A stretch of DNA of 64,000 nt, taken from positions 33,190 to 97,189 of the forward strand of contig CAVYRP010000010.1 of the NCBI GenBank assembly GCA_963770945.1, in the 5' to 3' direction. Both the position numbers and the translations under genes were made by a program. Shown one piece after another: positions 1 through 64,000 of the stretch (position 1 is the stretch's first letter; every line of letters begins with the position of its first letter). The notes beneath the pieces are model-generated. The model was not told the DNA's origin. It saw only the letters and a list, made by a program, of their open reading frames with translations, and did not search any database. Source of the stretch: an uncultured Bacteroidota bacterium. GTDB lineage: Bacteria; Bacteroidota; Ignavibacteria; UBA10030.

Positions 1-114
1 GAGAAGGTTATTTAGAAATGTAATGATCAAGCTCACTACTAGAATGACCGTAAATGTAATCACGAAATCCATTGCAAGTTTACTTAAATTCATTCGTTGA
101 TCGATTTTATTCAT
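1..114 (-). CDS. hypothetical membrane protein, N-terminal fragment running off the window edge
   Basis: ATG at 112-114 (minus) opens MNKIDQRMNLSKLAMDFVITFTVILVVSLIITFLNNLL.., with one hydrophobic helix. The frame is open to position 1. No family recognised. Confidence 0.25.
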   Translation of the reverse strand, partial: MNKIDQRMNLSKLAMDFVITFTVILVVSLIITFLNNLL

Positions 115-142
115 ATTTTTATCCTTGCTTATGAATTAGACC

Positions 143-1126
143 CTACCAATAATGATGTACAAGATTCCGCAAGCGGTCGTCATAGATTTCTTTTACTTTT
201 TTCATTACCGCACCCGGAATAGGCGGCATGCCGGCAGAGTTGAAATTTTCTTCGGCCTGCTTCGGATTTTTAGCGCCCGGTATTGTGCAGGTAACCGCAG
301 GATTCATGAGAATCCATTTAAGCGCAAACTGAGTCATAGTCATTCCATCCGGTACAAGCTTCCGGATATGTTCAACGACATCGAGACCCAATTCATAATC
401 GACACCTGAAAAAGTCTCTCCGCGATCGAATGCTTCTCCATGCCGGTTAAATGATCGATGGTCATCCTTTTCAAAATTTGATGATTTCGACATCTTGCCA
501 GTGAGCATACCTGAAGAAAGCGGCAACCTGGCAACAATTCCTACCTTTCGTTTAATTGCCTCATTAAAAAACAACTCTGAAGGCCTTTGCCGAAATATAT
601 TATAGATAATCTGGACAGATTGGACACCCGGATATTCTATCGCCTTTAATGCCTCTTCAACCTTTTCAACACTCACTCCGTAATATCGAAGTTTGCCTGT
701 TTGAACAAGATCGTCTAAAATTCCAAATACTTCCGGCATATAATATACTTCAGGGGGCGGACAATGAAGCTGGAGAAGATCTATTACATCGGTATTTAAA
801 TTCTTTAAGCTGCGTTCAATAAATTCCGTAATATTCTTCTTATTGTACCCGGCCGAAGTATGAGGATTAAGCCGCCTTCCGGCCTTTGTTGCTATAAAAA
901 AATCCTCAGTCCGTTCTTGTCGTAATTGGGCAAGGAGCCGCTCGCTTCGTCCATCTCCATACACATCCGCTGTATCAAAATAGTTAACACCCAAATCCAG
1001 GGCTTTATGAAGAGCGGCAAGTGAATCCTTGTCGTTCACAGATCCCCATGCACTGCCAATTGCCCATGCGCCAAAACTTATCGCCGATATCTCCCAGCCT
1101 GTTCTTCCTAATTTTCTATATTCCAT
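143..1126 (-). CDS. aldo/keto reductase family oxidoreductase
   Basis: Intact 327-aa ORF. AKR-type motifs: LGRTGWEISAISFGAWAIG, DTADVYGDGRSE, ATKAGR, IPGAKNPKQAEEN. Confidence 0.9.
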   Translation of the reverse strand: MEYRKLGRTGWEISAISFGAWAIGSAWGSVNDKDSLAALHKALDLGVNYFDTADVYGDGRSERLLAQLRQERTEDFFIATKAGRRLNPHTSAGYNKKNITEFIERSLKNLNTDVIDLLQLHCPPPEVYYMPEVFGILDDLVQTGKLRYYGVSVEKVEEALKAIEYPGVQSVQIIYNIFRQRPSELFFNEAIKRKVGIVARLPLSSGMLTGKMSKSSNFEKDDHRSFNRHGEAFDRGETFSGVDYELGLDVVEHIRKLVPDGMTMTQFALKWILMNPAVTCTIPGAKNPKQAEENFNSAGMPPIPGAVMKKVKEIYDDRLRNLVHHYW

Positions 1127-1156
1127 TTTTCACACTCTTTAGATTTATATTTAAAA

Positions 1157-2461
1157 TCAGAACTCGAATATAAGGCTCACTTTCGGTTCTACACGAATTT
1201 GTTTGATAAAAGAACCATCTGAACGTAAAGAACCATCCCGATTTCTATTTGAATACGTTTGCTGATACAATGTTGACACCAGCAGGTATTTGACAGGTTT
1301 ATATCCGATCTCTGCACTCAAGATTGAATAATTATCTAAAATGAAGACACGCCCTATCTTTGTTTTATCGAATGCGCCGCGTACAATGATACCGAAAACT
1401 TCAGGTAATCGAAGTTCTGCATGTAACAGACCTTCGTTCTTTGTATCAAACGGTGCCTGATAGGCAGCAATAATATTGAATGAGTTCAGGATGCTGATAA
1501 TTAGTTCGCCGAAGTAACTTCGGTTATATGCAACATTTTTTAGCGTATCCGATTTGCTCCGATTACTGACTATATCATATCTATCGTGTTCGTACAATGC
1601 ATTGAAATATGCCGGTAAATATCGCTCACCGTTAAACCGCAATTCGTATTTTCCACGCATTTCAACAAGTCCAAGGCCTGAAAAGAACAGATTGATACCT
1701 ACGGATGTGCCCTGTCCATAATTAACAATTTTCGCATAATCGAAATATAAAGTTGATTTTATTTTAGAGTACGAGATAATCGGTAAACCAAGATCGAAAC
1801 CCATCACAGTCAGTCCCCTGCCGGTCGAATCAACAGATGTTATATCCGCATGCTCGTTTAAATCACGCGCATAAGTCAGACCGATTTCGAAATTATTGAT
1901 AACCGGTACTTTTTCGTAGTTAGTCAATTTTAACGGTTTCACATAAGTACGGAGTCCTAATAATCCTTTACCTGAAATGTCACTATACATCGACTCAAAA
2001 CCATATTTATCAAAATTAAAATCCAATTCAATTCCTGTTCTCCGCATATCGTAACTTGCACCATTGCGGTAATTATAAACGACAGAGCCATGCCCAAGAA
2101 GAGAATAATCAAGCTGTCCCACACGAGTATAGAACGGATCGCCTTTCTGTGCCCAGCGTACGTAACGGATGATGCGAAGATAATCCTCAAATTCATTGTA
2201 ATCGCCCGTTCTGAGCTTACCTTTCGTATTGAAACGAAGATTCAAGTCAAGTCCAACACCAAGTTGTCCGAAGGCAACTTCCGGAGTTATGTTGATTAAA
2301 TAAAAAGCTTCGCCATCGATAAATGTAGCGCCAAACCCGACGGGGATTGAACCTCCGCTTGTTCCCGTCATCGCTGTGGCATTACTCCATTGGCCATGAC
2401 CTATCTCAATAAAGATTGAAACGGCGAATAGGACAATCAATAGATTTCTCGATACTAACAT
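1157..2461 (-). CDS. putative outer-membrane beta-barrel protein (family not recognised)
   Basis: 434 aa. Signal-peptide-like N-terminus (LLIVLFAVSIFIEIGHG), alternating beta-strand-like pattern, and a C-terminal aromatic end ..SLIFEF typical of OMPs. Confidence 0.5.
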   Translation of the reverse strand: MLVSRNLLIVLFAVSIFIEIGHGQWSNATAMTGTSGGSIPVGFGATFIDGEAFYLINITPEVAFGQLGVGLDLNLRFNTKGKLRTGDYNEFEDYLRIIRYVRWAQKGDPFYTRVGQLDYSLLGHGSVVYNYRNGASYDMRRTGIELDFNFDKYGFESMYSDISGKGLLGLRTYVKPLKLTNYEKVPVINNFEIGLTYARDLNEHADITSVDSTGRGLTVMGFDLGLPIISYSKIKSTLYFDYAKIVNYGQGTSVGINLFFSGLGLVEMRGKYELRFNGERYLPAYFNALYEHDRYDIVSNRSKSDTLKNVAYNRSYFGELIISILNSFNIIAAYQAPFDTKNEGLLHAELRLPEVFGIIVRGAFDKTKIGRVFILDNYSILSAEIGYKPVKYLLVSTLYQQTYSNRNRDGSLRSDGSFIKQIRVEPKVSLIFEF

Positions 2462-2486
2462 AATTCCTCATATTGTTTTTTATGAA

Positions 2487-3035
2487 CTATACGCCAAAAA
2501 GGATACGGCATATAAAGACTGCTGCTAACATGCCTGCAAGGTCGGCAAGCAATCCGACAGGAACAGCATGCCGCGTATTTTTAATACCGACTGATCCGAA
2601 ATAGACCGCAAGAATATAGAATGTGGTTTCCGAACTGCCGTAAAGTGTCGAAGCAAGCACACCGATAAACGAGTCCGGCCCATGCACTTTCATCAATTCA
2701 GTCATAATACCCAAAGATCCGCTTCCTGAAAGCGGACGCATAAGAGCCATGGGCAAAGCATCCGGCGGCATACCTATGAGATTCGTAATGGGAGAAATAA
2801 GCGATATTAACACGTCCATTGCACCGCTTGCTCGAAAGATTCCGATTGCAAACAGCATCGCCACCAGATACGGGATAATGCGAACTGCCGTTTGGAATCC
2901 ATCCTTCGCTCCTTCGACAAAAACTTCATAGACACGAACTTTCTTGACAAAACCCCAGATTAAAAAGACCGCAATCATGAGCGGGATAGCAAGAACGGAA
3001 ATATAGTTGATGACAGTACGAAATATGTCAGTCAT
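2487..3035 (-). CDS. spmB: SpmB-like nucleoside-recognition (Gate) domain membrane protein
   Basis: 182 aa and polytopic. The ..MRPLSGSGSLGIMTEL.. segment matches my memory of SpmB. Overlaps the upstream spmA-like gene by 8 nt. Confidence 0.75.
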   Translation of the reverse strand: MTDIFRTVINYISVLAIPLMIAVFLIWGFVKKVRVYEVFVEGAKDGFQTAVRIIPYLVAMLFAIGIFRASGAMDVLISLISPITNLIGMPPDALPMALMRPLSGSGSLGIMTELMKVHGPDSFIGVLASTLYGSSETTFYILAVYFGSVGIKNTRHAVPVGLLADLAGMLAAVFICRILFGV

Positions 3036-4036
3036 TTTTCATCTCCTTTGACATTTTCGTTTCGTCGATCAAATCACGTTTATAACCCGGCAGCCGCTGG
3101 AGAAGTTTTGAGGCGATAATTCCCGTAATGGTCGCGCAGCCTGCAGCAAATATTGATGTACCGATTATGATGCCGATGTTCAGCGAACCTACCGCCGCCC
3201 GGACCGCCATTGCCGTAGCGGGAATTAAAATCAGTCCGCCTGTATTAATCGCAAGAAATGTTACCATTGCATTTGTTGCTGTTCCGGCTTTTGGATTAAG
3301 CTTGTTCAATTCTTCCATTGCTTTTAAACCGATAGGTGTTGCTGCATTACTCAATCCGAGCATATTTGCTGCGGTGTTCATGATGATTGCACCAATTGCC
3401 GGATGATCGGACGGAATATCGGGAAAAAGACGTTTAGTAACCGGTGTAAGCAACCGCGTGAGAATTTTTACCAGTCCAGCTTCTTCCGCCACTTTTATGA
3501 GTCCAAGCCAAAGGCACATAACTCCGATTAGTCCGAGCGCAATTTCTACTGCGATGTTAACAAAATCAATCGCTGCCTGCGTAATTGCTTTTAATTTCAC
3601 AAATCGAATGGGTTCCATGACAATAGTTGCTTTTGCCAAGCTATTATCATTCGAGAATTCTATCTTTTCTACTTTGCCTGTCAGATTATCTTTTCCCGAA
3701 GCAGATTTAGCCATATTTTTCCATAAAATCGGCGTATTATCTGTACAGGCGAAAATAAAGTTACCGGTCGTATCGTGACAGCAGCGATAACTCAACTTTT
3801 TGCTTCACTTCATCAAGTTGTGATGACGTTCCGTAGAAATCGTTATACTGTTTTGCCGTAAGCTGAAATTGTCCTTCGCATCTTGTCGCTGTGCCTGACG
3901 GTAATTGTGAAGGTATGAATATTACTTCTAATGGAATGTCGTTCCGGTATGTATTCTGAACTTCATCGCTAATATCCTTACCGGCCCCTACAATAAGCGC
4001 TATGACGATGAGGAAAAGCCAGATATAATTCAGCAT
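3028..4036 (-). pseudogene. spmA: SpmA-like nucleoside-recognition domain membrane protein, frame broken once
   Basis: ORF 3761..4036 gives a typical SpmA N-terminus (MLNYIWLFLIVIALIVGAG..). ORF 3028..3795 carries the rest (..GLIGVMCLWLGLIKVAEEAGL.., IMNTAANMLGL). The two frames overlap at 3761-3795, so one indel lies there. Confidence 0.7.
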
Positions 4037-4239
4037 TATAAGTCCTATTGTAATTAAAGACTATTGATGAATCGCAATGAACTCGCCGTCAAATTATTCT
4101 TTTATGCGGAAAAAACCAAGTGGAATATTGGAGAAAAAGGGATTATTAAAAAGGGAGAACCATTCCTGTTGAGCGGCAAGTATAGTTCTTGGATAGAGGA
4201 ATCTTTACCCGACTCTGCCAATTTTGTCGAAAATATGCC

Positions 4240-7200
4240 TTATGAATTTCTACGTTTTCGTGATGACTGTGCTTTATCAATATTCGGTTGCTGCATATCC
4301 ATTTCAACCTGATTGGTCAACGCTGGAGCTTCAGCTGGAGCATCATCATCGCTTTGAATTTTCCGTTTGAACCGTTCTTCAAAGATTGTATAGAGAATCG
4401 GGATAAAGAACAATGTCAGAGACGTAGAGAATGTCAATCCGCCTATTACGGCAATTGCCAGAGGTGCTTGAGTAGATTCACCGCCGACTCCAATTGCCAT
4501 TGGGATCAATCCAAGTACCGTAGCCAGAGAAGTCATTAGAATCGGTTTTAATCGCGTTCTTCCGCCCCGCACGACAGCTTCGTGCAGTTCAACTCCTGAT
4601 GCACGCAGTTTATTTGTATAATCCACTAAAAGGATTCCATTGCTCACAACTATCCCCACCATTACAATGATGCCCTGCGCGGATGTGACGGATAATGTCG
4701 TCTGTGTCAGAAATAGTATCCAGAGAACGCCGGCAATCCCCAATGGGATGGTAAACATAATAATGAACGGATCGATAAACGATTGAAATTGAGATGCCAT
4801 TACAACATATACAAGAAGCAGAGCCAGTGAAAAAGCTAAAAGAAGTTCCCGGTTTGTTTTCTGCTGCTGCTCTACATTCCCGGTTTGTTTCACTTCAAAA
4901 CCGACGGGAATATTCATCCGATCGAGTTTATTCTGAATGTCGTTCGACACACTGCCTAAATCCCGGTCTGAGACATTCGCTGTTACTTCTACTAAACGCT
5001 GTTGGTACTTACGGTCAATTTGGACGGGTGCGTTTGCTTTTTCGATTTTTGCAATATTTCCCAGCAGCACCTGTTGCCCGCCGGATGTTGTGATAACAAG
5101 TTTCTTTAAGTCGTCAATTTTAGACCGGAAATCCTCGTTCAATCGAACAAGAATATTGTATTGATTACCTGTAGTTGGATCGGTAAAGAGTGATGCGACC
5201 GTTCCATTCATGCATGTATTGATTGTATTCGAAACATTTGCTACATCAATACCAAGCACACCTGCTTTATCGCGATCGATTTGCACACGAAGTTCAGGCA
5301 AATTATCATCACGGGAAACCTGAACGTCGACTGCGCCGGGAGTAGCGCGAACAATGCCGTATATTTCTTTAGCAAGTTCGGATCCTGTTTCCAGGTCATA
5401 TCCGCGAATCTCCACATCAATCGGAGCCGATGAACCAAAGTTCATCAGGAAGCGTAAAAATCCGCCCTGATCGATAAAAACCGTTACACCTGGAATAGTA
5501 GTCAGTTTCGGCCGCAATTCTTTTACAATTTCAAAAACCGATCTGTCTCTTTCTTCAGGGGATACCAATGCTACTTGAATATTTGCGGCATGACTTCCTG
5601 CATTTCCTCCTCCGCCGCCTCGCACTGCCCCCGCGCGAAATCGTAGGTACGCCGATATCCGCAATCATAGTTTTTGTTTCAGGTACATTCTTCCTGATAA
5701 TTTCTTCTATTTGCCGGGTGACATTGTCTGTCATTTCATAGCGCGCACCGACCGGGAGTTTAATTGTTACTCTGAATTGGCTCTCATCCTGGTCGGGAAA
5801 GAACTCCGACCCGATAAAGAAAAACAATCCTAACGATACGAGCGAAAAACTCACTATACTGATGACTACGTATCGCCGGTGTGCCATCGCCCAGCGGAGT
5901 TTTCCTTCATACCAGAGATCCAGCTTCTCCAGTGTATCATGCGCAATAACTCGCAAACGATCTGATCGCTTAGTTGATTGGCGATCGATTTCTTTTTCCG
6001 GAGGCAAATAGTGCAGACACATTAACGGCGTAACAGTACGAGATACAAAGAAGGAACCAAACAGTGCTACTGCAATCGTAATGGTCAAAGGAATGAAAAG
6101 CATTTTTGCAATACCGGTCAAGAACACTATCGGTAAAAAGACAATGACTGTGGTCAGCGTCGATACGAAAATTGGTGACGCGACTTCTTTCGCTGCCTCA
6201 AGCGTTGCTTCGAGTTTTGATTGTTCGGGTTTTCGCATATTGTAATGCCGCGAAATAGCTTCTAATTCTACAATTGAATCATCTACTAACCGGCCTACTG
6301 CAAGCGCCAATCCTCCAAACGTCATTATATTTAATGTAATATCACCAAAGCGAAACAGAATAAATGTTATCAAAATTGACAGAGGAATAGCGACAAGTAT
6401 GATAAGTGTTCCGCGTACATTCCGAAGGAACAGCAAAATGATAATCATAGCAAGAATACCGCCTAGAGTTGCCTCACGTTGAAGTCCGGAAATTGTCTGG
6501 CGAATATATAGCGATTGATCGAATGAGATTGAAAGTTGGACCGACGCCGGAATGCCGGTAAGTTTCGGCAAATATCGCATCACATTATCGACAACATCTA
6601 CAGTATTGGCTCCCGCAAGTTTCTGGACACGCAAGGATAATCCTGGTTTGCCATTGATACGAACTATTTCAGTTTGTTCCTGATAACTGTCATCTACAGC
6701 GCCGATATCTTTAATTCGTGTCGGCACTCCGTTTACTGTTCGGACAATAATATCTTCCATCGGTTTGACAACATTGAAGCGGCTCTCTGTTTTCAGCGAA
6801 TAATCAAATTGTCCTGTGCGGAGATCACCAGATGGAATGATAAGATTTGAGTTTGCTACTGCTTTCAAGACGGCCGCAATAGGAATCTGCATTGCCTCCA
6901 GCCGGTTCCTATCAAGTGTTACATGGATTTCACGAATTCTTCCCCCTGAAACAGGCGCAGCTGCTACTCCATTTAATATGCTCAATCTGCGGTTCAATAA
7001 TATTGTATGCCAGATCATAAAGATCGCGCTCGTCCATATCTCCGGAAACCGCAATATTACAAACTGCCTGTGAGTTAATGTCAAATCTCAAGACAGAAGG
7101 TTGAGCTACACCGACCGGCAACTGATTGAGAATTCGATTCACTCGCTGCATCACATCGATCATTCCGATATCGACGTTTGCACTCCAGTTAAAATTCACT

Positions 7201-7475
7201 CTTACCCTGGATATCCCTTCTCGTGTACTTGACTGAACGTAGCTGACATCGTTTACAGAACTTACACTGCGCTCTATGAGCCGTGTAACCGACTGTTCCA
7301 TATCAAGCGGGCCTGCACCGGAGTAGTAAGTAACCGTTGTTACGACAGGAATAGAAATATTCGGCAGCAGATCAATGGGGAGCTGCTGGAATGACACGAA
7401 GCCCAATACAACTATTGTAAGAGCAAAAAGAAATGTTGAAATCGGATAGCGAAGCGCAAGCCGTGTCAGCCACAT
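4240..7475 (-). pseudogene. RND efflux transporter permease (AcrB/CzcA family), frame broken twice
   Basis: Three colinear ORFs (6930..7475, 5555..7084, 4240..5664) read as one about 1070-aa RND permease: MWLTRLALRYPISTFLFALTIVVLG.. / ..NGVAAAPVSGGRIREIHVTLDRNRLEAM.. / ..NIQVALVSPEERD.. Frame switches lie near 6985 and 5630. Confidence 0.85.
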
Positions 7476-7581
7476 AAAATATTCTCGATGTTACTTTTGT
7501 CTTTCGAATAAGACAATTGTGCAGTTTAAATTTGTTGTCTCGATATCTATATTACATACTTATTTTACTTAAATGACACTA

Positions 7582-8633
7582 TTATTGAATATTAACCTGT
7601 CCGCTGTCTTTCACAAATTGCTGGCCGACCGTTATAATAGTCTCATTTCCCGTTAATCCTGACAGATATTTCCGTTTTTTCAAGCAGCTCTATTCCGGTT
7701 TTTACACGGATACGTTTAGCTTTGCTTTCATCAAGAGTAAAAACATATTGTCCGGAATCGTCTTTTAGAATTGCGTTTGTCGGTACCGTTACTGCATCCT
7801 TGCGTTCTGCAATGGTCATTTGTACGGTTGCAAACATTCCAGGTTTGATTATATGATCTGAATTGTCAATTTCAATTTGAATGGCCATCGTTCTTGTTGT
7901 CAGATCCAGGGCATCGCTGTATCGTGTTACCTTCCCCTGGAATACTTTGCCGGGTAAAGCAGCCAATGTTACCTGCGCCGTGCGTACCTGATACATCGAT
8001 TGAACATTCGCTCTCGGGAACATTAACTATCACTTTGACCTGATCAAGATTCATCAATGTGAAGAGCGTGGCACTATTTGCCGTGACCAGCGCACCCGGA
8101 TCAAGAAATCGTTTCGTAATTATTCCGGAAAACGGCGCAACGATCCGGGCATAACTGAGTCGTGTTGCGGCAGCTTCGAAGTTTGCACGGGCAACTTTCA
8201 TCGTCGCATCTGCATTATCCAATTCCTGCTTTGATGATAAATTTTTTTCAATTAATAGTTGAACACGTTCATAAATAATTCGGGCATTCTGATATGTTGC
8301 ATTGGTCTGTTGATATTGCTGATATAATTCTGTCGAATCTATTGTCGCAAGCAGCTGCCCGGTATATACTTTTGATCCCATATCCGCATAGATACGTTCG
8401 AGATTTCCGGGAACTTTAGAAAATATTCCTGCCTGCCTGATTGCCAATACATCTCCATTAAATTGAAGTTGTGTCTTCACCAATTCTCGGACTGGTTTAT
8501 CCACTTTCACCAACGGTGTCATCTTTCTCCGTTCTTCTGCAGACTTGGATTCGCTGCTTATACGAAACGCAAAAAAAATACCGATAATAAGAATAATAAC
8601 TATGATTATACCGTAAAGCCAAACTTTCTTCAC
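7582..8633 (-). pseudogene. RND efflux periplasmic adaptor (membrane fusion protein), frame broken twice
   Basis: ORFs 7872..8633 and 7643..8023 are colinear MFP pieces. Hand translation of a third frame below 7670 gives the expected C-terminus ..EILSGLTGNETIITVGQQFVKDSGQVNIQ*, with the stop at 7582-7584. An extra T is apparent in GAAATA(T)CTGTCAGG near 7665, and a second shift lies near 8018. Confidence 0.8.
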
Positions 8634-8704
8634 ACTCTATTCCTTTTTCTTATCAATTCTCTTTATATCAATAATATAGCAAGTTTCCTTTAAACCGGCC
8701 ATAT

Positions 8705-9091
8705 TCATTTATGCTTTTGCGCTTCTTGTTCCCACTTTTTTGCTTCTTCACGATCTTTTTCTTGATTAAACTCATCAAATATTTTACCCTGTTCGTTACT
8801 TAGTATTCTTCGAATTTCCATTCGGACTGAATCTCGCATCGACAGCACATTTTTCTTATAGATTTCCATCGTCTGCTTTCGTGATTCTAGAATTGAATCC
8901 ACCTGCACCATCTGAAATTCGTTTAAGTTAAGACGTTCGTTAAGGATTTTTACAAATTCTTTATGTCCTCCGCCTCGTTTGGGCAGCATCCGATTTAACA
9001 TACGATCCTCTAAAAACCAACCGCAGAGAATTCCTATCAGAAAACTCAAAAGAATAAATATAACTGTCTTAGTTTTAGGTTTCATATACAA
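8705..9091 (-). CDS. small periplasmic/membrane-anchored protein, Spy/CpxP-like (weak call)
   Basis: 128 aa. N-terminal TM helix followed by a charged helical region with LN..Q repeats. Located between the anti-sigma factor and the efflux genes. Confidence 0.35.
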   Translation of the reverse strand: MYMKPKTKTVIFILLSFLIGILCGWFLEDRMLNRMLPKRGGGHKEFVKILNERLNLNEFQMVQVDSILESRKQTMEIYKKNVLSMRDSVRMEIRRILSNEQGKIFDEFNQEKDREEAKKWEQEAQKHK

Positions 9092-9108
9092 CCTCGATTT
9101 ATTTTTAA

Positions 9109-9564
9109 TTATTTTGCCATCACTGCATAAAGTAGATCGCTCTTTGAAAGACTACCGGGCTGCAGCAAGATCTGTGTTGCTGCGGAATCTCCATTCGTTC
9201 CGTCGATCAGCACTTCTGCAATACTCGGATACGTGCCTTTGTTAAAACTCGTAATAAGAAACATTACAAAGACGGCAACTGCTATCGCAATAAAGGTGTT
9301 GCGTGCAAGCGGCTCTACTCCGAGCCAATCCCTTGTTTGTTCATCGTTTTTCTTCACCAGATGCGCTATACGTTCAGAAAAAGCGTACGAAAGCTCTACT
9401 CCGCCAAGAGCTCGAATTTCCTCTCTTATCTCTCCGACGTTTTTAACAAACTGCCGGCACTCAGAACATGCATTAAGGTGCTCCAGCACCTTTTGTTCTT
9501 CGTCTTCTTTAATTTCGCCATCCACATAGGAAGACATAAGCAATTGCATTTTTTTATGGCTCAT
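9109..9564 (-). CDS. anti-sigma factor (zf-HC2 type)
   Basis: H-x3-C-x2-C motif (HLNACSECRQF) plus a single TM helix (FIAIAVAVFVMFLITSF). Overlaps the sigma factor stop by 4 nt. Confidence 0.7.
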   Translation of the reverse strand: MSHKKMQLLMSSYVDGEIKEDEEQKVLEHLNACSECRQFVKNVGEIREEIRALGGVELSYAFSERIAHLVKKNDEQTRDWLGVEPLARNTFIAIAVAVFVMFLITSFNKGTYPSIAEVLIDGTNGDSAATQILLQPGSLSKSDLLYAVMAK

Positions 9565-10133
9565 ATTCGCTCCTCAAAATAATCACTCAATAGATTCCTC
9601 ATTTCCTTCCGTGCACGAAAGATACGAGACTTCACTGCTTCAACCCGCAGGCCTAATGCCTCAGCGATTTCATCATAAGAGAGATCTTGATACTCTCTCA
9701 ATACAAGGACTTCCCGGTGTTCCGGCGTAAGACGCTGCAAAGCAGATTGAACCATTATTTGTTTTTCCTCTGTAAATATTGAATCGGAAGCTGTCGAATT
9801 ATTTTTGTCCTTCATGCCGTTTTCCAGCACATCTTCAGTCAAATAATCCAGCGATAATACACGCCTGATTTTCCGCCTTCGAATTTCATCAATGCATAAG
9901 TTCATTGTAATCCTGTACAGCCAGGAAAAGAACGATGCATCGAATTTAAATTTTGGAAGTGAACGATATACCCGAATAAACACCTCCTGTGCAATATCAT
10001 CAACGTCATCACGATTGCCCATGGTAAGGTAAATTAAGTTCGCTACCTGACGTTGATAGCGATGTACAAGCGATTGAAATGCCTGATGATCACCGGCCTG
10101 TATCGAGCGAATAAGTGTAAAATCGTCAGTCAC
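9561..10133 (-). CDS. ECF-type RNA polymerase sigma-70 family factor
   Basis: 190 aa. Region 2 (DDIAQEVFIRVYRSL, FFSWLYRITMN) and region 4 HTH (LSYDEIAEALGLRVEAVKSRIFRARKEM). Confidence 0.9.
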   Translation of the reverse strand: MTDDFTLIRSIQAGDHQAFQSLVHRYQRQVANLIYLTMGNRDDVDDIAQEVFIRVYRSLPKFKFDASFFSWLYRITMNLCIDEIRRRKIRRVLSLDYLTEDVLENGMKDKNNSTASDSIFTEEKQIMVQSALQRLTPEHREVLVLREYQDLSYDEIAEALGLRVEAVKSRIFRARKEMRNLLSDYFEERI

Positions 10134-10275
10134 AATCGTTTGAATTTATGTATATATACTAAACGCTTTAAGTATCAGATTGTTTCTCAAAATATTCAAT
10201 AAAGCGCATAAATAACGAAGATTTACCATACATATAGCGAATAAATAGGCCGGAAATATCTTCACTCGGCACTAA

Positions 10276-11385
10276 TCAATCCAATACTTGCTCAATAATA
10301 CCGCCGCACAATAAATCATCACCGTCGTATAAAACAACTGACTGTCCCGGCGTAATTGCTCGCTTTGGTTGATCGAATATCACTCTAATTTTGTCCGTTC
10401 CCTCGGGCAAGACAAGTGCATTCGTCCCTTCATCTTTATATCTGACTTTTGCCTGCACATGCATATTTCCTTCAAGTCCGGATATGCCGCTCCAATTCAC
10501 CTGGCCGGCAACAAGTGTCCTGTGATGAAGCTCGGCATCCGGCCCAATTGTCAGCCTATTTGTTCTGCTGTCGATGGCTGTAACGTACATTTTTTCCTTA
10601 TGCGCGCCGATATTTTTTCTCTGGCCGATCGTATAAAAAGGATATCCGCTATGTTTTCCTGCTATCCGTCCGTTACGAATAATATCTCCGCCGAATACTT
10701 TTTCCTTGAGATCCGGCAGTTGTTCGTTCAAAAACCGTTCATACCGGTCATCCGGAATAAAGCAGATTTCAAAGCTTTCTTGTTTGCGTGCATTAATTAA
10801 TCCATACTGTTTCGCTAATTGCCTGACTTCTGTCTTTGAGAATTCACCCAGCGGGAAAATAGTTTTTTTCAGCGCCTCCTGAAGAACCGACCAGAGTGCA
10901 TACGATTGATCCTTCTCTGCACACTTACCTCGTGAGAGTATATATCTCTTCCTTTGTTCATCATAGCGGACGCGGGCATAATGCCCGGTAGCAATGAATT
11001 GAGCGCCAAGGTCCTCGGCTTTCTCCAGCATAGCTCCCCATTTTATCTGCCGATTGCAGATGACGCAGGGATTTGGTGTCCGTCCGTTCAAATATTCGTC
11101 AATAAAATTCCTAATGACAACATCGTTGAACTTTTCCCTAAGGTTCACAACGTAGTGAGGGAATCCGAGGCTGTCTGCGACAGATCTTGCGTCTGTCACG
11201 GCTTTTAGATCGCAGCAATTACTCTCACCGGACGGCATACCGCCGACTTCCATATAGTCGTATGTCTTCATCGTTATGCCGATAACATTGTAGCCTTCTT
11301 TAACCAGCAACGCTGCAGCTGCCGAGGAATCCACTCCACCGCTCATACCTACCGCGACAGTAATATTTTTCTTGCCTGTATTCAT
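10276..11385 (-). CDS. mnmA: tRNA 2-thiouridine(34) synthase MnmA
   Basis: 369 aa. PP-loop VAVGMSGGVDSS, a conserved CN..IKWG segment, and the expected length. Confidence 0.95.
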   Translation of the reverse strand: MNTGKKNITVAVGMSGGVDSSAAAALLVKEGYNVIGITMKTYDYMEVGGMPSGESNCCDLKAVTDARSVADSLGFPHYVVNLREKFNDVVIRNFIDEYLNGRTPNPCVICNRQIKWGAMLEKAEDLGAQFIATGHYARVRYDEQRKRYILSRGKCAEKDQSYALWSVLQEALKKTIFPLGEFSKTEVRQLAKQYGLINARKQESFEICFIPDDRYERFLNEQLPDLKEKVFGGDIIRNGRIAGKHSGYPFYTIGQRKNIGAHKEKMYVTAIDSRTNRLTIGPDAELHHRTLVAGQVNWSGISGLEGNMHVQAKVRYKDEGTNALVLPEGTDKIRVIFDQPKRAITPGQSVVLYDGDDLLCGGIIEQVLD

Positions 11386-11610
11386 ACTTTATAAAAGATA
11401 CTAAACTATTTCCCCGCGTTCAAAGTGCATCGGCGAGCAGGCAGGCGATCATAAGATCGGACAACATCTGGATAAAGGCTGCATGATATACATAAGTCCA
11501 GTCAATTACTGTCTGCCCGGCTTGCGTTCAGGCAGGGGCTCAACAAAGAATATACATCTTAATGTTCTGTAGTTTTCTGAATTGAATACGATACAGAATA
11601 TTATGCCCTG

Positions 11611-11646
11611 AAATAAAAAAAGGCATCCGTTAGTAGCGAATGCCTT
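11611..11646 (-). terminator. Rho-independent terminator of the hdr/met/glt operon
   Basis: Stem AAGGCAT(11620-26)/ATGCCTT(11640-46). On the minus strand it is followed by TTTTTTTATTT. Lies 155 nt downstream of the metV stop. Confidence 0.7.
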
Positions 11647-11801
11647 CTAATGTAACTTGTCTAACAGATGAATTTCATGCAGATATAGAAAACTATAGAT
11701 CGACTTGCAGGAAAATTACAAGGACTTTTTTACCCGGCTTATTGTAAAGGATACAACAATAAGTGATTAACAATTTAATTTATACCGGTAAATTCTCCTT
11801 T

Positions 11802-12470
11802 TCATATCCTATGATCTTCACGAATTATAGTCCTGCTGCCGCCGCTTATGCTTGTGCTCCAATTTTTAACCGGATATTCTTTTGAGATTTTATCCAATTG
11901 GCCGATATCTTTTAATCGTTTATAAATTAACTGCCAAGCGCATGGCTGGTCAGCTCTAATTTCACATCTATCTTCTCGTGAGCCGCCGCAAGGACCATTT
12001 AGCATGTGTTTTGCACATCTCGTGATTGGACAAATACCGCCGAAATCGGACAATACACACGTTCCGCATTGCATACATTTTTCTGTCCATACTCCCCTTG
12101 ATTCAAGGATACCGAGGAAAGCTGTATCAAGGCCTGCATAAACCGGTGTACCCGGAAAACGCTCTGCTATAGCTTGTACACCTGCACCGCATCCCAGTGA
12201 AAGGACTGCATCGTTTTTCTTGATTTCTTCGGCAGCGCTTTCTATAAAAACATTGTCGCACTGACGCTCGATCGTAAATTCGTTGACTTTTATCTTCTTG
12301 CCGGCTTTTCTCGACGCAATCCGTAAAGCCGATGAAATTATGGAAACTTCCCTTTCGCCTCCGGCAAGGCACACTGTAACGCATGTACCGCATCCAAGGA
12401 CAAGAACATTTTTATGTTCTTTAACGGCATCGAATATTTCAGGTATTTTTTTTCTCTGTGCGACTATCAT
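11802..12470 (-). CDS. metV: MetV-like protein (methylene-THF reductase C-terminal domain, Cys-rich)
   Basis: 222 aa. Cys-rich signature CGTCVLSDFGGICPITRCAKHMLNGPCGGSREDRCEIRADQPCAW, as in the MTHFR_C/MetV partner of MetF in acetogens. Confidence 0.75.
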   Translation of the reverse strand: MIVAQRKKIPEIFDAVKEHKNVLVLGCGTCVTVCLAGGEREVSIISSALRIASRKAGKKIKVNEFTIERQCDNVFIESAAEEIKKNDAVLSLGCGAGVQAIAERFPGTPVYAGLDTAFLGILESRGVWTEKCMQCGTCVLSDFGGICPITRCAKHMLNGPCGGSREDRCEIRADQPCAWQLIYKRLKDIGQLDKISKEYPVKNWSTSISGGSRTIIREDHRI

Positions 12471-12494
12471 TGTAAATCCGCTTTATTAAATTAT

Positions 12495-12968
12495 TTATTC
12501 ATGTGAATTAAGCGTTTCAAATTCTTTATATTCTCCTCCCGAACCGTCGTTTGTTTTTCGTACCGGATTCGGACCTAATTCTTTAACAGTATTCACCATT
12601 TCATTTATTGCCGAAACTAAATTCGTTGCCATTGCGGCCGAATTGTTAATCATTCGCAGGCGTTCTTTTTCAATGCCGCTTTCCTCCAGAATGACCTGAA
12701 TTGAATTTACCCGTTTCTTTGCAAAGAGATTGCCGTCTATAAAGTGACATCCGCCCTCAAGGCATCCTGCCACTAAAACCCCGTCGGCGCCGTTTTCGAA
12801 TGCACGCATGTAGTATTCTGTTTCGAGTCGTCCGGTGCAGGGCGTACGGATGATTCGAACTCCTGATGGATACTGCAGCCGCATCGATCCGGCTAAATCT
12901 GCTGATGCATAAGCACAATAATGGCAGCAAAAAGCGATAATTTTCGGTTCAAATGTAGTCTCGTTCAT
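12495..12968 (-). CDS. mvhD: MvhD/FlpD-like hydrogenase iron-sulfur (delta) subunit
   Basis: 157 aa. IIAFCCHYCAY..RIIRTPCTGRLE..VLVAGCLEGGCHF is the classical MvhD pattern. Confidence 0.85.
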   Translation of the reverse strand: MNETTFEPKIIAFCCHYCAYASADLAGSMRLQYPSGVRIIRTPCTGRLETEYYMRAFENGADGVLVAGCLEGGCHFIDGNLFAKKRVNSIQVILEESGIEKERLRMINNSAAMATNLVSAINEMVNTVKELGPNPVRKTNDGSGGEYKEFETLNSHE

Positions 12969-12970
12969 TT

Positions 12971-15900
12971 TTATACAGCTTCTTCTATGTTTAATAATTT
13001 ATCTATCATAGATTTGAAATGGTCCGATTTGAAATGATTAAGCTGGATTGCATGAGCCGGGCATTCAGACGCGCATATTCCGCAACCCATACATTTTGCT
13101 TTTTCAATTTCTGCTTTGTGGTTGTCGTTACAATACGGTGCACCGAACGGACAGGCGTTTACACAGGTCATGCATGAGATACACTTATTTTGATTTACAA
13201 TCGAAACCTGTGCTCCTACTTCCAAATGAGTTTTTGAAAGAATCGTAGCCGCACGCGCAGCAGCAGCCTTTGCCTGAGTTATATTCTCATCCAACATTTT
13301 TGGCGAATGGGCCAATCCGCAAACAAACAAGCCTTCAGTAGCAAAGTCCACAGGCCTTAATTTCATATGGGCTTCTACATAAAATCCGTTTGCATTTAGC
13401 GGTACTTTGAGCATGTCCGAAATTATTTTATTTTCTTTTTCGGCCTTAATCCCGGTGCTCAAAATAAGATGATCAGCTTCTATGACGATACCATCCGGAA
13501 AATCGGGACTATCCAATTTAACCGAGCTTAATACGCCATTAACATCTGAAACAGCAGGCAAATTGTTTTCATCATATCTTATAAAGACAACTCCTGCTTC
13601 GCGTGCTTGTTTATAATAAACCTCCCTGAATCCGTACGTTCTGATATCTCTATATAATACATAAATATTGGCAGTCGGATCTTCTTCTTTAATTTTGAGT
13701 GCATTCTTGATTGCCATCGAACAACAAATTCTGCTGCAGTACGGATTCTCTGAATTACGCGAACCGACGCACTGTATCATCACGTAGGTTTGCCCTGTTT
13801 TTTCAATTCTCTTACGGTTCAGAAAACTCTCAAGTTCCGTTTGTGTCATTATATTCTTTACGGTTCCGTATGCGTATTCTTTCGTTTCGGCAGGCCTCGC
13901 ACCGGTTGCGATTATGACAGCACCGCAAGTAAATTCTTTCGGTTTGCCGTCTTTCGTAATACTAATTTTAAATTCACCGATATGTCCCGACACGTTTTGG
14001 ACAATTGAATTTAAATGATAATCTATATTTCTATGTGTACTGAATTTCTCAATCAGATCGGACTTGAATTTATCAAGGTTCTCGTTTTCAAGCGTGGAAT
14101 GGACTATCGTCGATATTTCCGCCTAATTGGGAAGATCTTTCTAATAGTTCGACATCGTATCCTTGTTCCGCCAACGAAAGCGCAGCAGACATTCCGCTTA
14201 CGCCTCCTCCGATGATGACGGCATTCTGATGAATTGGAATTTTTTCTCCTTCGAGAGGCGATAGGCCGTATGCCCTTGAAATCGACATTTTAACAAGTTC
14301 AATTGCTTTTTTCGTAGCATTTTCCGGTTCGGAGGAATGAACCCATGAACACTGATCTCTAATGTTTGCTAGTTCGAATAAATATGGATTTAATCCGGCT
14401 TCCCGCAATGTCTCGCGGAAAATAGGTTCGTGTGTCCTCGGGGTGCAGGAAGCGACTACAACTCTATTCAACCTGTTTTTTACTATTTGCTCTTTAATAT
14501 TGGATAGGCTTGCATCGGAGCAAGTATACATAGTATGAGAGCTAAATACAACCCCTGGCTGATTCTTAATCGAATCGGTTACCTTTTCCACATCGACAGT
14601 TCCGGCTATATTCATTCCGCAATGACAGACAAATACTCCTATCCTTGGTTTTTCATCGGTAACGTCGTGTTCATATGGATATTCTTTTGATACCACCAAC
14701 GTATCCTTGGCAGGCGACAACATTTCCATAGCCATAGCGGCAGCGGCACTTGCCTGCATAACTGTTTCAGGAATATCTTTAGGTTCCTGCAAAGCTCCTG
14801 CAACAAATATGCCCGGCTTGGATGTCATTAGCGGCGACAACCTGTCTGTTTTACAAAAGCCGTGTTCATTAATGACAATTCCAAGCTTGCGTGCACCTTC
14901 AGTCACGGATATTTTCGGGTCCATACCCACGGCCAATACTACAAGATCAAAATCTTTTTCCGTATAACCTTTTACAGGATCAAAATAGGCCAACCGCAAG
15001 TCGTTCGAGCCTGGCATTTGAATAATTCGTGAAGGTATGCTTTTAACATATTCAACATTTTTCATCGCACGGGCGCGTTCATAATATTGATCAAAATCTT
15101 TTCCATATGCCCTTATATCCATATTAAATATAGTACCCTGCAATCCAAGCGCATGTTCGGAAGCAATCATGACCTGTTTGGTAGTAGCCATACAGCATAT
15201 GGATGAACAGTATTCATTTCCAGGTTTCGATTCACGGGATCCAATACACTGTATCCATGCAATTCGTTTTGCTTCTTTGCCGTTATCCCTGCGTACGACA
15301 TGGCCAAAGGAAGGACCAGCAGCAGAAAGCATGCGTTCAAATTGGACGCTTGTGAGCACATTGGCATACCGCTTGAAGCCGTATTCGCCCTTTTGCTCCG
15401 CGTTATACTCATCAAAACCGGTTGAAAGAATGACCGCGCCAACTTCAAGATCCAGCTTTTGGTCATTCATTCCATGCTCGACCGCTTTCTTTTCGCACGC
15501 CGAAACACATTCCATGCATTCCGAGCATTGAGCACAATTCAAGCACCTTTCAGCTTCGGAAATTGCATTATTTTCTGAAAATGGAAATTCGATCTCATTA
15601 AAATTGTTTATGCGGTTTTCTACACTAAGTTCATCGGCAGAAGCACGATTCTTTTTTGCGATATTCTTTTCCGACGGCAGCAACTCCTCCGGAACAGGTT
15701 TTAGCGAATGTTCAAACCGATTAGGCAGCATATCTTCGTTGTTCAAATAGCGTGCTATAGATTCTGCTGCGCGCTTTCCTGCAGCAACTGCCTGTATCAC
15801 GCTCGCCGGACCGGAAACATTATCTCCACCGGCAAAAATTCCTTCCGCAGAAGTTTCAAGTGTAACAGGATTAACTTTAAAACATCCGCGTTCAATATCA

Positions 15901-17429
15901 ATGCCGATATGTTTCGTTAAGTCATTATCAAGCATCTGGCCTATTGCAACTATTATCTGATCAGCATCAATTTTAATTGTCTTATTTTCATCGTAGGAAG
16001 GTTTAAATTTTCCGTTTGGATCAAAAACGCTTGTACACTGTTTAAGTTCTATTCCTGCAACGGACCCGTTACCAAAGATTTGTTTTGGTCCCCATCCGTT
16101 TCGTATTACAATTCCTTCTGCAATTGTCGCTTCAATCTCTTCCTTATACGCGGGCATTTCATTACGCTGCTCAAGCGAAATCAGTTCAACTCTTTTAGCG
16201 CCGAACCTGAGAGCCGTTCTTGCCACGTCAATCGCAACATTGCCGCCCCCGATGACGATCACGTTTTCCTTAACTAGCGGCTTGTCTTTTTCATTCGGAG
16301 CCTGCCTGAGGAATTCAACACCATAATCTACGCCTGTTTTATCCTCACCGCTTATACCTAATTTTCTGCTGACATGCGCACCGGCACTGACAAAGACCGC
16401 ATCATTTTCTTTCTTCAATTCGGTAAAATCTTTGTTCTTACCGATAGTACAATTCAAAACAATTCGAACACCTTTGCGCTTTATCAGGTCTACTTCATAA
16501 TCAAGTATATCTTTTGGAAGCCTGTATCTTGGAATTCCGTAATAAAGCATTCCGCCCGCAGAATCTCTCGATTCGTAAATCGTAACAGCAAAACCTCTGC
16601 CGGCAAGATCGTCGGCAGCAGTTAATCCGGCAGGACCGCCGCCAACTATTGCAATTTTTTTTGCATCCGGGGAAGGATTTTTCTGCCCGGGCAATTTCAG
16701 AGTCCCGGATTTATAGAGTTTTATTTCCTGATCTGAAGCAAACCTTTTTAATTGCCTGATCGCAAGCGAACTGTCCACCCTAGAGCGAGTGCAGGCCGTC
16801 TCGCATGGAGCAGGACAAACACGGCCGCATATTGCGGCAAGCGGATTTCTTTCGCGTATGAGATTGACCGCTTTTAAATACTCTTTTTTCTTTATTAATT
16901 GAATATAGCCCTGAACATTAACATTAGCCGGACATTTCATCCTGCATGGAGCATGTCCGAGTTTTAATATGCTGGGTTTATTTGGAATTGCCTGCGCATA
17001 ATATTTTTGTATAGCTTTTCTTGTACCAAGATTGCGGTTAAATATATCGCTTAATTCCACCGGACATGCTTTTGTGCATTCTCCGCAATCGTTACAGATT
17101 TTTTCATTGATATAACGCGGTGATTTTTTAATTGTAACCTTAAAGTTGCCCGGCTCACCTTCAATTTTTTCCAGTTCGGAAAGAGTAAGAATTTCTATAT
17201 TTAGATTTCTGGCACATTCCACTAACTTCGGCGAAATAATACATGTTGCACAATCGCCCGTTGGAAAAGTTTTATCGAGATGAGACATCATACCGCCGAT
17301 GGCTGCAGAACGGTTTACCAGGTAGACTTTATAACCAGAATTCGCAAGATCAAGAGATGCCTGAACTCCTGCAATACCGCCGCCTTCGACCAAAACAGCA
17401 CCGATCATCTTTTTCTTTTCAATTTTCAC
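12971..17429 (-). pseudogene. hdrA: giant HdrA-like flavoprotein (HdrL type: HdrA + GltD/NfnB-like NAD(P)H module + second HdrA), frame broken once
   Basis: ORF 14088..17429 (1113 aa) contains:
- an FAD fold, VEGGGIAGVQASLDLA;
- the HdrA motif DKTFPTGDCATCI;
- an inserted GltD-like block (IAIVGGGPAGLTAADDL, VIGGGNVAIDVAR);
- an HdrA C-half;
- the start of a second HdrA (AVIIGGGVSGMSAAL).
ORF 12971..13993 continues that second HdrA and ends with 2x CxxCxxC. Hand translation bridges them (..LGGNIDD / IVHSTLENENLDKFKSDLIEKFSTHRNIDYHLNSIVQNVSGHIGEF), requiring one indel near 14105. Confidence 0.8.
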
Positions 17430-17446
17430 AAATTAACCTTCCTTCA

Positions 17447-18319
17447 TCAATAACTTTTTACGGCTTCAATAATCGGTTTCGGCGAAACTATGCATTTATC
17501 CATACCAAGCTTTTCCGGTGTAATACCTAAACACAGGCCTACAAGCTGGGTTATATATACAATCGGAATGTTATAGCTGGTTTTTTTTACTTTATTTATA
17601 TCGCTTTGCCTTAAATCCAAATTTACCTGGCACATAGGACAGGCGACTGCCATACATTCAGCACCGGATGCTTTAGCCATGCCTAATATGGAATTGGAAA
17701 GTTCGATAACAATATCTGTTCGTGTAAGAGCAAATCCGCCGCCGCAGCATTCAACTTTATGCGGCCAATCAATACTCTCGCCTCCCATAATTGTTACGAG
17801 GTCGTCCATAATCGTAGGATTTTCAGGATCATCAAAATTAGTCACTCCTCCCGGCCTTACCAGCAAACATCCGTAGTAATTGACAACCTTTAATCCTTCT
17901 AATGAATGCGTAAAAGATTCCTGCAGCTTTTTTATACCAATGTCTTTTAATAAGTAATTCTACAAAATGAATTACATTTACACTGCCGTCATAATCTTCT
18001 CCTAACGATTCGCTGACTTCTTTTCTGATATCGGGATGCATTTGGATTTCATAATTAGCGACTTTCATCCTATTATAACATGCCGCGCAGAATACAACCA
18101 TATCAAGTCCCATCTTCTTTGCCAATTAGAAGGTTTGCAGCAGGAAGAGCAAGAGAGAGAATTTTATCGGTGTGGTGCGCTGGTGTTGAACCGCAGCATG
18201 TCCAGCCCTTCGGTTCGATCAGTTCGATGTCCAAGAGCTCGTGCAACTTCACAAATCGACATGTATTGATCGATAGCTGTAGATTCTGCTGAACATCCGG
18301 GATAATATGCATATTTCAT
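17447..18319 (-). pseudogene. hdrB: heterodisulfide reductase subunit B-like (two CCG domains), frame broken three times
   Basis: Four overlapping ORF pieces rebuild MKYAYYPGCSAESTAIDQYMSICEVARALG/IELIEPKGWTCCGSTPAHH..NLLI/AKKMGLDMVVFCAACYN..ELLIK/DIGIKKLQESFTHSLEGLKVVNYYGCLLVRPGG..KVECCGGG..ACPMCQ. Apparent single-base insertions lie near 18237, 18122 and 17940. Confidence 0.85.
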
Positions 18320-18482
18320 TTTCAAATATTTCTTATATGTTGCTGCATTATGCAAATATTTAATTGGTGACAGTATTCACCCTGTTACATTTAAAATATG
18401 TAATCGAGAACTCGTTTTCTTTAAAAATATTCAGATCCTCTGCTGCTTCTATGATGCACCGTAAAGACTTTTGCTGCAGGAT

Positions 18483-19059
18483 TTATTCATTGCTTTGATA
18501 ATTACTCCGGCTTTTCCCGGTCTTAAATATTCTTTTTACATATTTTTTATCGGCTTTGAACGACGGTAATAATGCTATTTTTCTTTTTTGAAGCATCATC
18601 GGAAATTTATCAGTGTCCTGAAAATAGCTCGAAGTCCCAACTTTATATGCTGCAATCATTCCAAGGTCGTATGTCCTGCCAAATATGCTTACTGTTTTCA
18701 AAAACCATTTGTTAAACAGCGGAACATTGCCTTTCTGTTTAACGTGTATTTTTCCTGAGAGAAATAATTCGCAGTGCGTCCATGACTGCAGCCATATCAA
18801 TTTGCATCGGACAGCGTGAAAAACAAGTATCGCAGGAAGCGCACATCCATACGAGATCGCTGTTTATTATTGAATCGCCTTCATTGAATTGCAGTCTTCT
18901 GATGATTTCCGAAGGAGGCACTTTGACCAGTGTTGCAACCGGACAACCGTTGGTGCATTTTTTACATTGCAGACATCCGGCAACATCCACGCCGGATATT
19001 TCTTTAACTGCATTGTATATTCCTGTTTCCCTTTTATTTTTACTTATCACAAGATGCAT
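18483..19059 (-). pseudogene. hdrC: heterodisulfide reductase subunit C-like (2x4Fe-4S), frame broken once
   Basis: ORF 18739..19059 carries CLQCKKCTNGCP and CASCDTCFSRCP. ORF 18483..18800 continues it in another frame. The shift lies within 18739-18800. Confidence 0.8.
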
Positions 19060-19077
19060 ATATTATCCGAATAAATT

Positions 19078-21745
19078 TTATTCTAATATTTCTTCAGCAA
19101 GCTCATCAACTTCCTGCTCTTCGCCGTAAACATCTTTTTCCGGGGTAGACGGTGTACCTTCAATACTCGGCGAGACTTTACGATAGACCTTCTTAGGATC
19201 AAGTATTTTACCGTTCACAGTTAATAAATCATCTATTTTAATTCCAAAAAGCTTTTCATTCTCAGTGAGATACGGTAATATCAATTCCCAATCTTTTTCC
19301 GTAAAAGGAGAAAAGATGCACCCATTTAATTGCTCGCTAATTAACTTCCTTTTAGGATCCCTGATAAATGCGGCTCCTCCCGAAGCCAAAGAAAATAAAT
19401 TGCTTCCCGGGTAAGGCTCGGGAAGAGGTACAATTTGGCCTTCTTCATTAAACTTCATACCGTTTAGAATAACAAAGCCGCCTTTATTGTGCGGGTCACC
19501 CGCCATAAACGATTCACCGAGAAAATCAAGACTTGTACCATTAATAACAATTCTAGGCCTTCCGACTGAATTAATCATCGGACGTCCGGCAGCATTTCCC
19601 TTTACAAAGATAGAACCTCCTTTAGCGCCGTATAAGAAGGTCTGCCCTACATCTCCGTGTATCACTAATTTTCCATCCTTGATTATCTGGCCCAGCTGGT
19701 CCTGAGAATTGCCATGAACGGTCACTGACATTCCGTCGATTCCGGAACCGAGATAATCACCCGAGCTGCCGTAAACATCTATAGACACGTCATGCGTTTC
19801 AGGCCCGAAACCGCAGCCAACATAACGCTGACCTGCACATTGAAACAGGATAAAATTCTTCCAGCCTAATCTGTAAGCCCTGACAATAAGCATTGCGTCG
19901 CATTCATCGCCTTCCGGCGGAAATTTCTTTGAATCGACTACCAGTATTTTTTCTTTGCCTTTTGGCTCCCGAAGATCGTTTCTTGTTTCAAAATCAATTA
20001 AACGATATTCTAACGATTCATCTTTTTCAGAATGAAGTTTCGGAATACTTTTAAAAAGAGAATCGAGTTCTGTCCGTATTATATAGAGAATGTGTGAACG
20101 CCTTTTCGCGCCAGTCTTATAATTTCTATCATTCAACAACGTCAGTGCATTTATCGCATAAGATGTCTGTTCGCTGTTTTTACCGAAATTTCTAATCGCC
20201 TGGCAGGCTATACGAATATCATCGAAAGACCACTGCGGGATACTATCCCTGACAAAATCAAAAATATATTTTCCGGCAGATGCGTATTCGGTAATTATAT
20301 TTTCGATTGGTTCCTTATTTCTTGAATCAGGAATATCTTTTGTGAAATCACATCCTTCGGTTTTTTCAGTTATGGCAACCGGAATACCGAACTTATCTTT
20401 GCATTCGAGCCTATGTTTGCCTTTGTCATCTTTCACAATATCAAATATAAATGCACCGCCGTCCGAATAGCTCCCGCCGCGGGCATTCCAGTACTTATCG
20501 GCAACAGGGCAAATCCGTTTGTCATCTTTTGCAAGACTTGCAAGTGTAGCATCGATAGCTTGCTTTTCGGAGCCGATAATTCCGACCTGAACTTCCCCAT
20601 CAACAAATGCAAAGACCTGCGGTCTCAGCATTGCAGTATCGGTGATTCCAAGCAATTGGAATTTGCGGCTTTCTATAAGATTACGCGCTATGATGAAGAA
20701 CCATGGCCCATCCGGAGAACCGTGCATATGCGTCGCCTGAATTGCCCTGTAAATTTCCTGCTTTTCTTTGGGCAACCGGTCAAAGTCAAGTTCTGTTGTC
20801 GGAGCCAATGCCTCTATAATATATTCCACAGGATATTTGTAAATTCGAGACAATAAATCGAACATCAGCGCCGAAACTTCGGTATCGGTAATAAATTGGG
20901 GATAAATATTACGCTGCTTTAAATATTCCGTTACCGAGTGATAATTAGCAAAATCGCCGTTATGTACCAGCGCCATATTCATTGCAGTAAACGGATGAGC
21001 ACCTCCCGGATGCCAGACCCGGCCTCTTGTCGGATATCGTTGATGTGCAATCCAGACATGAGCACACAGGTCATTTATCTTATAATATTGCGTTACAGCT
21101 TCAGCATAACCGACGACTTTCAGAATCATAATGTTACGGCCCTGCGACATCACAAAAGCCCTCTGCTTTTTCGCCGAAACATAAAATTCATTGTTGAGTT
21201 TGAAGCTGTTTTGGTTTACAAACTCATCTTCGATATCTCGCCGGTCAAGGCCTGTAAAATTGTTTTCTGAAATGAATTTATTCAAAACGCTGTCTTTTAC
21301 ACGTACAAAATACCTGTATACATCCGGCGGTTTGACTTCAAGTCCGGGAACACTTTTCCAATCAATTGACCGTATCGAGTTTTGCAGATTTTTTTATATC
21401 GAACACAGGATTAACATATTTATTTTCAACATCGTGATGGACAGATGCATCAAGATATGCTATATGGAGCATGTAGCAATCGTCGAGAACCTCCCTTGAT
21501 ACACCTAATTGTTCAGGAATAAAACCGACCGCTGCTATTCCACCGCCTTTACCGTTGCCGCGATTATGCATCAATCTTGAAGGTTCATGGATATGCTTGC
21601 CGGGAACCGGCTCAGTACAGCAAAAACCTACAACTCCGCATCCTCCTTCAGCTTCCATAGACAATCGATTTATCCGGCATTTGAAGGACTTCATTGAGAT
21701 TTCTTTTCGATTGCAAGTATATTTATCTATATCCCTGCAATTCAT
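19078..21745 (-). pseudogene. glutamate synthase large-subunit modules fused: class-II glutamine amidotransferase (GltB1-like) + GXGXG domain (GltB3-like), frame broken once
   Basis: ORF 21362..21745 holds the Ntn nucleophile region (..GGCGVVGF.., HNRGNGKGGG). ORF 19078..21285 holds AHQRYPTRGRVWHPGGAHPF.., LVHNGDFANY and the C-terminal GXGXG repeats (GSSGDYLGSGIDG..HGNSQDQLG..HGDVGQTFLYGAKGG..VKGNAAGRP). The join ..KLDTVN/DWKSVPGLEVKPPDVY needs one base removed near 21362. The true start may be the internal Met at about 21658 (MEAEGGCG). Confidence 0.8.
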
Positions 21746-21755
21746 AGACTTACTG

Positions 21756-23333
21756 TTATCTTATTTCTGTTTGTTTTGAGATGTCCAGATGTATTAACAA
21801 GTCTGTTCTTCCTCGTAGTTCATTAATGCTCTTCAACCGAGACGTCTTAATATATCTTTTAATCCGATTGACCATGCATTGTAAAGATTAATGATCCGCT
21901 GTGTTCCCCACTCAATGTAACTTGGGAGGCAAGCTCCGGATTTGTTGTCGCAATACCTCTGGGGCACCCTTTTCCGCTTTCACATCTGCTGCATCTTAGA
22001 CAGCACAGCGCTACCAATTCTGCCGTTCCAACGACGACTCCGTCGGCGCCGAGGCAAATTGCTTTTGCAATATCATAATAATTGCGTATACCGCCGCTCG
22101 CTATTAATACAACTCCGTCGCGGACACCTTCGGTTGAAAGAAAATTATGAACTTTCGGGATGGCATAGTCTACAGGCATTGCAATATTCTTCTTAGCGAT
22201 ATCAGGAGCTGCTCCTGTGCCTCCATACCCGCCGTCTATATGTATGATGTGTGTGCCTGCATAATAACTTCCAACTGCAACCATATCGACGTCGGTTGGA
22301 GTTGAAACCTTTGTAGAAATAAGAGCCCTCGGATTTACATGTTTCATCCAATCGATGTGTTTCATATGATCTTCGATTGAATAGACGCTGTGAAATGGAA
22401 ACGGAGAGAACAATGGAATTCCCTGGACCGCTTCGCGCATTTTCGCTACTGCAGGAGTATTCTTGGTTCCCAGCAAATGGCCGCCTAACCCGGGTTTCGC
22501 GCCCTGCGCATATTTGAATTCTATGATTGGAACTCTTTGAATAGTCTCTTCTCTCACACCGAAAAGTCCAGTAGCTACCTGCGTAATCATATGATCGTCG
22601 TATGGTCTCAGGCGTTCCATGTAACCGCCCTCGCCGGAGCATGAAAAAGTATTCCATGCCGCGCAGCCGCTCGCACTTTTGATAACTGTGTGATATTGCT
22701 AATGGAACCAAACGACATCCCTCCACCGTACCAAGGAACGTCAATTTTTATCTTAGGCCTGCCGTCATTTCTTCTATTCAATTCAAGGCTCAGGTCAATT
22801 TCATCTGAGTCAACTACAGCTGGATTTTCCGGATACACAATTCTGATTCTATCGAATCCTCCGCCAGAGCTGCCTGTTTCATATTCAAAATCATAGTCCC
22901 CGGGAATTAGTTCTCCAGTTTCGGCCATCTTCCATGTTGCAAGAATCATGTCCGAAGTCCATCGATAATCCCCTAAAACTTCCATCATAGGATTTTTCAC
23001 CAATCTTAAGGCACTGTTCGGGCATTTTGCTACACAAAAATTTTCTGTTTTTGCGCAAACGAAACCATTGCATTTATAGCTTAGCGGAGCGGCAAATAAC
23101 TTATAACCTTCCTTTAATACGTGTACACCTTTTGCGCATGTCCTAACGCAAGTGCCGCACATTTTACATCTTTCTTCATCGCGATAGATAAGATATTTAG
23201 CGATCTCGTTGCGGTATCTCGAAGGAGCCGGTTTAATTTTTCTTTCTACTTCGACCTGCGGAACACGGGTCTTAAAAGTGTTCCGGGGGAGAATTTCTTC
23301 CAGATTTTTTTTATCTATTAAAGATCTGTCCAT
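21756..23333 (-). pseudogene. glutamate synthase FMN-binding module (GltB2-like) with N-terminal ferredoxin domain, frame broken about three times
   Basis: CKMCGTCVRTC / CVAKCP ferredoxin motifs. These are followed by VPWYGGGMSFGSIS, EFKYAQGAKPGLGGHL, IHIDGGYGGTGAAP and IASGGIRN. Frame switches lie near 22650, 21895 and 21810. The hand-read tail ..LEWGTQRIINLYNAWSIGLKDILRRLG(L)KSINELRGRTDLLIHLDISKQTEIR* stops at 21756-58. The start at MDRSLIDKK (23333) is my choice and overlaps the upstream stop. Confidence 0.75.
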
Positions 23334-24713
23334 AAATTTCTTCTTCAATTTCATCTTTAAATATGGCACGTCCAACATCGCCGCGCAGCCTCCTGGCTTC
23401 CCGCATACCCATCGCTCCCATAAGCTCGACCAATTGCCAGTGCCATGCACCGATTAAATTAGACATGCGCCCTACACCATAATGTAAATCGATTGCTGTA
23501 TCCAATTTTGAGGGACAATAATCGCCGGGTTTACAGCTCTCACAAAGGCGGCATTCGATAGCAATTAATAACGGCAGGTTAATTGAAACCAGATCAGCGC
23601 CGCAAATAATCGCTTTAGCAACGTGTTCCGCTAACCCGATTCCACCACCTGCGATCAAAGTAATCTCATCTCTCTTTTCATTTTTTATTAAACCTGCATG
23701 TACTTCACGGATAATATCCTTCATGAACCGTGGATTTTGAACGCCAATTTCATTTCCGTTGAGGTCGGCGATCAGATGGATGACTTCGACATCAAATTTC
23801 GACAATTCATCTGCACGCCTTACTACTTTTTCATCCATTAATGTCCTTACAGCAATAATTATTCCCGGATGATCTTTCTTTATCGATTTGATTTGCTGCT
23901 CGACATTATCATGGTCCGGAATTTCCACCAATCGTGTTCTATCAAGGATTTCTTTTGGTATCCGGGGTTCATTCGGATTTAATAAGAAGGCAATATTGTT
24001 TAAGATATTCCTCTTTATTATTGAGTTTTATCGATTTCCATTTCTTCCAGTCTATAACGGCAATGAGTCCTGTTTGTTTTGCTGTCTCAATAATGCAAGG
24101 TTCAAGAACAGGAAGCGTATGCTTTTCGGAAGACATATCAAATATTACGGGGAAAGGAATAGAAATAAACGAAGGAAGGTTTGTCTCCAGTTTATAGTTT
24201 TGAAAATTAAGAAAGGAGGGTTTCTTGCCGATATCAACGGATGTACTGATATACTCTCTTCCATGAATACCATCGCGTGTAGGCCGGACAATTTCAGACA
24301 TATCGGTCCACATGGAATCAAATCCAGGAGCCTGAAAATTTGCCCCTATAACCTGCGCCGGAGACCGGGACTTTTCCAGTTTCCGCTTCCAGCCATGTTG
24401 TGCTTAAAATTTGCGGCTTCCAATATTCGTTGCCTAGTTTTTGATATTCCGAATTCAATGCCAGCGTCAATAAATTTTTAGTGCAATTCTGGACGCATGA
24501 AAAACATCCCATGCATTCGTAATAGAGCGTATGAATTTCGTCAAGATTTCTAATGAAAGTAATTTCTTCGCGATGCTTATCATAGACACAAGCTTTTTTT
24601 ACGCAGTTATGGCATCCTGCGCAATCTTCGCGCCAGTCTACAATTCCGCACTTTCCTATCCGGGGAAGTCTCGGCTGAACATGACTCGTTTTAATATGAT
24701 ATTTTTCAGGCAT
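23311..24713 (-). pseudogene. second, divergent glutamate-synthase-like FMN-domain protein with N-terminal 2x[4Fe-4S]-like Cys clusters, frame broken twice
   Basis: Pieces 24318..24713 (CAGCHNCVKKAC, CMGCFSCVQNC, ..VSGAGYRGKFSG), 23969..24313 (MWTDMSEIVRPTRDGIHGREYISTSV) and 23311..23931 (IAGGGIGLAEHVAKAIICGADLVSI, CRLCESCKPGDYCP) are colinear. Confidence 0.6.
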
Positions 24714-24723
24714 AATGAACTGC

Positions 24724-25616
24724 TTATAGTCCGGCTTGAGAAATAATCTCGTTTATTATATCTTCTTTTCCGCCTGAAATGATATGAATACCGCTTAATC
24801 CCTTCATTTCCTTAATTTTATTTATCGTTTCAACACAGATCGCAATGCCTCTTTTCTTTTGTTCAGCAAGGTTTCCGGCATCCTTCATACTGTTTATATG
24901 CGATTCCGGTATGTAAAAATCAGTATGTTTTTTCAAGAGACTTATTGCTTCGTTATAACTTTCAAGGGGATAGATTCCTGCTATGAATGCAGCCTTCTCT
25001 GTTAATCCTTCCTGATATGCTGCATGTAACCATTCATGAAAATCGGTTGTATTGAAAACGCCCTGTGTCTGAATGAATTTTGCTCCGGCTTTAATTTTTT
25101 TTGTTAATCGCATGATATTAAGGTCAAGAGGACGCAGATAAGGATTTGCGACCGCGCCTACGAGCACAGAAAAATTTCCGCTGATTTTTGCATTGTTCAG
25201 GAGGATTCTTTCGTTATTCATCGTTGTGACAAGTGTTTATCAGTTGAATGGAGTCGATATCATAAACATTTGCCGATTCAGGCATTTCCGTAATGCTTTG
25301 ATGATATCCGGAAAGACACAGGATATTCTTGATACCAAGCGACACGGCGCCTAATATATCGGATTGAAGAGCTATCCTGTTACGATCGCGTGTAACAATT
25401 TGGTATACCGGTTCTATACCGGCTTGTTTTAATTTTACCGCCGATGCCAATCCGGAAATTATAGGGCCGTACGGATTGTCTGCTACATTCACTGCTATAA
25501 CACCTGATATTTGAGATTTATTTATGGGATCGGACTCAACATTTGTATCCGGCAAGATATTCGGCGGTAATAATGAAATCCCCTTCTTCTATTTTTTTTG
25601 CTAATAAACTGTCCAT
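24724..25616 (-). pseudogene. metF: methylenetetrahydrofolate reductase (MetF), frame broken twice
   Basis: The hand-read start MDSLLAKKIEEGDFIITAEY (ATG 25614-16) joins ORF 25214..25555 (..VADNPYG.., IVTRDRNRIALQSD, ILCLSGY). That joins ORF 24724..25221 (GAVANPY.., GAKFIQTQGVFN). Shifts lie near 25555 and 25218. Confidence 0.85.
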
Positions 25617-25625
25617 TTGTTTCTC

Positions 25626-26036
25626 TTATGATAATTCGAAAGCTTTTTCGTATTGGCTTATAATTTGCCGGATACATATTATTAATTCATTTATTGTATA
25701 TTCTGCCTTGTTTTTATTATCGAGATGAATAAACCAGATGCATTCGCCGCCTGCACCTGTTTCTATTAGAAGATTATTAACAGCTTCTATCCGTTTTTGA
25801 GCGCGAAGATTGCCTTGAAGAAACTTACATTCTCCAGTCATACAGCCTGTAACTATCGCGATGTCCGAACCTATCTCGATAGATTTTAGAATATATTCAA
25901 TTCCTATTTTCCCGGAACATGGCACACTTATGACATTTAATTCAACTCCATCAAGTTGAGAATTGAGGCGGTTTATTCCTTCCGGGGATATTGAATTCAA
26001 ACAATGGAAGAGTGATATTTTAATTGATGGATTCAT
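25626..26036 (-). CDS. mvhD: MvhD/FlpD-like iron-sulfur protein (second copy), first gene of the operon
   Basis: 136 aa. ..VISVPCSGKIGIEYILKSIEIGSDIAIVTGCMTGECKFLQGNLRAQKR pattern. Followed 10 nt later by metF. Confidence 0.8.
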   Translation of the reverse strand: MNPSIKISLFHCLNSISPEGINRLNSQLDGVELNVISVPCSGKIGIEYILKSIEIGSDIAIVTGCMTGECKFLQGNLRAQKRIEAVNNLLIETGAGGECIWFIHLDNKNKAEYTINELIICIRQIISQYEKAFELS

Positions 26037-26761
26037 TATTTTATCAAGAAATAAATATTATTTTTTTCAGATTGAAATGGATACTCTATTCGTTATTTCT
26101 CTAAAGCTTTCCAATCTTCTCTTTTATTTTTCCCGAGGCACTCTCATAACTCAAAAAGCTTTGCTCACACCATTCTATACCCGGTGTGTTGATAAGGTCA
26201 CTCATTACTTAACAAATTGGGATCACCAATTAGGACGTTTATTGAAAGAGATTTGACGCATGGTTGGTTTTCCGCGTATCATTCTCTCACAACGATCAAT
26301 GAAGTTTTACTTATCTCTCGCTTGTTTTGCCGCCAAATAGACCGCCTTATATCATTGAAGATCTTTATGCCCGCCGTCTTGACAAACTATATATAATGTA
26401 ATTTTATAATTATTCGAGATATAATCAAGTATTATTATAACATAATATTAATATATAAGGTATAATGATAACAATTCTTCACTTTATAACGAAATAGATT
26501 CTCCAAATAGAATTCGGATAGTATTTAAGAACAGCCGAAGTAATAACTGATAACGTCTCTTCCAACATCGGCTATTTAACTGCCTTACTCCTTGTGTTTC
26601 AATGCGTATTCGATTATATTTTTAACAAGTGCTTTTCGTATTAGAAATGAATTTGATTTACTAAATCTATAATGGTTGGATATATTCCTATCGAATATAC
26701 CTGCCTCCGTCCTTTTTCATATTACGTGGATCAGGAATTTCATGGCAAATGATATAATACT

Positions 26762-28418
26762 ATGCGAATTGCTTTACTTCAATTGAATCAAATTGTCGGT
26801 GACCTTGAGGGAAATTCAAAACGCATTGAAACTGCAGCTAAAACTGCATGTGCACAACACGCCGATCTTGTCGTTACACCGGAGCTTTCACTTCTCGGTT
26901 ATCCGCCCAGAGATCTTTTACTTTCTGAAAGTTTTATAAAGCACAGCTTGAAGATATTAGAGAAACTAGCGTCTCAGCTTTATGCCGCTCCTATGGTTCT
27001 TGTAGGCGCCGCTAAACCTAACCAAAATAGTGTAGGACGGCCTCTCTTCAACTCAATGGCTTTATTGCATAAAGGAAAAGTTCAGCAATTTTACCATAAA
27101 TTACTTCTTCCAACCTACGACGTTTTTGATGAAGATAGATATTTTGAGGCCGCCTCAAATCCGCAAATATTGACAACACCCGGCATTACCTGTGGTATTT
27201 CCATTTGCGAAGATATCTGGAACGACACTGACTTCTGGCAGCACCGCCGCTACCACCACGATCCTATTTCAGAACTCGTTCAGGGCGGTGCCCAATGTAT
27301 TATTAATATGTCTGCCTCGCCTTTCACCGTTGGGAAACAAGAGATCCGTCAATCGATGCTCTCAGCAATATCCGCAAAATATCAGACACCTCTGCTCTAT
27401 GTCAACCAGGTCGGCGGTAATGATGATCTTGTTTTTGACGGACGCAGCTGTGTATTTGACAATACTGGAAAACTGATTGCCCGCGGATTTGGATTCAAAG
27501 AAGACATTGTAATTGTTGATATTACAAATCAAAGTCAAAACGGAGTTGTTGAGCAAGATGATTTCACAGAAGAATCAGAAATTTGGAATGCTCTTGTTTT
27601 GGGGACGAAAGATTACGCTCATAAGTGCGGATTCTCTACAGTTATGTTAGGATTATCCGGAGGAATTGATTCTGCAATAACTGCAGCAATCGCCGTAGAC
27701 GCTTTAGGACAGGAGAATGTGCTGGGAGTTCTAATGCCTTCACCGTATTCCAGTCAGGGAAGCATCGATGATTCGCTTCAGCTTGCGAAGCAACTAGGAA
27801 TGCGCACACTGACTTTGCCTATCAAGAACATTATGAGCACTTTCGATTCAACACTACAGGAAGTATTTGCTAACTCTGTTCCTGACACAACAGAAGAAAA
27901 TATCCAGGCTAGAATAAGAGGCAATCTTTTGATGGCGCTTTCAAATAAATTCCATTCTCTTCTGCTTACTACGGGAAACAAATCGGAGTTGTCCGTTGGT
28001 TATTGCACAATATACGGTGATATGTCTGGTGGATTAGCGGTTATTTCTGATGTACCAAAGACAATGGTATATCGCTTGGCGAGGTGGTTAAATACTCAGC
28101 GGCAAAAGTCCGTAATTCCGGAGTCTATTCTGACAAAACCACCTTCCGCCGAATTGAAACTGAATCAAAAGGATCAAGATACTCTTCCCGATTATGACAC
28201 ACTCGATAAAATTCTAGAGATGCATATTGAGCATCATAAATCTGCAAGTCAAATCGTTACTGCCGGATTTCAACCTTCGATAGTTTCTAAGGTACCTAAC
28301 ATTGGTCAAGAATGCGGAATTCAAACGCAAACAAGCAGCGCCTGGTATAAGGGTTACAGATCGAGCATTTGGAACCGGCTGGAGAATGCCTATTGCCAGC
28401 AAACTATGGCAAGAATAA
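26762..28418 (+). pseudogene. nadE: glutamine-dependent NAD+ synthetase NadE, C-terminal frame break
   Basis: CN-hydrolase domain (VTPELSLLGYPPRDLL, ISICEDIW) plus the NAD synthetase PP-loop (LGLSGGIDSA). After about 28295 the listed ORF loses similarity, while another frame reads the expected tail [37 protein letters not shown], with the stop at 28416-18. Confidence 0.9.
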
Positions 28419-28875
28419 ATTTAACGATTTATCAAAATGACTTTTTTCTAATTTTGTATCACAAACTCGCTCTTCAGGACTTTGTTATCATATCATCATT
28501 AAAGCGCTAACACACCTTATCATAATTTCATTGCTGCAAATCCGCAATGCGGACATTCTACTTCAAAAAGAAAGAATTCTTTATGGCATTCCGTGGAAGC
28601 TAACGGATATGGAATCCGTTTGTCTCTCCGGAAACGCTATAGTTTCCATGAAATATTTCAATATTTTCCATCAATGACATTCACACTGCTCACAGTATTT
28701 GTATATAGTAATCTTATCCATCTCAGGTATATTTACTTCTTTTACGGAATATCCCCAAAGGGTTTAATGCAACCAGATGAAAATGCTCTGAAGCGCGCCA
28801 ATAGTTGCTGCATTTTTTATCGATTGAATATAGTTTAAAATAAGTGTAGGTTCTGGTGGCTTTGGAGGAGGTCTT

Positions 28876-30645
28876 ATGAGACATTTCCCATTTCGTTCAA
28901 TTCTTTCCAAAAGATTTAAAAACACATCGCTACAGTTTACATATTTGAGAGTAATTTTGTTTTTCCCTCTGGGTTTTATGATCTTTGCAATTGCAGGCTG
29001 CGAAGGAGACAATATTTTCTCGGGATTGCCTGCTGCTGAGACAAGTCTTACAACACTTGAGAGGACAATTATTCCTGAAGACGTACCTTCAACTTCACCT
29101 AAATTAAGACCTTCAGATGTTTCTTTATTTTCGCAGTATGGTTATGGCAAATGGCATTATGGACCGGGGCTTCCTTGTCAACAAAGATTGGATCTTATGC
29201 CGACAGGATATACAAATACATCGGTTAAAATAACTGCAAAACTTTTGAGATTCTTTACCATCACCGACATCCATATCACAGATGAAGAATCTCCTGCTCA
29301 AGCTATCTTTTTTGCAGCGTATGCAGGTAAGAATGGGATTTCATGTTATGCACCTATTATGCTATATTCAACTCAGGTTTTTAACGCAGCCATTCAAACA
29401 ATAAATGCCATTAACAGGCAAGATCAGATTGATTTTGGTATCGCTCTGGGTGATTTATCAAACAGTGCCCAATACAACGAACTAAGATGGTTTATCGATA
29501 TTCTTGATGGCAATAATATAAATCCAGATTCGGGCATAAAGGACGACCCTATAGCCGGACCTAAGAATGATTACCAGGATGAATTTCAAGCTGAAGGACT
29601 TGATAAATCTATTCCTTGGTATGCAGTGCTCGGCAATCACGATCATTTTTGGATGGGTTCAAAACCTATGACTGATCGCATCCGACAGACCTTGCTCGGT
29701 GGAAATATTCTTCAGCTGGGGAATGTATTCAACGATCTCAATGCGATGAATGAGACAACATACTCTATGGGCACAATAGACGGAGGTACAATTTACGGCA
29801 ACATTATTGGTTCAGGAGTTGTTGCAAATATGACTAATATTCCGACGATTGCCGCTGATCATAATCGACGTTCTCTTTCAAAAACTGAATTTATGAACGA
29901 ATTTTTCAATACTTCTTCACTTCCGCAAGGACATGGATTTATTCAATCCAACAGTATAAACAAATTTGCTGCATGTTATTCTTTCGAGCCAAAGTCGGAT
30001 TTGCCGCTGAAGATCATAGTGCTCGATGATACTCAAGATGAGAATGATGCGCCCGGACCTTCCCTCATCTACGGGTATGGTTCTCTTGGAAATGGCCGTT
30101 ATGAATGGCTTATAGAGCAGCTTCAAGCCGGTCAGGACGAAGGAAAGCTCATGATTATCGCTGCCCATGTGCCGATAGGTGTTGCATCCGGCACACCTCT
30201 AGGCTGGTACAATGACGCTGATGAGACTGCTCTGATTAAGAAACTGAAAGAATATCCGAATCTTATTCTATGGATATCAGGCCATCGCCATCTCAATACA
30301 GTTACTGCCTTAAAATCAGAAGATCCCAATCATCCTGAAAATGGATTCTGGGAAGTTGAAACAAAATCATTAAGAGAATTCCCTCAGCAATTCCGTATTT
30401 TCGATATCATGAGCAACAGTGACAATACTATTTCAATCATTACAACCAACATAGATCCTGATGTTAATGACAGATCGTTTGCAGCAGTTTCGCGTTCTTA
30501 TGCAATTGCGTCGAACCAGGCATACGGATTAACAGAGTCCCCGTTGCCTACCGGTTCAGTTTCATACAATGCAGAGCTCGTCAAACAATTAAGTGCTGAA
30601 ATGCAAATTAAAATAAAAAATTATGGAATACATTTAAGGAAATAA
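28876..30645 (+). CDS. calcineurin-like metallophosphoesterase, lipoprotein
   Basis: 589 aa. Strong SD (GGAGGAGG) upstream and a lipobox FAIAGC. Metallophosphoesterase motifs ITDIHITDE, GDLSNS, LGNHDH, GHRH. Confidence 0.75.
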   Translation: MRHFPFRSILSKRFKNTSLQFTYLRVILFFPLGFMIFAIAGCEGDNIFSGLPAAETSLTTLERTIIPEDVPSTSPKLRPSDVSLFSQYGYGKWHYGPGLPCQQRLDLMPTGYTNTSVKITAKLLRFFTITDIHITDEESPAQAIFFAAYAGKNGISCYAPIMLYSTQVFNAAIQTINAINRQDQIDFGIALGDLSNSAQYNELRWFIDILDGNNINPDSGIKDDPIAGPKNDYQDEFQAEGLDKSIPWYAVLGNHDHFWMGSKPMTDRIRQTLLGGNILQLGNVFNDLNAMNETTYSMGTIDGGTIYGNIIGSGVVANMTNIPTIAADHNRRSLSKTEFMNEFFNTSSLPQGHGFIQSNSINKFAACYSFEPKSDLPLKIIVLDDTQDENDAPGPSLIYGYGSLGNGRYEWLIEQLQAGQDEGKLMIIAAHVPIGVASGTPLGWYNDADETALIKKLKEYPNLILWISGHRHLNTVTALKSEDPNHPENGFWEVETKSLREFPQQFRIFDIMSNSDNTISIITTNIDPDVNDRSFAAVSRSYAIASNQAYGLTESPLPTGSVSYNAELVKQLSAEMQIKIKNYGIHLRK

Positions 30646-31104
30646 TCATTTTTTAAAATGAACTGCACCGCTGCAAGCCCCGTCATTCGATAGGTTTTTT
30701 GTTGGAGTGTATGGGTTTATGATCTCATTCTCTGCTCACAAAGATCAATATTTATTGCAATTACATAATTGTAAAAATATTTGTAACCAGAATTACGGAC
30801 AAATATAAAAGATATCTGAAATCATCAGACTCTTCTCAGGTCCATGAAAAGTGAAAAGGTCAATTTTACAACATTTCTAATTTGTTCGATACATGAACGC
30901 CATATTAGAAATGTAATAAGTGATACAAATTAATCAATTTGAAATCATTATGAAATTATACTCAGATAGGCATTACCTTCCTTCAGATTTTTCAAATTGT
31001 CAGCAGAATGCTCAGTTGTTCGATGGGATTTTTTTTTGGCAGAAGTATATAAAAGAAAGAACTTTTTATGTTTCAACAAGCTGCAGATTTTCTTGTATCA
31101 TCGT

Positions 31105-33534
31105 TTATTCGTCACCTTGATTTTCCTGTCCAATTGCTGTATTCACAAAGGCAGCGTGCCGTGGAGATGGACACGGGACACTGGCTCCTTTTATTGCAGC
31201 CCAAAGAACTTCATTAAACATGGCATCTGGGACGCGATCTTCTTTATCGAAATTGAACAGGTCACTCTTCCGCTGCCATTCATTTATTGCAGTATTCTTT
31301 TCGAATAAATCTACTTTTGCAGGAATTGAATTAAAGGCAGAGGCATCGAGAGTGTCTGTAAAACTTCTCCAGAGTGGTTCAGCGGCGGCATCATATTGAC
31401 TCATGGGCGGCAGTCCCAGAATCAATTCGATTGTTCTCAATACACTTGACGTGGAATACATCGTATGATCGATATAGTGCCGTTTCACATATCCACCCGC
31501 AAGATACAATGTGCTTCTATGTGCATCTACATGGTCAGGTCCGTTCTGCGCGTCATCTTCGACAATGAAGACGACGCTATTGTTCCATATACTGCTGTGG
31601 CTCAGATAATCTATGAAGAGACCAACTGCCAGATCATTATCTGCTACTTCAGCAAAAGGTGTCAGCCGCCCGAGCTTAAGTCCTTCGGTATGATCGTTGA
31701 TAAACCAGAGAGTGTTGAATTGCGGGACTGCTCCGATCGTCAGGAGCGAATCGAATTCCTGTTTCCACTGCTGGAACCTTGTTGTGTCCATCACCGTCTG
31801 GTCCCAACCAGTATAATATGGACAAAAATGATTCTCTAGTGCCGGAATATTCGGTTTATAGTTCTCGGTGAATTCACCGTATGTCCTGTACGTGATTCCA
31901 TAACGTTTGCAAAGATCCCAGATGAATCCGTTTTTATTGTTCGCAATATCACGTGTTCCTGCGGCGTCAAACGTACCGCCGCGGTTTCCGTAGTTCGTAG
32001 GCCAGTTCTTTTCCAGATAATCTGTTGCGTACACGCCAAGACTCCAGTTATGCCCGTCGGCACTGACCTCTCCGTCGACATAAAAATTGTCGAAGAGTAC
32101 GAATTCTTTTACAAGTGCATGCTGGTTCGGAGTCACTTTTTTATCGAAAAGAAGCAGGGTAGTGTCGCCATTGCCTCCGGGGATATCGCTCAACACCTGA
32201 TCATAAGTTCTATTTTCCTTAATAATATAAAAGACATGCTTTATTGGAGAAGTGACGCCGGATTTCATAGGGATTGGGTTTCCAGGTCTCCCTGAGGTTT
32301 GTGTCTCTTTTTCTTTAGAATATGGTGTGTTTCGATATACGACCTGTGAATAATTGGAAAGCTGTTCTTTATCTGGAACTAGAATGATACTGAGTCGGCC
32401 TGTGAATAAGCCGCCGATATATTGTTCTTTTTCTACAGGTCCCATTCCTTTCTGGTACTCTACTTTTGATTCTATCTTCATTGGATTTGGACCGTGCGGG
32501 TTCGGCATAGAATTATACCCTTTTGCACTGGCAACATAAATGAGGTCGTCCACGACACGAACGCAGGTGGGATACCACCCCGTGGGAATAAATCCCATGC
32601 TTCTGCTATTGCCGACCTGTGTTACATCGAATACCGCCAGGCAATTATTATCTGCGTTTGCGACGTAAAGTGTTTTTTCGTCCTTACTCAAGGCAATACC
32701 GTTGGTGGTCGATCCGCTCGGTGCATCAGGGTAAAGAGCTGCGTTTAACGTTTCAATCACTTTCCGCCGGCTAATTTCGATAATCGATACCGAATTGTCG
32801 TTTGCATTCGCTACATACAATAGTGAACCGTTTGAGTTTAAGAGAAGTTCATTCGGATTATCGCCGACAACAATCGATCCTGTAACCGACATTTCTTGCG
32901 TATCGAATATAACTACTTTGTCACAACCCCAGCAAGAGATGTATAGTGTCTTTTTATCCGGCGAGAGAACGCACGTATATCCTTCACCGCCAAGAGGAAT
33001 GGTTTTTATAATCTTTTTCTCGTTTATGTCGATCACGAAAAGCGAATTGTTTTCTTTCGTAACGGTATATATCAGATCACGATCATCATCAAGTGCAATA
33101 CCGGCGATGGAGATTTTCTCGGGCCATGGTTTTCCGACTACGATACTGTCCTTAAATATGATTTTGCCGCTGCTGACATCGAACTGCATAATGTAATTTC
33201 CGTTGCCGCCAGAGGCATAAAGAGTTTTTGAATCGTTGCTCCACGCAAGTCCCAGCCAAGCAATTCGAACTTCTTTCGTGTCGATTATCGTTTCTTTAGA
33301 GATATCTATAAGCTGGATGCTCTGCGTGCTTTGTCCATTATTGGTGACTGCAAGCATTTTTTTATCCGGCGAGACAGCTATGTTCAATGGAAGATCGCCA
33401 AGTGGCAGACTTTTCCCTACTGGGGTTAATGCCCACCCATTGGGCAGGACGATCCGATTTTTTTCGATCTGATCAATCGTTTGTGCTATGAGTTGTTCGA
33501 CAAGAAAAAGCATGATGATCAAATATCTTTTCAT
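31105..33534 (-). CDS. fusion of a YVTN/YncE-type beta-propeller with a phosphoesterase (AcpA / non-haemolytic phospholipase C family) domain
   Basis: 809 aa with a signal peptide. Repeated ..TLYVANA..NSVSVID-like propeller blades in the N-half. FYIIKENRTYDQVLSD and ..IVEDDAQNGPDHVDAHRS in the C-half. Confidence 0.8.
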   Translation of the reverse strand: MKRYLIIMLFLVEQLIAQTIDQIEKNRIVLPNGWALTPVGKSLPLGDLPLNIAVSPDKKMLAVTNNGQSTQSIQLIDISKETIIDTKEVRIAWLGLAWSNDSKTLYASGGNGNYIMQFDVSSGKIIFKDSIVVGKPWPEKISIAGIALDDDRDLIYTVTKENNSLFVIDINEKKIIKTIPLGGEGYTCVLSPDKKTLYISCWGCDKVVIFDTQEMSVTGSIVVGDNPNELLLNSNGSLLYVANANDNSVSIIEISRRKVIETLNAALYPDAPSGSTTNGIALSKDEKTLYVANADNNCLAVFDVTQVGNSRSMGFIPTGWYPTCVRVVDDLIYVASAKGYNSMPNPHGPNPMKIESKVEYQKGMGPVEKEQYIGGLFTGRLSIILVPDKEQLSNYSQVVYRNTPYSKEKETQTSGRPGNPIPMKSGVTSPIKHVFYIIKENRTYDQVLSDIPGGNGDTTLLLFDKKVTPNQHALVKEFVLFDNFYVDGEVSADGHNWSLGVYATDYLEKNWPTNYGNRGGTFDAAGTRDIANNKNGFIWDLCKRYGITYRTYGEFTENYKPNIPALENHFCPYYTGWDQTVMDTTRFQQWKQEFDSLLTIGAVPQFNTLWFINDHTEGLKLGRLTPFAEVADNDLAVGLFIDYLSHSSIWNNSVVFIVEDDAQNGPDHVDAHRSTLYLAGGYVKRHYIDHTMYSTSSVLRTIELILGLPPMSQYDAAAEPLWRSFTDTLDASAFNSIPAKVDLFEKNTAINEWQRKSDLFNFDKEDRVPDAMFNEVLWAAIKGASVPCPSPRHAAFVNTAIGQENQGDE

Positions 33535-33963
33535 GATTCGCAGATTCCTATAAAAAGTTCTTAATGGATACTCCTCTTTTGTCCTTCTGAAGAGGCGTTT
33601 TTATTTTATCGGCCTTTGTGTTTCAGCAATAAAAATCACGCTATCTTCGATTATATTTTCGAGAATACGAGAATATGATAAGTTAGTATTTTTTCAATAT
33701 CAAGCTCCGGTACTGCACCCAAAATCATTGGCACAACAAACGGGGTTAGGTCAGTTTTATGATCCATGTCTCACCCATCTTAACACCCTCACTTACTTAA
33801 TGTTTTTCAACATTTTATTTCTTCTGAATTATTGCTAACTGGCTTTTATAGAAGGATTCAATTCTTGCTTCGATATATACATTAGTCAAGTATAAATTCA
33901 AGATTAACATCACTAATTATCTAATTTAGATTTATTGCTTTTGCTCGACGTCCAATCAACTGT

Positions 33964-34876
33964 TTATAATCTATCTTTCAATTGACTGGTTAAAAAAGAT
34001 CTATTAATAAATTCCAGCCAAAGTGGAATTAATGACTGAATTTTTTCCAGGCTATTCTGCATTGTTTTTTCATTGATAGCTAGGGATATTGCATATTCCT
34101 TGAAATCATTTGATGTCAAATTTCGTCTTTTTCCCATTTATAGTTAATGCGGTTTCATCCATATCTTCCGGCATTACAAGCTTCGTAGCAACAAGGTCGT
34201 ATGCCGGTGTAAGTACTATTGAACCATCAAGTTCACGGATCAAAGAATAATTCTTTAAATGCATATCAGCATTCCCCGTAAGGAAGGAAAATAATGTTAC
34301 CTCAAATAATGCTAATGCATCGAGTCCTGAATTATCTGAATATTTCCTGACTACCTTGCCAATTTGCTCCATAGAACCCTTGTATTTATCCTCAGTCAGG
34401 CGTTCTGTCAATTGACACATATCTTCCATAGCAAGTTTTTTGTTTTCCTTGCGATCGATTCGCTTAGTTATGTATGCAAGTTCACCAGATTTAAGTCTTA
34501 TAAGGCTATGAGAAACCGTTTTAATTTTAGCAATTTCCGCAAGATGCATGGTCAGATCTTCTATTTCAGGCAGTTCCAGATACTGATCCGATGGTGGTTT
34601 TAAAACATAGCTGCCCCATAGACTAACTATAGTAAAACGCGTATCTTTTTTTGTTTTCTTATATGTTTCTATGTCCATTGATAATTTGGCTTGTACACCT
34701 GTAACCGTCGCGCTGCTTCGTATTACCTCATTTGCCAGTTCATACATCTGATCAAGCGAATAGGGTAATAAAGGCGCTTCTGTTGTACCAAACAATCTCT
34801 TACTACAACGGGCATGAAAATCGATCTGGTCCGTATCGAGCGGTTTATAACAAGCCAGGCATTTGTTGTTTGTCAC
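33964..34876 (-). pseudogene. hipT: HipT/HipA-family Ser/Thr kinase toxin lacking the HipA N-subdomain, C-terminal frame break
   Basis: VTGVQAKLS (P-loop-like), LTGNADMHLKNYSL (catalytic), and an N-terminal CxxC..H..C knuckle. After ..LTINGKKTK the frame breaks (TTT where TT is expected, near 34112). The other frame gives LTSNDFKEYAISLAINEKTMQNSLEKIQSLIPLWLEFINRSFLTSQLKDRL*, with the stop at 33964-66. Confidence 0.8.
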
Positions 34877-34879
34877 TTG

Positions 34880-35212
34880 TTAGCTCCCTTTTTCTGTACC
34901 ATCAATTACACTTACTGCTCCTATACAATCCTTACAACAAGAGAGCAGCAAACCCATGCGATCTCTTCGATCTAGTTTCCAGTTTTTCTGTGCAATATCA
35001 AGCAGCCATCCTTCCGGGATTAGTCCGTCAAAAAACGGCAGCATCGTTTTACTTGTGAATACTTCTTTTCTCAGCGGTAATCTCAGACTTATTGGTTGAG
35101 CATCTTGATGCTGCAAATACGACTCATCATACTTGAATGAATATCCTGCTTCATCCTCTACAAGCGATCCTGCATAATGATCGGCATAGTATACTTTTGC
35201 CTTTCTACTCAT
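34880..35212 (-). CDS. hipS: HipS-like protein (stand-alone HipA N-terminal subdomain)
   Basis: 110 aa. ..LPFFDGLIPEGW.. motif of the HipA N-terminal domain. Its own stop (TAA) lies 3 nt before the kinase GTG start. Overlaps hipB by 8 nt. Confidence 0.75.
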   Translation of the reverse strand: MSRKAKVYYADHYAGSLVEDEAGYSFKYDESYLQHQDAQPISLRLPLRKEVFTSKTMLPFFDGLIPEGWLLDIAQKNWKLDRRDRMGLLLSCCKDCIGAVSVIDGTEKGS

Positions 35213-35423
35213 CTCCTTTTTCCTTCTTGTGTTTTACCGGCGCCAATACATGTCCAAAAAGCGCGAGAACTTGATTTACTTTATCCATCCGAAGATTTTT
35301 TTTACCCTGTTCCAAATCTCGTAAGAATCTCAATCCTACTCCGGCTTTCTTGGCGAGCTCATCTTGAGTAAGATTCAAAGATTTTCGACGATTTTTTACA
35401 AACTCGATTAGTAATTGATTCAT
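35205..35423 (-). CDS. hipB: HipB-like XRE-family HTH transcriptional regulator
   Basis: 72 aa. HTH LNLTQDELAKKAGVGLRFLRDLEQGK. Confidence 0.85.
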   Translation of the reverse strand: MNQLLIEFVKNRRKSLNLTQDELAKKAGVGLRFLRDLEQGKKNLRMDKVNQVLALFGHVLAPVKHKKEKGDE

Positions 35424-35451
35424 AAGAATTCCTATGATATTCTAATATCAA

Positions 35452-35553
35452 ATTATACCATATCGGGTATAATGTCAAGTGAAATTTCTAGAAATTATAC
35501 CTTTCCGGGTATAATAACGTAAAATACGCACTATTTATACCCATTTGGGTATA
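35452..35553. promoter_or_regulatory. three TATACC-N6-GGTATA palindromes (putative HipB operators / hipBST promoter region)
   Basis: ATTATACC-ATATCG-GGTATAAT (35452-73), ATTATACC-TTTCCG-GGTATAAT (35504-25) and TATACC-CATTTG-GGTATA (35536-53). Centre spacing is 52 and 30 bp. The first lies 29 nt upstream of the hipB start. Confidence 0.6.
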
Positions 35554-35631
35554 GTTCAAATGTGTTTCAAGTTATTCAGTTGATTTGACAACAACGAGAG
35601 ATATAAGCTTTCAATAGTGACAAACGGATCT

Positions 35632-35860
35632 GGAGTCCCTTCTCCTGTTCATAAACTCTGACACACATCGCAATTCTATAACCGTAAAAAAAATTGCATA
35701 CAGAATTGCGTACAAATAAAGAAAGCATCCGTTAGTAGCGATTGCCTTCTTTGGCAAGAATTGTCTATTTTATTCCATCCTGCCAAAAAACGGCGGGAAT
35801 TTCAATCTTTCAACAAACTTAGCCGCACTTCGTTTTCTAAGTTTGGAAAGACTGGAAGTG
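35632..35860 (-). repeat. copy A of a diverged about 230-bp tRNA-trailer/terminator module (no tRNA attached)
   Basis: Colinear with 45702-45936. Shared blocks are GAGTCCCTTCTCCTG, ATCGCAATT, a 27-nt identical TTGCATACAGAATTGCGTACAAATAAA, TCTATTTTATTC, AAACTTAGC..CTAAGTTT and TGGAAGTG. The terminator hairpin sits at the same place but has a different stem sequence. Confidence 0.6.
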
Positions 35861-35912
35861 TATAGCGACAAACGCAGACAAGCCCGCGTAAACCCTTGAA
35901 GCACCAGAGAGG

Positions 35913-38438
35913 ATGTTAACTATGCGAACGACCCCAAATAAATCCGAAGCTGAGTCGGCGCCATCAAAGCCAGAAAACGCCAAGCCCCCTGACATAGCTT
36001 CTGCATCGGTTCCCGACACGCTCACCACACTCCACGTGAACCCTGACACCGGACTCACACACCCGGAGGTAGACGTCCGCCGGAAGGAGAACGGTTACAA
36101 CGAAGTGGCTGAAAAAAAAGGGCATCCGGTACTCATGTTTCTCAGCAAGTTCTGGGGCTTGTCGGCGTGGATGCTTGAGTTGATCATGGTGCTGTCGGCA
36201 GTGCTCGGAAAATATTCTGATCTCGTTGTGGTTGGTGCACTGCTATTTGTCAATGCCGTGTTGAGTTTTATGCAAGAGCACCGAGCTGCTGGCGTCGTCG
36301 AAACGCTTCGGCGAAGGTTGCAGGTCAGCGCGAGAGTGTTGCGAGATTCAGGTTGGCAAGTCATTCCCGCCCGGGAATTGGTTCCAGGTGACATTGTCCG
36401 TGTGCGTCCCGGTGACATTATTCCAGCAGATGTGAAACTCCTCACTGGAGGATTGAGCGTTGACCAATCAGCTCTCACTGGTGAATCGAAGGACGTTGAC
36501 AAATCCTCCGGTGACGTACTCTCGTCGGGGTCCGTTGTACGCCGAGGAGAAGGCAACGGTGTAGTCATGCTGACCGGGGCGAAAACTTACTTTGGACGCA
36601 CCACCGAACTGGTACAACAAGCGCGACCGAAACTCCACATCGAAGCTGTAGTGGCGAAGGTCGTCCGTTGGCTCTTTGTCATCGTTGGCGCGCTTCTCGC
36701 TGTGGTGATCGTGCTGTCTCTGATCCATGGCGCGCCGCTTCTGGAGATGATTCCACTGATGCTCATTCTATTGATGAGCGCGGTGCCGGTCGCTCTTCCT
36801 GTTATGTTCACAGTCAGCATGGCCGTCGGTTCGAAGGAACTGGCCAAGCGCGGCGTGCTTGTCACACGCCTCAGCGCTGCAGAGGATGCCGCAACAATGG
36901 ACGTGCTCTGCGTGGATAAGACGGGCACAATTACAATGAACCAACTGGCCGTCACCAGTGTGATTCCGCTTGAACGCGCGACGGAAGCCGATGTGTTATT
37001 CGCTGGCGCACTCGCGTCGCAAGAGGCTAATCAGGATCCAATTGACCTCGCGTTCTTAGCCGCGGCAAAGGAGCGGCACATTTTCTATAACATTCCCAGC
37101 GTTACAACCGTCTCCTTCACACCGTTCGATGCAAAAAACCGGCGCACGGAATCTGTGGTTGAACAGAACGGGCAGCGTTTTCGTGTGATGAAAGGCGCCA
37201 TGCGAACTATCGCCGAGGCCTGTGGACTACAACCGCCGGCGGTCGAAGCGTTAGAGGCGCGGGTCAGCGAATCGGCACTAAAGGGATATCGGACGCTAGC
37301 GGTCGCACGCGGTCCTGAGACGGGCACCTGCGCATTGCTCGGATTGGTGACGCTCTATGATCCACTCCGGCCGGATGCCAAACAACTTATCGCCGAACTC
37401 CGGGACTTGGGCGTACCTGTAAAAATGCTCACCGGAGATGCGTTAGCAGTCGCGAGTGAAATCGCGCGCGGAGTTGGATTACCTAATATCCGGCGCGTGG
37501 CAGATCTAAAGGCCACAAGCGCAAAAGCTGGTAACGAGGCAGTTGACTTGTTGGCGGATGCCGATGGTTTCGCTGAGGTGTATCCGGAGGACAAGTACAT
37601 CGTGGTACAACACCTGCAAGCCGCAGGACACGTGACCGGTATGACCGGCGATGGAGTCAACGATGCGCCAGCGTTACGTCAAGCTGAAGTCGGTATCGCT
37701 GTCAGCTCCGCAACCGACGTTGCCAAAGGTGCCGCGAGCGTTGTCCTAACCGAACCGGGGTTAACGAACATCGTGGAATTGGCCGAACAGGGTCGAACAA
37801 TTTACCAACGCATTCTGACGTGGATCATCAACAAGATCAGCCGGACAATTCTGAAGGCTGCTTTCGTGGCAATCGCATTCGTGGTAACCGGTAAATTCGT
37901 TGTCTCTGCTTTTGCGATGCTCCTTCTGGTTTTCATGACGGACTTTGCTAAGATCTCCCTTGCCACCGATCACGTTCGGCCATCCAAGAAACCGGAAACA
38001 TGGAACATCGGAGGATTCATCGCGGTATCCGTGGTGCTTGGTATCGCGATGGTTTTGGAGACGCTCCTCCTCTTGTGGATCGGTTGGTCGCATTTCGGTT
38101 TAGCAACCAACAACAATGCCCTCTATACCTTCAGCTTTCTTATGCTGCTATACTTTGCCGTATTCTCAATCGTATCTGCTCGGGAACGCCGTTGGTTCTG
38201 GGCGACGCTGCCCAGCAAGACGTTCCTGTTAGCCCTCGCGGCCGATGCACTCACGGGCACCGTCCTAACATTCGTTGGTCTCCCGGGACTCATGCCATTA
38301 CCCTGGTGGCAGACGCTCGCGATATTTGTTTATTCCATGGTGGCGTGCCTTGGAGTGAACGACGCTGTGAAGGTCGCAATGATAAAATGGCGCGTTCCTA
38401 ACGCCGTGGCAAAGAAACCAATCGAGGTGATCCCTTAG
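35913..38438 (+). CDS. P3A-type (plasma-membrane H+-ATPase-like) P-type ATPase; compositionally foreign
   Basis: 841 aa. Motifs TGES, CVDKTGTITMNQL, MLTGD, GDGVNDAPALRQAEVGIAV, VLTEPGL, and an N-terminal GLT..EV..R...GYNEV. Hand-counted GC is 62% (36001-60) and 65% (37201-60), against 23-27% in flanking lines. ATG 35922 has better SD spacing (AGAGAGGA) than 35913. Confidence 0.9.
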   Translation: MLTMRTTPNKSEAESAPSKPENAKPPDIASASVPDTLTTLHVNPDTGLTHPEVDVRRKENGYNEVAEKKGHPVLMFLSKFWGLSAWMLELIMVLSAVLGKYSDLVVVGALLFVNAVLSFMQEHRAAGVVETLRRRLQVSARVLRDSGWQVIPARELVPGDIVRVRPGDIIPADVKLLTGGLSVDQSALTGESKDVDKSSGDVLSSGSVVRRGEGNGVVMLTGAKTYFGRTTELVQQARPKLHIEAVVAKVVRWLFVIVGALLAVVIVLSLIHGAPLLEMIPLMLILLMSAVPVALPVMFTVSMAVGSKELAKRGVLVTRLSAAEDAATMDVLCVDKTGTITMNQLAVTSVIPLERATEADVLFAGALASQEANQDPIDLAFLAAAKERHIFYNIPSVTTVSFTPFDAKNRRTESVVEQNGQRFRVMKGAMRTIAEACGLQPPAVEALEARVSESALKGYRTLAVARGPETGTCALLGLVTLYDPLRPDAKQLIAELRDLGVPVKMLTGDALAVASEIARGVGLPNIRRVADLKATSAKAGNEAVDLLADADGFAEVYPEDKYIVVQHLQAAGHVTGMTGDGVNDAPALRQAEVGIAVSSATDVAKGAASVVLTEPGLTNIVELAEQGRTIYQRILTWIINKISRTILKAAFVAIAFVVTGKFVVSAFAMLLLVFMTDFAKISLATDHVRPSKKPETWNIGGFIAVSVVLGIAMVLETLLLLWIGWSHFGLATNNNALYTFSFLMLLYFAVFSIVSARERRWFWATLPSKTFLLALAADALTGTVLTFVGLPGLMPLPWWQTLAIFVYSMVACLGVNDAVKVAMIKWRVPNAVAKKPIEVIP

Positions 38439-38522
38439 ATTGCCAAGCGTACCTATACTGTTCGATCAGCGAGGCCGTCAAGACGGTCAAGCAGTTGAGG
38501 ACTGGGGGCAGGCATTTTAATT

Positions 38523-38966
38523 TCATTTATTTGCTCGGGCAACTATATAAACATATCGTAATGTATCTGTTCCTGTGTTTATTACATCATGCTCAGTATT
38601 TGGCGGACAGTAGGCAACACAGTATGAGCGCAAATATAACGTAGACCCTTCAATAATTCTCATTTCGCCTGTTCCCGCTAATACTACTATAGCCTCTTCG
38701 TTATCTTTCGTGCTGTGTCTTCCTACTGATTTTGAAGGAGCGAGCACCATATATCCTGCTCGCATGGTAATAGTCTCAGGTGGACCATTAAGAACTTTGA
38801 CTGAGTCAGGTGAAATTTTGTCGAGTGTGATTAATTTCGATATTAGTGTCATAGAATTCTGCTGTGCATAAGAATAAAGTGATAAGGCAATTAAAAATAT
38901 GATTAATGCAAATAAGATCTGAGATAGCTTGTTGTACTTTTTCATTATTATATTTTCCCTTAACAA
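38523..38966 (-). CDS. secreted cupin-domain protein
   Basis: 147 aa. Signal/TM segment (ILFALIIFLIALSLYSYA). Cupin motifs G..H.H...EE..VVL.G.G and ..PPNTEHDV.N. Confidence 0.65.
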   Translation of the reverse strand: MLRENIIMKKYNKLSQILFALIIFLIALSLYSYAQQNSMTLISKLITLDKISPDSVKVLNGPPETITMRAGYMVLAPSKSVGRHSTKDNEEAIVVLAGTGEMRIIEGSTLYLRSYCVAYCPPNTEHDVINTGTDTLRYVYIVARANK

Positions 38967-39001
38967 GAAGATTTAATTTTGATTTCTTACATATAACATT
39001 A

Positions 39002-40813
39002 TTATAGCGTCCAATTGATTCCAACAGAAAGAGTTCTCCCTGGCATGGGATAACCGAGAATGGTCTGATAACTTTTATCGAGTAAATTATCGGCAGAGAG
39101 ATTCGTAGAAAATTGTGAAGACGCATGAATAGAGACTTTCGCGCCAATGTTGGTATAATCCCTAAGCAGATTCTGGCTGTTGTCACTACCATACATTCCT
39201 GCGACATGTTGAATTGAAAGCGAAAATGTGGCACTTCGGTAAGTATAGTCACCGCCAATGAATAATTTGTGCTTTGGGACTGAGCGGGTTTCCTTCTCCG
39301 GATCGATAAAGCTGTATGAAGTCTGAAGATGCAAATCATTTGATACAAAAGCAGAACCAGAGAACTCAACGCCGCGATGAACAAAGGAACCTGAATTCGA
39401 TAGTGTCAAATTCGGATAGACTCCTTGGGTAAGAATGATATTCTTTCCTTCGCTGACGAATCCTGTAATATCCAGCGAAATTCTTCCAGCTAAAGTCTGA
39501 GAAATTCCGAATTCATAGTTCCACATGTTTTCCGGTTTTAGTGTCGGGGTTGGAGCGGGAAAAAGATATAATTCCCGAATAGTTGGGCTGCGAAATCCTT
39601 TTCCGACTGTCGTTCGTACCGTTGTTTCATCTGTCAGTTTATATGCTGCGCCGATCTGAGGAATGATAACTCCACCAAACAATTCATTGTTATCATATCG
39701 TAAGCCACCATTCAAAACAAGCTTTTGAAAGAGTGTATGCTGCATATAGGTATAGAAAGCATATTCATACACAGAAGGTGAACCGTAATCTATTGAATTA
39801 TCGTGCCCCTTACCCCCGAATTTATTCATATCAATACCAACAGTCAGCGTGTTATTCGGAAAGAGCGAAAGAGTTTGATATAGAGATGCTACGGCTGCAA
39901 AGTCATTTGATACCCATGTCGTGTAAAGTTCATGATGACCAAAGTTGTAAGCAAACCTGAAAGAACCCTTAGATACTCCAAAATCATTATCGACCGAAGC
40001 TCCTACATATCCGCGTTGAATATCCATCCAATTATTAATTTTTGGTGCTGAGATGGTTCCGGGATCATATGTCTTGAATTTTGTCAGACTGCCATCAACG
40101 GTCACCGTGTATTGGTCATTCAGGTGGTAAGAAGATTTGAGATAGCCACTATTGGCATTAAATTCAGACCATGGACGGAATCCATCTGTTCGTTCGTGAG
40201 TGAACGAAACGATGGTGGTTGATGAACCTGTCTCATATCCTATGTTTGCGCCAAGATGTTGTGAATCATAGCTTCCATAGGAAAGCATTACATTGCCGGA
40301 TACTCCCGGGAGTGTTGCACTGCGAGTAATGAAATTAATGACACCACCCATTGCATTTGAACCATACATCAGCGATGCGGGACCGCGAATAATTTCAACA
40401 CGCTCAATATGCGCTGAAAGATAACTGTCAGCTACGGGATGTCCCATCAATCCCATATATTGCGGCCGTCCATCGATTAATGTGAGAACATCGGTATTAG
40501 GATTGCCTCCCACACCCCGAATAGAGATTTGTCCGGCTGGAGTGTTCACGCCGAATCCCAGAACACCGCTTTCCTGAACGAATACTCCGGGGACTTGTTG
40601 ACTTATAAGAGAGAAAACGGACTTCTGCTGGTTTTGCTGTATTGTCTCCTGTGAAATTACGCTGATAGACGGTGAGACCATACTTCGAGCAACTTCGGTG
40701 CGTGTTGCTGTGACTGTTATCGGGTCAAGATTATACGTCTTTGCTGTATCTATCTGCGCAAAGAGGAATGCAGGAATAAGTAATAGAATAATTGTAAGAA
40801 TAGTTATTTTCAT
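39002..40813 (-). CDS. TonB-dependent outer-membrane receptor (candidate Ni/Co uptake, NikR-linked)
   Basis: 603 aa. Signal peptide, plug region (DPITVTATR.., IEIIRGPASLMYGSNAMGGVINFITR) and a long beta-barrel. Directly downstream of nikR. Confidence 0.9.
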   Translation of the reverse strand: MKITILTIILLLIPAFLFAQIDTAKTYNLDPITVTATRTEVARSMVSPSISVISQETIQQNQQKSVFSLISQQVPGVFVQESGVLGFGVNTPAGQISIRGVGGNPNTDVLTLIDGRPQYMGLMGHPVADSYLSAHIERVEIIRGPASLMYGSNAMGGVINFITRSATLPGVSGNVMLSYGSYDSQHLGANIGYETGSSTTIVSFTHERTDGFRPWSEFNANSGYLKSSYHLNDQYTVTVDGSLTKFKTYDPGTISAPKINNWMDIQRGYVGASVDNDFGVSKGSFRFAYNFGHHELYTTWVSNDFAAVASLYQTLSLFPNNTLTVGIDMNKFGGKGHDNSIDYGSPSVYEYAFYTYMQHTLFQKLVLNGGLRYDNNELFGGVIIPQIGAAYKLTDETTVRTTVGKGFRSPTIRELYLFPAPTPTLKPENMWNYEFGISQTLAGRISLDITGFVSEGKNIILTQGVYPNLTLSNSGSFVHRGVEFSGSAFVSNDLHLQTSYSFIDPEKETRSVPKHKLFIGGDYTYRSATFSLSIQHVAGMYGSDNSQNLLRDYTNIGAKVSIHASSQFSTNLSADNLLDKSYQTILGYPMPGRTLSVGINWTL

Positions 40814-40825
40814 GATTCTGATGCC

Positions 40826-40882
40826 TTTCTTTGTAATCTGAGAGATTTTGTCATTATGTATAGCACACTGATTACAAAGAAA
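40826..40882. promoter_or_regulatory. perfect 13-bp inverted repeat TTTCTTTGTAATC-N31-GATTACAAAGAAA in front of the TonB receptor gene
   Basis: Arms at 40826-38 and 40870-82, read directly. On the minus-strand mRNA the start-proximal arm (40838->40826) adjoins the purine-rich AAAGAAAGG 13 nt before the ATG. Confidence 0.45.
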
Positions 40883-40950
40883 CGGAGTGGTAGGAAGTCC
40901 AAATAATAGTTTTAATGCACATCACAGGGGAACGTGTAATTTGAGAAGTG

Positions 40951-41379
40951 CTACTTCCCATGATGATGACCCTTCAACGCCATGGTAAGCGTCAGCTTGC
41001 CATGTTTCACACCTTTGAAGCTTAGAAGTTTTTCTGCTATGGCTTTCAGTACTATCGCCTTTCCTTTCAATAATACAACTTCCATGCAATGATCGTGATC
41101 GACGTGAACATGTGAAGTCGATATGATGTTTTCATAATAATCATGCTGAATATTGGAGAGAGATTTTTCCAATTCGCGCTTATGATGATCATATACAAAC
41201 ACCAATGCACCGTATACCATACCGTCCGGTGTTTTCACACTTTCTTCAACCAGCGTATCCCGCACAATATCGCGGACTGCCTCTGACCGGTTGGTATAAC
41301 CTTTTTGCTCAATGAGGTGGTCAAATTGGTGGAGTAGATCCTCCTCCATCGACACGCTAAATCGGACAAGTTGTTCCAT
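40951..41379 (-). CDS. nikR: nickel-responsive regulator NikR (ribbon-helix-helix + metal-binding domain)
   Basis: 142 aa. RHH N-terminus VRFSVSMEEDLLHQFDHLIEQKGYTNRSEAVRDIVRD. His/Cys-rich HVHVDHDHCMEV and a C-terminal HHHGK. Confidence 0.85.
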   Translation of the reverse strand: MEQLVRFSVSMEEDLLHQFDHLIEQKGYTNRSEAVRDIVRDTLVEESVKTPDGMVYGALVFVYDHHKRELEKSLSNIQHDYYENIISTSHVHVDHDHCMEVVLLKGKAIVLKAIAEKLLSFKGVKHGKLTLTMALKGHHHGK

Positions 41380-41390
41380 GGTATTCTCCG

Positions 41391-41417
41391 TGTTACGATT
41401 TAGATAATTGTAACACT
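41391..41417. promoter_or_regulatory. inverted repeat GTGTTAC-N13-GTAACAC immediately upstream of nikR (candidate autoregulatory operator)
   Basis: Arms at 41391-97 and 41411-17. Lies 12 nt upstream of the nikR start codon. Confidence 0.4.
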
Positions 41418-41523
41418 CTTTTTACAAGGAATCAAGAGGTGATTTCATCTTTTCGAAAGAAAGCATTGGAACAATTTTTGAATTACTCACGTCTATTTTT
41501 ATACAGTAGCAAGGAGTCATTTG

Positions 41524-41844
41524 ATGATTATTACAACCTCAACTCAGAGAATAGAACTCGAAGACGAAGAAAAAACTTATATCGATTCTATTTCACACAG
41601 GCTTTCCGAACGGTTCCAGCATGTTTTCTCCCTCCGATGGAAATTGACCTCAGAGAAGTCAAATATCATTGTAAAATGTCTGGCACACTCTCAAAGCGGA
41701 TATTTTCAAGCTCAAGCTACAGCTGACAAACTCAAGTTTGCTGTAGATCTCGTATTCGACAAGATTATCACTCAGCGAAAAAAGAAACGGAACAGAATTT
41801 ATCCACTTCGATCTGAAATCAAGCCGAGTGCATTTCTGTACTGA
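41524..41844 (+). CDS. possible ribosome hibernation factor (HPF/YfiA-like), weak call
   Basis: About 106 aa. The beta-alpha-beta-beta-beta-alpha-like pattern (IELEDEEKTYIDSISHRLSERF .. ATADKLKFAVDLVFDKIITQRKKKRNR) resembles short HPF. Judged from memory only. Confidence 0.4.
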   Translation: MIITTSTQRIELEDEEKTYIDSISHRLSERFQHVFSLRWKLTSEKSNIIVKCLAHSQSGYFQAQATADKLKFAVDLVFDKIITQRKKKRNRIYPLRSEIKPSAFLY

Positions 41845-41906
41845 AGTAGCAGGAATGTCACACTGAGAATGGAATCACTTCTCTCTGTGCAAGAGCTAGA
41901 GATTTT

Positions 41907-42173
41907 ATGAATCAAGATTTATGGATAGAAAGTTGTTTCGTACTTGTTGTAATAAGCAGTGTAATTATAGCTCGCATCAAAAGGGATTATTTTTCCAGAG
42001 GAATGGCTATCGCATTTATTACTGGTATTTTTGGAATCATTGCAATTATATTTTCACCTTCCAGTAAAGCTCGCATAAACGATGAACATGATATCCACGG
42101 TTGGCCGTCCAATGCACATTTTGCTGTTATCACACAATTTTTATTTGTATTCCTATTTCTTATTATAGGTTGA
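41907..42173 (+). CDS. small hypothetical membrane protein
   Basis: 88 aa with three hydrophobic segments. No family recognised. Confidence 0.35.
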   Translation: MNQDLWIESCFVLVVISSVIIARIKRDYFSRGMAIAFITGIFGIIAIIFSPSSKARINDEHDIHGWPSNAHFAVITQFLFVFLFLIIG

Positions 42174-42187
42174 GCGGTTATACCTGA

Positions 42188-45100
42188 TTATTTCGTCGAT
42201 ATTTTTGCGGTTCCTGTACGTTTAAGCACACCCCACCCAACAAGCGTTCCTCGCATTGCTGAAAGCATCGATTTAATAAGCACCCAGTACATCAGCTGAC
42301 GATAGATAAATCGTTGCGGAATGAGAAGCCACAACCGAGACATACTTTCCTGTTCGAACCAAAAAGCAACTGCCGAAGCAGAAAAATCAACGACAAGAAA
42401 TACAAGATAGTATATAAACAACTGTTCCCAATTGCCGGCAATAATCGATGCGATCATCACCAGATCTGCCAACGGTGAAAGCAACGGGAGGATAAATTGA
42501 AAGAGAAACATATTCGGTAATGCAATCCATCCTAGGTTTTTACGGGTATGGCTGAATAACATATCGCGATGTTTCCAAATGCTTTGCATAATCCCAAATG
42601 ACCACCGGAAACGCTGCTTCAGAAACATCTTCATTGTTTCAGGTGCCTCAGTGAATGCCAGTGCATCATCTGCATACCGAACATCGTACCCTGCTGCAAG
42701 TAAACGCATCGTAATATCACAATCCTCCGCAAGTGTATCTGTCGCGAATCCATCAACAAGATTAACTGCGTTTGTGCGAAATGCACCTATTGCCCCTGGC
42801 ACTACTGTAATAGCATTCAACCGGTCAAATGCACGTCGATCAAAATTCTGGCTAGTAATATATTCGACCGCCTGCCAGCGCGTTAGCATGTTTCGTTCGT
42901 TCCCGACTTTAACATTTCCCGCTACGGCACCCACTTGTTCTGTGTCAAACAGGCGCACGAGGTTACCAATCGCATCGGGATCAAGGACTGTATCGGCATC
43001 GATACAGACGAGCAACTCTCCGTGAGCTTGTTGAATACCATAATTTAGTGCCGATGCCTTTCCACCATTCGGTTTGGTATAAACACGTACTTTAGCAACC
43101 CCTTTATATGCTTCAACCACGCGTTGATAGGTATGATCTTTCGATCCATCGTCAATTAGGATAATTTCCAGATGCGGGTATGCGGCATGTAGAAGATTTC
43201 CAATGGTTTTGACCGCTGTAATTTCCTCGTTATATGCCGGAACAATGACACTCACCAATGGCTGAGCTGATGAACGTTTTTGCATATCTCGCTGTCTGCG
43301 GCGCTGACTAAATGCAAGAAGAGCTACAGCTACAAGACGAGCGACAGATAGTATTATTCCAATAAAAAAGAGGGCAAAAATAATGATTTCACCCCAGTAG
43401 ATTGTTTCTACTGTTATCCAGTTAATTTGTGAGAGTGTTACTTCTTTGCGGTCATGAAGAGGTGGCATAATATCGTCGTGCGTTTTCCCAAGCAAGCTGC
43501 AAATAGTTGTAAAAGTATATCCTTGATCTCGAAAATACCGGATAACGCGCGGCAACACAGCAACAGTCTGAGATCTATCGCCACCGGCATCGTGCAGGAG
43601 GATAATACTTCCATTATGCTTCTGAGCCACAATACGAGTGAAAATCGAATCCGCCGTGACCCCTTTTTGCCAGTCAAGTGGGTCAATAGATTCACCAACG
43701 GTATAAAAATTCATTTCTTTTGCTTCGACAATAGGAATGATCTCTTGTATTGTTTCCGGTTCCGAATCTGCATTGTATGGAGCACGAAAAAGAACTGTGG
43801 AACGGCCTATAACCGACTCGATGAGCCGTCGTGTAGCACCCAATTCAACCCTAACACGCTCTGGACTTATCTCTGCAAGATTCGGATGGGAAAACGTATG
43901 ATTGCCAATTTCAAAACCGTCCCGATCTAATCGACGAAGTAAGTTAAGATTACTCTCTGCATTTTCACCAAGCACAAAAAATGCCGCCGGTACATGTTCA
44001 GCCTCAAGAATATCGAGTATCGCCGGTGTATACCGCGGATCAGGGCCGTCATCAAACGTCAACACGATTTTTTTCTCTGCAGTGCCAAACTTACGGATTA
44101 CGTAAGAAGTAGGAAGTTGCTGGTAATTTTCTTCCGAGATGAGCTGATCATCATTATTATATCCAAGCTTGATAGTACCTTCTTGAGGAGTAGCAACAAT
44201 ATCGAGTATTTCTCCCTCGCCTTCAAAATCAACACCGGTAGAAGGCCGACTCGTGCTCATCGAAGAAATATCAAACGGATGTATCGCAAGAGAATCATTT
44301 CTTAGTTCGCGTTCAAAATAATTCCATATCCGCGAATCCTCTCCACCAAGACGCCAAAGGGCAACTCCGGCAATGTCATAATCCGATCCTGCACGCATAG
44401 CATTGAACGATGTTGCTGCATCGGCAAACCAGACCGTATGATGTACCTTGTTATCATCGTCATACTCGAAATGCAAATTATAATTTGAGTTATCAAAGAT
44501 AATTTCGGCTTCCTCTTCGCGTGCACGTACAATCGCCTCTTCGTATGTAATATCTTCTGCCTCATCACCATTTGGCCAATCATATCCATAGGCGGCAAGA
44601 CTGAGAAGAACTTTCTCTGACGGCACTTCCCTGCAAATGCGACCAAGAATACCCTCTACCCATTTATGATCTGCAATCGGTCCTGGGTTACTGGTAGCAT
44701 AGTGCATGTCATACGCCATAACTACGAGATAATCATTATATGAAGTAAGTTCACGAAGATTATAATCACTATTCAACGGGGCAATATCCTGTGTGACAAG
44801 ATATCCGCGCGGGTGCAATGCATTGAAAAGTTCTCGTTGAAATATTATCAGTTCCTCTTCAGCGTTTTTTCCCAAAGACTCAAAATCTATATTCACCCCC
44901 TGGAATTTATACATGACCAGCACCTCAAGTATCTGAGCGATGAATCGTTCCCTTTTCTTATGCGACGAGAGAATCCGATGCACATTATCGCCGTTCCATC
45001 GGCCATTGTAAAAATTTGAAATCATCGGTACAACAGCGACGTTATGCGACCGCATCAGATTGAGAGCCTGTGCATGGATATCGACAATGGCCGTATCGAC

Positions 45101-45538
45101 TGAATCCGCTACAAATAACCATTCCGGCATCACCATTGTCAGATGGCGAATATTTTCTGATAACGAATAGTATGATTGGGCATCCCAATTTACAAAGAAT
45201 GCAGCACGGACATCCTGAAGTTTTATTGTTGGTGCATAAGTATTTATTTTCCTTCGGGCAAATTCAAGAGCCTTTGTGCGGGCTTGTTTATACGAATGAT
45301 TGGCTGTCGTTTTAAAAGTAGTAATATGTTCGGGATTAAGAATCCGCTTGTAGATCTCGTTTTGACCGACAAGTTTAGGCAGCAAACTATCTCCCAACCG
45401 TACGCTGGCAAAAAGAAAAACAAGTATTGCTAACACCGCAAGAATAGACACGATGTACACCGTACCAAGGAATAGTTTCCATCGATAAGTGGATGCACTA
45501 TAAAATATAGGATGGGCGTCTGTTCTCACAAAAGACAA
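42188..45538 (-). CDS. multidomain exopolysaccharide synthase: TM + GH18-like + NodB polysaccharide deacetylase + GT2 (PgaC/IcaA-like) with C-terminal TM bundle
   Basis: Intact 1116 aa.
- GH18-like: GVNIDFESL.
- NodB: LTFDDGPDPRYTP..FFVLG..GNHTFSHP.
- GT2: VSVIVPAYNEE, DDGSKDHT, DADTVL, QRFRWSFG. Confidence 0.85.
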   Translation of the reverse strand: MSFVRTDAHPIFYSASTYRWKLFLGTVYIVSILAVLAILVFLFASVRLGDSLLPKLVGQNEIYKRILNPEHITTFKTTANHSYKQARTKALEFARRKINTYAPTIKLQDVRAAFFVNWDAQSYYSLSENIRHLTMVMPEWLFVADSVDTAIVDIHAQALNLMRSHNVAVVPMISNFYNGRWNGDNVHRILSSHKKRERFIAQILEVLVMYKFQGVNIDFESLGKNAEEELIIFQRELFNALHPRGYLVTQDIAPLNSDYNLRELTSYNDYLVVMAYDMHYATSNPGPIADHKWVEGILGRICREVPSEKVLLSLAAYGYDWPNGDEAEDITYEEAIVRAREEEAEIIFDNSNYNLHFEYDDDNKVHHTVWFADAATSFNAMRAGSDYDIAGVALWRLGGEDSRIWNYFERELRNDSLAIHPFDISSMSTSRPSTGVDFEGEGEILDIVATPQEGTIKLGYNNDDQLISEENYQQLPTSYVIRKFGTAEKKIVLTFDDGPDPRYTPAILDILEAEHVPAAFFVLGENAESNLNLLRRLDRDGFEIGNHTFSHPNLAEISPERVRVELGATRRLIESVIGRSTVLFRAPYNADSEPETIQEIIPIVEAKEMNFYTVGESIDPLDWQKGVTADSIFTRIVAQKHNGSIILLHDAGGDRSQTVAVLPRVIRYFRDQGYTFTTICSLLGKTHDDIMPPLHDRKEVTLSQINWITVETIYWGEIIIFALFFIGIILSVARLVAVALLAFSQRRRQRDMQKRSSAQPLVSVIVPAYNEEITAVKTIGNLLHAAYPHLEIILIDDGSKDHTYQRVVEAYKGVAKVRVYTKPNGGKASALNYGIQQAHGELLVCIDADTVLDPDAIGNLVRLFDTEQVGAVAGNVKVGNERNMLTRWQAVEYITSQNFDRRAFDRLNAITVVPGAIGAFRTNAVNLVDGFATDTLAEDCDITMRLLAAGYDVRYADDALAFTEAPETMKMFLKQRFRWSFGIMQSIWKHRDMLFSHTRKNLGWIALPNMFLFQFILPLLSPLADLVMIASIIAGNWEQLFIYYLVFLVVDFSASAVAFWFEQESMSRLWLLIPQRFIYRQLMYWVLIKSMLSAMRGTLVGWGVLKRTGTAKISTK

Positions 45539-45701
45539 CCGATTACAACGATGTAAAACATATCATAATTAATAGTTCTTATGCAATAAGATAAGAACAA
45601 AAACGTTCCTTTCATAAGGAAAGGTAATTATCAGTAGATACTTGTATTGGTATTCCAGTGCTAAATGGTGGAGACGTTTATAATCCCTTAGAATTGGCCA
45701 T

Positions 45702-45936
45702 AGAGTCCCTTCTCCTGGTCACAAACCCTGATGAAAATCGCAATTTGACAACAACAAAATTATTTGCATACAGAATTGCGTACAAATAAAAAAGGTGTTT
45801 GAAATTATCAAACACCTTCTCTGGTAAGAATAATCTATTTTATTCTATCCCGACGAAAAACAGCGGGATTCTCAAAATTACATTAAACTTAGCTTCACTA
45901 GCTTCGCTGTCTCGCTAAGTTTAGTAATTTTGGAAG
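45702..45936 (-). repeat. copy B of the about 230-bp module = actual trailer of tRNA-Phe
   Basis: Starts immediately 3' of tRNA-Phe (..CACTTCCA on the minus strand) and is colinear with 35632-35860. See copy A. Confidence 0.6.
45784..45818 (-). terminator. Rho-independent terminator of the tRNA-Phe transcript
   Basis: 11-bp stem AAGGTGTTTGA(45792-802)/TCAAACACCTT(45808-18). Followed on the minus strand by TTTTTTATTTGT. Confidence 0.75.
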
Positions 45937-46009
45937 TGGACAGGGGCGGAATTGAACCGTCGACACATGGATTTTCAGTCCATTGCTCTACCAACTGAGC
46001 TACCTGTCC
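45937..46009 (-). tRNA. tRNA-Phe (anticodon GAA)
   Basis: Hand-folded 73-nt cloverleaf GGACAGG-TA-GCTC-AGTTGGTA-GAGC-A-ATGGA-CTGAAAA-TCCAT-GTGTC-GACGG-TTCAATT-CCGCC-CCTGTCC-A. There is one A:C mismatch in the T stem (50:64). CCA is not encoded. Confidence 0.88.
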
Positions 46010-46165
46010 AAAATTTTCTCGATTTAGCGAGTGATAACGAAGCTAAATCGATTGAAAATTTTAGGATCCCGACGTTTTCTGTCGGGAGCCAAAATTCAAA
46101 ATATAAAAGAACTACTTTCACAACTTAACAATTGCAGCGAAAGCTAAGTTGTTAAAAAAGATTGC

Positions 46166-46197
46166 GAATAAAAATCCCGCTGGACCTCAGCGGGACC
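46166..46197 (-). terminator. Rho-independent terminator after the acyl-CoA dehydrogenase gene
   Basis: Minus strand GGTCCCGCTG-AGGTC-CAGCGGGA followed by TTTTTATT. Confidence 0.7.
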
Positions 46198-46254
46198 AAA
46201 AAAATCTATACTTAAAATTACCAGACTTTTATGCTGAAAGTCAAGATTTGATTC

Positions 46255-47399
46255 TTAAACTTTTCCGTTCTTTTTAAGAATATCGCGCGCTATTACAAGT
46301 CTTTGAACTTCGCTTGTTCCTTCAAATATCGGATTGATGCGGGCGTCTCGATAGTACCGCTCTATCGGCAGTTCTCTCGAATATCCCATTCCGCCATGAA
46401 TCTGCACTGCCATGTCGGCTACTTTAACCAGATTGCTCTGAAGCATATAATTTCACATACGCTGCCTGACGCGAGACTGATTTCTTTTCATCATAATCCT
46501 GGGCTGTTCGATAAACCATCGATTCCAAAGCGTAGATCGTCAACGCCTATATCAGCAAGCATAAATTGAATTGCCTGAAATTGCGATATCGGCGAATCGA
46601 ATTGCTTTCGTTCTTTTGAATATTTTGTACTCAGTTCCAAGAGTTCTTTCATAGCGCCCAGACATGCCGCTCCCAGGCCAAGACGGCCTGCATCTAATGT
46701 TTTCATTGCAATAAGAAATCCGCGACCGTCATCACCAATGATGTTGTCCTTCGGAATTCGAACATTTTCAAACGTCAGTGCATTTGTCATACTGGCACGT
46801 ATACCCATTTTCTTTTCTTTAGGACCGGCAGTGAATCCGGGAGTTTTTGTCTCGACTACAAATGCACTGATTCCTCGTTCTGTCCGGGCAAAAACCGAAA
46901 GGACATCCGCTATGCCGCCGTTGGTAATCCACAATTTTTCGCCATTTATGACCCATTCATTACCATCAAGGCGTGCTTTCGTTCTTAAATTAAAGGAATC
47001 CGAACCGGCAGTTGCTTCTGTCAATGCAAATCCTCCGATATATTTACCTTCAGCAAGCGGGACAAGATACTTCTTCTTCAATTCTTCAGAACCGCCGATA
47101 TATATTGCATTCGCTCCGATGGATTGATGTGCTCCGATAAATGTGGAGGTTGCAAGATCGCCCCTGCCCATTTCTTCCTGCATAATGCAATAACCGACTT
47201 CACCGAATCCGCCGCCGCCATATTCTTGAGGAAATGCTGCTCCAAGAAAACCTATATCCGCAATTTTTCGGATTAATTCCGGTGATAATTTTTCTTCTTC
47301 ATCCATCTTCTGGGCAAGAGGCTTAACCTCGGCATTCACAAAATCCCTCGCCATATCACGAAGCATACGTTGTTCTTCTGTAAATTCAAACTGAAACAT
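46255..47399 (-). pseudogene. acyl-CoA dehydrogenase, frame broken twice near the C-terminus
   Basis: ORF 46491..47399 (GGFALTEATAGSD, WITNGG) and ORF 46255..46446 ([44 protein letters not shown]). A bridging piece is read by hand in the third frame ([37 protein letters not shown]). Shifts lie near 46545 and 46447. Confidence 0.85.
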
Positions 47400-47438
47400 A
47401 GTGGATTCCTTCTAACTTGATAAGATGTGAATAATATT

Positions 47439-48275
47439 TTAATAATTATTGCGCGGACTGAAAAATCCGACCATATCCTCGCCGCCATCAACTCCAAGAA
47501 CATTACCGGATATCCAGCCTGATTCTTCTGTAGAAAGAAGAACAATTGCCTTAGCAACATCTGAAGGAGTTGTAAGCCGCCCGGCAGGATTCTTCATACG
47601 TGCAGCTTCGATCATTTTGGCATTTCCCGGTATCTTGCGCAGCGCCGGAGTATCCGTTACTCCAGCAATAATTGCGTTTGCTGTAATGCCCTGAGGCCCG
47701 AGCTCCATGCTTAGCTGCCTGATATGCGACTCAAGACATGCTTTCGCAGCCGAGACCGCACCGTAGAACGGCATTGTTGTATGCCCGCCTGAACTTGTCA
47801 TTCCGAAAATACGCCCGCCCCGCTTTAATAGATTTCTATTAAGAAGTCCCTGTACCCAATATACAAGGCTATGCGCCATCACATCAACTGTCATTTCCAT
47901 CTGGGCCTGGGTCAGCATATCTTCTTGTTTCTTTGCTATAAATGATTTCAATGATCCGAATGCAAGGGAATGCAGCACTACTTTAACGGTCGACGACGGA
48001 TCGTTCTCAAATTGTTCCTGAATTTCGTCCAGTATCTCGTTCCGCTTAATACTATCGGCCGCATTTATATTATAAAATACCGCTTTTGCACCCGTACGAT
48101 TAATCTCTTTAATAAGGTTTTGTACGTTATTCATTGTTGCCTGACGATCCAGATGCACGCCGAAGATATTCATCCCATGTTTTGCCAGCTCGATAGCCGT
48201 CGCAGCGCCAAAGCCGCTCGATGCTCCGAGAATCAGCGCCCATTCGTTCGATTTAAATTTTACGTCCAGTTTCAC
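47439..48275 (-). CDS. SDR-family oxidoreductase (FabL-like enoyl-ACP reductase pattern)
   Basis: 278 aa. ILGASSGFGAATA Rossmann motif, YGAVSAAK catalytic Y-x3-K, and ..NPAGRLTTPSDVA. Confidence 0.75.
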   Translation of the reverse strand: MKLDVKFKSNEWALILGASSGFGAATAIELAKHGMNIFGVHLDRQATMNNVQNLIKEINRTGAKAVFYNINAADSIKRNEILDEIQEQFENDPSSTVKVVLHSLAFGSLKSFIAKKQEDMLTQAQMEMTVDVMAHSLVYWVQGLLNRNLLKRGGRIFGMTSSGGHTTMPFYGAVSAAKACLESHIRQLSMELGPQGITANAIIAGVTDTPALRKIPGNAKMIEAARMKNPAGRLTTPSDVAKAIVLLSTEESGWISGNVLGVDGGEDMVGFFSPRNNY

Positions 48276-48340
48276 TTTGTTCCCGCTTTCCTTTCATAAA
48301 GTATTATAAAAATACGAAGAATTGCATAACAATTCATTTC

Positions 48341-50173
48341 TTATTCTACAGTAACGCTTTTAGCCAGGTTTCTAGGCTGATCGATATTACATCCCCTGGC
48401 AACCGCAATGTAGTAAGCGAGCAATTGCAGAGGAATTACAGTAAGAATAGGCGTAAATAAATCAAGAGTCGTCGGAATAGATATCATATAATCCGCTAAA
48501 TGACAGATGCTGTCGTCTTCACTGTTTACAATGGCAATCACCTTCCCGCTCCGTGCTTTTACTTCCTGAATATTACTCATGATTTTATCATAGGTACTGT
48601 CCTTAGGCGCAATAAATACCACAGGCATATTTTCATCGATGAGTGCGATTGGGCCATGTTTCATTTCCGCTGCCGGATATCCTTCGGCATGAATATAAGA
48701 GATCTCTTTCAGCTTCAGCGCACCTTCAAGCGCTGAGGGGAAATTATATCCCCGGCCCAGATAGAGGAAGTTTTTTGTGTCCTTGAATTCATTCGCAATA
48801 CTTTCAATCTGTTTTGTGTCAGACAGGATCGTTTTAACTTTCTCGGGTAATTGTGCCAGCTCTTTAACAAGTTCGATGCCTTTATCCCGCGACATTCCTT
48901 TGCTTCGTGCAATAAGAATAGTCAGCAGTGCAAGCACTGTTAATTGCGATGTAAATGCCTTTGTGGATGCAACACCGATTTCAGGCCCGGCGTGGATGTA
49001 AACGCCGCCGTCGCTTTCGCGTGCGATGGAACTTCCGACAACATTACAAATTCCGATAGCGGTCGCGCCATGCGATTTTGCTTCGCGTAAAGCAGCAAGC
49101 GTATCTGCGGTTTCGCCGCTCTGGCTTATTAAGAAAACTACATCGCCTTTATTGAGAATAGGATTCCGGTAGCGAAATTCAGAGGCATACTCGACTTCCA
49201 CAGGAATACCGGCATATTGCTCGAGCATATATTCGCCGATAAGCGCAGCGTGCCAGGAAGTGCCGCACGCCGCAAAGATCAGACGGGGCGCACGTACGAT
49301 TTTTTCAACCACTTCGTTAAGGCCGCCGAGCTTGACCTTCCCATCATCCTCCAGCAAACGTCCGCGCATTGAATTCTGGATAGTTTCAGGCTGTTCATGG
49401 ATTTCCTTCAGCATAAAATGATTGAACCCGCCCTTTTCAATCTGGTCAAGATCAAACGTAAGTTCTTCAATTACCTTGTTTATCTCAACATCGCTTAAGG
49501 TTTTTACCGTTACATCATGCGCAGTGACTACCGCAATTTCACCATCCTCCAGATATGCCACCTTCCGCGTATGCTGTACTAAAGCCGAAGCGTCGGAAGC
49601 GACGACGATCTCTTCATCTCCATAACCGATTACCAGCGGGCTTCCCTTTCGGGCAACGATTAAAGTATCCGGTTTATGAATATCGGCGACAATAATTCCG
49701 TACGTTCCTGTTACTTCTTTTAAGGCGCCGCGAACAGCCAAATCAAGGTCCTTATTCCAGCGGGCGAATTCCTCTATAAGATGCACTAAAACCTCGGTAT
49801 CGGTCGTAGACTTGAAAACGTGCCCGAGCAATTCCAGCTTCTTTTTTAAAGTCGCATAATTCTCGATGACTCCGTTATGAATCAGCGCAATGTGATTATG
49901 ACAATCCGTATGAGGATGAGCGTTTATATCATTCGGCACACCGTGGGTAGCCCAGCGGGTATGTCCCATACCGACAGTGGCCGTTGAATGCATATTCTTC
50001 ATCAAGTCTTCAAGTTGAGAGACTTTTCCGACACATTTATTAATTTGGATTTTTCCATCCTGAAGTAATGCGACTCCTGCTGAGTCGTAACCCCTGTACT
50101 CAAGCCGTTTTAATCCCTCTAAAAGGATCGGTAATGCATTTCTTTTACCGACATATCCGACTATGCCGCACAT
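48341..50173 (-). CDS. glmS: glutamine--fructose-6-phosphate aminotransferase GlmS
   Basis: 610 aa. MCGIVGY N-terminal nucleophile, two SIS domains, and a C-terminal ..PRNLAKSVTVE. Confidence 0.95.
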   Translation of the reverse strand: MCGIVGYVGKRNALPILLEGLKRLEYRGYDSAGVALLQDGKIQINKCVGKVSQLEDLMKNMHSTATVGMGHTRWATHGVPNDINAHPHTDCHNHIALIHNGVIENYATLKKKLELLGHVFKSTTDTEVLVHLIEEFARWNKDLDLAVRGALKEVTGTYGIIVADIHKPDTLIVARKGSPLVIGYGDEEIVVASDASALVQHTRKVAYLEDGEIAVVTAHDVTVKTLSDVEINKVIEELTFDLDQIEKGGFNHFMLKEIHEQPETIQNSMRGRLLEDDGKVKLGGLNEVVEKIVRAPRLIFAACGTSWHAALIGEYMLEQYAGIPVEVEYASEFRYRNPILNKGDVVFLISQSGETADTLAALREAKSHGATAIGICNVVGSSIARESDGGVYIHAGPEIGVASTKAFTSQLTVLALLTILIARSKGMSRDKGIELVKELAQLPEKVKTILSDTKQIESIANEFKDTKNFLYLGRGYNFPSALEGALKLKEISYIHAEGYPAAEMKHGPIALIDENMPVVFIAPKDSTYDKIMSNIQEVKARSGKVIAIVNSEDDSICHLADYMISIPTTLDLFTPILTVIPLQLLAYYIAVARGCNIDQPRNLAKSVTVE

Positions 50174-50485
50174 ATATTTCTCCTGTTATTGATTAATACA
50201 AATAATCATTATCAATCTATCTGCTTACCGCCTATCCCATTAAAGAAATGCAACAGTCGCTCCTCGCAAGTCATGCAGAATGTATTGAATTCAGAATTTT
50301 TTCGTTAAAATATTAAGCAATAGAACCTGAGATACATTCACTTTTGAATCCAAAAATGTATTCTTTCATAAGGTACAATTTTATTCTCGTAGATAATAGC
50401 GGCTTCTTCTTACCCGGCATTATATTTATCAGGCGGAATAGGCAAATAAAATGACATTTGCATAATTAAGATTTTCTTTCATTTG

Positions 50486-53400
50486 TCAGGCCGGTAATCG
50501 GATTTCAAACATAGTTCCTTTACCGCGTTCGCTCGAGCAAGTTATCGTTCCACCATGGTCTTCAATGACTCTTCTTGCAATGGCAAGGCCAAGACCCATT
50601 CCTTCGGTCTTTGTCGAGAAATTCGGCTCGAATATCCTTGTTCGTATTTCTTCGGGAATTCCCGGACCTGTATCGGATATTTTAATGATGCATAAATGTT
50701 TTTCCAAAAATGTTTCGGCTGTTATGGTGCCTGATTCCCGTATCGCCTGGATGGCATTTCTGACTATATTAATAAACACTCCGCGAAGCTGATCTCGATC
50801 TGCAATAATCATTGCCGTCGGCTGCGACGGTTTATGAACGAAGCTGATTTCTTGAACTTCACTGAACAAGTTTATTGTCTCTTTTAGAAGATCGTCAATA
50901 TTGAGCCGTTCGAACTTGCTTGCAGGCATTTTTGCAAAACTTGAAAATTCAGAAGCAATTCGTGAAAGCACTTCAATCTGATCGATTACCGTCTGTGTCA
51001 CACGCTGAAGAATCTCTTCCCTATCGGGTGCCTTGTCTTTAAATGCCTGGCGAACATGCTGTATCGATAGTTTGATAGGAGTAAGAGGATTTCTTATTTC
51101 GTGAGCGATCTGCTTCGCCATTTCTTTCCACGCACTTTCACGTTCATGCTTTGAAAGTTCTTCTCTGCTCTTCCGCAATTTTAGGACCATTTCGTTAAAT
51201 GAGCGGGCAAGAACGCCGATTTCATCCCGGGAACGCGTCTCAACCCGTACATCAAGATTTCCATCGGAAACTTCTTTAGCCGCAAGCGTTAGTTGACGCA
51301 GCGGCCGGGCGAAACGAAAAGCAAGCAATCCGCCTCCGATCAAGGCGATTCCAAAAACTACTGCATACGCGCCAAATACATAGGCATTTCGTTTTGCCAA
51401 TTCTGACTCTATTTCCTTTTCCCTATTCAACGTCGGAATTGCAATTACGCCGACAATAGAACCGGCTATTGAAATCGGAGCGTACCCCACTACATATTCA
51501 ACAGACCCGATTTTCTCTTTCGTCAGGATGTTACTTTTTCCTCCAAGAATAGAAGCGGAAAAGACCTCACCGTTGAGCCTCCCATCCAGAAATCCGGCAC
51601 GATAAAGCTCAGACAGGCTGCTGGCTTGAATTGACGCATCGCGATAAACCGAGAAGTCGATGCCGTATTCACCGGCAACCGCTTCACAGAAATCATCATC
51701 AACTCCAAGTCTAAAATCTTTTTCATCCACAATATAATTACCGATACGATCCTGCAATTGAGATAATTCACGATATAGCGTCGCTTCAACTTGTTCCTGT
51801 ATTCTTTCCGATGCAAGTCGTTTATTGTAATAGCTTAAAATTGTCAACGGTAAAAGCGTTATACAGGCAAAACCTAGAAAAAGCTTGCCTTTGAATCCTA
51901 TGACCGCCGGACTGCCCCGGTCTCGTCCGCGGACAGAAATGTAAATTCCCATCAAAGCCAAAACACTCAGGCAAATAATAAACTCCTTTAAATAGTTGAA
52001 TAGTTCCCATCTGACATCAAGTTTTTCCAGGCTGATGGATATGTTTTTTTCCGGCGCTTCTGTGCTCCTTAAAAAAACGGTTTGAGTCTCATAACCGTTT
52101 ATATTGATATCTTTCCATACTATAGAACTCGGCGCTTTCTGAAGTTCAGATGCAATTTCCGGAGATAAAATCCTGTCAGGAACCAGCCGGCTTCCCGTTG
52201 AAAATACAAGCGTATCCTTTTGATATTCATGAATAGCAATTTCACGAACTATATCGTTTTCAAATCTATCTCCAAATTGCCGAAGAGGCTCAGTTTCCTG
52301 ATCATAAAAAGAGGTTTTCTGCTGCTCAGAAAGAAGCAGCGCGAGACTGCCTATGAAATTCTCATTCGTATCGCGAACTGTTATCCAGGCGCCATAAAGT
52401 TTACCTAACTTTTTTTGTCCTGTCCTTCCTATAAAATGAACGGCATTCTCTTCACCTTCAAACACACGCGTAAGAATTTCTTTTTGCTCCAGTTTATTTA
52501 TCCCTACAACAAATCTATCTACTTCATCCCCCTTTTTATCGTATAGAACCAGGGCAGAGTTATATCCTTCTTTACCCAGCAAAGTTTTCGCCCATAGAAC
52601 AAATGCAAGATTTGATTTTCTAGCTTCGGTGATATCGCCAGCCGTATATTCATTCTTGATGCTTTCAATAGAAGTACGGATTCCGTCAAGAACTACATAG
52701 GACAGCCAATTGTCCGAAGGACGCAATAATTCTTTTGCGACAACTTCAGTCTCCCTGCATTCTCTCTGCCGGAGTCTCTGATGCATCATCGGTGTGCCAA
52801 GTATAAACGATCCCAGCACCAGCAGTACTGCTGTCCGCCATCTTACCGGCAGTGTAATTATCTTTGAATTATCCCAATAAGAAAGTAATCCCGCCAAAAC
52901 AACGCTGAATAACAGGAACAAAAAAATACTCAAATATTGCGATTGCGGAGTTTCATCGATCCAGATAAATAACAGGATACCCGGAAGTAATAAGGCGATG
53001 TAAAAGATATGAATATTTAGATTCGTTGAACGGAGCTGAAAAGGCAATATTCTTCTTGCTTTCCAAAGCAGCGCAGTCGAAATACATAATAACGAAAAAC
53101 CGAGTAAAAGAACAATAAGGAGCATAATCGCCGATATTCCATCCGGCAATATCTCCGACGGATTATTGAACCGTATCGTCGAATCAAAAACAAAACTTCT
53201 CAATGCCTCGCTAAATCCCCGGAATATCCAGAGTACTAAAAGAACAATTATTAAAACGAGGAATAGCGAAGCGGCCTGTTTAATATGCGAAACCGATCGG
53301 GCAGCAGATACGTCTTTTTGTTTATCAAATACGGTATACGAAAATAAGATCCATGCCGATATCGTAATTGTTAAAACGCTTAGAATCAATTCTCCTATTG

Positions 53401-54382
53401 AAGAGCTTAATCCGAAAACAAATGGAGATGAGTATAATTTCGGATTGAAAAGCCAGCCGCCGATAATACCGGCAGGGAATTCCACACCGCGCCACACCAA
53501 TCGAATCAGCCAAAGAGAAAGTATGCATGCAACGGCCGGCATCCGTTTATTTTGAATATGGGCTGCCCATAATATTCCGATATATGCCGCAAATATGCTT
53601 CCAAGAGCGAAACAAAAGCCGATCAATATCGAAAATATTTCGACGGAGGAGGCAATTTCACTTTCGACGGTTTTTTCTCCCGCAGTGAATTCAACGACTG
53701 CATTGCCTTCACTATCAAGAATGGTAATTATGGATTCTTCCTGAGCGGGCTGGATAGCGTGCGGAATTTTTAATGTAACTTTTACTTTCAATTTCTGTGA
53801 AAGGTCTTCGCTAAGGCTCACTTTTTGAATAAACCTGTTTGAAATTGGAGAATTTATTTCGAGGGGTTCGCTCGCCGTCAAATAATATTTTCCTGCAACG
53901 ATGCATTTGCCGGCTGTCAGATAAGTACGCAGTCCGTTTTGTGTGACACGGATAAACTGTCCCGATGGATTCTGTCTGAGAACATCGGCATATCTTTGTG
54001 TTATGCTTGGTCCATTCCAGGCGATAGAATTTCCCTGCGAATCTATAAGGTCAAGTGTTTGATAATCATGGAGCAGATAGGAATTTAATGTCCTGAATGT
54101 ATTAAGAACGGCAGGTACGCCGTTCACATTTAAACTTGATGCGAGAGACGTGTCAGCAGAAATTTTATCAAGTATCTTAGTCAGTTGTTCAACTCTATCC
54201 TGGAAAGCGCTGCGAATTATTTGTTCATTCTGCAATTGCCGGATATTGCGCTGAGCATCCCACCGATAAACGATATATGAAGGAATGAAAATCCTTATTG
54301 TGTAAAGTATACCGGCTAGCGCAAGACAAATAAAAAAGCCCCATAACACGGGGCGGATATTTCGTATCGCGGAATTTCTCAT
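50486..54382 (-). CDS. very large multi-pass sensor histidine kinase (HAMP + HisKA + HATPase_c)
   Basis: Intact 1298 aa. Many TM helices in residues about 230-560. HAMP (FARPLRQLTLAAKEVSDGNLDVRVE), H-box IAHEIRNPLTPI, N/G boxes NIVRNAIQA, DTGPGIP, GMGLGLAI. Confidence 0.85.
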   Translation of the reverse strand: MRNSAIRNIRPVLWGFFICLALAGILYTIRIFIPSYIVYRWDAQRNIRQLQNEQIIRSAFQDRVEQLTKILDKISADTSLASSLNVNGVPAVLNTFRTLNSYLLHDYQTLDLIDSQGNSIAWNGPSITQRYADVLRQNPSGQFIRVTQNGLRTYLTAGKCIVAGKYYLTASEPLEINSPISNRFIQKVSLSEDLSQKLKVKVTLKIPHAIQPAQEESIITILDSEGNAVVEFTAGEKTVESEIASSVEIFSILIGFCFALGSIFAAYIGILWAAHIQNKRMPAVACILSLWLIRLVWRGVEFPAGIIGGWLFNPKLYSSPFVFGLSSSIGELILSVLTITISAWILFSYTVFDKQKDVSAARSVSHIKQAASLFLVLIIVLLVLWIFRGFSEALRSFVFDSTIRFNNPSEILPDGISAIMLLIVLLLGFSLLCISTALLWKARRILPFQLRSTNLNIHIFYIALLLPGILLFIWIDETPQSQYLSIFLFLLFSVVLAGLLSYWDNSKIITLPVRWRTAVLLVLGSFILGTPMMHQRLRQRECRETEVVAKELLRPSDNWLSYVVLDGIRTSIESIKNEYTAGDITEARKSNLAFVLWAKTLLGKEGYNSALVLYDKKGDEVDRFVVGINKLEQKEILTRVFEGEENAVHFIGRTGQKKLGKLYGAWITVRDTNENFIGSLALLLSEQQKTSFYDQETEPLRQFGDRFENDIVREIAIHEYQKDTLVFSTGSRLVPDRILSPEIASELQKAPSSIVWKDININGYETQTVFLRSTEAPEKNISISLEKLDVRWELFNYLKEFIICLSVLALMGIYISVRGRDRGSPAVIGFKGKLFLGFACITLLPLTILSYYNKRLASERIQEQVEATLYRELSQLQDRIGNYIVDEKDFRLGVDDDFCEAVAGEYGIDFSVYRDASIQASSLSELYRAGFLDGRLNGEVFSASILGGKSNILTKEKIGSVEYVVGYAPISIAGSIVGVIAIPTLNREKEIESELAKRNAYVFGAYAVVFGIALIGGGLLAFRFARPLRQLTLAAKEVSDGNLDVRVETRSRDEIGVLARSFNEMVLKLRKSREELSKHERESAWKEMAKQIAHEIRNPLTPIKLSIQHVRQAFKDKAPDREEILQRVTQTVIDQIEVLSRIASEFSSFAKMPASKFERLNIDDLLKETINLFSEVQEISFVHKPSQPTAMIIADRDQLRGVFINIVRNAIQAIRESGTITAETFLEKHLCIIKISDTGPGIPEEIRTRIFEPNFSTKTEGMGLGLAIARRVIEDHGGTITCSSERGKGTMFEIRLPA

Positions 54383-54395
54383 TTTATCATCATTT

Positions 54396-54863
54396 TCAAT
54401 AAATATTGAATTGGCTGATGATCCATTTTGAGTCTTGCTTTGTCAATGAAACATAAACCTGTGCGGATTTCTGAATTCCTTTTTGGATATAAATAAAGCG
54501 GCCGGTTGCATACGGCATATTACCTTTTTCATAAATTTTCGAGAATTCAAATGAATTTAACCGGCGCTCTGAAAAATAACCAACCAGAACCGATACCGCT
54601 TGATTAGATGAATAGTATCCATGTTCACCCGAGCTAATTGTCATTGAAATTATATCGCCAAGTTCATTTTTAAAATATTCTACAGAATTATTTTGCAATC
54701 CGAATTCCACTTTTTTAAAAATCTCTGCCGTTGGAGAGCGCTGAATTCTTGAATTAACAGCAGATACTTTATCAGAATTTTCTATTGGGCCGGTCACTGA
54801 ACGAGGTTTCACCTGCGCCTCAAGAATAGACGATACAAGCAGTATGACGAGAAACCATTTCAT
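54396..54863 (-). CDS. small secreted protein (DUF4783-like, weak)
   Basis: 155 aa with a signal peptide MKWFLVILLVSSILEAQ. Its general pattern recalls DUF4783 of Bacteroidota. Confidence 0.35.
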   Translation of the reverse strand: MKWFLVILLVSSILEAQVKPRSVTGPIENSDKVSAVNSRIQRSPTAEIFKKVEFGLQNNSVEYFKNELGDIISMTISSGEHGYYSSNQAVSVLVGYFSERRLNSFEFSKIYEKGNMPYATGRFIYIQKGIQKSAQVYVSLTKQDSKWIISQFNIY

Positions 54864-54971
54864 TGTTCGTGTCCAAATTATCAGAAAACGTGGAGAAAGT
54901 CAATGAATGAAAAAGCAATCCTTCCGCATAAGAAGGATTGCTTTTAATCCTGCAGCACCTATTCGTTGATT

Positions 54972-55771
54972 TCAGTTCAGGTGGAGTTTACGTTCCAGCG
55001 GTTTTCTTTCAGTCGTAGACGGCCTTGTAACCTTAAGTTCAGGATTTGTTTTTGCAGTCTGATACGCCCAATCGAATACCAGATCGGCTTACATCTGCAT
55101 CTCTCACGCGAATTTTTGCATAATGGTCATCCCATGTCCAAATAATATAAGTATGACCGATTACAGCTTCAGCCGTTTTTGACGGCGCCCATCCTTGCGC
55201 AGGCGCATACGAAATATCATCGAGCGAGCTTGTATATCCCATATCTTGAATATCACTGTCATCCCACACGCTGACAACACAGCGGCCGTTTATATTTTCA
55301 AAAAATAAATCCGTTTCTTCATCGTCATATCTAAGAACGGCATATTGAGAAAAATTATATCCGGCAACATTGGGTGAGAACTGATAATTAGATAAAACTA
55401 CACCGTATCCTTCCGGGCGTGGTGTATCGTATATGACTTCTTTACTCAGTTCACTTTCATTATTATTATAGTCATACGCACTTACTGCATAATAGGATGT
55501 AACGCCGTTTACTGCTTCGTAATCAATGAAACTCGTTGAATAAATTGAACCAATCAAAGAATAATACCCATCGTAACTATCACTCACCCACACTCTATAA
55601 CCTTTCACATCTTCCGCCTGGCTTTCAAGCCATTGTAATTCTACCGCATTGTCGAGAGAAATAGTTCTGATTCCCTGCGGAGGCGGCGGGGCTTCGGTAT
55701 CAATATCGAATTCATGATCGCAGCCGGATAAAATGAGCGAAGCAAGCAAGTATTAGAAGTATTGGTCTCAT
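54972..55771 (-). pseudogene. lipoprotein with fibronectin-III-like domain, frame broken at both ends
   Basis: ORF 55039..55749 lacks a start. A hand-read upstream frame gives MRPILLIL.. (ATG 55769-71), joining ..LASLILSGCDHE (lipobox). The tail in another frame is ADLVFDWAYQTAKTNPELKV..*, with the stop at 54972-74. Confidence 0.5.
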
Positions 55772-55922
55772 GATTCTTCCTTTCAATAACTTTCCTGCCG
55801 GAAGTAAATCAAAGAACGTGCCAGTAGAAATCCGGATAAAATCGGCATTTCAATGAAGTTTAATATTATCTAATGTATAAAAAACAAGTAAGCTGTCTGC
55901 TTTACTAAACAGTCAGGATATT

Positions 55923-57206
55923 TTATGCAAACCACGATTTTCCATTATTAATGATCCCGACTGCCTTCCCTTTTAATTTCCATCCATGGAACGGCGAGTT
56001 CTTTGATTTCGATTTGAATGCCTGAATATCTACGATCCATTCTTCTTCCGGATCGAACACAGTCAGGTTCGCCTTTTCACCTTCCTGAATATCTATTACC
56101 GGCAGGGAAAGTATACGGCGCGGATTGACAGAGAATTTTTCGATTAATTGATTTAGAGTCAGGAATTTTTTAGCCACCAGCTCGGTCACTGCCAATCCAA
56201 CAGCAGTTTCTAATCCGACAATTCCGAATGGGGCTTGTGCATATTCCACTTCCTTATCATCGATCGTATGCGGTGCGTGGTCGGTGGCGATAACATCAAT
56301 AGTTCCGTCGCGTAAGGCCTCTTTGATAGCCTGTACATCATCTTTCGTTCTTAGCGGCGGATTCATTTTTAGATTCGTATCAAAACTTTCAATCGCTTCA
56401 TCTGTAAGTGTAAAATGATGAGGTGCAGCTTCGCAGGTAATATTTAATTTTTCAGATTTTGCCCGCCTGACACATTTAATTGAGCCTGTCGTACTAATAT
56501 GTGCGACGTGATACTTTGAATGCGGGATATAGCGCAGGAGAATAATATCCCGTTCGATCATAAGCTCTTCAGCAATCGGCGGAATTCCCGGCATTCCAAG
56601 ACGAGTGGCAACCAGCCCTTCATTCATGGATCCATTCTTTGTCATCGTTTGTTCTTCCGCATGCTGAATAACAGGAATATTATACATAGACGAGTATTCA
56701 AGGATACGCCGCATTATTTCAGCATTTGCAATAGGCGATCCGTCGTCCGAAAATCCGACTGCTCCTGCTTGTGATAACTCGGCCATCGGCGATAATTCTT
56801 CTCCTTTACGCCCCTTGGTTGCCGCCGCAATCGGATATACGTCCACAAGGCCGCCTGTGACGCGTCTCCCTTCTTCCTGGACATAACGGACTACTGATTC
56901 TTCATCAATTGTAGGATTGGTATTCGGCATACAGCAGACTGCCGTAAATCCTCCGGCTGCTGCAGAAGCGCATCCCGTTTCAATCGTCTCTTTATGTTCG
57001 TACCCCGGTTCACGCAAATGCACATGCATATCGATAAATCCCGGAGCAATAATCTTGTTCTTTAAATCGATGGTTTTAAAAGAACTGTCGGCGGAAAGCG
57101 ACTTTCCGATACGGTCTATTTTTCCATCCACGATCAGCATATCTGTAACAACATCTTTTCCTTTTACGGGATCAATAAGGCGTCCTGATTTTAAATGTAG
57201 TTTCAT
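55923..57206 (-). CDS. pyrC: dihydroorotase
   Basis: 427 aa. DMHVHLREPG and ..ATDHAPH.. metal ligand motifs. Last gene of the pyrR-pyrB-pyrC operon. Confidence 0.9.
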   Translation of the reverse strand: MKLHLKSGRLIDPVKGKDVVTDMLIVDGKIDRIGKSLSADSSFKTIDLKNKIIAPGFIDMHVHLREPGYEHKETIETGCASAAAGGFTAVCCMPNTNPTIDEESVVRYVQEEGRRVTGGLVDVYPIAAATKGRKGEELSPMAELSQAGAVGFSDDGSPIANAEIMRRILEYSSMYNIPVIQHAEEQTMTKNGSMNEGLVATRLGMPGIPPIAEELMIERDIILLRYIPHSKYHVAHISTTGSIKCVRRAKSEKLNITCEAAPHHFTLTDEAIESFDTNLKMNPPLRTKDDVQAIKEALRDGTIDVIATDHAPHTIDDKEVEYAQAPFGIVGLETAVGLAVTELVAKKFLTLNQLIEKFSVNPRRILSLPVIDIQEGEKANLTVFDPEEEWIVDIQAFKSKSKNSPFHGWKLKGKAVGIINNGKSWFA

Positions 57207-57217
57207 GTGCTATTCCT

Positions 57218-58138
57218 TTAATTGGATGTTCCAAGTAAGTAGAGTACGGCCATCCTGACTGCTTCGCCGTTAGTCACTTGCTCAAGAATTACGGAGTGCG
57301 GCCCGTCCGCAAGATCGGCTGATAATTCAACATCGCGATTAATCGGACCCGGATGCATAATAGTAATCGGTTTGGGCGCCTTATCGACTTTTTCTTTCGT
57401 AACGCCGAAAAAGCGGTGATATTCACGAAGCGACGGGAAAAGTCCGCTCTTTTGCCGCTCCAATTGAATGCGAAGAACATTTAGTGCATCTACCTGCGTA
57501 ACGACATCTTCCAATTTATGATACACACGAACACCAAGTTCTTCGATGTTTTTTGGAATTAATGTTGCAGGTCCGCATACGGATACTTCAGCTCCCATCG
57601 TTTTTAATCCATATATGTTCGAGCGTGCAACGCGGCTATGGGTAATATCGCCGACAATGCAGACACGAAGCCCTTCAAGCTTTCCATATTTCTCTCTCAA
57701 CGTCATCATATCGAGCAGCGCTTGAGTAGGATGTTCATGCGCGCCATCGCCTGCATTAATCACATTTGCTTTCACTACGCGAGTCAGGAAGTGCGGCGCT
57801 CCTGACGATGCATGACGAATAACGACCATATCGATTTTCATCGCTTCAATATTGCGTGCTGTATCCTTGAGTGTTTCTCCTTTGCTCACACTGCTGCCCT
57901 GAGCGGCAAAATTCACGACATCAGCCGAGAGCCGCCGTTCTGCAAGCTCGAATGAAATCCGAGTGCGAGTGGAACTCTCGAAAAACAGATTTACTATTGT
58001 TTTTCCCTGCAGCGGGGGGACCTTTTTTATCGGCCTTTCCAGCACTTCTTTAAATGAAACTGCAGTATCAAGAATAAGCGTAATATCTTCTTTACGCACT
58101 CCTTCCAATCCGAGCAAATGACGGCTTTGTAGTTTCAT
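57218..58138 (-). CDS. pyrB: aspartate carbamoyltransferase catalytic subunit
   Basis: 306 aa. FFESSTRTRISFE, HEHPTQALLD, HPGPINR. Confidence 0.95.
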   Translation of the reverse strand: MKLQSRHLLGLEGVRKEDITLILDTAVSFKEVLERPIKKVPPLQGKTIVNLFFESSTRTRISFELAERRLSADVVNFAAQGSSVSKGETLKDTARNIEAMKIDMVVIRHASSGAPHFLTRVVKANVINAGDGAHEHPTQALLDMMTLREKYGKLEGLRVCIVGDITHSRVARSNIYGLKTMGAEVSVCGPATLIPKNIEELGVRVYHKLEDVVTQVDALNVLRIQLERQKSGLFPSLREYHRFFGVTKEKVDKAPKPITIMHPGPINRDVELSADLADGPHSVILEQVTNGEAVRMAVLYLLGTSN

Positions 58139-58689
58139 TACTTTTTCTCCTTCTCGTCATTCTCAATTAGGTAGACTGCATCTTCTTCGTCCGCTTCAGT
58201 CATCTCAACCTTTACTTCCTGGCCGCGTGATGTCGGAACATTCTTGCCGACGAAGTCGGCTTTAATGGGAAGTTCACGATGGCCCCGATCGACGAGCACA
58301 AGCAGCTGGATCATTGCAGGCCGCCCCAGATCCATCAAGGCATTGAGTGCGGATCGGATTGTCCGTCCTGTAAAGAACACATCATCTATAAGGACAACTA
58401 CTTTGCCCCTGATATCGAAAAGTATCTCGGAGCTTTTCAATTGAGGCTGCTCCAGGCGGCCGCGGAGGTCATCGCGGTACAGCGTAATATCCAGCACGCC
58501 GACCTGTACTTTCATATTTTCTATTTCTTCCAATTTCTTTGCAATACGGTGAGCCAGATATTCGCCTCGCGTCCTGATGCCGACGAGTACGACATCCTGA
58601 ACACCCTTATTTTTTTCTACTAATTCGTGCGAGAGACGGTTCACTGTTCGCCGGAGGCCGTCGGCATCGAGCACTTGTGTTTTCATCAT
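58138..58689 (-). CDS. pyrR: bifunctional pyrimidine operon regulator / uracil phosphoribosyltransferase PyrR
   Basis: 183 aa. PRPP motif VVLIDDVFFTGRTIRSAL. Stop overlaps the pyrB start. Confidence 0.95.
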   Translation of the reverse strand: MMKTQVLDADGLRRTVNRLSHELVEKNKGVQDVVLVGIRTRGEYLAHRIAKKLEEIENMKVQVGVLDITLYRDDLRGRLEQPQLKSSEILFDIRGKVVVLIDDVFFTGRTIRSALNALMDLGRPAMIQLLVLVDRGHRELPIKADFVGKNVPTSRGQEVKVEMTEADEEDAVYLIENDEKEKK

Positions 58690-58704
58690 AATTCACCTTT
58701 CTTA

Positions 58705-58795
58705 AAATGAAAAACCCCCAGTTCCATCGAATTAGGAAAAGGGGGTAATACAACGAAGTTCGTCATTATATCCCTTTCCTACCTCTCTGGATAGG
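58705..58795 (-). promoter_or_regulatory. PyrR-binding attenuator in the pyrR leader
   Basis: The minus-strand leader contains AUCCAGAGAGGUAGG (plus coordinates 58779-58793), matching the PyrR box ..UCCAGAGAGG... Downstream is a terminator CCCCCUUUUCC..GGAACUGGGGG + UUUUUCAUUUU (58705-58746), just before the SD/ATG. Confidence 0.7.
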
Positions 58796-58829
58796 AATTA
58801 AAGGAACTGCTCAAAGAACATATACTTCG

Positions 58830-58904
58830 TGGGCGCTGCGGGGATCGAACCTGCGACCTTACGCGTGTGAGGCGTACGCTCTGAACCAGCTGAGCTAAGC
58901 GCCC
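58830..58904 (-). tRNA. tRNA-Val (anticodon CAC)
   Basis: Hand fold: GGGCGCT-TA-GCTC-AGCTGGTTCA-GAGC-G-TACGC-CTCACAC-GCGTA-AGGTC-GCAGG-TTCGATC-CCCGC?-AGCGCCC-A. Acceptor, anticodon and T arms all pair. 75 nt. Confidence 0.88.
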
Positions 58905-59293
58905 GTAGCCGCCTCAATCATTTGTATAATATACGAACACTTCAGATGCCGTGCAAGAAATATTCTGATTAATTGCTTTTTCTCCAGGCATTCATGGCAT
59001 TCGCAAAGGCCTCGTAAATATTCCCAGGTATAAATACCGGTTTCATGTTTATCGCCCCATGAAATCTGAATTGCATAATGACCCACTTGCTGAATTCCAA
59101 TAAGATTATACCGCCCTGGCAACTGCGGCTGCGGAGCCGGTGTATACTTTCTGAGAAGCACAGTCTCGCCCCGGCATCCTGCACACGGGCAGTTATCCCG
59201 CAGTGTTTGAAGTGAAATTATACCGGAATGCCCGTCATCCCAATCGATGGCAAGCTCTTCATTCTGTGATAGTTTAATTTTTGTTGGGATCAT
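58895..59293 (-). CDS. DUF971 (gamma-butyrobetaine hydroxylase-like N-terminal) domain protein
   Basis: LAIDWDDGHSGIISLQTLRDNCPCAGC.. and ..ISWGDKHETGIYTWEYLRGLC are typical DUF971. The last about 30 residues look unrelated and the ORF runs 10 nt into tRNA-Val, so the true stop may have been lost. Confidence 0.7.
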   Translation of the reverse strand: MIPTKIKLSQNEELAIDWDDGHSGIISLQTLRDNCPCAGCRGETVLLRKYTPAPQPQLPGRYNLIGIQQVGHYAIQISWGDKHETGIYTWEYLRGLCECHECLEKKQLIRIFLARHLKCSYIIQMIEAATGA

Positions 59294-59347
59294 ATTATTT
59301 AAGGAACGTAAATATTTAAAATTTCAAGAGAGACAATTGAATGCGAC

Positions 59348-59789
59348 TTATTTCAAATACAGCTTTTTTGCCCGGCAGACAGATTTTATCTGTCCGGCAG
59401 GCCCGCCTGAATAAATATCAAGAACGAGGCTGTCTCCGCTTACCTTTCCCTTTCCGGAAATCATAACTTTATCATTATGATAAGGGAACTTCTGTGCGTT
59501 TAAAAAAATACTGTCCCCTCTCAGTCTTCCGGCAATATTATATGCATTGGCGATATTCTCGAATAAATAAATTTGACGTTCGCTGCTGCTGTCCCGCACC
59601 TGCATGGTATATGAGTTTCTGCCCTTAAAATCCGCATGCGGCCCTTCTGCCACTTCATAGTCTTCGATTACAGAATAGCTGCCTGTGATTTTATTTTCTG
59701 CCGATTCAGGACGGCGTTTTCTGCACTTCTCTCCGGCAGCCCATCATCAACAGGAAAATTACAAACATAAATACAATCTTTTTCAACAT
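59348..59789 (-). pseudogene. small lipoprotein, frame broken once
   Basis: Hand-read MLKKIVFMFVIFLLMMGC (ATG 59787-89, lipobox) is out of frame with ORF 59348..59653 (..AENKITGSYSVIEDYEVAEGPHADFKG..). The shift lies near 59720. Confidence 0.45.
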
Positions 59790-59826
59790 TTTTTCCCGCT
59801 CTCCTTTTAAGAAGCCATAAGTTCCT

Positions 59827-62323
59827 TTACTTAATCAAAATCATTTTCCTGACCTGCGAGAATCCTCCCGCGCTCAAACGATAGAAATAAATTCCGCTGG
59901 CAAAACGGCCGGCGTTCCAGACAATCTCATATTTCCCGGGCCTTTTTTCTCCGCTCACCAATGTCTCCACTTCACGCCCAAGCACATCATAAATTTTTAA
60001 CGATACGGATCCGGTTACTCTAAGCTCGAATCTCACTTTCGTCGCCGGGTTGAATGGATTGGGATAATTCTGTTCAAGCGAAAATCGAGCAGGCACAGCG
60101 GATTTTTCTGCAACGTCTGTGCTTATCGAGGGTGTAAAGATCACACTGCTTTCATTTGCCGGAATCCTATCGATATAATCTCCTGTTTCAAGCCAGCTTA
60201 ATCCATTTGTCGAATCCTTTTGAATACCTACCATGATCGCCTGCCGTGTCTCATACAATCCAAATTTCTTAAAGTTGACCGTTATTGAACTATTCGATGC
60301 ATCAAGCACAAGTTGGAATGAATTTGACGTATCACCTTCCGCTTCAAATGTACCGACATTGATCCAGCTCAGAATAAACCGATTACCTGCCGTTTGATAA
60401 AAAATATTTCCGCCGCCGTACGGATCCTTCGGATTCAAATCGTAATCGTTATACGCCACAGCAATCGATGCAGGAAATTTTGTGTTGCCCGGCCAAAATA
60501 CTTCATTACTAAAATATCCGAACGAACTCAAAGAAGGATATCCGCTGTCAGTGATATTGAGAGCCTTTTGTGTAAAACTCACAAGACCGTTTATTCCGAC
60601 ATATATCGAATCGTATTTACTCCCGTAGTATGTGAACTCAAGCCCCAGCGGGATTGCATCTGCCGAATATCCGTCATCAAGAGATGAATCGCGGCTTGCA
60701 GTGCCGTTCATCCAATTCTGAATAGCGGTACCCGATTTTGAGATATCTACCCATGAATAAGTTGTCTTGCTTGCAGAATAATCGTTTGCTAACGAAACGC
60801 CCGGAACAATCTTGACATCGAACTGGATTGAATCCCCGTTAGCACTGCCGATATTTTTAATAGACAATCCTCCAGGAAGCCCGTCGCTTAGAAAACTGAC
60901 AGGATTAGTGGTATCATCTATCGCAGTCCGGCCGGAATCGCTGCTAAAAAATGCCCGGGATGATCTGCCGTTATTCCAGAGTGTTCCATCCGGACGAAAT
61001 ACGTAAATTTCATCGGGAGGACCTGAGACATTACCGCTTACTCGCTCGTTTATCCGGTAAACAATTAATCCGCTTCCCGGAAGCTCACTTTCGTAAAAGC
61101 CTGCCTTTTTCCGAAACTCAAGAACGAAATATTCCCTTACACTTCTCGGCGATTTTATTTTATACACATTGTTTGTTGGAGAGGACGACACTTTAAGCCA
61201 GTAAGTACCATCGGAGGAAATTTCCGGAATCGAAGAAATCCATTGGCCGTATTTATATTTCATATAATTTGTCATATGTGCATTGCCGCTGCTCATAATA
61301 TCCCATGAGCCGCATGGATCGATAGCTGTATTGAAATAACGGTAGAGATCCGGCATGCCTATGCTATGTCCTGTTTCGTGGCAGAGCACTCCTACAGTCA
61401 AGCATTTTTTCAAGCTGAAAATTGTATGATGAAACTGTCTTTCCATTAATTTGAATCTCGGGCGACGACGGCATCGAGGACTTATGCGGCCATAAAAGAT
61501 CCGACCAGCCCGCGGCAGTGCCGGAAACAATAAAGGTCACATTATCCACTTTTCCGTCTCCATCGCTGTCTAGATTAAGGGAACTCGGGATGTGCGGCGT
61601 AATATCTGTGAGCGCGTCACTTAGAAGCTTATCTTCGCGCCTGTAACTATCTGCATCCGATGTATATCCGTTAGGATTCGTGATCTTGTCGTACTTGAGA
61701 TAATACCCGCGCTGAAAGGTATTCTGATACGAAACTATCATATTCCCTGAACTCTGATATATATAACTCGATACCGTAAGCTGGTCCCATGAAACTTCTT
61801 TATAATAATGTTTGAGCGACGGCCCGGAGGTCGAATTAAATAGAGAATTATATTCGCTGACGGAACCGGTAAATTCGTCCTCATATTTAAAACGAATGAA
61901 GACCACAAGATTGGAAAATTCACTGCTCTGAACACTACTCTTTGAAACCTTCGACAAATATGCTGCTTCTGCAAGTGTTTGTCGTTGTTTTAAATATGAT
62001 GGAAAAACATTTACGCCCGGTGTCAATCCGGCAGTTTTAGGGTCGCTCCTGCCGACAATAGAAGATGATGGAAAAAGTTCTCCCTTACCCATAATCGCAT
62101 AGACATAATAATGCGAGGATGAATCCTGGATGATAGTATAATTATCTTTATCGTGCACCCAATTATAGAACTCATCGCCGCTTGCAAATACGTGCAATCG
62201 TGTTCCATCCGGCTGTACAAGCTCGATAGGAACAAATGATAGCGGCGCCGGCCATAGTATTGAAACGGCGAGAACTTGAATAATCAAAAGTGCAGAAATC
62301 CTTAAAATCCGGAATCGGGACAT
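59827..62323 (-). pseudogene. secreted M6-family (immune inhibitor A-like) metalloprotease with T9SS C-terminal sorting domain, frame broken once
   Basis: ORF 61364..62323 (signal peptide and M6 N-terminal region) joins ORF 59827..61530 at ..NFQLEKMLD/VGVLCHETGHSIGMPDLY (HExxH). The C-terminal ..FSLEQNYPNPFNPATKVRFEL..GIYFYRL..KMILIK is a type-A T9SS tail. The shift lies near 61405. Confidence 0.8.
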
Positions 62324-62462
62324 AATTATATCCTCTGTGTTGTAAGTAACTTTATGTTAATGCAACCATTGTATTGACAGATCATATATAGGAATATTAC
62401 AGGTAATTTTTGCGAATAGCCAGTGAAGGATTTATTAATCGTTTCTACTATCGGAAAGTTAG

Positions 62463-62744
62463 TATAGGATTGCGTTAAGTGATGGAGCGACACACTGGAC
62501 TGAACAAGAACAAAAAAAAGATCGTGCGAGGCAAGATTATATCGAAGCTTTAGGTATTCGGGTACTGAGATTTACAAACGATGATATTTATACAAATAAA
62601 GACGGTGTATTAAACACGATATATACAGTCTTAGAAGAGAAAGAAAAATATATAAATGGCATTGAGAAATACTTGATAATCGACCACCTCCTGCCCCCTC
62701 CTCATTTGAGGAGGGGAGAAAGGGGTGGTGAAGTTGCACGATGA
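62463..62744 (+). pseudogene. 3' remnant of a DUF559 (Vsr-like endonuclease) gene, no start codon
   Basis: Open frame from the stop at 62460-62: ..DGATHWTEQEQKKDRARQDYIEALGIRVLRFTNDDIYTNKDGVLNTI..PPPHLRRGERGG*. The N-terminal two thirds of the domain are missing. It contains the GC-rich hairpin CCCCTCCTC-ATTT-GAGGAGGGG (62695-62716). Confidence 0.55.
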
Positions 62745-62957
62745 ATTTTTGAAATTTCTGCGTCTAATAAAAAAGAAAAAAGTCTCAGTTTAGTGCGGTC
62801 AGGTGGAATGACTAAAATATTGAATCGTGCCCTGCACGATTGCATTCTCAGGCCTCCGGCTGTCCTGACCGATAATATTGAGTGTCGGGAAGCAATTCCC
62901 GACACCACAAACATATTTATTACTAAAAAAAGGACAATCTCTTTGATTGTCCTTTTG

Positions 62958-63034
62958 TGGACCGTATCGGGCTCGAACCGATGACCTTCCCGTCACGACT
63001 CCGTCGTGTCGGGACACTCTCCAGATTTGATGCG
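62958..63034 (-). ncRNA. tRNA-like element 1 (tRNA-Ala 3' part with the anticodon arm replaced by a long helix; no 5' acceptor strand)
   Basis: Minus strand: ..AUCUGGAGAGUGUCCCGACACGACGGAGUCGUGACGGGAAGGUCAUCGGUUCGAGCCCGAUACGGUCCA. The last 35 nt are identical to tRNA-Ala. It could equally be a pseudogene or an att scar. Confidence 0.5.
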
Positions 63035-63195
63035 TTTTTCGATATACTTTCTGCTTCTTAATTACGACATCATTAGGACTACATTCGCAATATTGTGTTC
63101 AGTAAGCATTTAATATCGAGTGTCGGGAAGCTTCCGGACACTACAAACATATGTATACTAGTATAAAAAAGGACAATCCTTCGATTGTCCTTTTG

Positions 63196-63272
63196 TGGAC
63201 CGTATCGGGCTCGAACCGATGACCTTCCCGTCACGACTCCGTCGTGTCGGGACGCTCTCCAGATTTGATGAG
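63196..63272 (-). ncRNA. tRNA-like element 2 (same architecture as element 1)
   Basis: Same sequence as element 1 except for a few substitutions (GAGAGCGUCC versus GAGAGUGUCC, plus differences in the 5' flank). Confidence 0.5.
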
Positions 63273-63331
63273 TCTTTCGATATACTTTCTGCTTCTTAAT
63301 AAGAAAGGACAATCCTTCGATTGTCCTTTTG

Positions 63332-63405
63332 TGGACCGTATCGGGCTCGAACCGATGACCTCCACAATGCCATTGTGGCGCTCTCCCATGCTGAGCTAAC
63401 GGCCC
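63332..63405 (-). tRNA. tRNA-Ala (anticodon GGC)
   Basis: 74-nt cloverleaf GGGCCGT-TA-GCTC-AGCATGGGA-GAGC-G-CCACA-ATGGCAT-TGTGG-AGGTC-ATCGG-TTCGAGC-CCGAT-ACGGTCC-A. The G3:U70 identity pair is present. Confidence 0.9.
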
Positions 63406-63521
63406 ATTATTGTTCAAAATATACCCAAGGATCAGGGCAAAGTCAATCAGAAATTCATTGCGAAGGAACTGAGTTTTCAGTACTTTATAATTTATACTAA
63501 CGAACGAAACTGAAAAACTTT

Positions 63522-63929
63522 ATGACACGACTTCTTATATTTTTGCTCTTCATTTGGATTACTATTTTTGCTTTAAGCGGACTTACTTCCTGCAAAGATA
63601 CAATAACGGATTCATCAGAAATAATATTTCCCGATGATAGTATAAGTTATTCAAAATACATCGGCCCGTTATTCCAGCAGAAATGTGCACGTTCACCATG
63701 TCATGTTAGCAATAGTACAGACACGGATTTAAATCTCGAATACCCTTCATACTCAGCGCTGCTTAATAAGCCGGGACTCGTCATTCCCAGAAATGCAAAT
63801 CAAAGTGCTCTGGCTCAACATTTAGACGGCCGATTATCTCCCATGCCGCCGCCCAATTTCCCTCAGTTAACGCAAAATCAAATCACCGGAATAAAAAAAT
63901 GGATTGATGAAGGTGCAAAAAATAATTGA
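63522..63929 (+). CDS. hypothetical lipoprotein with a cytochrome-c-like C-x4-CH segment
   Basis: 135 aa. Lipobox LSGLTSC. FQQKCARSPCH resembles the PSCyt-type haem-binding context, but the spacing is not canonical CxxCH. Confidence 0.35.
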   Translation: MTRLLIFLLFIWITIFALSGLTSCKDTITDSSEIIFPDDSISYSKYIGPLFQQKCARSPCHVSNSTDTDLNLEYPSYSALLNKPGLVIPRNANQSALAQHLDGRLSPMPPPNFPQLTQNQITGIKKWIDEGAKNN

Positions 63930-64000
63930 TATCCGATCATTACAAATTTCTTGCATCTCTTCCCCAATTTAGTTTTCTTCGCAGAACATCATAATAGCTG

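Follow-up and report, generated by a model that had tools for sequence, protein, structure and literature searches.

A ten-gene operon, conserved in gene order across at least six bacterial phyla, joins the genes of a predicted split glutamate synthase to those of a heterodisulfide-reductase-type (Hdr), probably electron-bifurcating, module and of a MetF/MetV module. No description of this cluster was found in full-text literature searches, although these did not cover most subscription journals. The cluster is best understood as encoding a glutamate synthase for ammonium assimilation that draws electrons from an Hdr-type NAD(P)H/ferredoxin module shared with MetFV, with the formation of one complex and electron bifurcation being inferred from gene content and sequence alone.

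Organization of the gene cluster

The cluster occupies positions 26036-11802 on the minus strand of a 64,000-nucleotide stretch of DNA from an uncultured Bacteroidota bacterium (GCA_963770945.1 CAVYRP010000010.1:33190-97189), hereafter the window. In the order of transcription, its parts are as follows (indels are given relative to the closest relative, see below).

26037-26761 (no strand assigned), AT-rich divergent intergenic region of ~720 nt between the operon and nadE, where the presumed promoter lies
25626-26036 (minus), divergent MvhD-like protein (D1, 136 aa), intact
24724-25616 (minus), metF (296 aa when frame-corrected), with 1-nt insertions at ~25550 and ~25234
23311-24713 (minus), G466, a degenerate paralog of the GltB2 synthase subunit, with 1-nt insertions at ~24326 and ~24005
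21761-23333 (minus; start of the range approximate, ~21761), G523, the GltB2-like catalytic subunit (ferredoxin domain plus FMN/synthase domain), with indels of +2 at 22664, -1 at 21913, -1 at 21835, +1 at 21773 and -1 at 21762
19078-21745 (minus), GATGX, a fusion of GltB1 (class-II Ntn amidotransferase with a ~34-aa propeptide) and GltB3 (GXGXG beta-helix), 887 aa when intact, with a 1-nt insertion at ~21368
18483-19059 (minus), hdrC (2x[4Fe-4S]), with a 1-nt insertion at ~18745
17447-18319 (minus), hdrB (two CCG domains), with 1-nt insertions at ~18229, ~18125 and ~17944
12971-17429 (minus), giant double HdrA of the 'HdrL' type (1487 aa) with an NfnB/GltD-like NAD(P)H-FAD-2x[4Fe-4S] insert at residues ~150-632, and one frame break at ~14110
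12495-12968 (minus), canonical mvhD (D2, 157 aa), intact
11802-12470 (minus), metV (222 aa), intact
11618-11648 (minus), intrinsic terminator closing the operon

All ten gene identities proposed in the original prediction were reproduced by Pfam searches, both on the reading-frame fragments of the window and on the intact orthologs of a related locus (L001). The first MvhD-like protein matches PF02662 FlpD (E 5e-17), retains four conserved Cys and is 77% identical to its L001 ortholog in a single frame, whereas D2 matches the same family with E 4e-47 and NCBIfam VhuD with 155 bits. PF02219 was detected on two fragments of metF, and metV is 96% identical to its L001 ortholog, which in turn matches PF12225 (E 8e-36). 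G523 matches PF01645 (E 2e-74 in the window, 288 bits in L001), GATGX carries PF13522 (GATase_6) together with PF01493 (58-64 bits against a cutoff of 32.5), HdrC carries Fer4_17/Fer4_8, and HdrB carries PF02754, in two stretches in L001. G466 has an N-terminal 2x[4Fe-4S] ferredoxin domain, the C-terminal part of Glu_synthase and a C-terminal Cys cluster.

The genes are tightly packed, with gaps of 2-24 nt or overlaps (G466 and G523 overlap by 23 nt, and hdrA and mvhD by 4 nt in L001). The original prediction of gaps of 0-25 nt throughout, however, does not hold for the hdrC-hdrB junction, which measures about 163 nt in the window and 68 nt in L001, and which in another related locus (L004) accommodates an inserted PDDEXK_3 gene. 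The predicted single terminator was confirmed as a 12-bp stem (5 GC pairs) with a 7-nt loop followed by a T-run; other terminator-like hits inside the operon are weak and fewer than expected from shuffled sequences (9 found against 13.5), and neither a strong internal terminator nor an obvious internal promoter block was found. No promoter was identified in the intergenic region facing nadE, nor was a sigma-54 element found there.

The frame breaks most likely do not reflect gene decay

The deposited sequence contains about 14 net frameshifts in seven of the ten genes, and one deposited gene call (P0002, 690 aa) carries the break. Could the cluster be a decaying, non-functional pseudogene cluster in this particular genome? 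The density of the breaks between 17.4 and 25.6 kb (about 1.5 per kb) is more than ten times that of the 26-59 kb region of the same window, which a uniform error model does not predict. Nevertheless, decay is very unlikely. Compared with L086, a 93%-identical contig with the same synteny, including the divergent nadE, and with all genes intact, most of the breaks are insertions, mostly of a single base, at non-homopolymer sites, i.e. opposite to the deletion bias of bacterial pseudogenes. There are no nonsense codons and no larger deletions in about 2,700 corrected codons, and the frame-corrected dN/dS of 0.04-0.16 against this closest relative equals or beats that of the neighboring nadE (0.128). 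Breaks of the same +1 type also split an AcrB-family gene into three and an HlyD-family gene into two, and alter the 3' end of nadE. The frame breaks thus look like sequencing or consensus insertions, and the native operon is most likely intact.

Conservation of gene order and genomic context

The GATGX protein has 7834 homologs, and one intact member (P0242) is 97% identical to the window protein; its relatives occur in at least 592 candidate stretches of GTDB species genomes. Of the 80 best species loci, 37 show the identical ten-gene order, in Planctomycetota (9), Verrucomicrobiota (9), Desulfobacterota (7), Bacteroidota (5), Chloroflexota (4) and Leptospiraceae (1), seven more are circularly permuted with all ten genes retained, as found in Desulfobacterales, and about 20 more are contig-truncated but consistent. 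The G466-G523-GATGX core appears in every variant, whereas the partner modules change, being Hdr plus MetFV, MvhD plus MetVF only, or a GlcD-like FAD/Fe-S dehydrogenase.

Importantly, amt, P-II, glnA and sigma-54 activator genes sit directly beside the cluster in 12 or more relatives covering all architectures, with amt-glnK-glnA directly upstream on the same strand in several lineages, and sigma-54-like -24/-12 elements occur upstream in some. In the window itself, by contrast, the neighbors are nadE and mnmA.

The glutamate synthase core

In GATGX, the residues expected of a class-II amidotransferase, assigned by presumed analogy to PurF/GlmS, namely the nucleophilic Cys (GGCGVVGF, Cys35), the Arg of RYPTRG, the oxyanion residues of HNGDFANY and the Asp of TDTE, are invariant or nearly so in sets of 11 and 74 orthologs. 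Residues 205-515 of G523 align to residues 857-1170 of GltS alpha (E 2e-50), and KYAQGAKPGLGGHLL...KMR, GGTGAAP, SGG and C-x2-C-x2-C-x5-CP are invariant in 58 orthologs. If the numbering of Synechocystis Fd-GltS is assigned correctly to the aligned motif, the equivalents of the 2-oxoglutarate-site residues Gln969, Lys972 and Arg992 are among these invariant positions, as are the FMN motifs, whereas the equivalents of Glu975 and Gln978 are Leu and His. G466, in turn, is 24% identical to G523 over its full length (E 1e-20) but lacks the KxAQGAKPG and GGTGAAP motifs, i.e. it has lost the synthase and FMN motifs. The alternative offered in the original prediction, that the GltB-like modules serve as electron-transfer scaffolds, holds only for this paralog.

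It is conceivable, though very unlikely, that the trio is not a glutamate synthase but another amidotransferase-reductase (acting, for example, on a gamma-glutamyl amide or a different 2-oxo acid, like N-methylglutamate synthase MgsABC), or a purely electron-transferring scaffold for the Hdr/Met module. In favor of this view, no protein reaches any NCBIfam equivalog cutoff, G523 differs from GltS alpha at two positions next to the active-site Lys (PGLGGH instead of PGEGGQ), its four-Cys motif, probably a 4Fe-4S site, replaces the 3Fe-4S motif C-x5-C-x4-C of GltS alpha, and G466 is clearly non-catalytic. The conserved glutaminase and 2-oxoglutarate-site residues and the amt-glnK-glnA context speak against it, and no recurrent flanking families beyond those of nitrogen assimilation were seen among the 80 loci, although gmaS and mgd were not searched for specifically.

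The Hdr and MetFV modules

The giant HdrA comprises two HdrA-like FAD modules; it matches PDB HdrA with E 8e-168 in four stretches, NCBIfam HdrA2 with 955 bits in four stretches and PRK12771 at residues 133-664. All NCBIfam hits of the Hdr subunits stay below cutoff (HdrA2 955 of 1100, HdrB (TIGR03288) 202 of 345, HdrC 61 of 160), and CoM-S-S-CoB is unlikely to be the substrate in bacteria. The 480-residue insert, containing Pyr_redox_2 and Fer4_20, lies between HdrA-equivalent residues 292 and 299. It aligns end to end with the FAD plus 2x[4Fe-4S] NAD(P)H modules of NfnAB/Stn transhydrogenases and GltD (PDB 9n5u, 8oh5, 4ylf, 5jca, 2vdc chain G), being closer to NfnA/Stn-type proteins (E 1e-99, for NfnA 9n5u, to 8e-85) than to true GltD (E 2e-46 to 5e-41). 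HdrB keeps both CCG Cys motifs, which suggests an unidentified thiol/disulfide or other substrate.

Somewhat unexpectedly, MetF has lost its canonical catalytic Asp. Profile alignment to human MTHFR and a motif survey showed that the Glu (TAE) corresponding to Glu28 is invariant, but that the Asp of the LRGD motif (presumably E. coli Asp120) is replaced by Tyr in the window (CLSGYHQS) and in 34 of 54 cluster MetFs, by Phe in 5 and by His in 5, while it is Asp in at least 105 of 150 representative MetFs of the wider family. The assumed methylene-THF reductase role of this protein is therefore doubtful.

A model for electron flow

The explanation that we consider somewhat more likely than not is that the operon encodes a large soluble iron-sulfur flavoprotein assembly, about 4,650 residues per protomer, whose core is a split ('archaeal-type') glutamine:2-oxoglutarate amidotransferase. 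In this model, the GltB1-GltB3 fusion hydrolyzes glutamine at an N-terminal Cys exposed after propeptide removal, ammonia passes to G523, where 2-iminoglutarate is reduced, and G466, catalytically dead but retaining its Fe-S sites, acts as an electron-transfer and scaffold partner. Electrons would come not from a plain GltD or free ferredoxin but from the HdrL(A)-HdrB-HdrC-MvhD module, whose NfnB/GltD-like insert binds NAD(P)H and whose HdrA flavins are of the electron-bifurcating type. The very exergonic reduction of 2-iminoglutarate (and possibly of methylene-THF at MetFV) by NAD(P)H would thus be coupled to ferredoxin reduction, saving energy in strict anaerobes, with the GOGAT step of ammonium assimilation as the physiological role. 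A single complex, bifurcation, the identities of donor and acceptor, and the role of MetFV are all inferred, in the absence of biochemical, expression or structural evidence; AlphaFold models were too poor to use. Moreover, both proposed acceptors lie above NAD(P)H in redox potential, so bifurcation is thermodynamically optional rather than required, and the model does not explain the conserved CCG motifs of HdrB.

Might the operon instead encode separate enzymes, a Moorella-type MetFV-HdrABC-MvhD methylene-THF reductase and an independent ferredoxin-dependent split glutamate synthase, co-transcribed merely for co-regulation? Both halves resemble known stand-alone systems, G523 and G466 carry ferredoxin-like domains of their own that could accept electrons from free ferredoxin, and no robust gene fusion links the Glt, Hdr and Met modules. 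In Desulfobacterales, the order hdrC-hdrB-hdrA-mvhD-metV-(mvhD-like)-metF matches what is probably the order in Moorella (Mock et al. 2014). However, the glt genes lie between metF and metV in 37 loci across six phyla, the circular permutation keeps all ten genes together, and MetVF stays attached to the Glt trio even where Hdr is absent (L062, L065, L067, L069-L071 and L077). In addition, the only NAD(P)H site is the GltD/NfnB-like one inside HdrA, the second MvhD-like gene has no role in a stand-alone model, and the distance matrices of the subunits co-vary (rho 0.83-0.95). We therefore regard separate enzymes as unlikely.

Less probable still is that MetFV serves as an electron donor rather than a second sink. 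Methyl-THF (about -200 mV), or NAD(P)H at an altered MetF flavin site, would be oxidized and the Hdr flavin would split the electrons between the high-potential GOGAT reaction and NAD(P)+ bound at the NfnB-like insert, resulting in a methyl-THF-driven glutamate synthase that also regenerates NAD(P)H. This idea finds some support in the interchangeable partners of the Glt core, one of them a substrate-oxidizing GlcD-like dehydrogenase, and in the Hdr-less form, where MetVF plus MvhD is the only partner and no NAD(P)H domain is present. The NfnB-like domain is also inserted where HdrA carries its inserted ferredoxin domain, i.e. in the low-potential branch, and, on textbook redox values, the mean of the NAD+ and GOGAT couples would be close to the methylene/methyl-THF couple. 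On the other hand, such a scheme would tie a catabolic C1 flux stoichiometrically to glutamate synthesis, no methyltransferase or corrinoid genes recur next to the cluster, the Asp to Tyr/Phe/His change should impair folate chemistry in either direction, and many carrier lineages do not seem to be known users of the Wood-Ljungdahl pathway.

A more far-reaching possibility, which we consider unlikely but not excluded, is a roughly 0.5-MDa Hdr-GOGAT-MetFV supercomplex, present in hundreds of anaerobic species across at least six phyla, that would use the large free-energy drop of glutamate synthesis to make reduced ferredoxin from NAD(P)H and would represent the first flavin-based electron-bifurcating enzyme of nitrogen assimilation. 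By linking MetFV-Hdr to a defined partner reaction, it would also identify the long-sought coupling partner of the Moorella-type module, and the Asp-to-Tyr MetF may have been re-purposed as an electron-entry flavoprotein.

Relationship to known systems

The MetFV-HdrABC-MvhD methylene-tetrahydrofolate reductase of Moorella thermoacetica (Mock et al. 2014, as summarized in PMC6085437 and PMC5736913), which is soluble, NADH-linked and proposed to bifurcate to a still unknown second acceptor, shares six gene families with the cluster (metF, metV, mvhD, hdrA, hdrB and hdrC). In the cluster, however, three glutamate synthase genes and a second mvhD-like gene are interleaved, HdrA is a double module with an NfnB-like insert, MetF lacks the canonical Asp, and many carrier lineages are seemingly not acetogens. 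With the split 'archaeal-type' glutamate synthase (separate GltB1, GltB2 and GltB3 proteins) and the FMN domain of bacterial GltS alpha (PDB 1ea0, 2vdc, 1ofd) the cluster shares the domain set, but GltB1 and GltB3 are fused, a catalytically dead GltB2 paralog is always present, and the proposed reductant module is Hdr/MvhD/MetFV rather than GltD, F420 (FrhB) or free ferredoxin. In contrast to bacterial NADPH-glutamate synthase (GltBD), with its single ~150-kDa GltB and separate GltD, GltB is split into three or four proteins and the only GltD-like sequence is an internal domain of HdrA.

Finally, a large HdrA that carries a glutamate-synthase-small-subunit/NfnB-like NAD(P)H-binding domain and is followed by mvhD is known from HdrL of Desulfobacterium autotrophicum (PMC2702500) and from the HdrA-NfnB fusions HdrA9-11 of ANME-1 (PMC9012536). 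Those proteins are described next to dsr, fdh or other hdr genes, not with glt or metFV genes. Interestingly, the insertion site in ANME-1 HdrA is likewise within the inserted ferredoxin domain.

Organization of the gene cluster

The minus strand between positions 26036 and 11802 carries ten co-directional genes, whose identities were established by Pfam scans both of the stop-free fragments of the window and of the intact orthologs found in a relative (locus L001). In order, together with the short names used here, they and their associated elements are:

D1, minus strand: FlpD (MvhD-like)
F, minus strand: MTHFR (MetF)
G466, minus strand: Fer4 + Glu_synthase
G523, minus strand: Fer4 + Glu_synthase
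GATGX, minus strand: GATase_6 + GXGXG fusion
C, minus strand: Fer4_17 (HdrC)
18320-18482: hdrC-hdrB gap
B, minus strand: 2 x CCG (HdrB)
A, minus strand: HdrA of 1487 aa
D2, minus strand: FlpD (MvhD)
V, minus strand: PF12225 (MetV)
11618-11648: strong intrinsic terminator (12-bp stem and T-run)

Terminator-like hits inside the operon are weak and fewer than in shuffled sequences. The genes are separated by gaps of 2-24 nt or overlap, with the sole exception of the hdrC-hdrB junction, where the gap is about 163 nt; the original prediction, which had described one tightly packed minus-strand operon with intergenic gaps of 0-25 nt, is therefore correct apart from that one gap. Interestingly, this junction is a variable spot, measuring only 68 nt in L001 and, in a 6.2-Mb Bacteroidota contig (locus L004), holding an inserted gene of the PDDEXK_3 nuclease family (L004 13320-13697), whereas RNA folding of the gap in the window revealed no structure beyond that of shuffles (z = -0.9). 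Upstream of the operon lies an AT-rich region of ~720 nt shared with a divergent nadE. No sigma-54 promoter match was found upstream of the operon, and matches across the window are at chance level.

Frame breaks in the deposited sequence

A tblastn comparison with intact orthologs shows about 14 net frame shifts in seven of the ten genes. Does this copy of the cluster represent a decaying locus, or a faulty consensus? A contig from a JGI metagenome (L086) that is 93% identical in DNA has the same nadE-divergent synteny and has every gene intact. Against L086, most breaks in the window are single-base insertions, the exceptions being one +2 and three -1 events, and the insertions lie at sites that are not homopolymers. 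After frame correction there are no stop codons in about 2,700 codons, and dN/dS is 0.04-0.16 per gene, compared with 0.128 for the neighboring nadE; the same holds against the more distant L001, with locus L007 as an intact control. Breaks of the same +1 type also occur in other genes of the window, at 4243-7490, 7646-8636, ~28296 and 59830-62356, where an AcrB-family RND pump is split into three frames (Pfam model 2-169 / 161-602 / 605-1020), an HlyD-type fusion protein is split in two, the 3' end of nadE is altered, and a T9SS-tailed peptidase is probably split in two. No breaks were seen between 26 and 59 kb, so that consensus quality varies strongly along the contig. Given that a spectrum dominated by insertions runs against the deletion bias of real bacterial pseudogenes, we conclude, as far as can be judged without read mapping, that these are consensus errors of the assembly clustered in 4-26 kb of the window, and regard true decay of this copy as very unlikely.

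Conservation and modular variants

The GATase-GXGXG fusion has more than 7,800 database homologs; the best of them are nearly all about 887 aa, and those that carry a name are annotated as Bacteroidota or Bacteroidia MAGs. A scan of one genome per GTDB species found relatives in at least 592 candidate stretches, and the ten L001 proteins were mapped onto the 80 best loci. Of these, 37 have the identical order D1-F-G466-G523-GATGX-C-B-A-D2-V, comprising Planctomycetota (9), Verrucomicrobiota (9), Desulfobacterota (7), Bacteroidota (5), Chloroflexota (4), Leptospiraceae (1) and unclassified (2). Seven Desulfobacterales loci have the circular permutation GATGX-C-B-A-D2-V-D1-F-G466, which restores the order hdrCBA-mvhD-metV-metF, apparently that of Moorella, and about 20 loci are cut by contig ends but are consistent with these orders. 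By contrast, 8 loci lack Hdr but keep MvhD-G466-G523-GATGX-MetV-MetF, and 3 have only G466-G523-GATGX. In the latter, which belong to Desulfobacterota/Chloroflexota genomes (L076 5083-6930, L080 5703-7046, L084 5180-7084), the trio is preceded by a 616-aa GlcD-like protein with FAD_binding_4, FAD-oxidase_C and Fer4 (2x[4Fe-4S]) domains instead of Hdr/MetFV, suggesting a 2-hydroxyacid-dehydrogenase-driven form of the same glutamate synthase.

The constant element is therefore the trio G466-G523-GATGX, to which MetVF is attached in three different architectures, and pairwise distance matrices of the subunits correlate at rho 0.83-0.95. These variants (Hdr + MetFV, MetFV alone and a GlcD-like dehydrogenase) form a natural experiment in how reductant modules are swapped onto one catalytic core. 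Gene fusions between modules, on the other hand, were found only as an overlap in locus L046 and as a doubtful read-through in one Phycisphaerae MAG (L037 12598-12665), where the GATase-GXGXG gene continues into hdrC without a stop; as that MAG also has frame shifts in hdrA, this may be an artefact rather than a true fusion. Downstream of metV, Syntrophia-type loci (L047 20016-22630, L050 20165-22644, L055 20088-22609) carry an unannotated 375-aa protein followed by a second ferredoxin + Glu_synthase (GltB2-like) gene that is only 26-28% identical to G523.

The glutamate synthase module

G523 aligns over residues 205-515 with the FMN/synthase domain of GltS alpha (857-1170, E 2e-50). Under a provisional assignment of the Synechocystis Fd-GltS residue numbers to the aligned AQGAKPGxGG motif, the equivalents of Gln969, Lys972 and Arg992 and the FMN motifs are invariant in 58 orthologs, whereas the equivalents of Glu975 and Gln978 are Leu and His, and the 3Fe-4S motif is replaced by C-x2-C-x2-C-x5-CP. 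The fusion protein has a conserved Cys in GGCGVVGF behind a leader of ~34 residues, as well as RYPTRG, HNGDFANY and TDTE, the hallmarks of an active Ntn amidotransferase. G466 alone finds no GltS chain by phmmer, but pairwise alignment shows it to be a full-length paralog of G523 (24% identity, E 1e-20) that has lost the KxAQGAKPG and GGTGAAP motifs while keeping its eight-Cys ferredoxin domain and the C-terminal Cys cluster; we read it as a non-catalytic Fe-S scaffold. AlphaFold2 models of the GATase-GXGXG fusion and of G466 had a mean pLDDT of only 57 and 50, respectively, because the alignments were shallow, and were not used.

Importantly, the genomic context in relatives is decisive for physiology. 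Genes for amt, P-II and glnA, often with a sigma-54 activator, lie directly beside the cluster in 12 or more loci, which represent the canonical, permuted, Hdr-less and trio-only forms. In addition, conserved sigma-54-like -24/-12 elements, for example TGGCAAACAAATGGCA and TGGCACGACTTTGGCA, occur upstream of the first cluster gene in some Verrucomicrobiota and Syntrophia relatives, at about -187 to -206 in loci L012, L016, L019, L027 and L030, about -158 in L013 and L021, -228 in L041 and -199 in L051, the last two of which also carry a sigma-54 activator gene nearby. This argues that the trio is the GOGAT of the GS-GOGAT pathway. That it might instead be a different amidotransferase-reductase, or a scaffold, seems very unlikely.

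The Hdr and Met modules

HdrA maps onto solved HdrA structures in four pieces, with residues 12-150 corresponding to HdrA 154-292, residues 633-841 to HdrA 299-507, residues 923-1080 to HdrA 7-164, and residues 1343-1480 to HdrA 518-654. It therefore contains two FAD modules, whereas the segment at 150-632 is an NfnB/GltD-like NAD(P)H module that is closer to NfnA/Stn proteins (E 1e-99) than to GltD (E 5e-41). This is the 'HdrL' type named in Desulfobacterium autotrophicum (PMC2702500), and it also resembles the HdrA-NfnB fusions of ANME-1 (PMC9012536). HdrB keeps both CCG motifs and HdrC keeps two clusters, although none of the ten proteins reaches an NCBIfam equivalog cutoff.

MetV has PF12225 but no relative in the PDB, and MetF belongs to the RDRN-type MetF group. 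Somewhat unexpectedly, however, a profile alignment to human MTHFR places Tyr at the Asp of the LRGD motif (window ~25300, motif CLSGYHQS; L001 MetF residue 104). In 54 cluster orthologs this position is Tyr in 34, Phe in 5, His in 5 and Asp in 10, with Asp occurring only in the Hdr-less variants and in three divergent full clusters. Among 150 representative MetFs of the wider family, at least 105 have Asp and only the 9 closest have Tyr. Since this Asp (E. coli Asp120) is probably important for the folate half-reaction, the MetF of the main clade may not be a standard methylene-THF reductase.

A possible coupling of glutamate synthesis to electron bifurcation

How might these modules work together? 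We consider it somewhat more likely than not that they form one wired complex in which the Hdr module supplies the split GOGAT, and which would probably couple the exergonic reduction of 2-iminoglutarate, and possibly of methylene-THF, by NAD(P)H to ferredoxin reduction. The parts, their conservation and co-inheritance, the nitrogen context and the catalytic motifs are documented by the analyses described here, but physical association, bifurcation and its direction are inferred; bifurcation is not thermodynamically required, and the proposal explains neither the substrate of HdrB nor the Asp change in MetF. The absence of robust inter-module fusions is a further weak point. It is conceivable, though less likely, that separate enzymes are merely co-transcribed, and a role of MetFV as an electron donor, with bifurcation towards NAD(P)+ and GOGAT, appears more doubtful still.

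Glutamate synthase is the main entry of ammonium into biomass, and its NADPH-dependent reaction releases, by our estimate from textbook values, about 50 kJ/mol. If energy-starved anaerobes recover part of this energy as reduced ferredoxin through an Hdr module, electron bifurcation would extend from catabolism into central nitrogen anabolism. The cluster also offers a defined, testable partner for the Moorella MetFV-HdrABC-MvhD complex, the second substrate of which has been unknown since 2014, and makes it possible to ask how GltD-less anaerobes reduce GOGAT. Each module on its own is known, namely the Moorella complex, split GOGAT and HdrL; what appears to be new is their union in a widespread and strikingly conserved cluster, of which we found no published description, although most subscription journals lay outside the literature searched. 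A Smithella cluster designated 437_38:51 proved to be an ordinary Hdr/Flox cluster. Current annotation gives these genes unrelated generic names such as 'ferredoxin', 'glutamate synthase-related protein' and 'hypothetical protein', and metabolic reconstructions therefore miss the link.

Other features of the window

A HipA_C kinase-domain ORF of only 256 aa at 34109-34876, followed by short same-strand ORFs at 34883-35441, may be a fragmented hipBA toxin-antitoxin locus or another casualty of the frame breaks. A P-type cation ATPase (35913-38435) lies in a 2-kb stretch of 55% G+C, against about 42% for the rest of the window, and may be horizontally acquired. A single ORF of 1116 aa (42191-45538) fuses GH18 (chitinase-like), polysaccharide deacetylase and family-2 glycosyltransferase (chitin-synthase-like) domains. 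Finally, a PyrR-binding leader scoring just at Rfam's gathering threshold (54.1 against 54) is found at 58707-58808, upstream of a pyr gene block (55926-58689) and next to tRNA-Val.

Follow-up and report, generated by a model that had tools for sequence, protein, structure and literature searches.

A probable tandem array of ORF-dead GIY-YIG nuclease cassettes with hairpin-plugged pseudo-tRNAs at a bacterial tRNA-Ala(GGC) gene

SegB, a homing endonuclease of the GIY-YIG family in phages T4 and T6, is encoded by a free-standing gene within tRNA gene clusters; it cuts tRNA genes at a T-loop motif, recognizes a 27-bp site, and promotes the tandem amplification of tRNA-plus-nuclease units via homologous recombination, with copies that may have truncated nuclease genes (PMC2330249; PMC13096335). 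SegB is the closest known system to the cassettes described here, which look like a bacterial variant of it: their GIY-YIG gene also has tRNA genes of many isotypes as neighbours on the same strand, a tRNA association is seen at 64 of 80 loci, and the array in our window (the whole 64-kb stretch of DNA analysed) abuts tRNA-Ala. The intact catalytic ORF expected of a SegB-like system is present in relatives and missing from the window. In contrast to SegB, a larger and site-specific phage enzyme, the cassette ORF encodes a bare domain of the Slx1/UPF0213 clade on bacterial chromosomes, and the cassettes carry a hairpin-rewritten pseudo-tRNA, of which the available portions of PMC2330249 and PMC13096335 describe none for SegB. 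By analogy, the cassette nuclease may cleave and home in a SegB-like manner. Free-standing GIY-YIG genes of fungal mitochondria insert at the 3' ends of genes and bring along or duplicate the host gene terminus. They resemble the cassettes in having a selfish ORF fused to or abutting a host gene and a duplicated gene fragment that remains as a pseudo-copy while the host gene keeps its function, but their hosts are protein-coding organelle genes, their enzymes are long and have DNA-binding domains, and they show no conserved hairpin swap. Few uncharacterised small bacterial proteins are as common as the stand-alone, UPF0213/Slx1-like members of the GIY-YIG family. These YhbQ-like proteins (PDB 1zg2 and 1ywl) consist of the same minimal domain and are the best sequence match to the cassette ORF. 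A link of this group to RNA or tRNA was once proposed from a TrmH fusion; a tRNA-gene neighbourhood, a pseudo-tRNA, and a hairpin go unmentioned in the passages of that survey on tRNA or the minimal domain (PMC1564403).

All features of the array lie on the minus strand of the window. The host gene is an intact tRNA-Ala(GGC) at 63331–63405, called by ARAGORN and scoring 57.7 bits against the Rfam tRNA model, which places it at 63332–63405. Upstream of it is a sigma-70-like promoter, TTGACT-17-TATATT (63418–63446), the only promoter-like site returned by a sigma-70-type search of 62600–63600, and it is followed by a terminator hairpin, AAAAGGACAATC-GAAG-GATTGTCCTTTCTT (63330 to 63301), the first member of a 63-nt direct repeat. 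Gene and terminator are both as reported in the first-pass annotation, which had also described two near-identical units of about 183 nt. The two units are real, with a period of 238 nt in place of 183 nt plus a spacer: a repeat search gave a 157-nt repeat of 88% identity with a start-to-start distance of 238 nt and a 63-nt block of tRNA 3' part plus terminator present three times (98% and 86% identity). The array closes with another, incomplete copy at 62873–62914, made up of ATGTTTGTGG (ORF start), GTGTCGGGAA-TTGC-TTCCCGACAC (second hairpin), and TCAATATTA. Each unit copies tRNA-Ala from approximately position 10 (CTCA..GGAGAGCG) through the 3' end and the terminator. The resulting pseudo-tRNA-Ala, at 63196–63272 in unit 1 and 62958–63034 in unit 2, comprises in unit 1 tRNA positions ~10–26 and 44–73 with the anticodon arm swapped out, and the sequence downstream of the swap (AGGTC, the T arm, and ACGGTCCA) matches tRNA-Ala exactly, in agreement with the identity first reported for the 3' part. 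The D-loop word said to be kept in both units is found in unit 1, whereas unit 2 reads GGAGAGTG in place of the GGAGAGCG claimed, and the copied segment begins further 5' than had been thought.

The anticodon arm is replaced by a 27-nt hairpin, H (TCCCGACACGAC-GGA-GTCGTGACGGGA), at 63226–63252 in unit 1 and, with the same sequence, at 62988–63014 in unit 2. The substitution by a helix had thus been correctly recognized, although the loop is the three nucleotides GGA rather than GGAG and the stem contains one A.A mismatch. The array contains the only two occurrences of the H pattern in the window, against 0 expected by chance; the units do not differ at all in H or in the tRNA-derived part (100% identity), while the flanks diverge, and the fold is very stable (z = -4.5). 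Copies of the terminator are present at 63165–63194 and 62925–62956, the latter with a different loop (AAAGA). The second hairpin noted earlier exists as well (GTGTCCGGAA-GC-TTCCCGACAC in unit 1, 63120–63141), with one mismatch in the unit 1 copy (GTGTCCGGAAGCTTCCCGACAC); it uses the same 9-nt words as H arranged inside out, and is missing from intact relatives and peculiar to the window genome. As reported, neither unit has a 5' acceptor strand, and neither is matched as a tRNA by ARAGORN or by Rfam RF00005 down to E<10. The sigma-70-type search gave no promoter-like site belonging to the units themselves. Hairpins with a TCCCG stem also flank tRNA-Phe in the window; these are not part of a pseudo-tRNA, the alignment scores for a pseudo-tRNA-Phe around them being at background level.

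Comparison with relatives indicates what the units derive from. At the syntenic Ignavibacteriota loci L002, L007, L017, L018, L032, L043, and L044 the gap between tRNA-Ala(GGC) and the module is filled by an ORF, which in relatives is ~270 bp long and encodes 84–97 aa, the GIY-YIG catalytic domain only. Four representative ORFs (L007, L040, L012, and L035) match the Pfam GIY-YIG family (PF01541) with E values of 1e-13 to 2e-19, and the alignment of cassette ORFs shows no variation at the Y, Y, R, H, and E residues. The nearest solved structures are those of UPF0213 (E values of 7e-14 and 1e-11) and Slx1, the NCBIfam group I intron endonuclease model reaches just E 0.009, and an added DNA-binding or recognition domain is absent from the cassette ORFs. 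In relatives, an intact cassette is ordered as the genuine tRNA, a GIY-YIG ORF of Slx1/UPF0213 type starting a few nucleotides past the tRNA or past its terminator, and a hairpin-plugged pseudo-copy of the same tRNA, the hairpin in this lineage being a conserved, GC-rich TCCCG-N-CAC..GTG-N-CGGGA. In the Ignavibacteriota lineage the terminator sits between tRNA-Ala and the ORF, so expression by read-through is uncertain.

In the window, alignment of the DNA with L044 shows that the ORF body has been deleted from an otherwise colinear sequence. The units keep the last 21 codons of the ORF, recovered by tblastn at 81% (unit 1, against the L018 ORF) and 71% identity with E values of 7e-10 and 6e-8; the unit 1 remnant, identified by tblastn and the L044 alignment, extends with its stop (RSRKYIERLIKSGERPDTTES*) over 63231–63296. 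The stop codon falls inside H in both units, as a TGA in the 3' arm of H in unit 1. A second, degraded ORF copy at 62993–63150 begins with an ATG, after which the second hairpin replaces the GIY-YIG core; a premature stop follows after 23 codons and the last 21 codons (63058 to 62996) are recognizable in a different frame, and the similarity of mid-unit 2 to the ORF is not significant. Because only the last 21 codons are kept and the stop lies inside H, both units are by their sequence ORF-dead relics of the nuclease cassette, the surviving parts of each being the pseudo-tRNA, the hairpin, the terminator, and these codons. The 64-kb window contains no intact nuclease ORF or GIY-YIG motif, and therefore any nuclease activity here would have been supplied in trans or in the past. 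The region is probably an ~2.4-copy tandem array of dead-ORF nuclease cassettes in tRNA transcription units, attached to tRNA-Ala(GGC). The words ATATCGA and its partners, which had been taken to bracket each unit, were considered as terminal inverted repeats and dropped, the left word being conserved nuclease coding sequence (K-Y-I-E).

The first-pass annotation had offered three explanations, the first being att-site scars. Direct repeats of a tRNA 3' part beside an intact tRNA are the classic signature of integration (PMC9897764), and serial integration and excision of an integrase element at the 3' half of tRNA-Ala could leave attL/attR-type scars. However, the ORF listing and Pfam show no recombinase among the neighbouring genes, and where an island would lie between the repeats, relatives contain only the ~270-bp GIY-YIG ORF. 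In contrast to integrase att duplications as described in PMC9897764, the cassettes have no tyrosine or serine recombinase, the repeated segment extends from the D arm to the terminator and has a substituted anticodon arm, and copies are found upstream or downstream of the tRNA and in tandem arrays. The same hairpin-substituted design at >15 tRNA species, on either side of the tRNA, also speaks against it. Viral contigs gave 0 matches to the hairpin and 0 to the tRNA-Ala 3' half, and there is consequently no sign of a phage attP. The att reading is largely refuted and would be very surprising. The suggestion of a MITE-like element with a captured tRNA half came closest, in that the units are non-autonomous, ORF-deleted derivatives of a cassette in which part of the adjoining tRNA is always duplicated, but the window shows neither terminal inverted repeats nor a target-site duplication, and has no dispersed copies. 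REP/RAYT and MITE-like elements are short GC-rich palindromes with a shared stem that cluster, nested, around a small nuclease gene, a pattern also seen here. The cassettes differ from these in having a GIY-YIG rather than an HUH nuclease, in hairpins that replace arms of a tRNA copy instead of being scattered, and in lacking terminal inverted repeats and target-site duplications. Another reading is that the 3' region of tRNA-Ala was simply duplicated in tandem on the spot, with palindromes of REP or MITE type present by chance or inserted independently and no link to a nuclease gene. This would account for the tRNA-Phe hairpins without a pseudo-tRNA and for a second hairpin confined to the window genome. 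It is nevertheless improbable, since the units retain a 21-codon ORF tail and are colinear at the DNA level with intact cassettes, CCCG hairpins are enriched 7-fold beside these ORFs in a protein-seeded sample, and it is exactly the anticodon arm that is replaced in every lineage.

Cassettes of this family are widespread among bacteria. A scan of genomes with the H pattern, which fixes the nine basal pairs of H, found ~28 loci in a tRNA context in Ignavibacteriota, Bacteroidota, Verrucomicrobia, and Caldithrix, adjoining Ala, Val, Pro, Thr, and Met tRNAs, and at every one of them the D-loop side and the variable loop/T arm/acceptor side duplicate the adjoining tRNA. Of 600 candidate stretches from a metagenome scan seeded with protein alone (a 5-sequence alignment), 533 contained relatives. 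An intact tRNA lies no more than 100 nt upstream or 120 nt downstream of the ORF at 64 of the best 80 protein-seeded loci, and 89 of the 90 tRNAs at these protein-seeded loci share the strand of the ORF. Where the comparison was made, that tRNA is matched at the other end of the ORF by a pseudo-copy containing CCCG-stem hairpins, which in this sample number 1.14/kb near the ORF and 0.17/kb elsewhere. The rewritten stems, now (T/C)CCCG-stem hairpins, are those of the anticodon arm and sometimes of the T arm. Over 1728 nt compared, pseudo-copies and their own tRNAs share 97.5% identity; by contrast, the 3' ends of tRNA-Asn differ between loci by a mean of 8.7 nt. ORF lineages follow tRNA identity (42 of 74 nearest neighbours, compared with 9.5% by chance), and the number of units differs between species (1, 2, or 3). 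Plasmid and phage searches with the ORF returned only distant homologues of ~42–45% identity, and the one phage homologue inspected has no adjoining tRNAs. PADLOC and PHROGs gave nothing meaningful, no other assemblies with exact copies of three window proteins are on record, and neither an empty site nor a presence/absence difference between strains was recovered. Full-text literature searches turned up no account of GIY-YIG/pseudo-tRNA cassettes on chromosomes.

The earlier view that the structure is real and undescribed is borne out by the constraint on H. Rfam contains no family other than tRNA matching the window region or 12 related loci, either at the gathering threshold or at E<10. H is identical at 27 of 27 positions across species while the intact ORFs have diverged to a dS of 0.4–0.8 (dN/dS 0.14–0.25). 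Compensatory changes, looked for among the further copies found with H, are seen at the tip, where both strands vary at the three apical pairs and 96.8% of cells are paired, the nine basal pairs being uninformative; the apical covariation score was reached by 0 of 500 shuffles and by no slid register. Base pairing at the tip of H is kept by these compensatory changes, as expected of a selected helix. This tip covariation, together with the constraint at the nucleotide level, makes a cis-acting nucleic-acid role of H likely, and the perfect conservation of H even where the ORF has been lost is a hint of some independent activity of the module. One alternative is that the pseudo-tRNA/hairpin/terminator modules were retained by the host after loss of the ORF, either as small RNAs that serve as decoys or tRNA mimics, or as cis elements that, for instance, terminate or insulate the tRNA-Ala operon. 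The complete identity of H and the tRNA-derived part between units with diverged flanks, the invariance of H across species at this dS, the very stable fold, and the ORF-less arrays at other loci would all fit such retention. On the other hand, gene conversion with the tRNA accounts for the identity of the tRNA part, two units are too few for the identity of a 27-nt H alone to be statistically compelling, the origin of the module as an ORF tail is clear, and the modules have neither a promoter-like site of their own of the sigma-70 type, nor a 5' acceptor strand, nor an Rfam family. We regard host retention as unlikely. Independently terminated tRNA-mimic small RNAs, the third of the original explanations, are not supported in that form, the module being the 3' end of a coding cassette with no promoter-like site of its own and no acceptor stem. 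YrlA/Y-RNA-like RNAs and the tRNA-like domain of tmRNA combine a T arm and D-loop elements with the lack of a decoding anticodon loop, as the module does. Unlike these, the module has no closed acceptor stem or Rfam match, copies the neighbouring tRNA rather than representing a conserved family, and belongs to the tail of an mRNA. Y-RNA-like, tmRNA-like, and retron-type RNAs were dropped for want of a match and of acceptor closure, as was a type III toxin-antitoxin-like repeat array, there being no toxin gene.

The nuclease-cassette reading suggests a mechanism in which both the mobility of the cassette and the role of the hairpin are inferred. The cassette would be a selfish gene resembling a homing endonuclease that duplicates part of its target tRNA, so that an intact tRNA is always preserved. 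The tRNA segments would stay identical through gene conversion or through re-creation at each insertion, and as repeats they could drive both tandem amplification and the recombination that deletes the ORF. The hairpin would be a cis element that makes the extra tRNA copy non-decoding, and is probably recognized, or specifically spared from cutting, by a structure-specific nuclease; otherwise it may stabilize the 3' end of the transcript. Against a selfish cassette, purifying selection and the tracking of tRNA identity by ORF lineages also fit an old, vertically kept, and perhaps host-useful gene, and against homing, these nucleases lack the DNA-binding domain that proven homing endonucleases possess. 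More tentatively, the hairpin-plugged pseudo-tRNA and the minimal Slx1-type nuclease could constitute an undescribed class of bacterial selfish element that colonizes tRNA genes of almost any isotype, with the (T/C)CCCG hairpin as a cis site, either nuclease-recognized or immunising, the tRNA homology as the arm for homing or gene conversion, and the ORF-less arrays as non-autonomous derivatives amplified in trans; this is possible, but we would not call it probable. Candidates for such elements are found in many metagenome contigs besides Ignavibacteriota, Bacteroidota, Verrucomicrobia, and Caldithrix, and ORF-less arrays occur at L038 (four or more copies with a 96-nt period), L010, L022, and L004.

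The cassette gives UPF0213/Slx1-like proteins a concrete genomic setting. It suggests that tRNA genes may be invaded by minimal nuclease cassettes in addition to integrase elements, and that the invader may protect the host tRNA by making a duplicate and disabling the spare copy. If the nuclease recognizes the conserved hairpin or the structure of the tRNA gene, the enzyme would be structure-guided and very small, and the system would parallel in bacteria the amplification by SegB recently demonstrated in phages. The cassettes also explain odd "tRNA fragments" and weak tRNA calls beside genuine tRNAs, which would otherwise be filed as att scars or pseudogenes: two of the pseudo-copies score 33 and 39 bits as weak tRNAs, and ARAGORN calls others outright.

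On the minus strand of the window, an intact tRNA-Ala(GGC) (63405->63331; ARAGORN and Rfam), with a sigma-70-like promoter immediately 5', is followed directly by a terminator hairpin (63330->63301, minus strand) and by two tandem modules, units 1 and 2, whose starts lie 238 nt apart (157-nt repeat, 88% identity). A third, partial copy (62914->62873, minus strand) ends the array, in which a 63-nt block comprising the tRNA 3' part and the terminator occurs three times. Each unit is a pseudo-tRNA, a partial copy of the tRNA in which a 27-nt hairpin, H, replaces the anticodon arm: CTCATCAAATCTGGAGAG(C/T)G, aligning with tRNA-Ala positions ~10-26, is followed by H (TCCCGACACGAC-GGA-GTCGTGACGGGA; the same sequence in both units, with 0 chance matches expected), by AGGTC, the T arm and ACGGTCCA, all identical to tRNA-Ala, and by a terminator copy. 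The fold of the module is much more stable than that of shuffled sequence (z = -4.5). ARAGORN, Rfam and the repeat comparison bear out the first-pass annotation in its description of an intact tRNA-Ala, a terminator and two hairpin-bearing units. They also agree with its view that the units fit no described RNA, as ARAGORN calls no tRNA in units 1 and 2 and Rfam returns no family even at E<10; assignment as a tRNA or known Rfam family was therefore rejected.

The origin of the units is explained by their relatives. When one genome of each species was scanned with the hairpin joined to AGGTC as query, 42 loci were recovered, ~28 of them in tRNA context; the remaining loci belong to high-GC genomes and resemble the few hits that chance alone would give. 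In every hairpin-seeded locus both flanks of H copy the adjacent genuine tRNA (Ala-GGC, Ala-CGC, Val-GAC, Val-TAC, Pro-CGG, Thr-CGT, or Met-CAT), the swap being limited to the anticodon arm. Syntenic Ignavibacteriota loci run from tRNA-Ala(GGC) to tRNA-Val(CAC) in the same order as the window, and there the gap between tRNA-Ala and the module is filled by an open reading frame (ORF) of ~89 aa. The cassette ORFs, at Ala and other tRNAs, consist of the GIY-YIG catalytic domain alone (Pfam PF01541, E 1e-13 to 2e-19), with Y, Y, R, H, and E residues invariant among those aligned, and their nearest solved structures are UPF0213 proteins and Slx1. In the lineage of the window the ORF reads into the module, with its stop codon within the H 3' arm. 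Both units retain this tail on the minus strand, as RSRKYIERLIKSGERPDTTES plus stop in unit 1 (63296->63231, 81% identity to the ORF of the relative locus L018) and RSRKYIEKRIKSGECPDTTES plus stop in unit 2 (63058->62993, 71% identity). Aligned with L044, the closest relative with an intact cassette, unit 1 has lost the ORF body, and unit 2 has a short stretch with a second hairpin in its place. Because the tail is kept and the body deleted or replaced, the units are ORF-dead derivatives of a nuclease cassette, and the array is a decayed relic, in itself ordinary. The second hairpin (63120-63141 and 62882-62905, minus strand) carries 9-nt words of H inside-out (GTGTCGGGA..TCCCGACAC) and occupies the expected place of the GIY-YIG core; its absence from all intact relatives makes it specific to the array of the window genome, where its two copies pair long-range in the predicted fold of the whole array.

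An earlier proposal of att-site scars does not hold, as the relatives have a GIY-YIG ORF between the repeats and no recombinase, the anticipated island being one small ORF, and as numerous tRNAs show this design, on either side of the tRNA gene. The MITE-like alternative with a captured tRNA half survives in part: the element is small and copies part of a tRNA, but it is not a strict MITE, since the word taken as a bracketing inverted repeat is coding sequence for K-Y-I-E.

To avoid the bias of an H-based search, metagenome contigs were scanned with the protein as the sole query, and relatives were encoded in 533 of 600 candidate stretches. In the top 80 loci an intact tRNA lies 5' of the ORF in 43 (median 10 nt from tRNA end to start codon) and 3' in 23 (median 14 nt past the matched ORF part); two loci belong to both groups, so a tRNA abuts the ORF in 64 of the 80. 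These loci hold 90 tRNAs of more than 15 isoacceptor types, 89 of them on the same strand as the ORF. The pseudo-copy lies 3' of the ORF when the intact tRNA is 5', as in the window, or 5' of the ORF when the intact tRNA is 3'. Full cassettes number one, two, or three depending on the species, and there are also arrays lacking the ORF, for instance the 96-nt repeats at L038. In three relative loci, L001 and L019 (tRNA-Met) and L011 (tRNA-Pro), ORF-less pseudo-tRNAs stand in tandem 5' of the genuine tRNA and comprise the 5' acceptor, D arm and hairpin, being cut off within the T arm; in L001 and L019 another hairpin (CCCCGACAGGTCGGGG) takes the place of part of the D stem. At a further locus, L108, an Acido-Lenti-1 RNA motif (323-368; RF01687, 41.7 bits) lies ~140 nt 5' of the cassette-carrying tRNA-Arg.

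In most tRNA-linked loci compared, a pseudo-copy of the same tRNA lies across the ORF with stems rewritten as hairpins, usually with the stem (T/C)CCCGA..TCGGG(A/G). The replaced positions are ~24-33 in tRNA-Asn pseudo-copies, whereas in those of tRNA-Leu the anticodon and T stems are both rewritten and the loops retained. Up to 250 nt from the ORF the density of such hairpins is 1.14 per kb, and beyond that distance it falls to 0.17 per kb. Changes in the T arm of the pseudo-tRNA are seen at L009, L012, L022, L038, L042, L043, L045, and L046: many copies have an extra hairpin exactly in the T loop (GGTT...CGA), often ending in a TCCCG..CGGGA stem, and in those of tRNA-Leu and tRNA-Val(TAC) the whole T stem is rewritten. 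The T-loop hairpins are of note because phage SegB, a GIY-YIG endonuclease with its gene in tRNA clusters, recognizes a T-loop motif of tRNA genes (PMC2330249).

Both ORF and hairpin are under selection. In the Ala-GGC lineage, dN/dS of the intact ORFs is 0.14-0.25 at dS 0.4-0.8, so the protein is functional wherever it is encoded. H does not change at any of its 27 positions over that divergence, codon third positions included, in L002, L007, L018, L032, L044, and the window, which shows constraint at the nucleotide level. The compensatory changes sought in the hairpin were found in other lineages, where the apical 3 pairs show double substitutions (GAC/GTC, GTC/GAC, ATC/GAT, and GAT/ATC) and the sixth pair is A.A, U-A, or A-U; no shuffle out of 500 and no slid register reaches the covariation score observed, the nine basal pairs being uninformative because they were set by the search pattern. 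The repeats evolve in concert: pseudo-copies match their own tRNA at 97.5% of 1728 nt, and 14 tRNA-Asn pseudo-copies differ from theirs at 0-1 of 42 positions, with a mean of 8.7 positions different between the tRNA-Asn of different loci. The repeats are therefore re-created at each insertion or homogenized by gene conversion. The nearest neighbor of an ORF has the same tRNA target in 42 of 74 cases versus 9.5% by chance, and by this measure ORF lineages tend to keep to one tRNA.

The cassette is most likely a selfish, homing-endonuclease-like gene for which tRNA genes, conserved and highly transcribed, would be safe sites, and SegB provides a precedent as a GIY-YIG nuclease among tRNA genes. 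Partial duplication of the target would leave one tRNA intact, and the spare copy would lose its anticodon to the hairpin, which is probably what the structure-specific (Slx1-type) nuclease recognizes or spares; alternatively, the hairpin could stabilize the transcript end. Tandem amplification through the direct repeats, with ORF loss, would then yield relics as in the window. An old resident gene would also fit, in keeping with the target fidelity and the purifying selection on the ORF; simple homing has against it that the cassette enzymes have no DNA-binding domain, that in the lineage of the window a terminator stands between tRNA-Ala and the ORF, and that exact look-ups of three window proteins retrieved no empty sites or strain polymorphisms, there being no other assemblies on record. 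The protein is one of the stand-alone Slx1/UPF0213 group, which a 2006 superfamily survey treats as the domain in its minimal form, a connection to RNA being suggested solely by a TrmH fusion; the parts of that survey consulted do not mention a tRNA-gene neighborhood for the group (PMC1564403). Source annotations of the ORFs read merely "putative endonuclease" or "URI domain," PADLOC and PHROGs gave no meaningful match, and the full-text literature searched, with most subscription journals outside it, holds no description of a chromosomal GIY-YIG cassette with a hairpin-substituted pseudo-tRNA. This bacterial tRNA-associated variant with its conserved, covarying hairpin is widespread and appears to be undescribed.

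Elsewhere in the window, tRNA-Phe (45936-46009) lies between two minus-strand hairpins sharing stem words with that of the cassette, TCCCGAC-AGAAAAC-GTCGGGA ~58 nt 5' (46067-46087) and TCCCG-CTGTTTTTCGT-CGGGA ~68 nt 3' (45848-45868). Neither similarity to a pseudo-tRNA-Phe nor a GIY-YIG ORF is detectable around them, and both could be relics of greater age or palindromic repeats of independent origin. A long GC-rich hairpin 3' of the array (CACCACCCCTTTCTCCCCTCCTC-AAAT-GAGGAGGGGGCAGGAGGTGGT, 62683-62736) has only spurious weak Rfam matches. Two overlapping minus-strand ORFs (61364-62323 and 59827-61530) together encode an M6-family metalloprotease that has a type IX secretion C-terminal sorting domain (59827-62323); the split marks a frameshifted pseudogene or comes from a sequencing error. 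This ~3.3-kb block is missing in syntenic relatives, where a GBBH-like (DUF971) gene lies directly 3' of the cassette. Between tRNA-Val(CAC) and pyrR, a PyrR-binding leader (RF00515, 54.1 bits, right at threshold; 58707-58808, minus strand) makes an ordinary arrangement.
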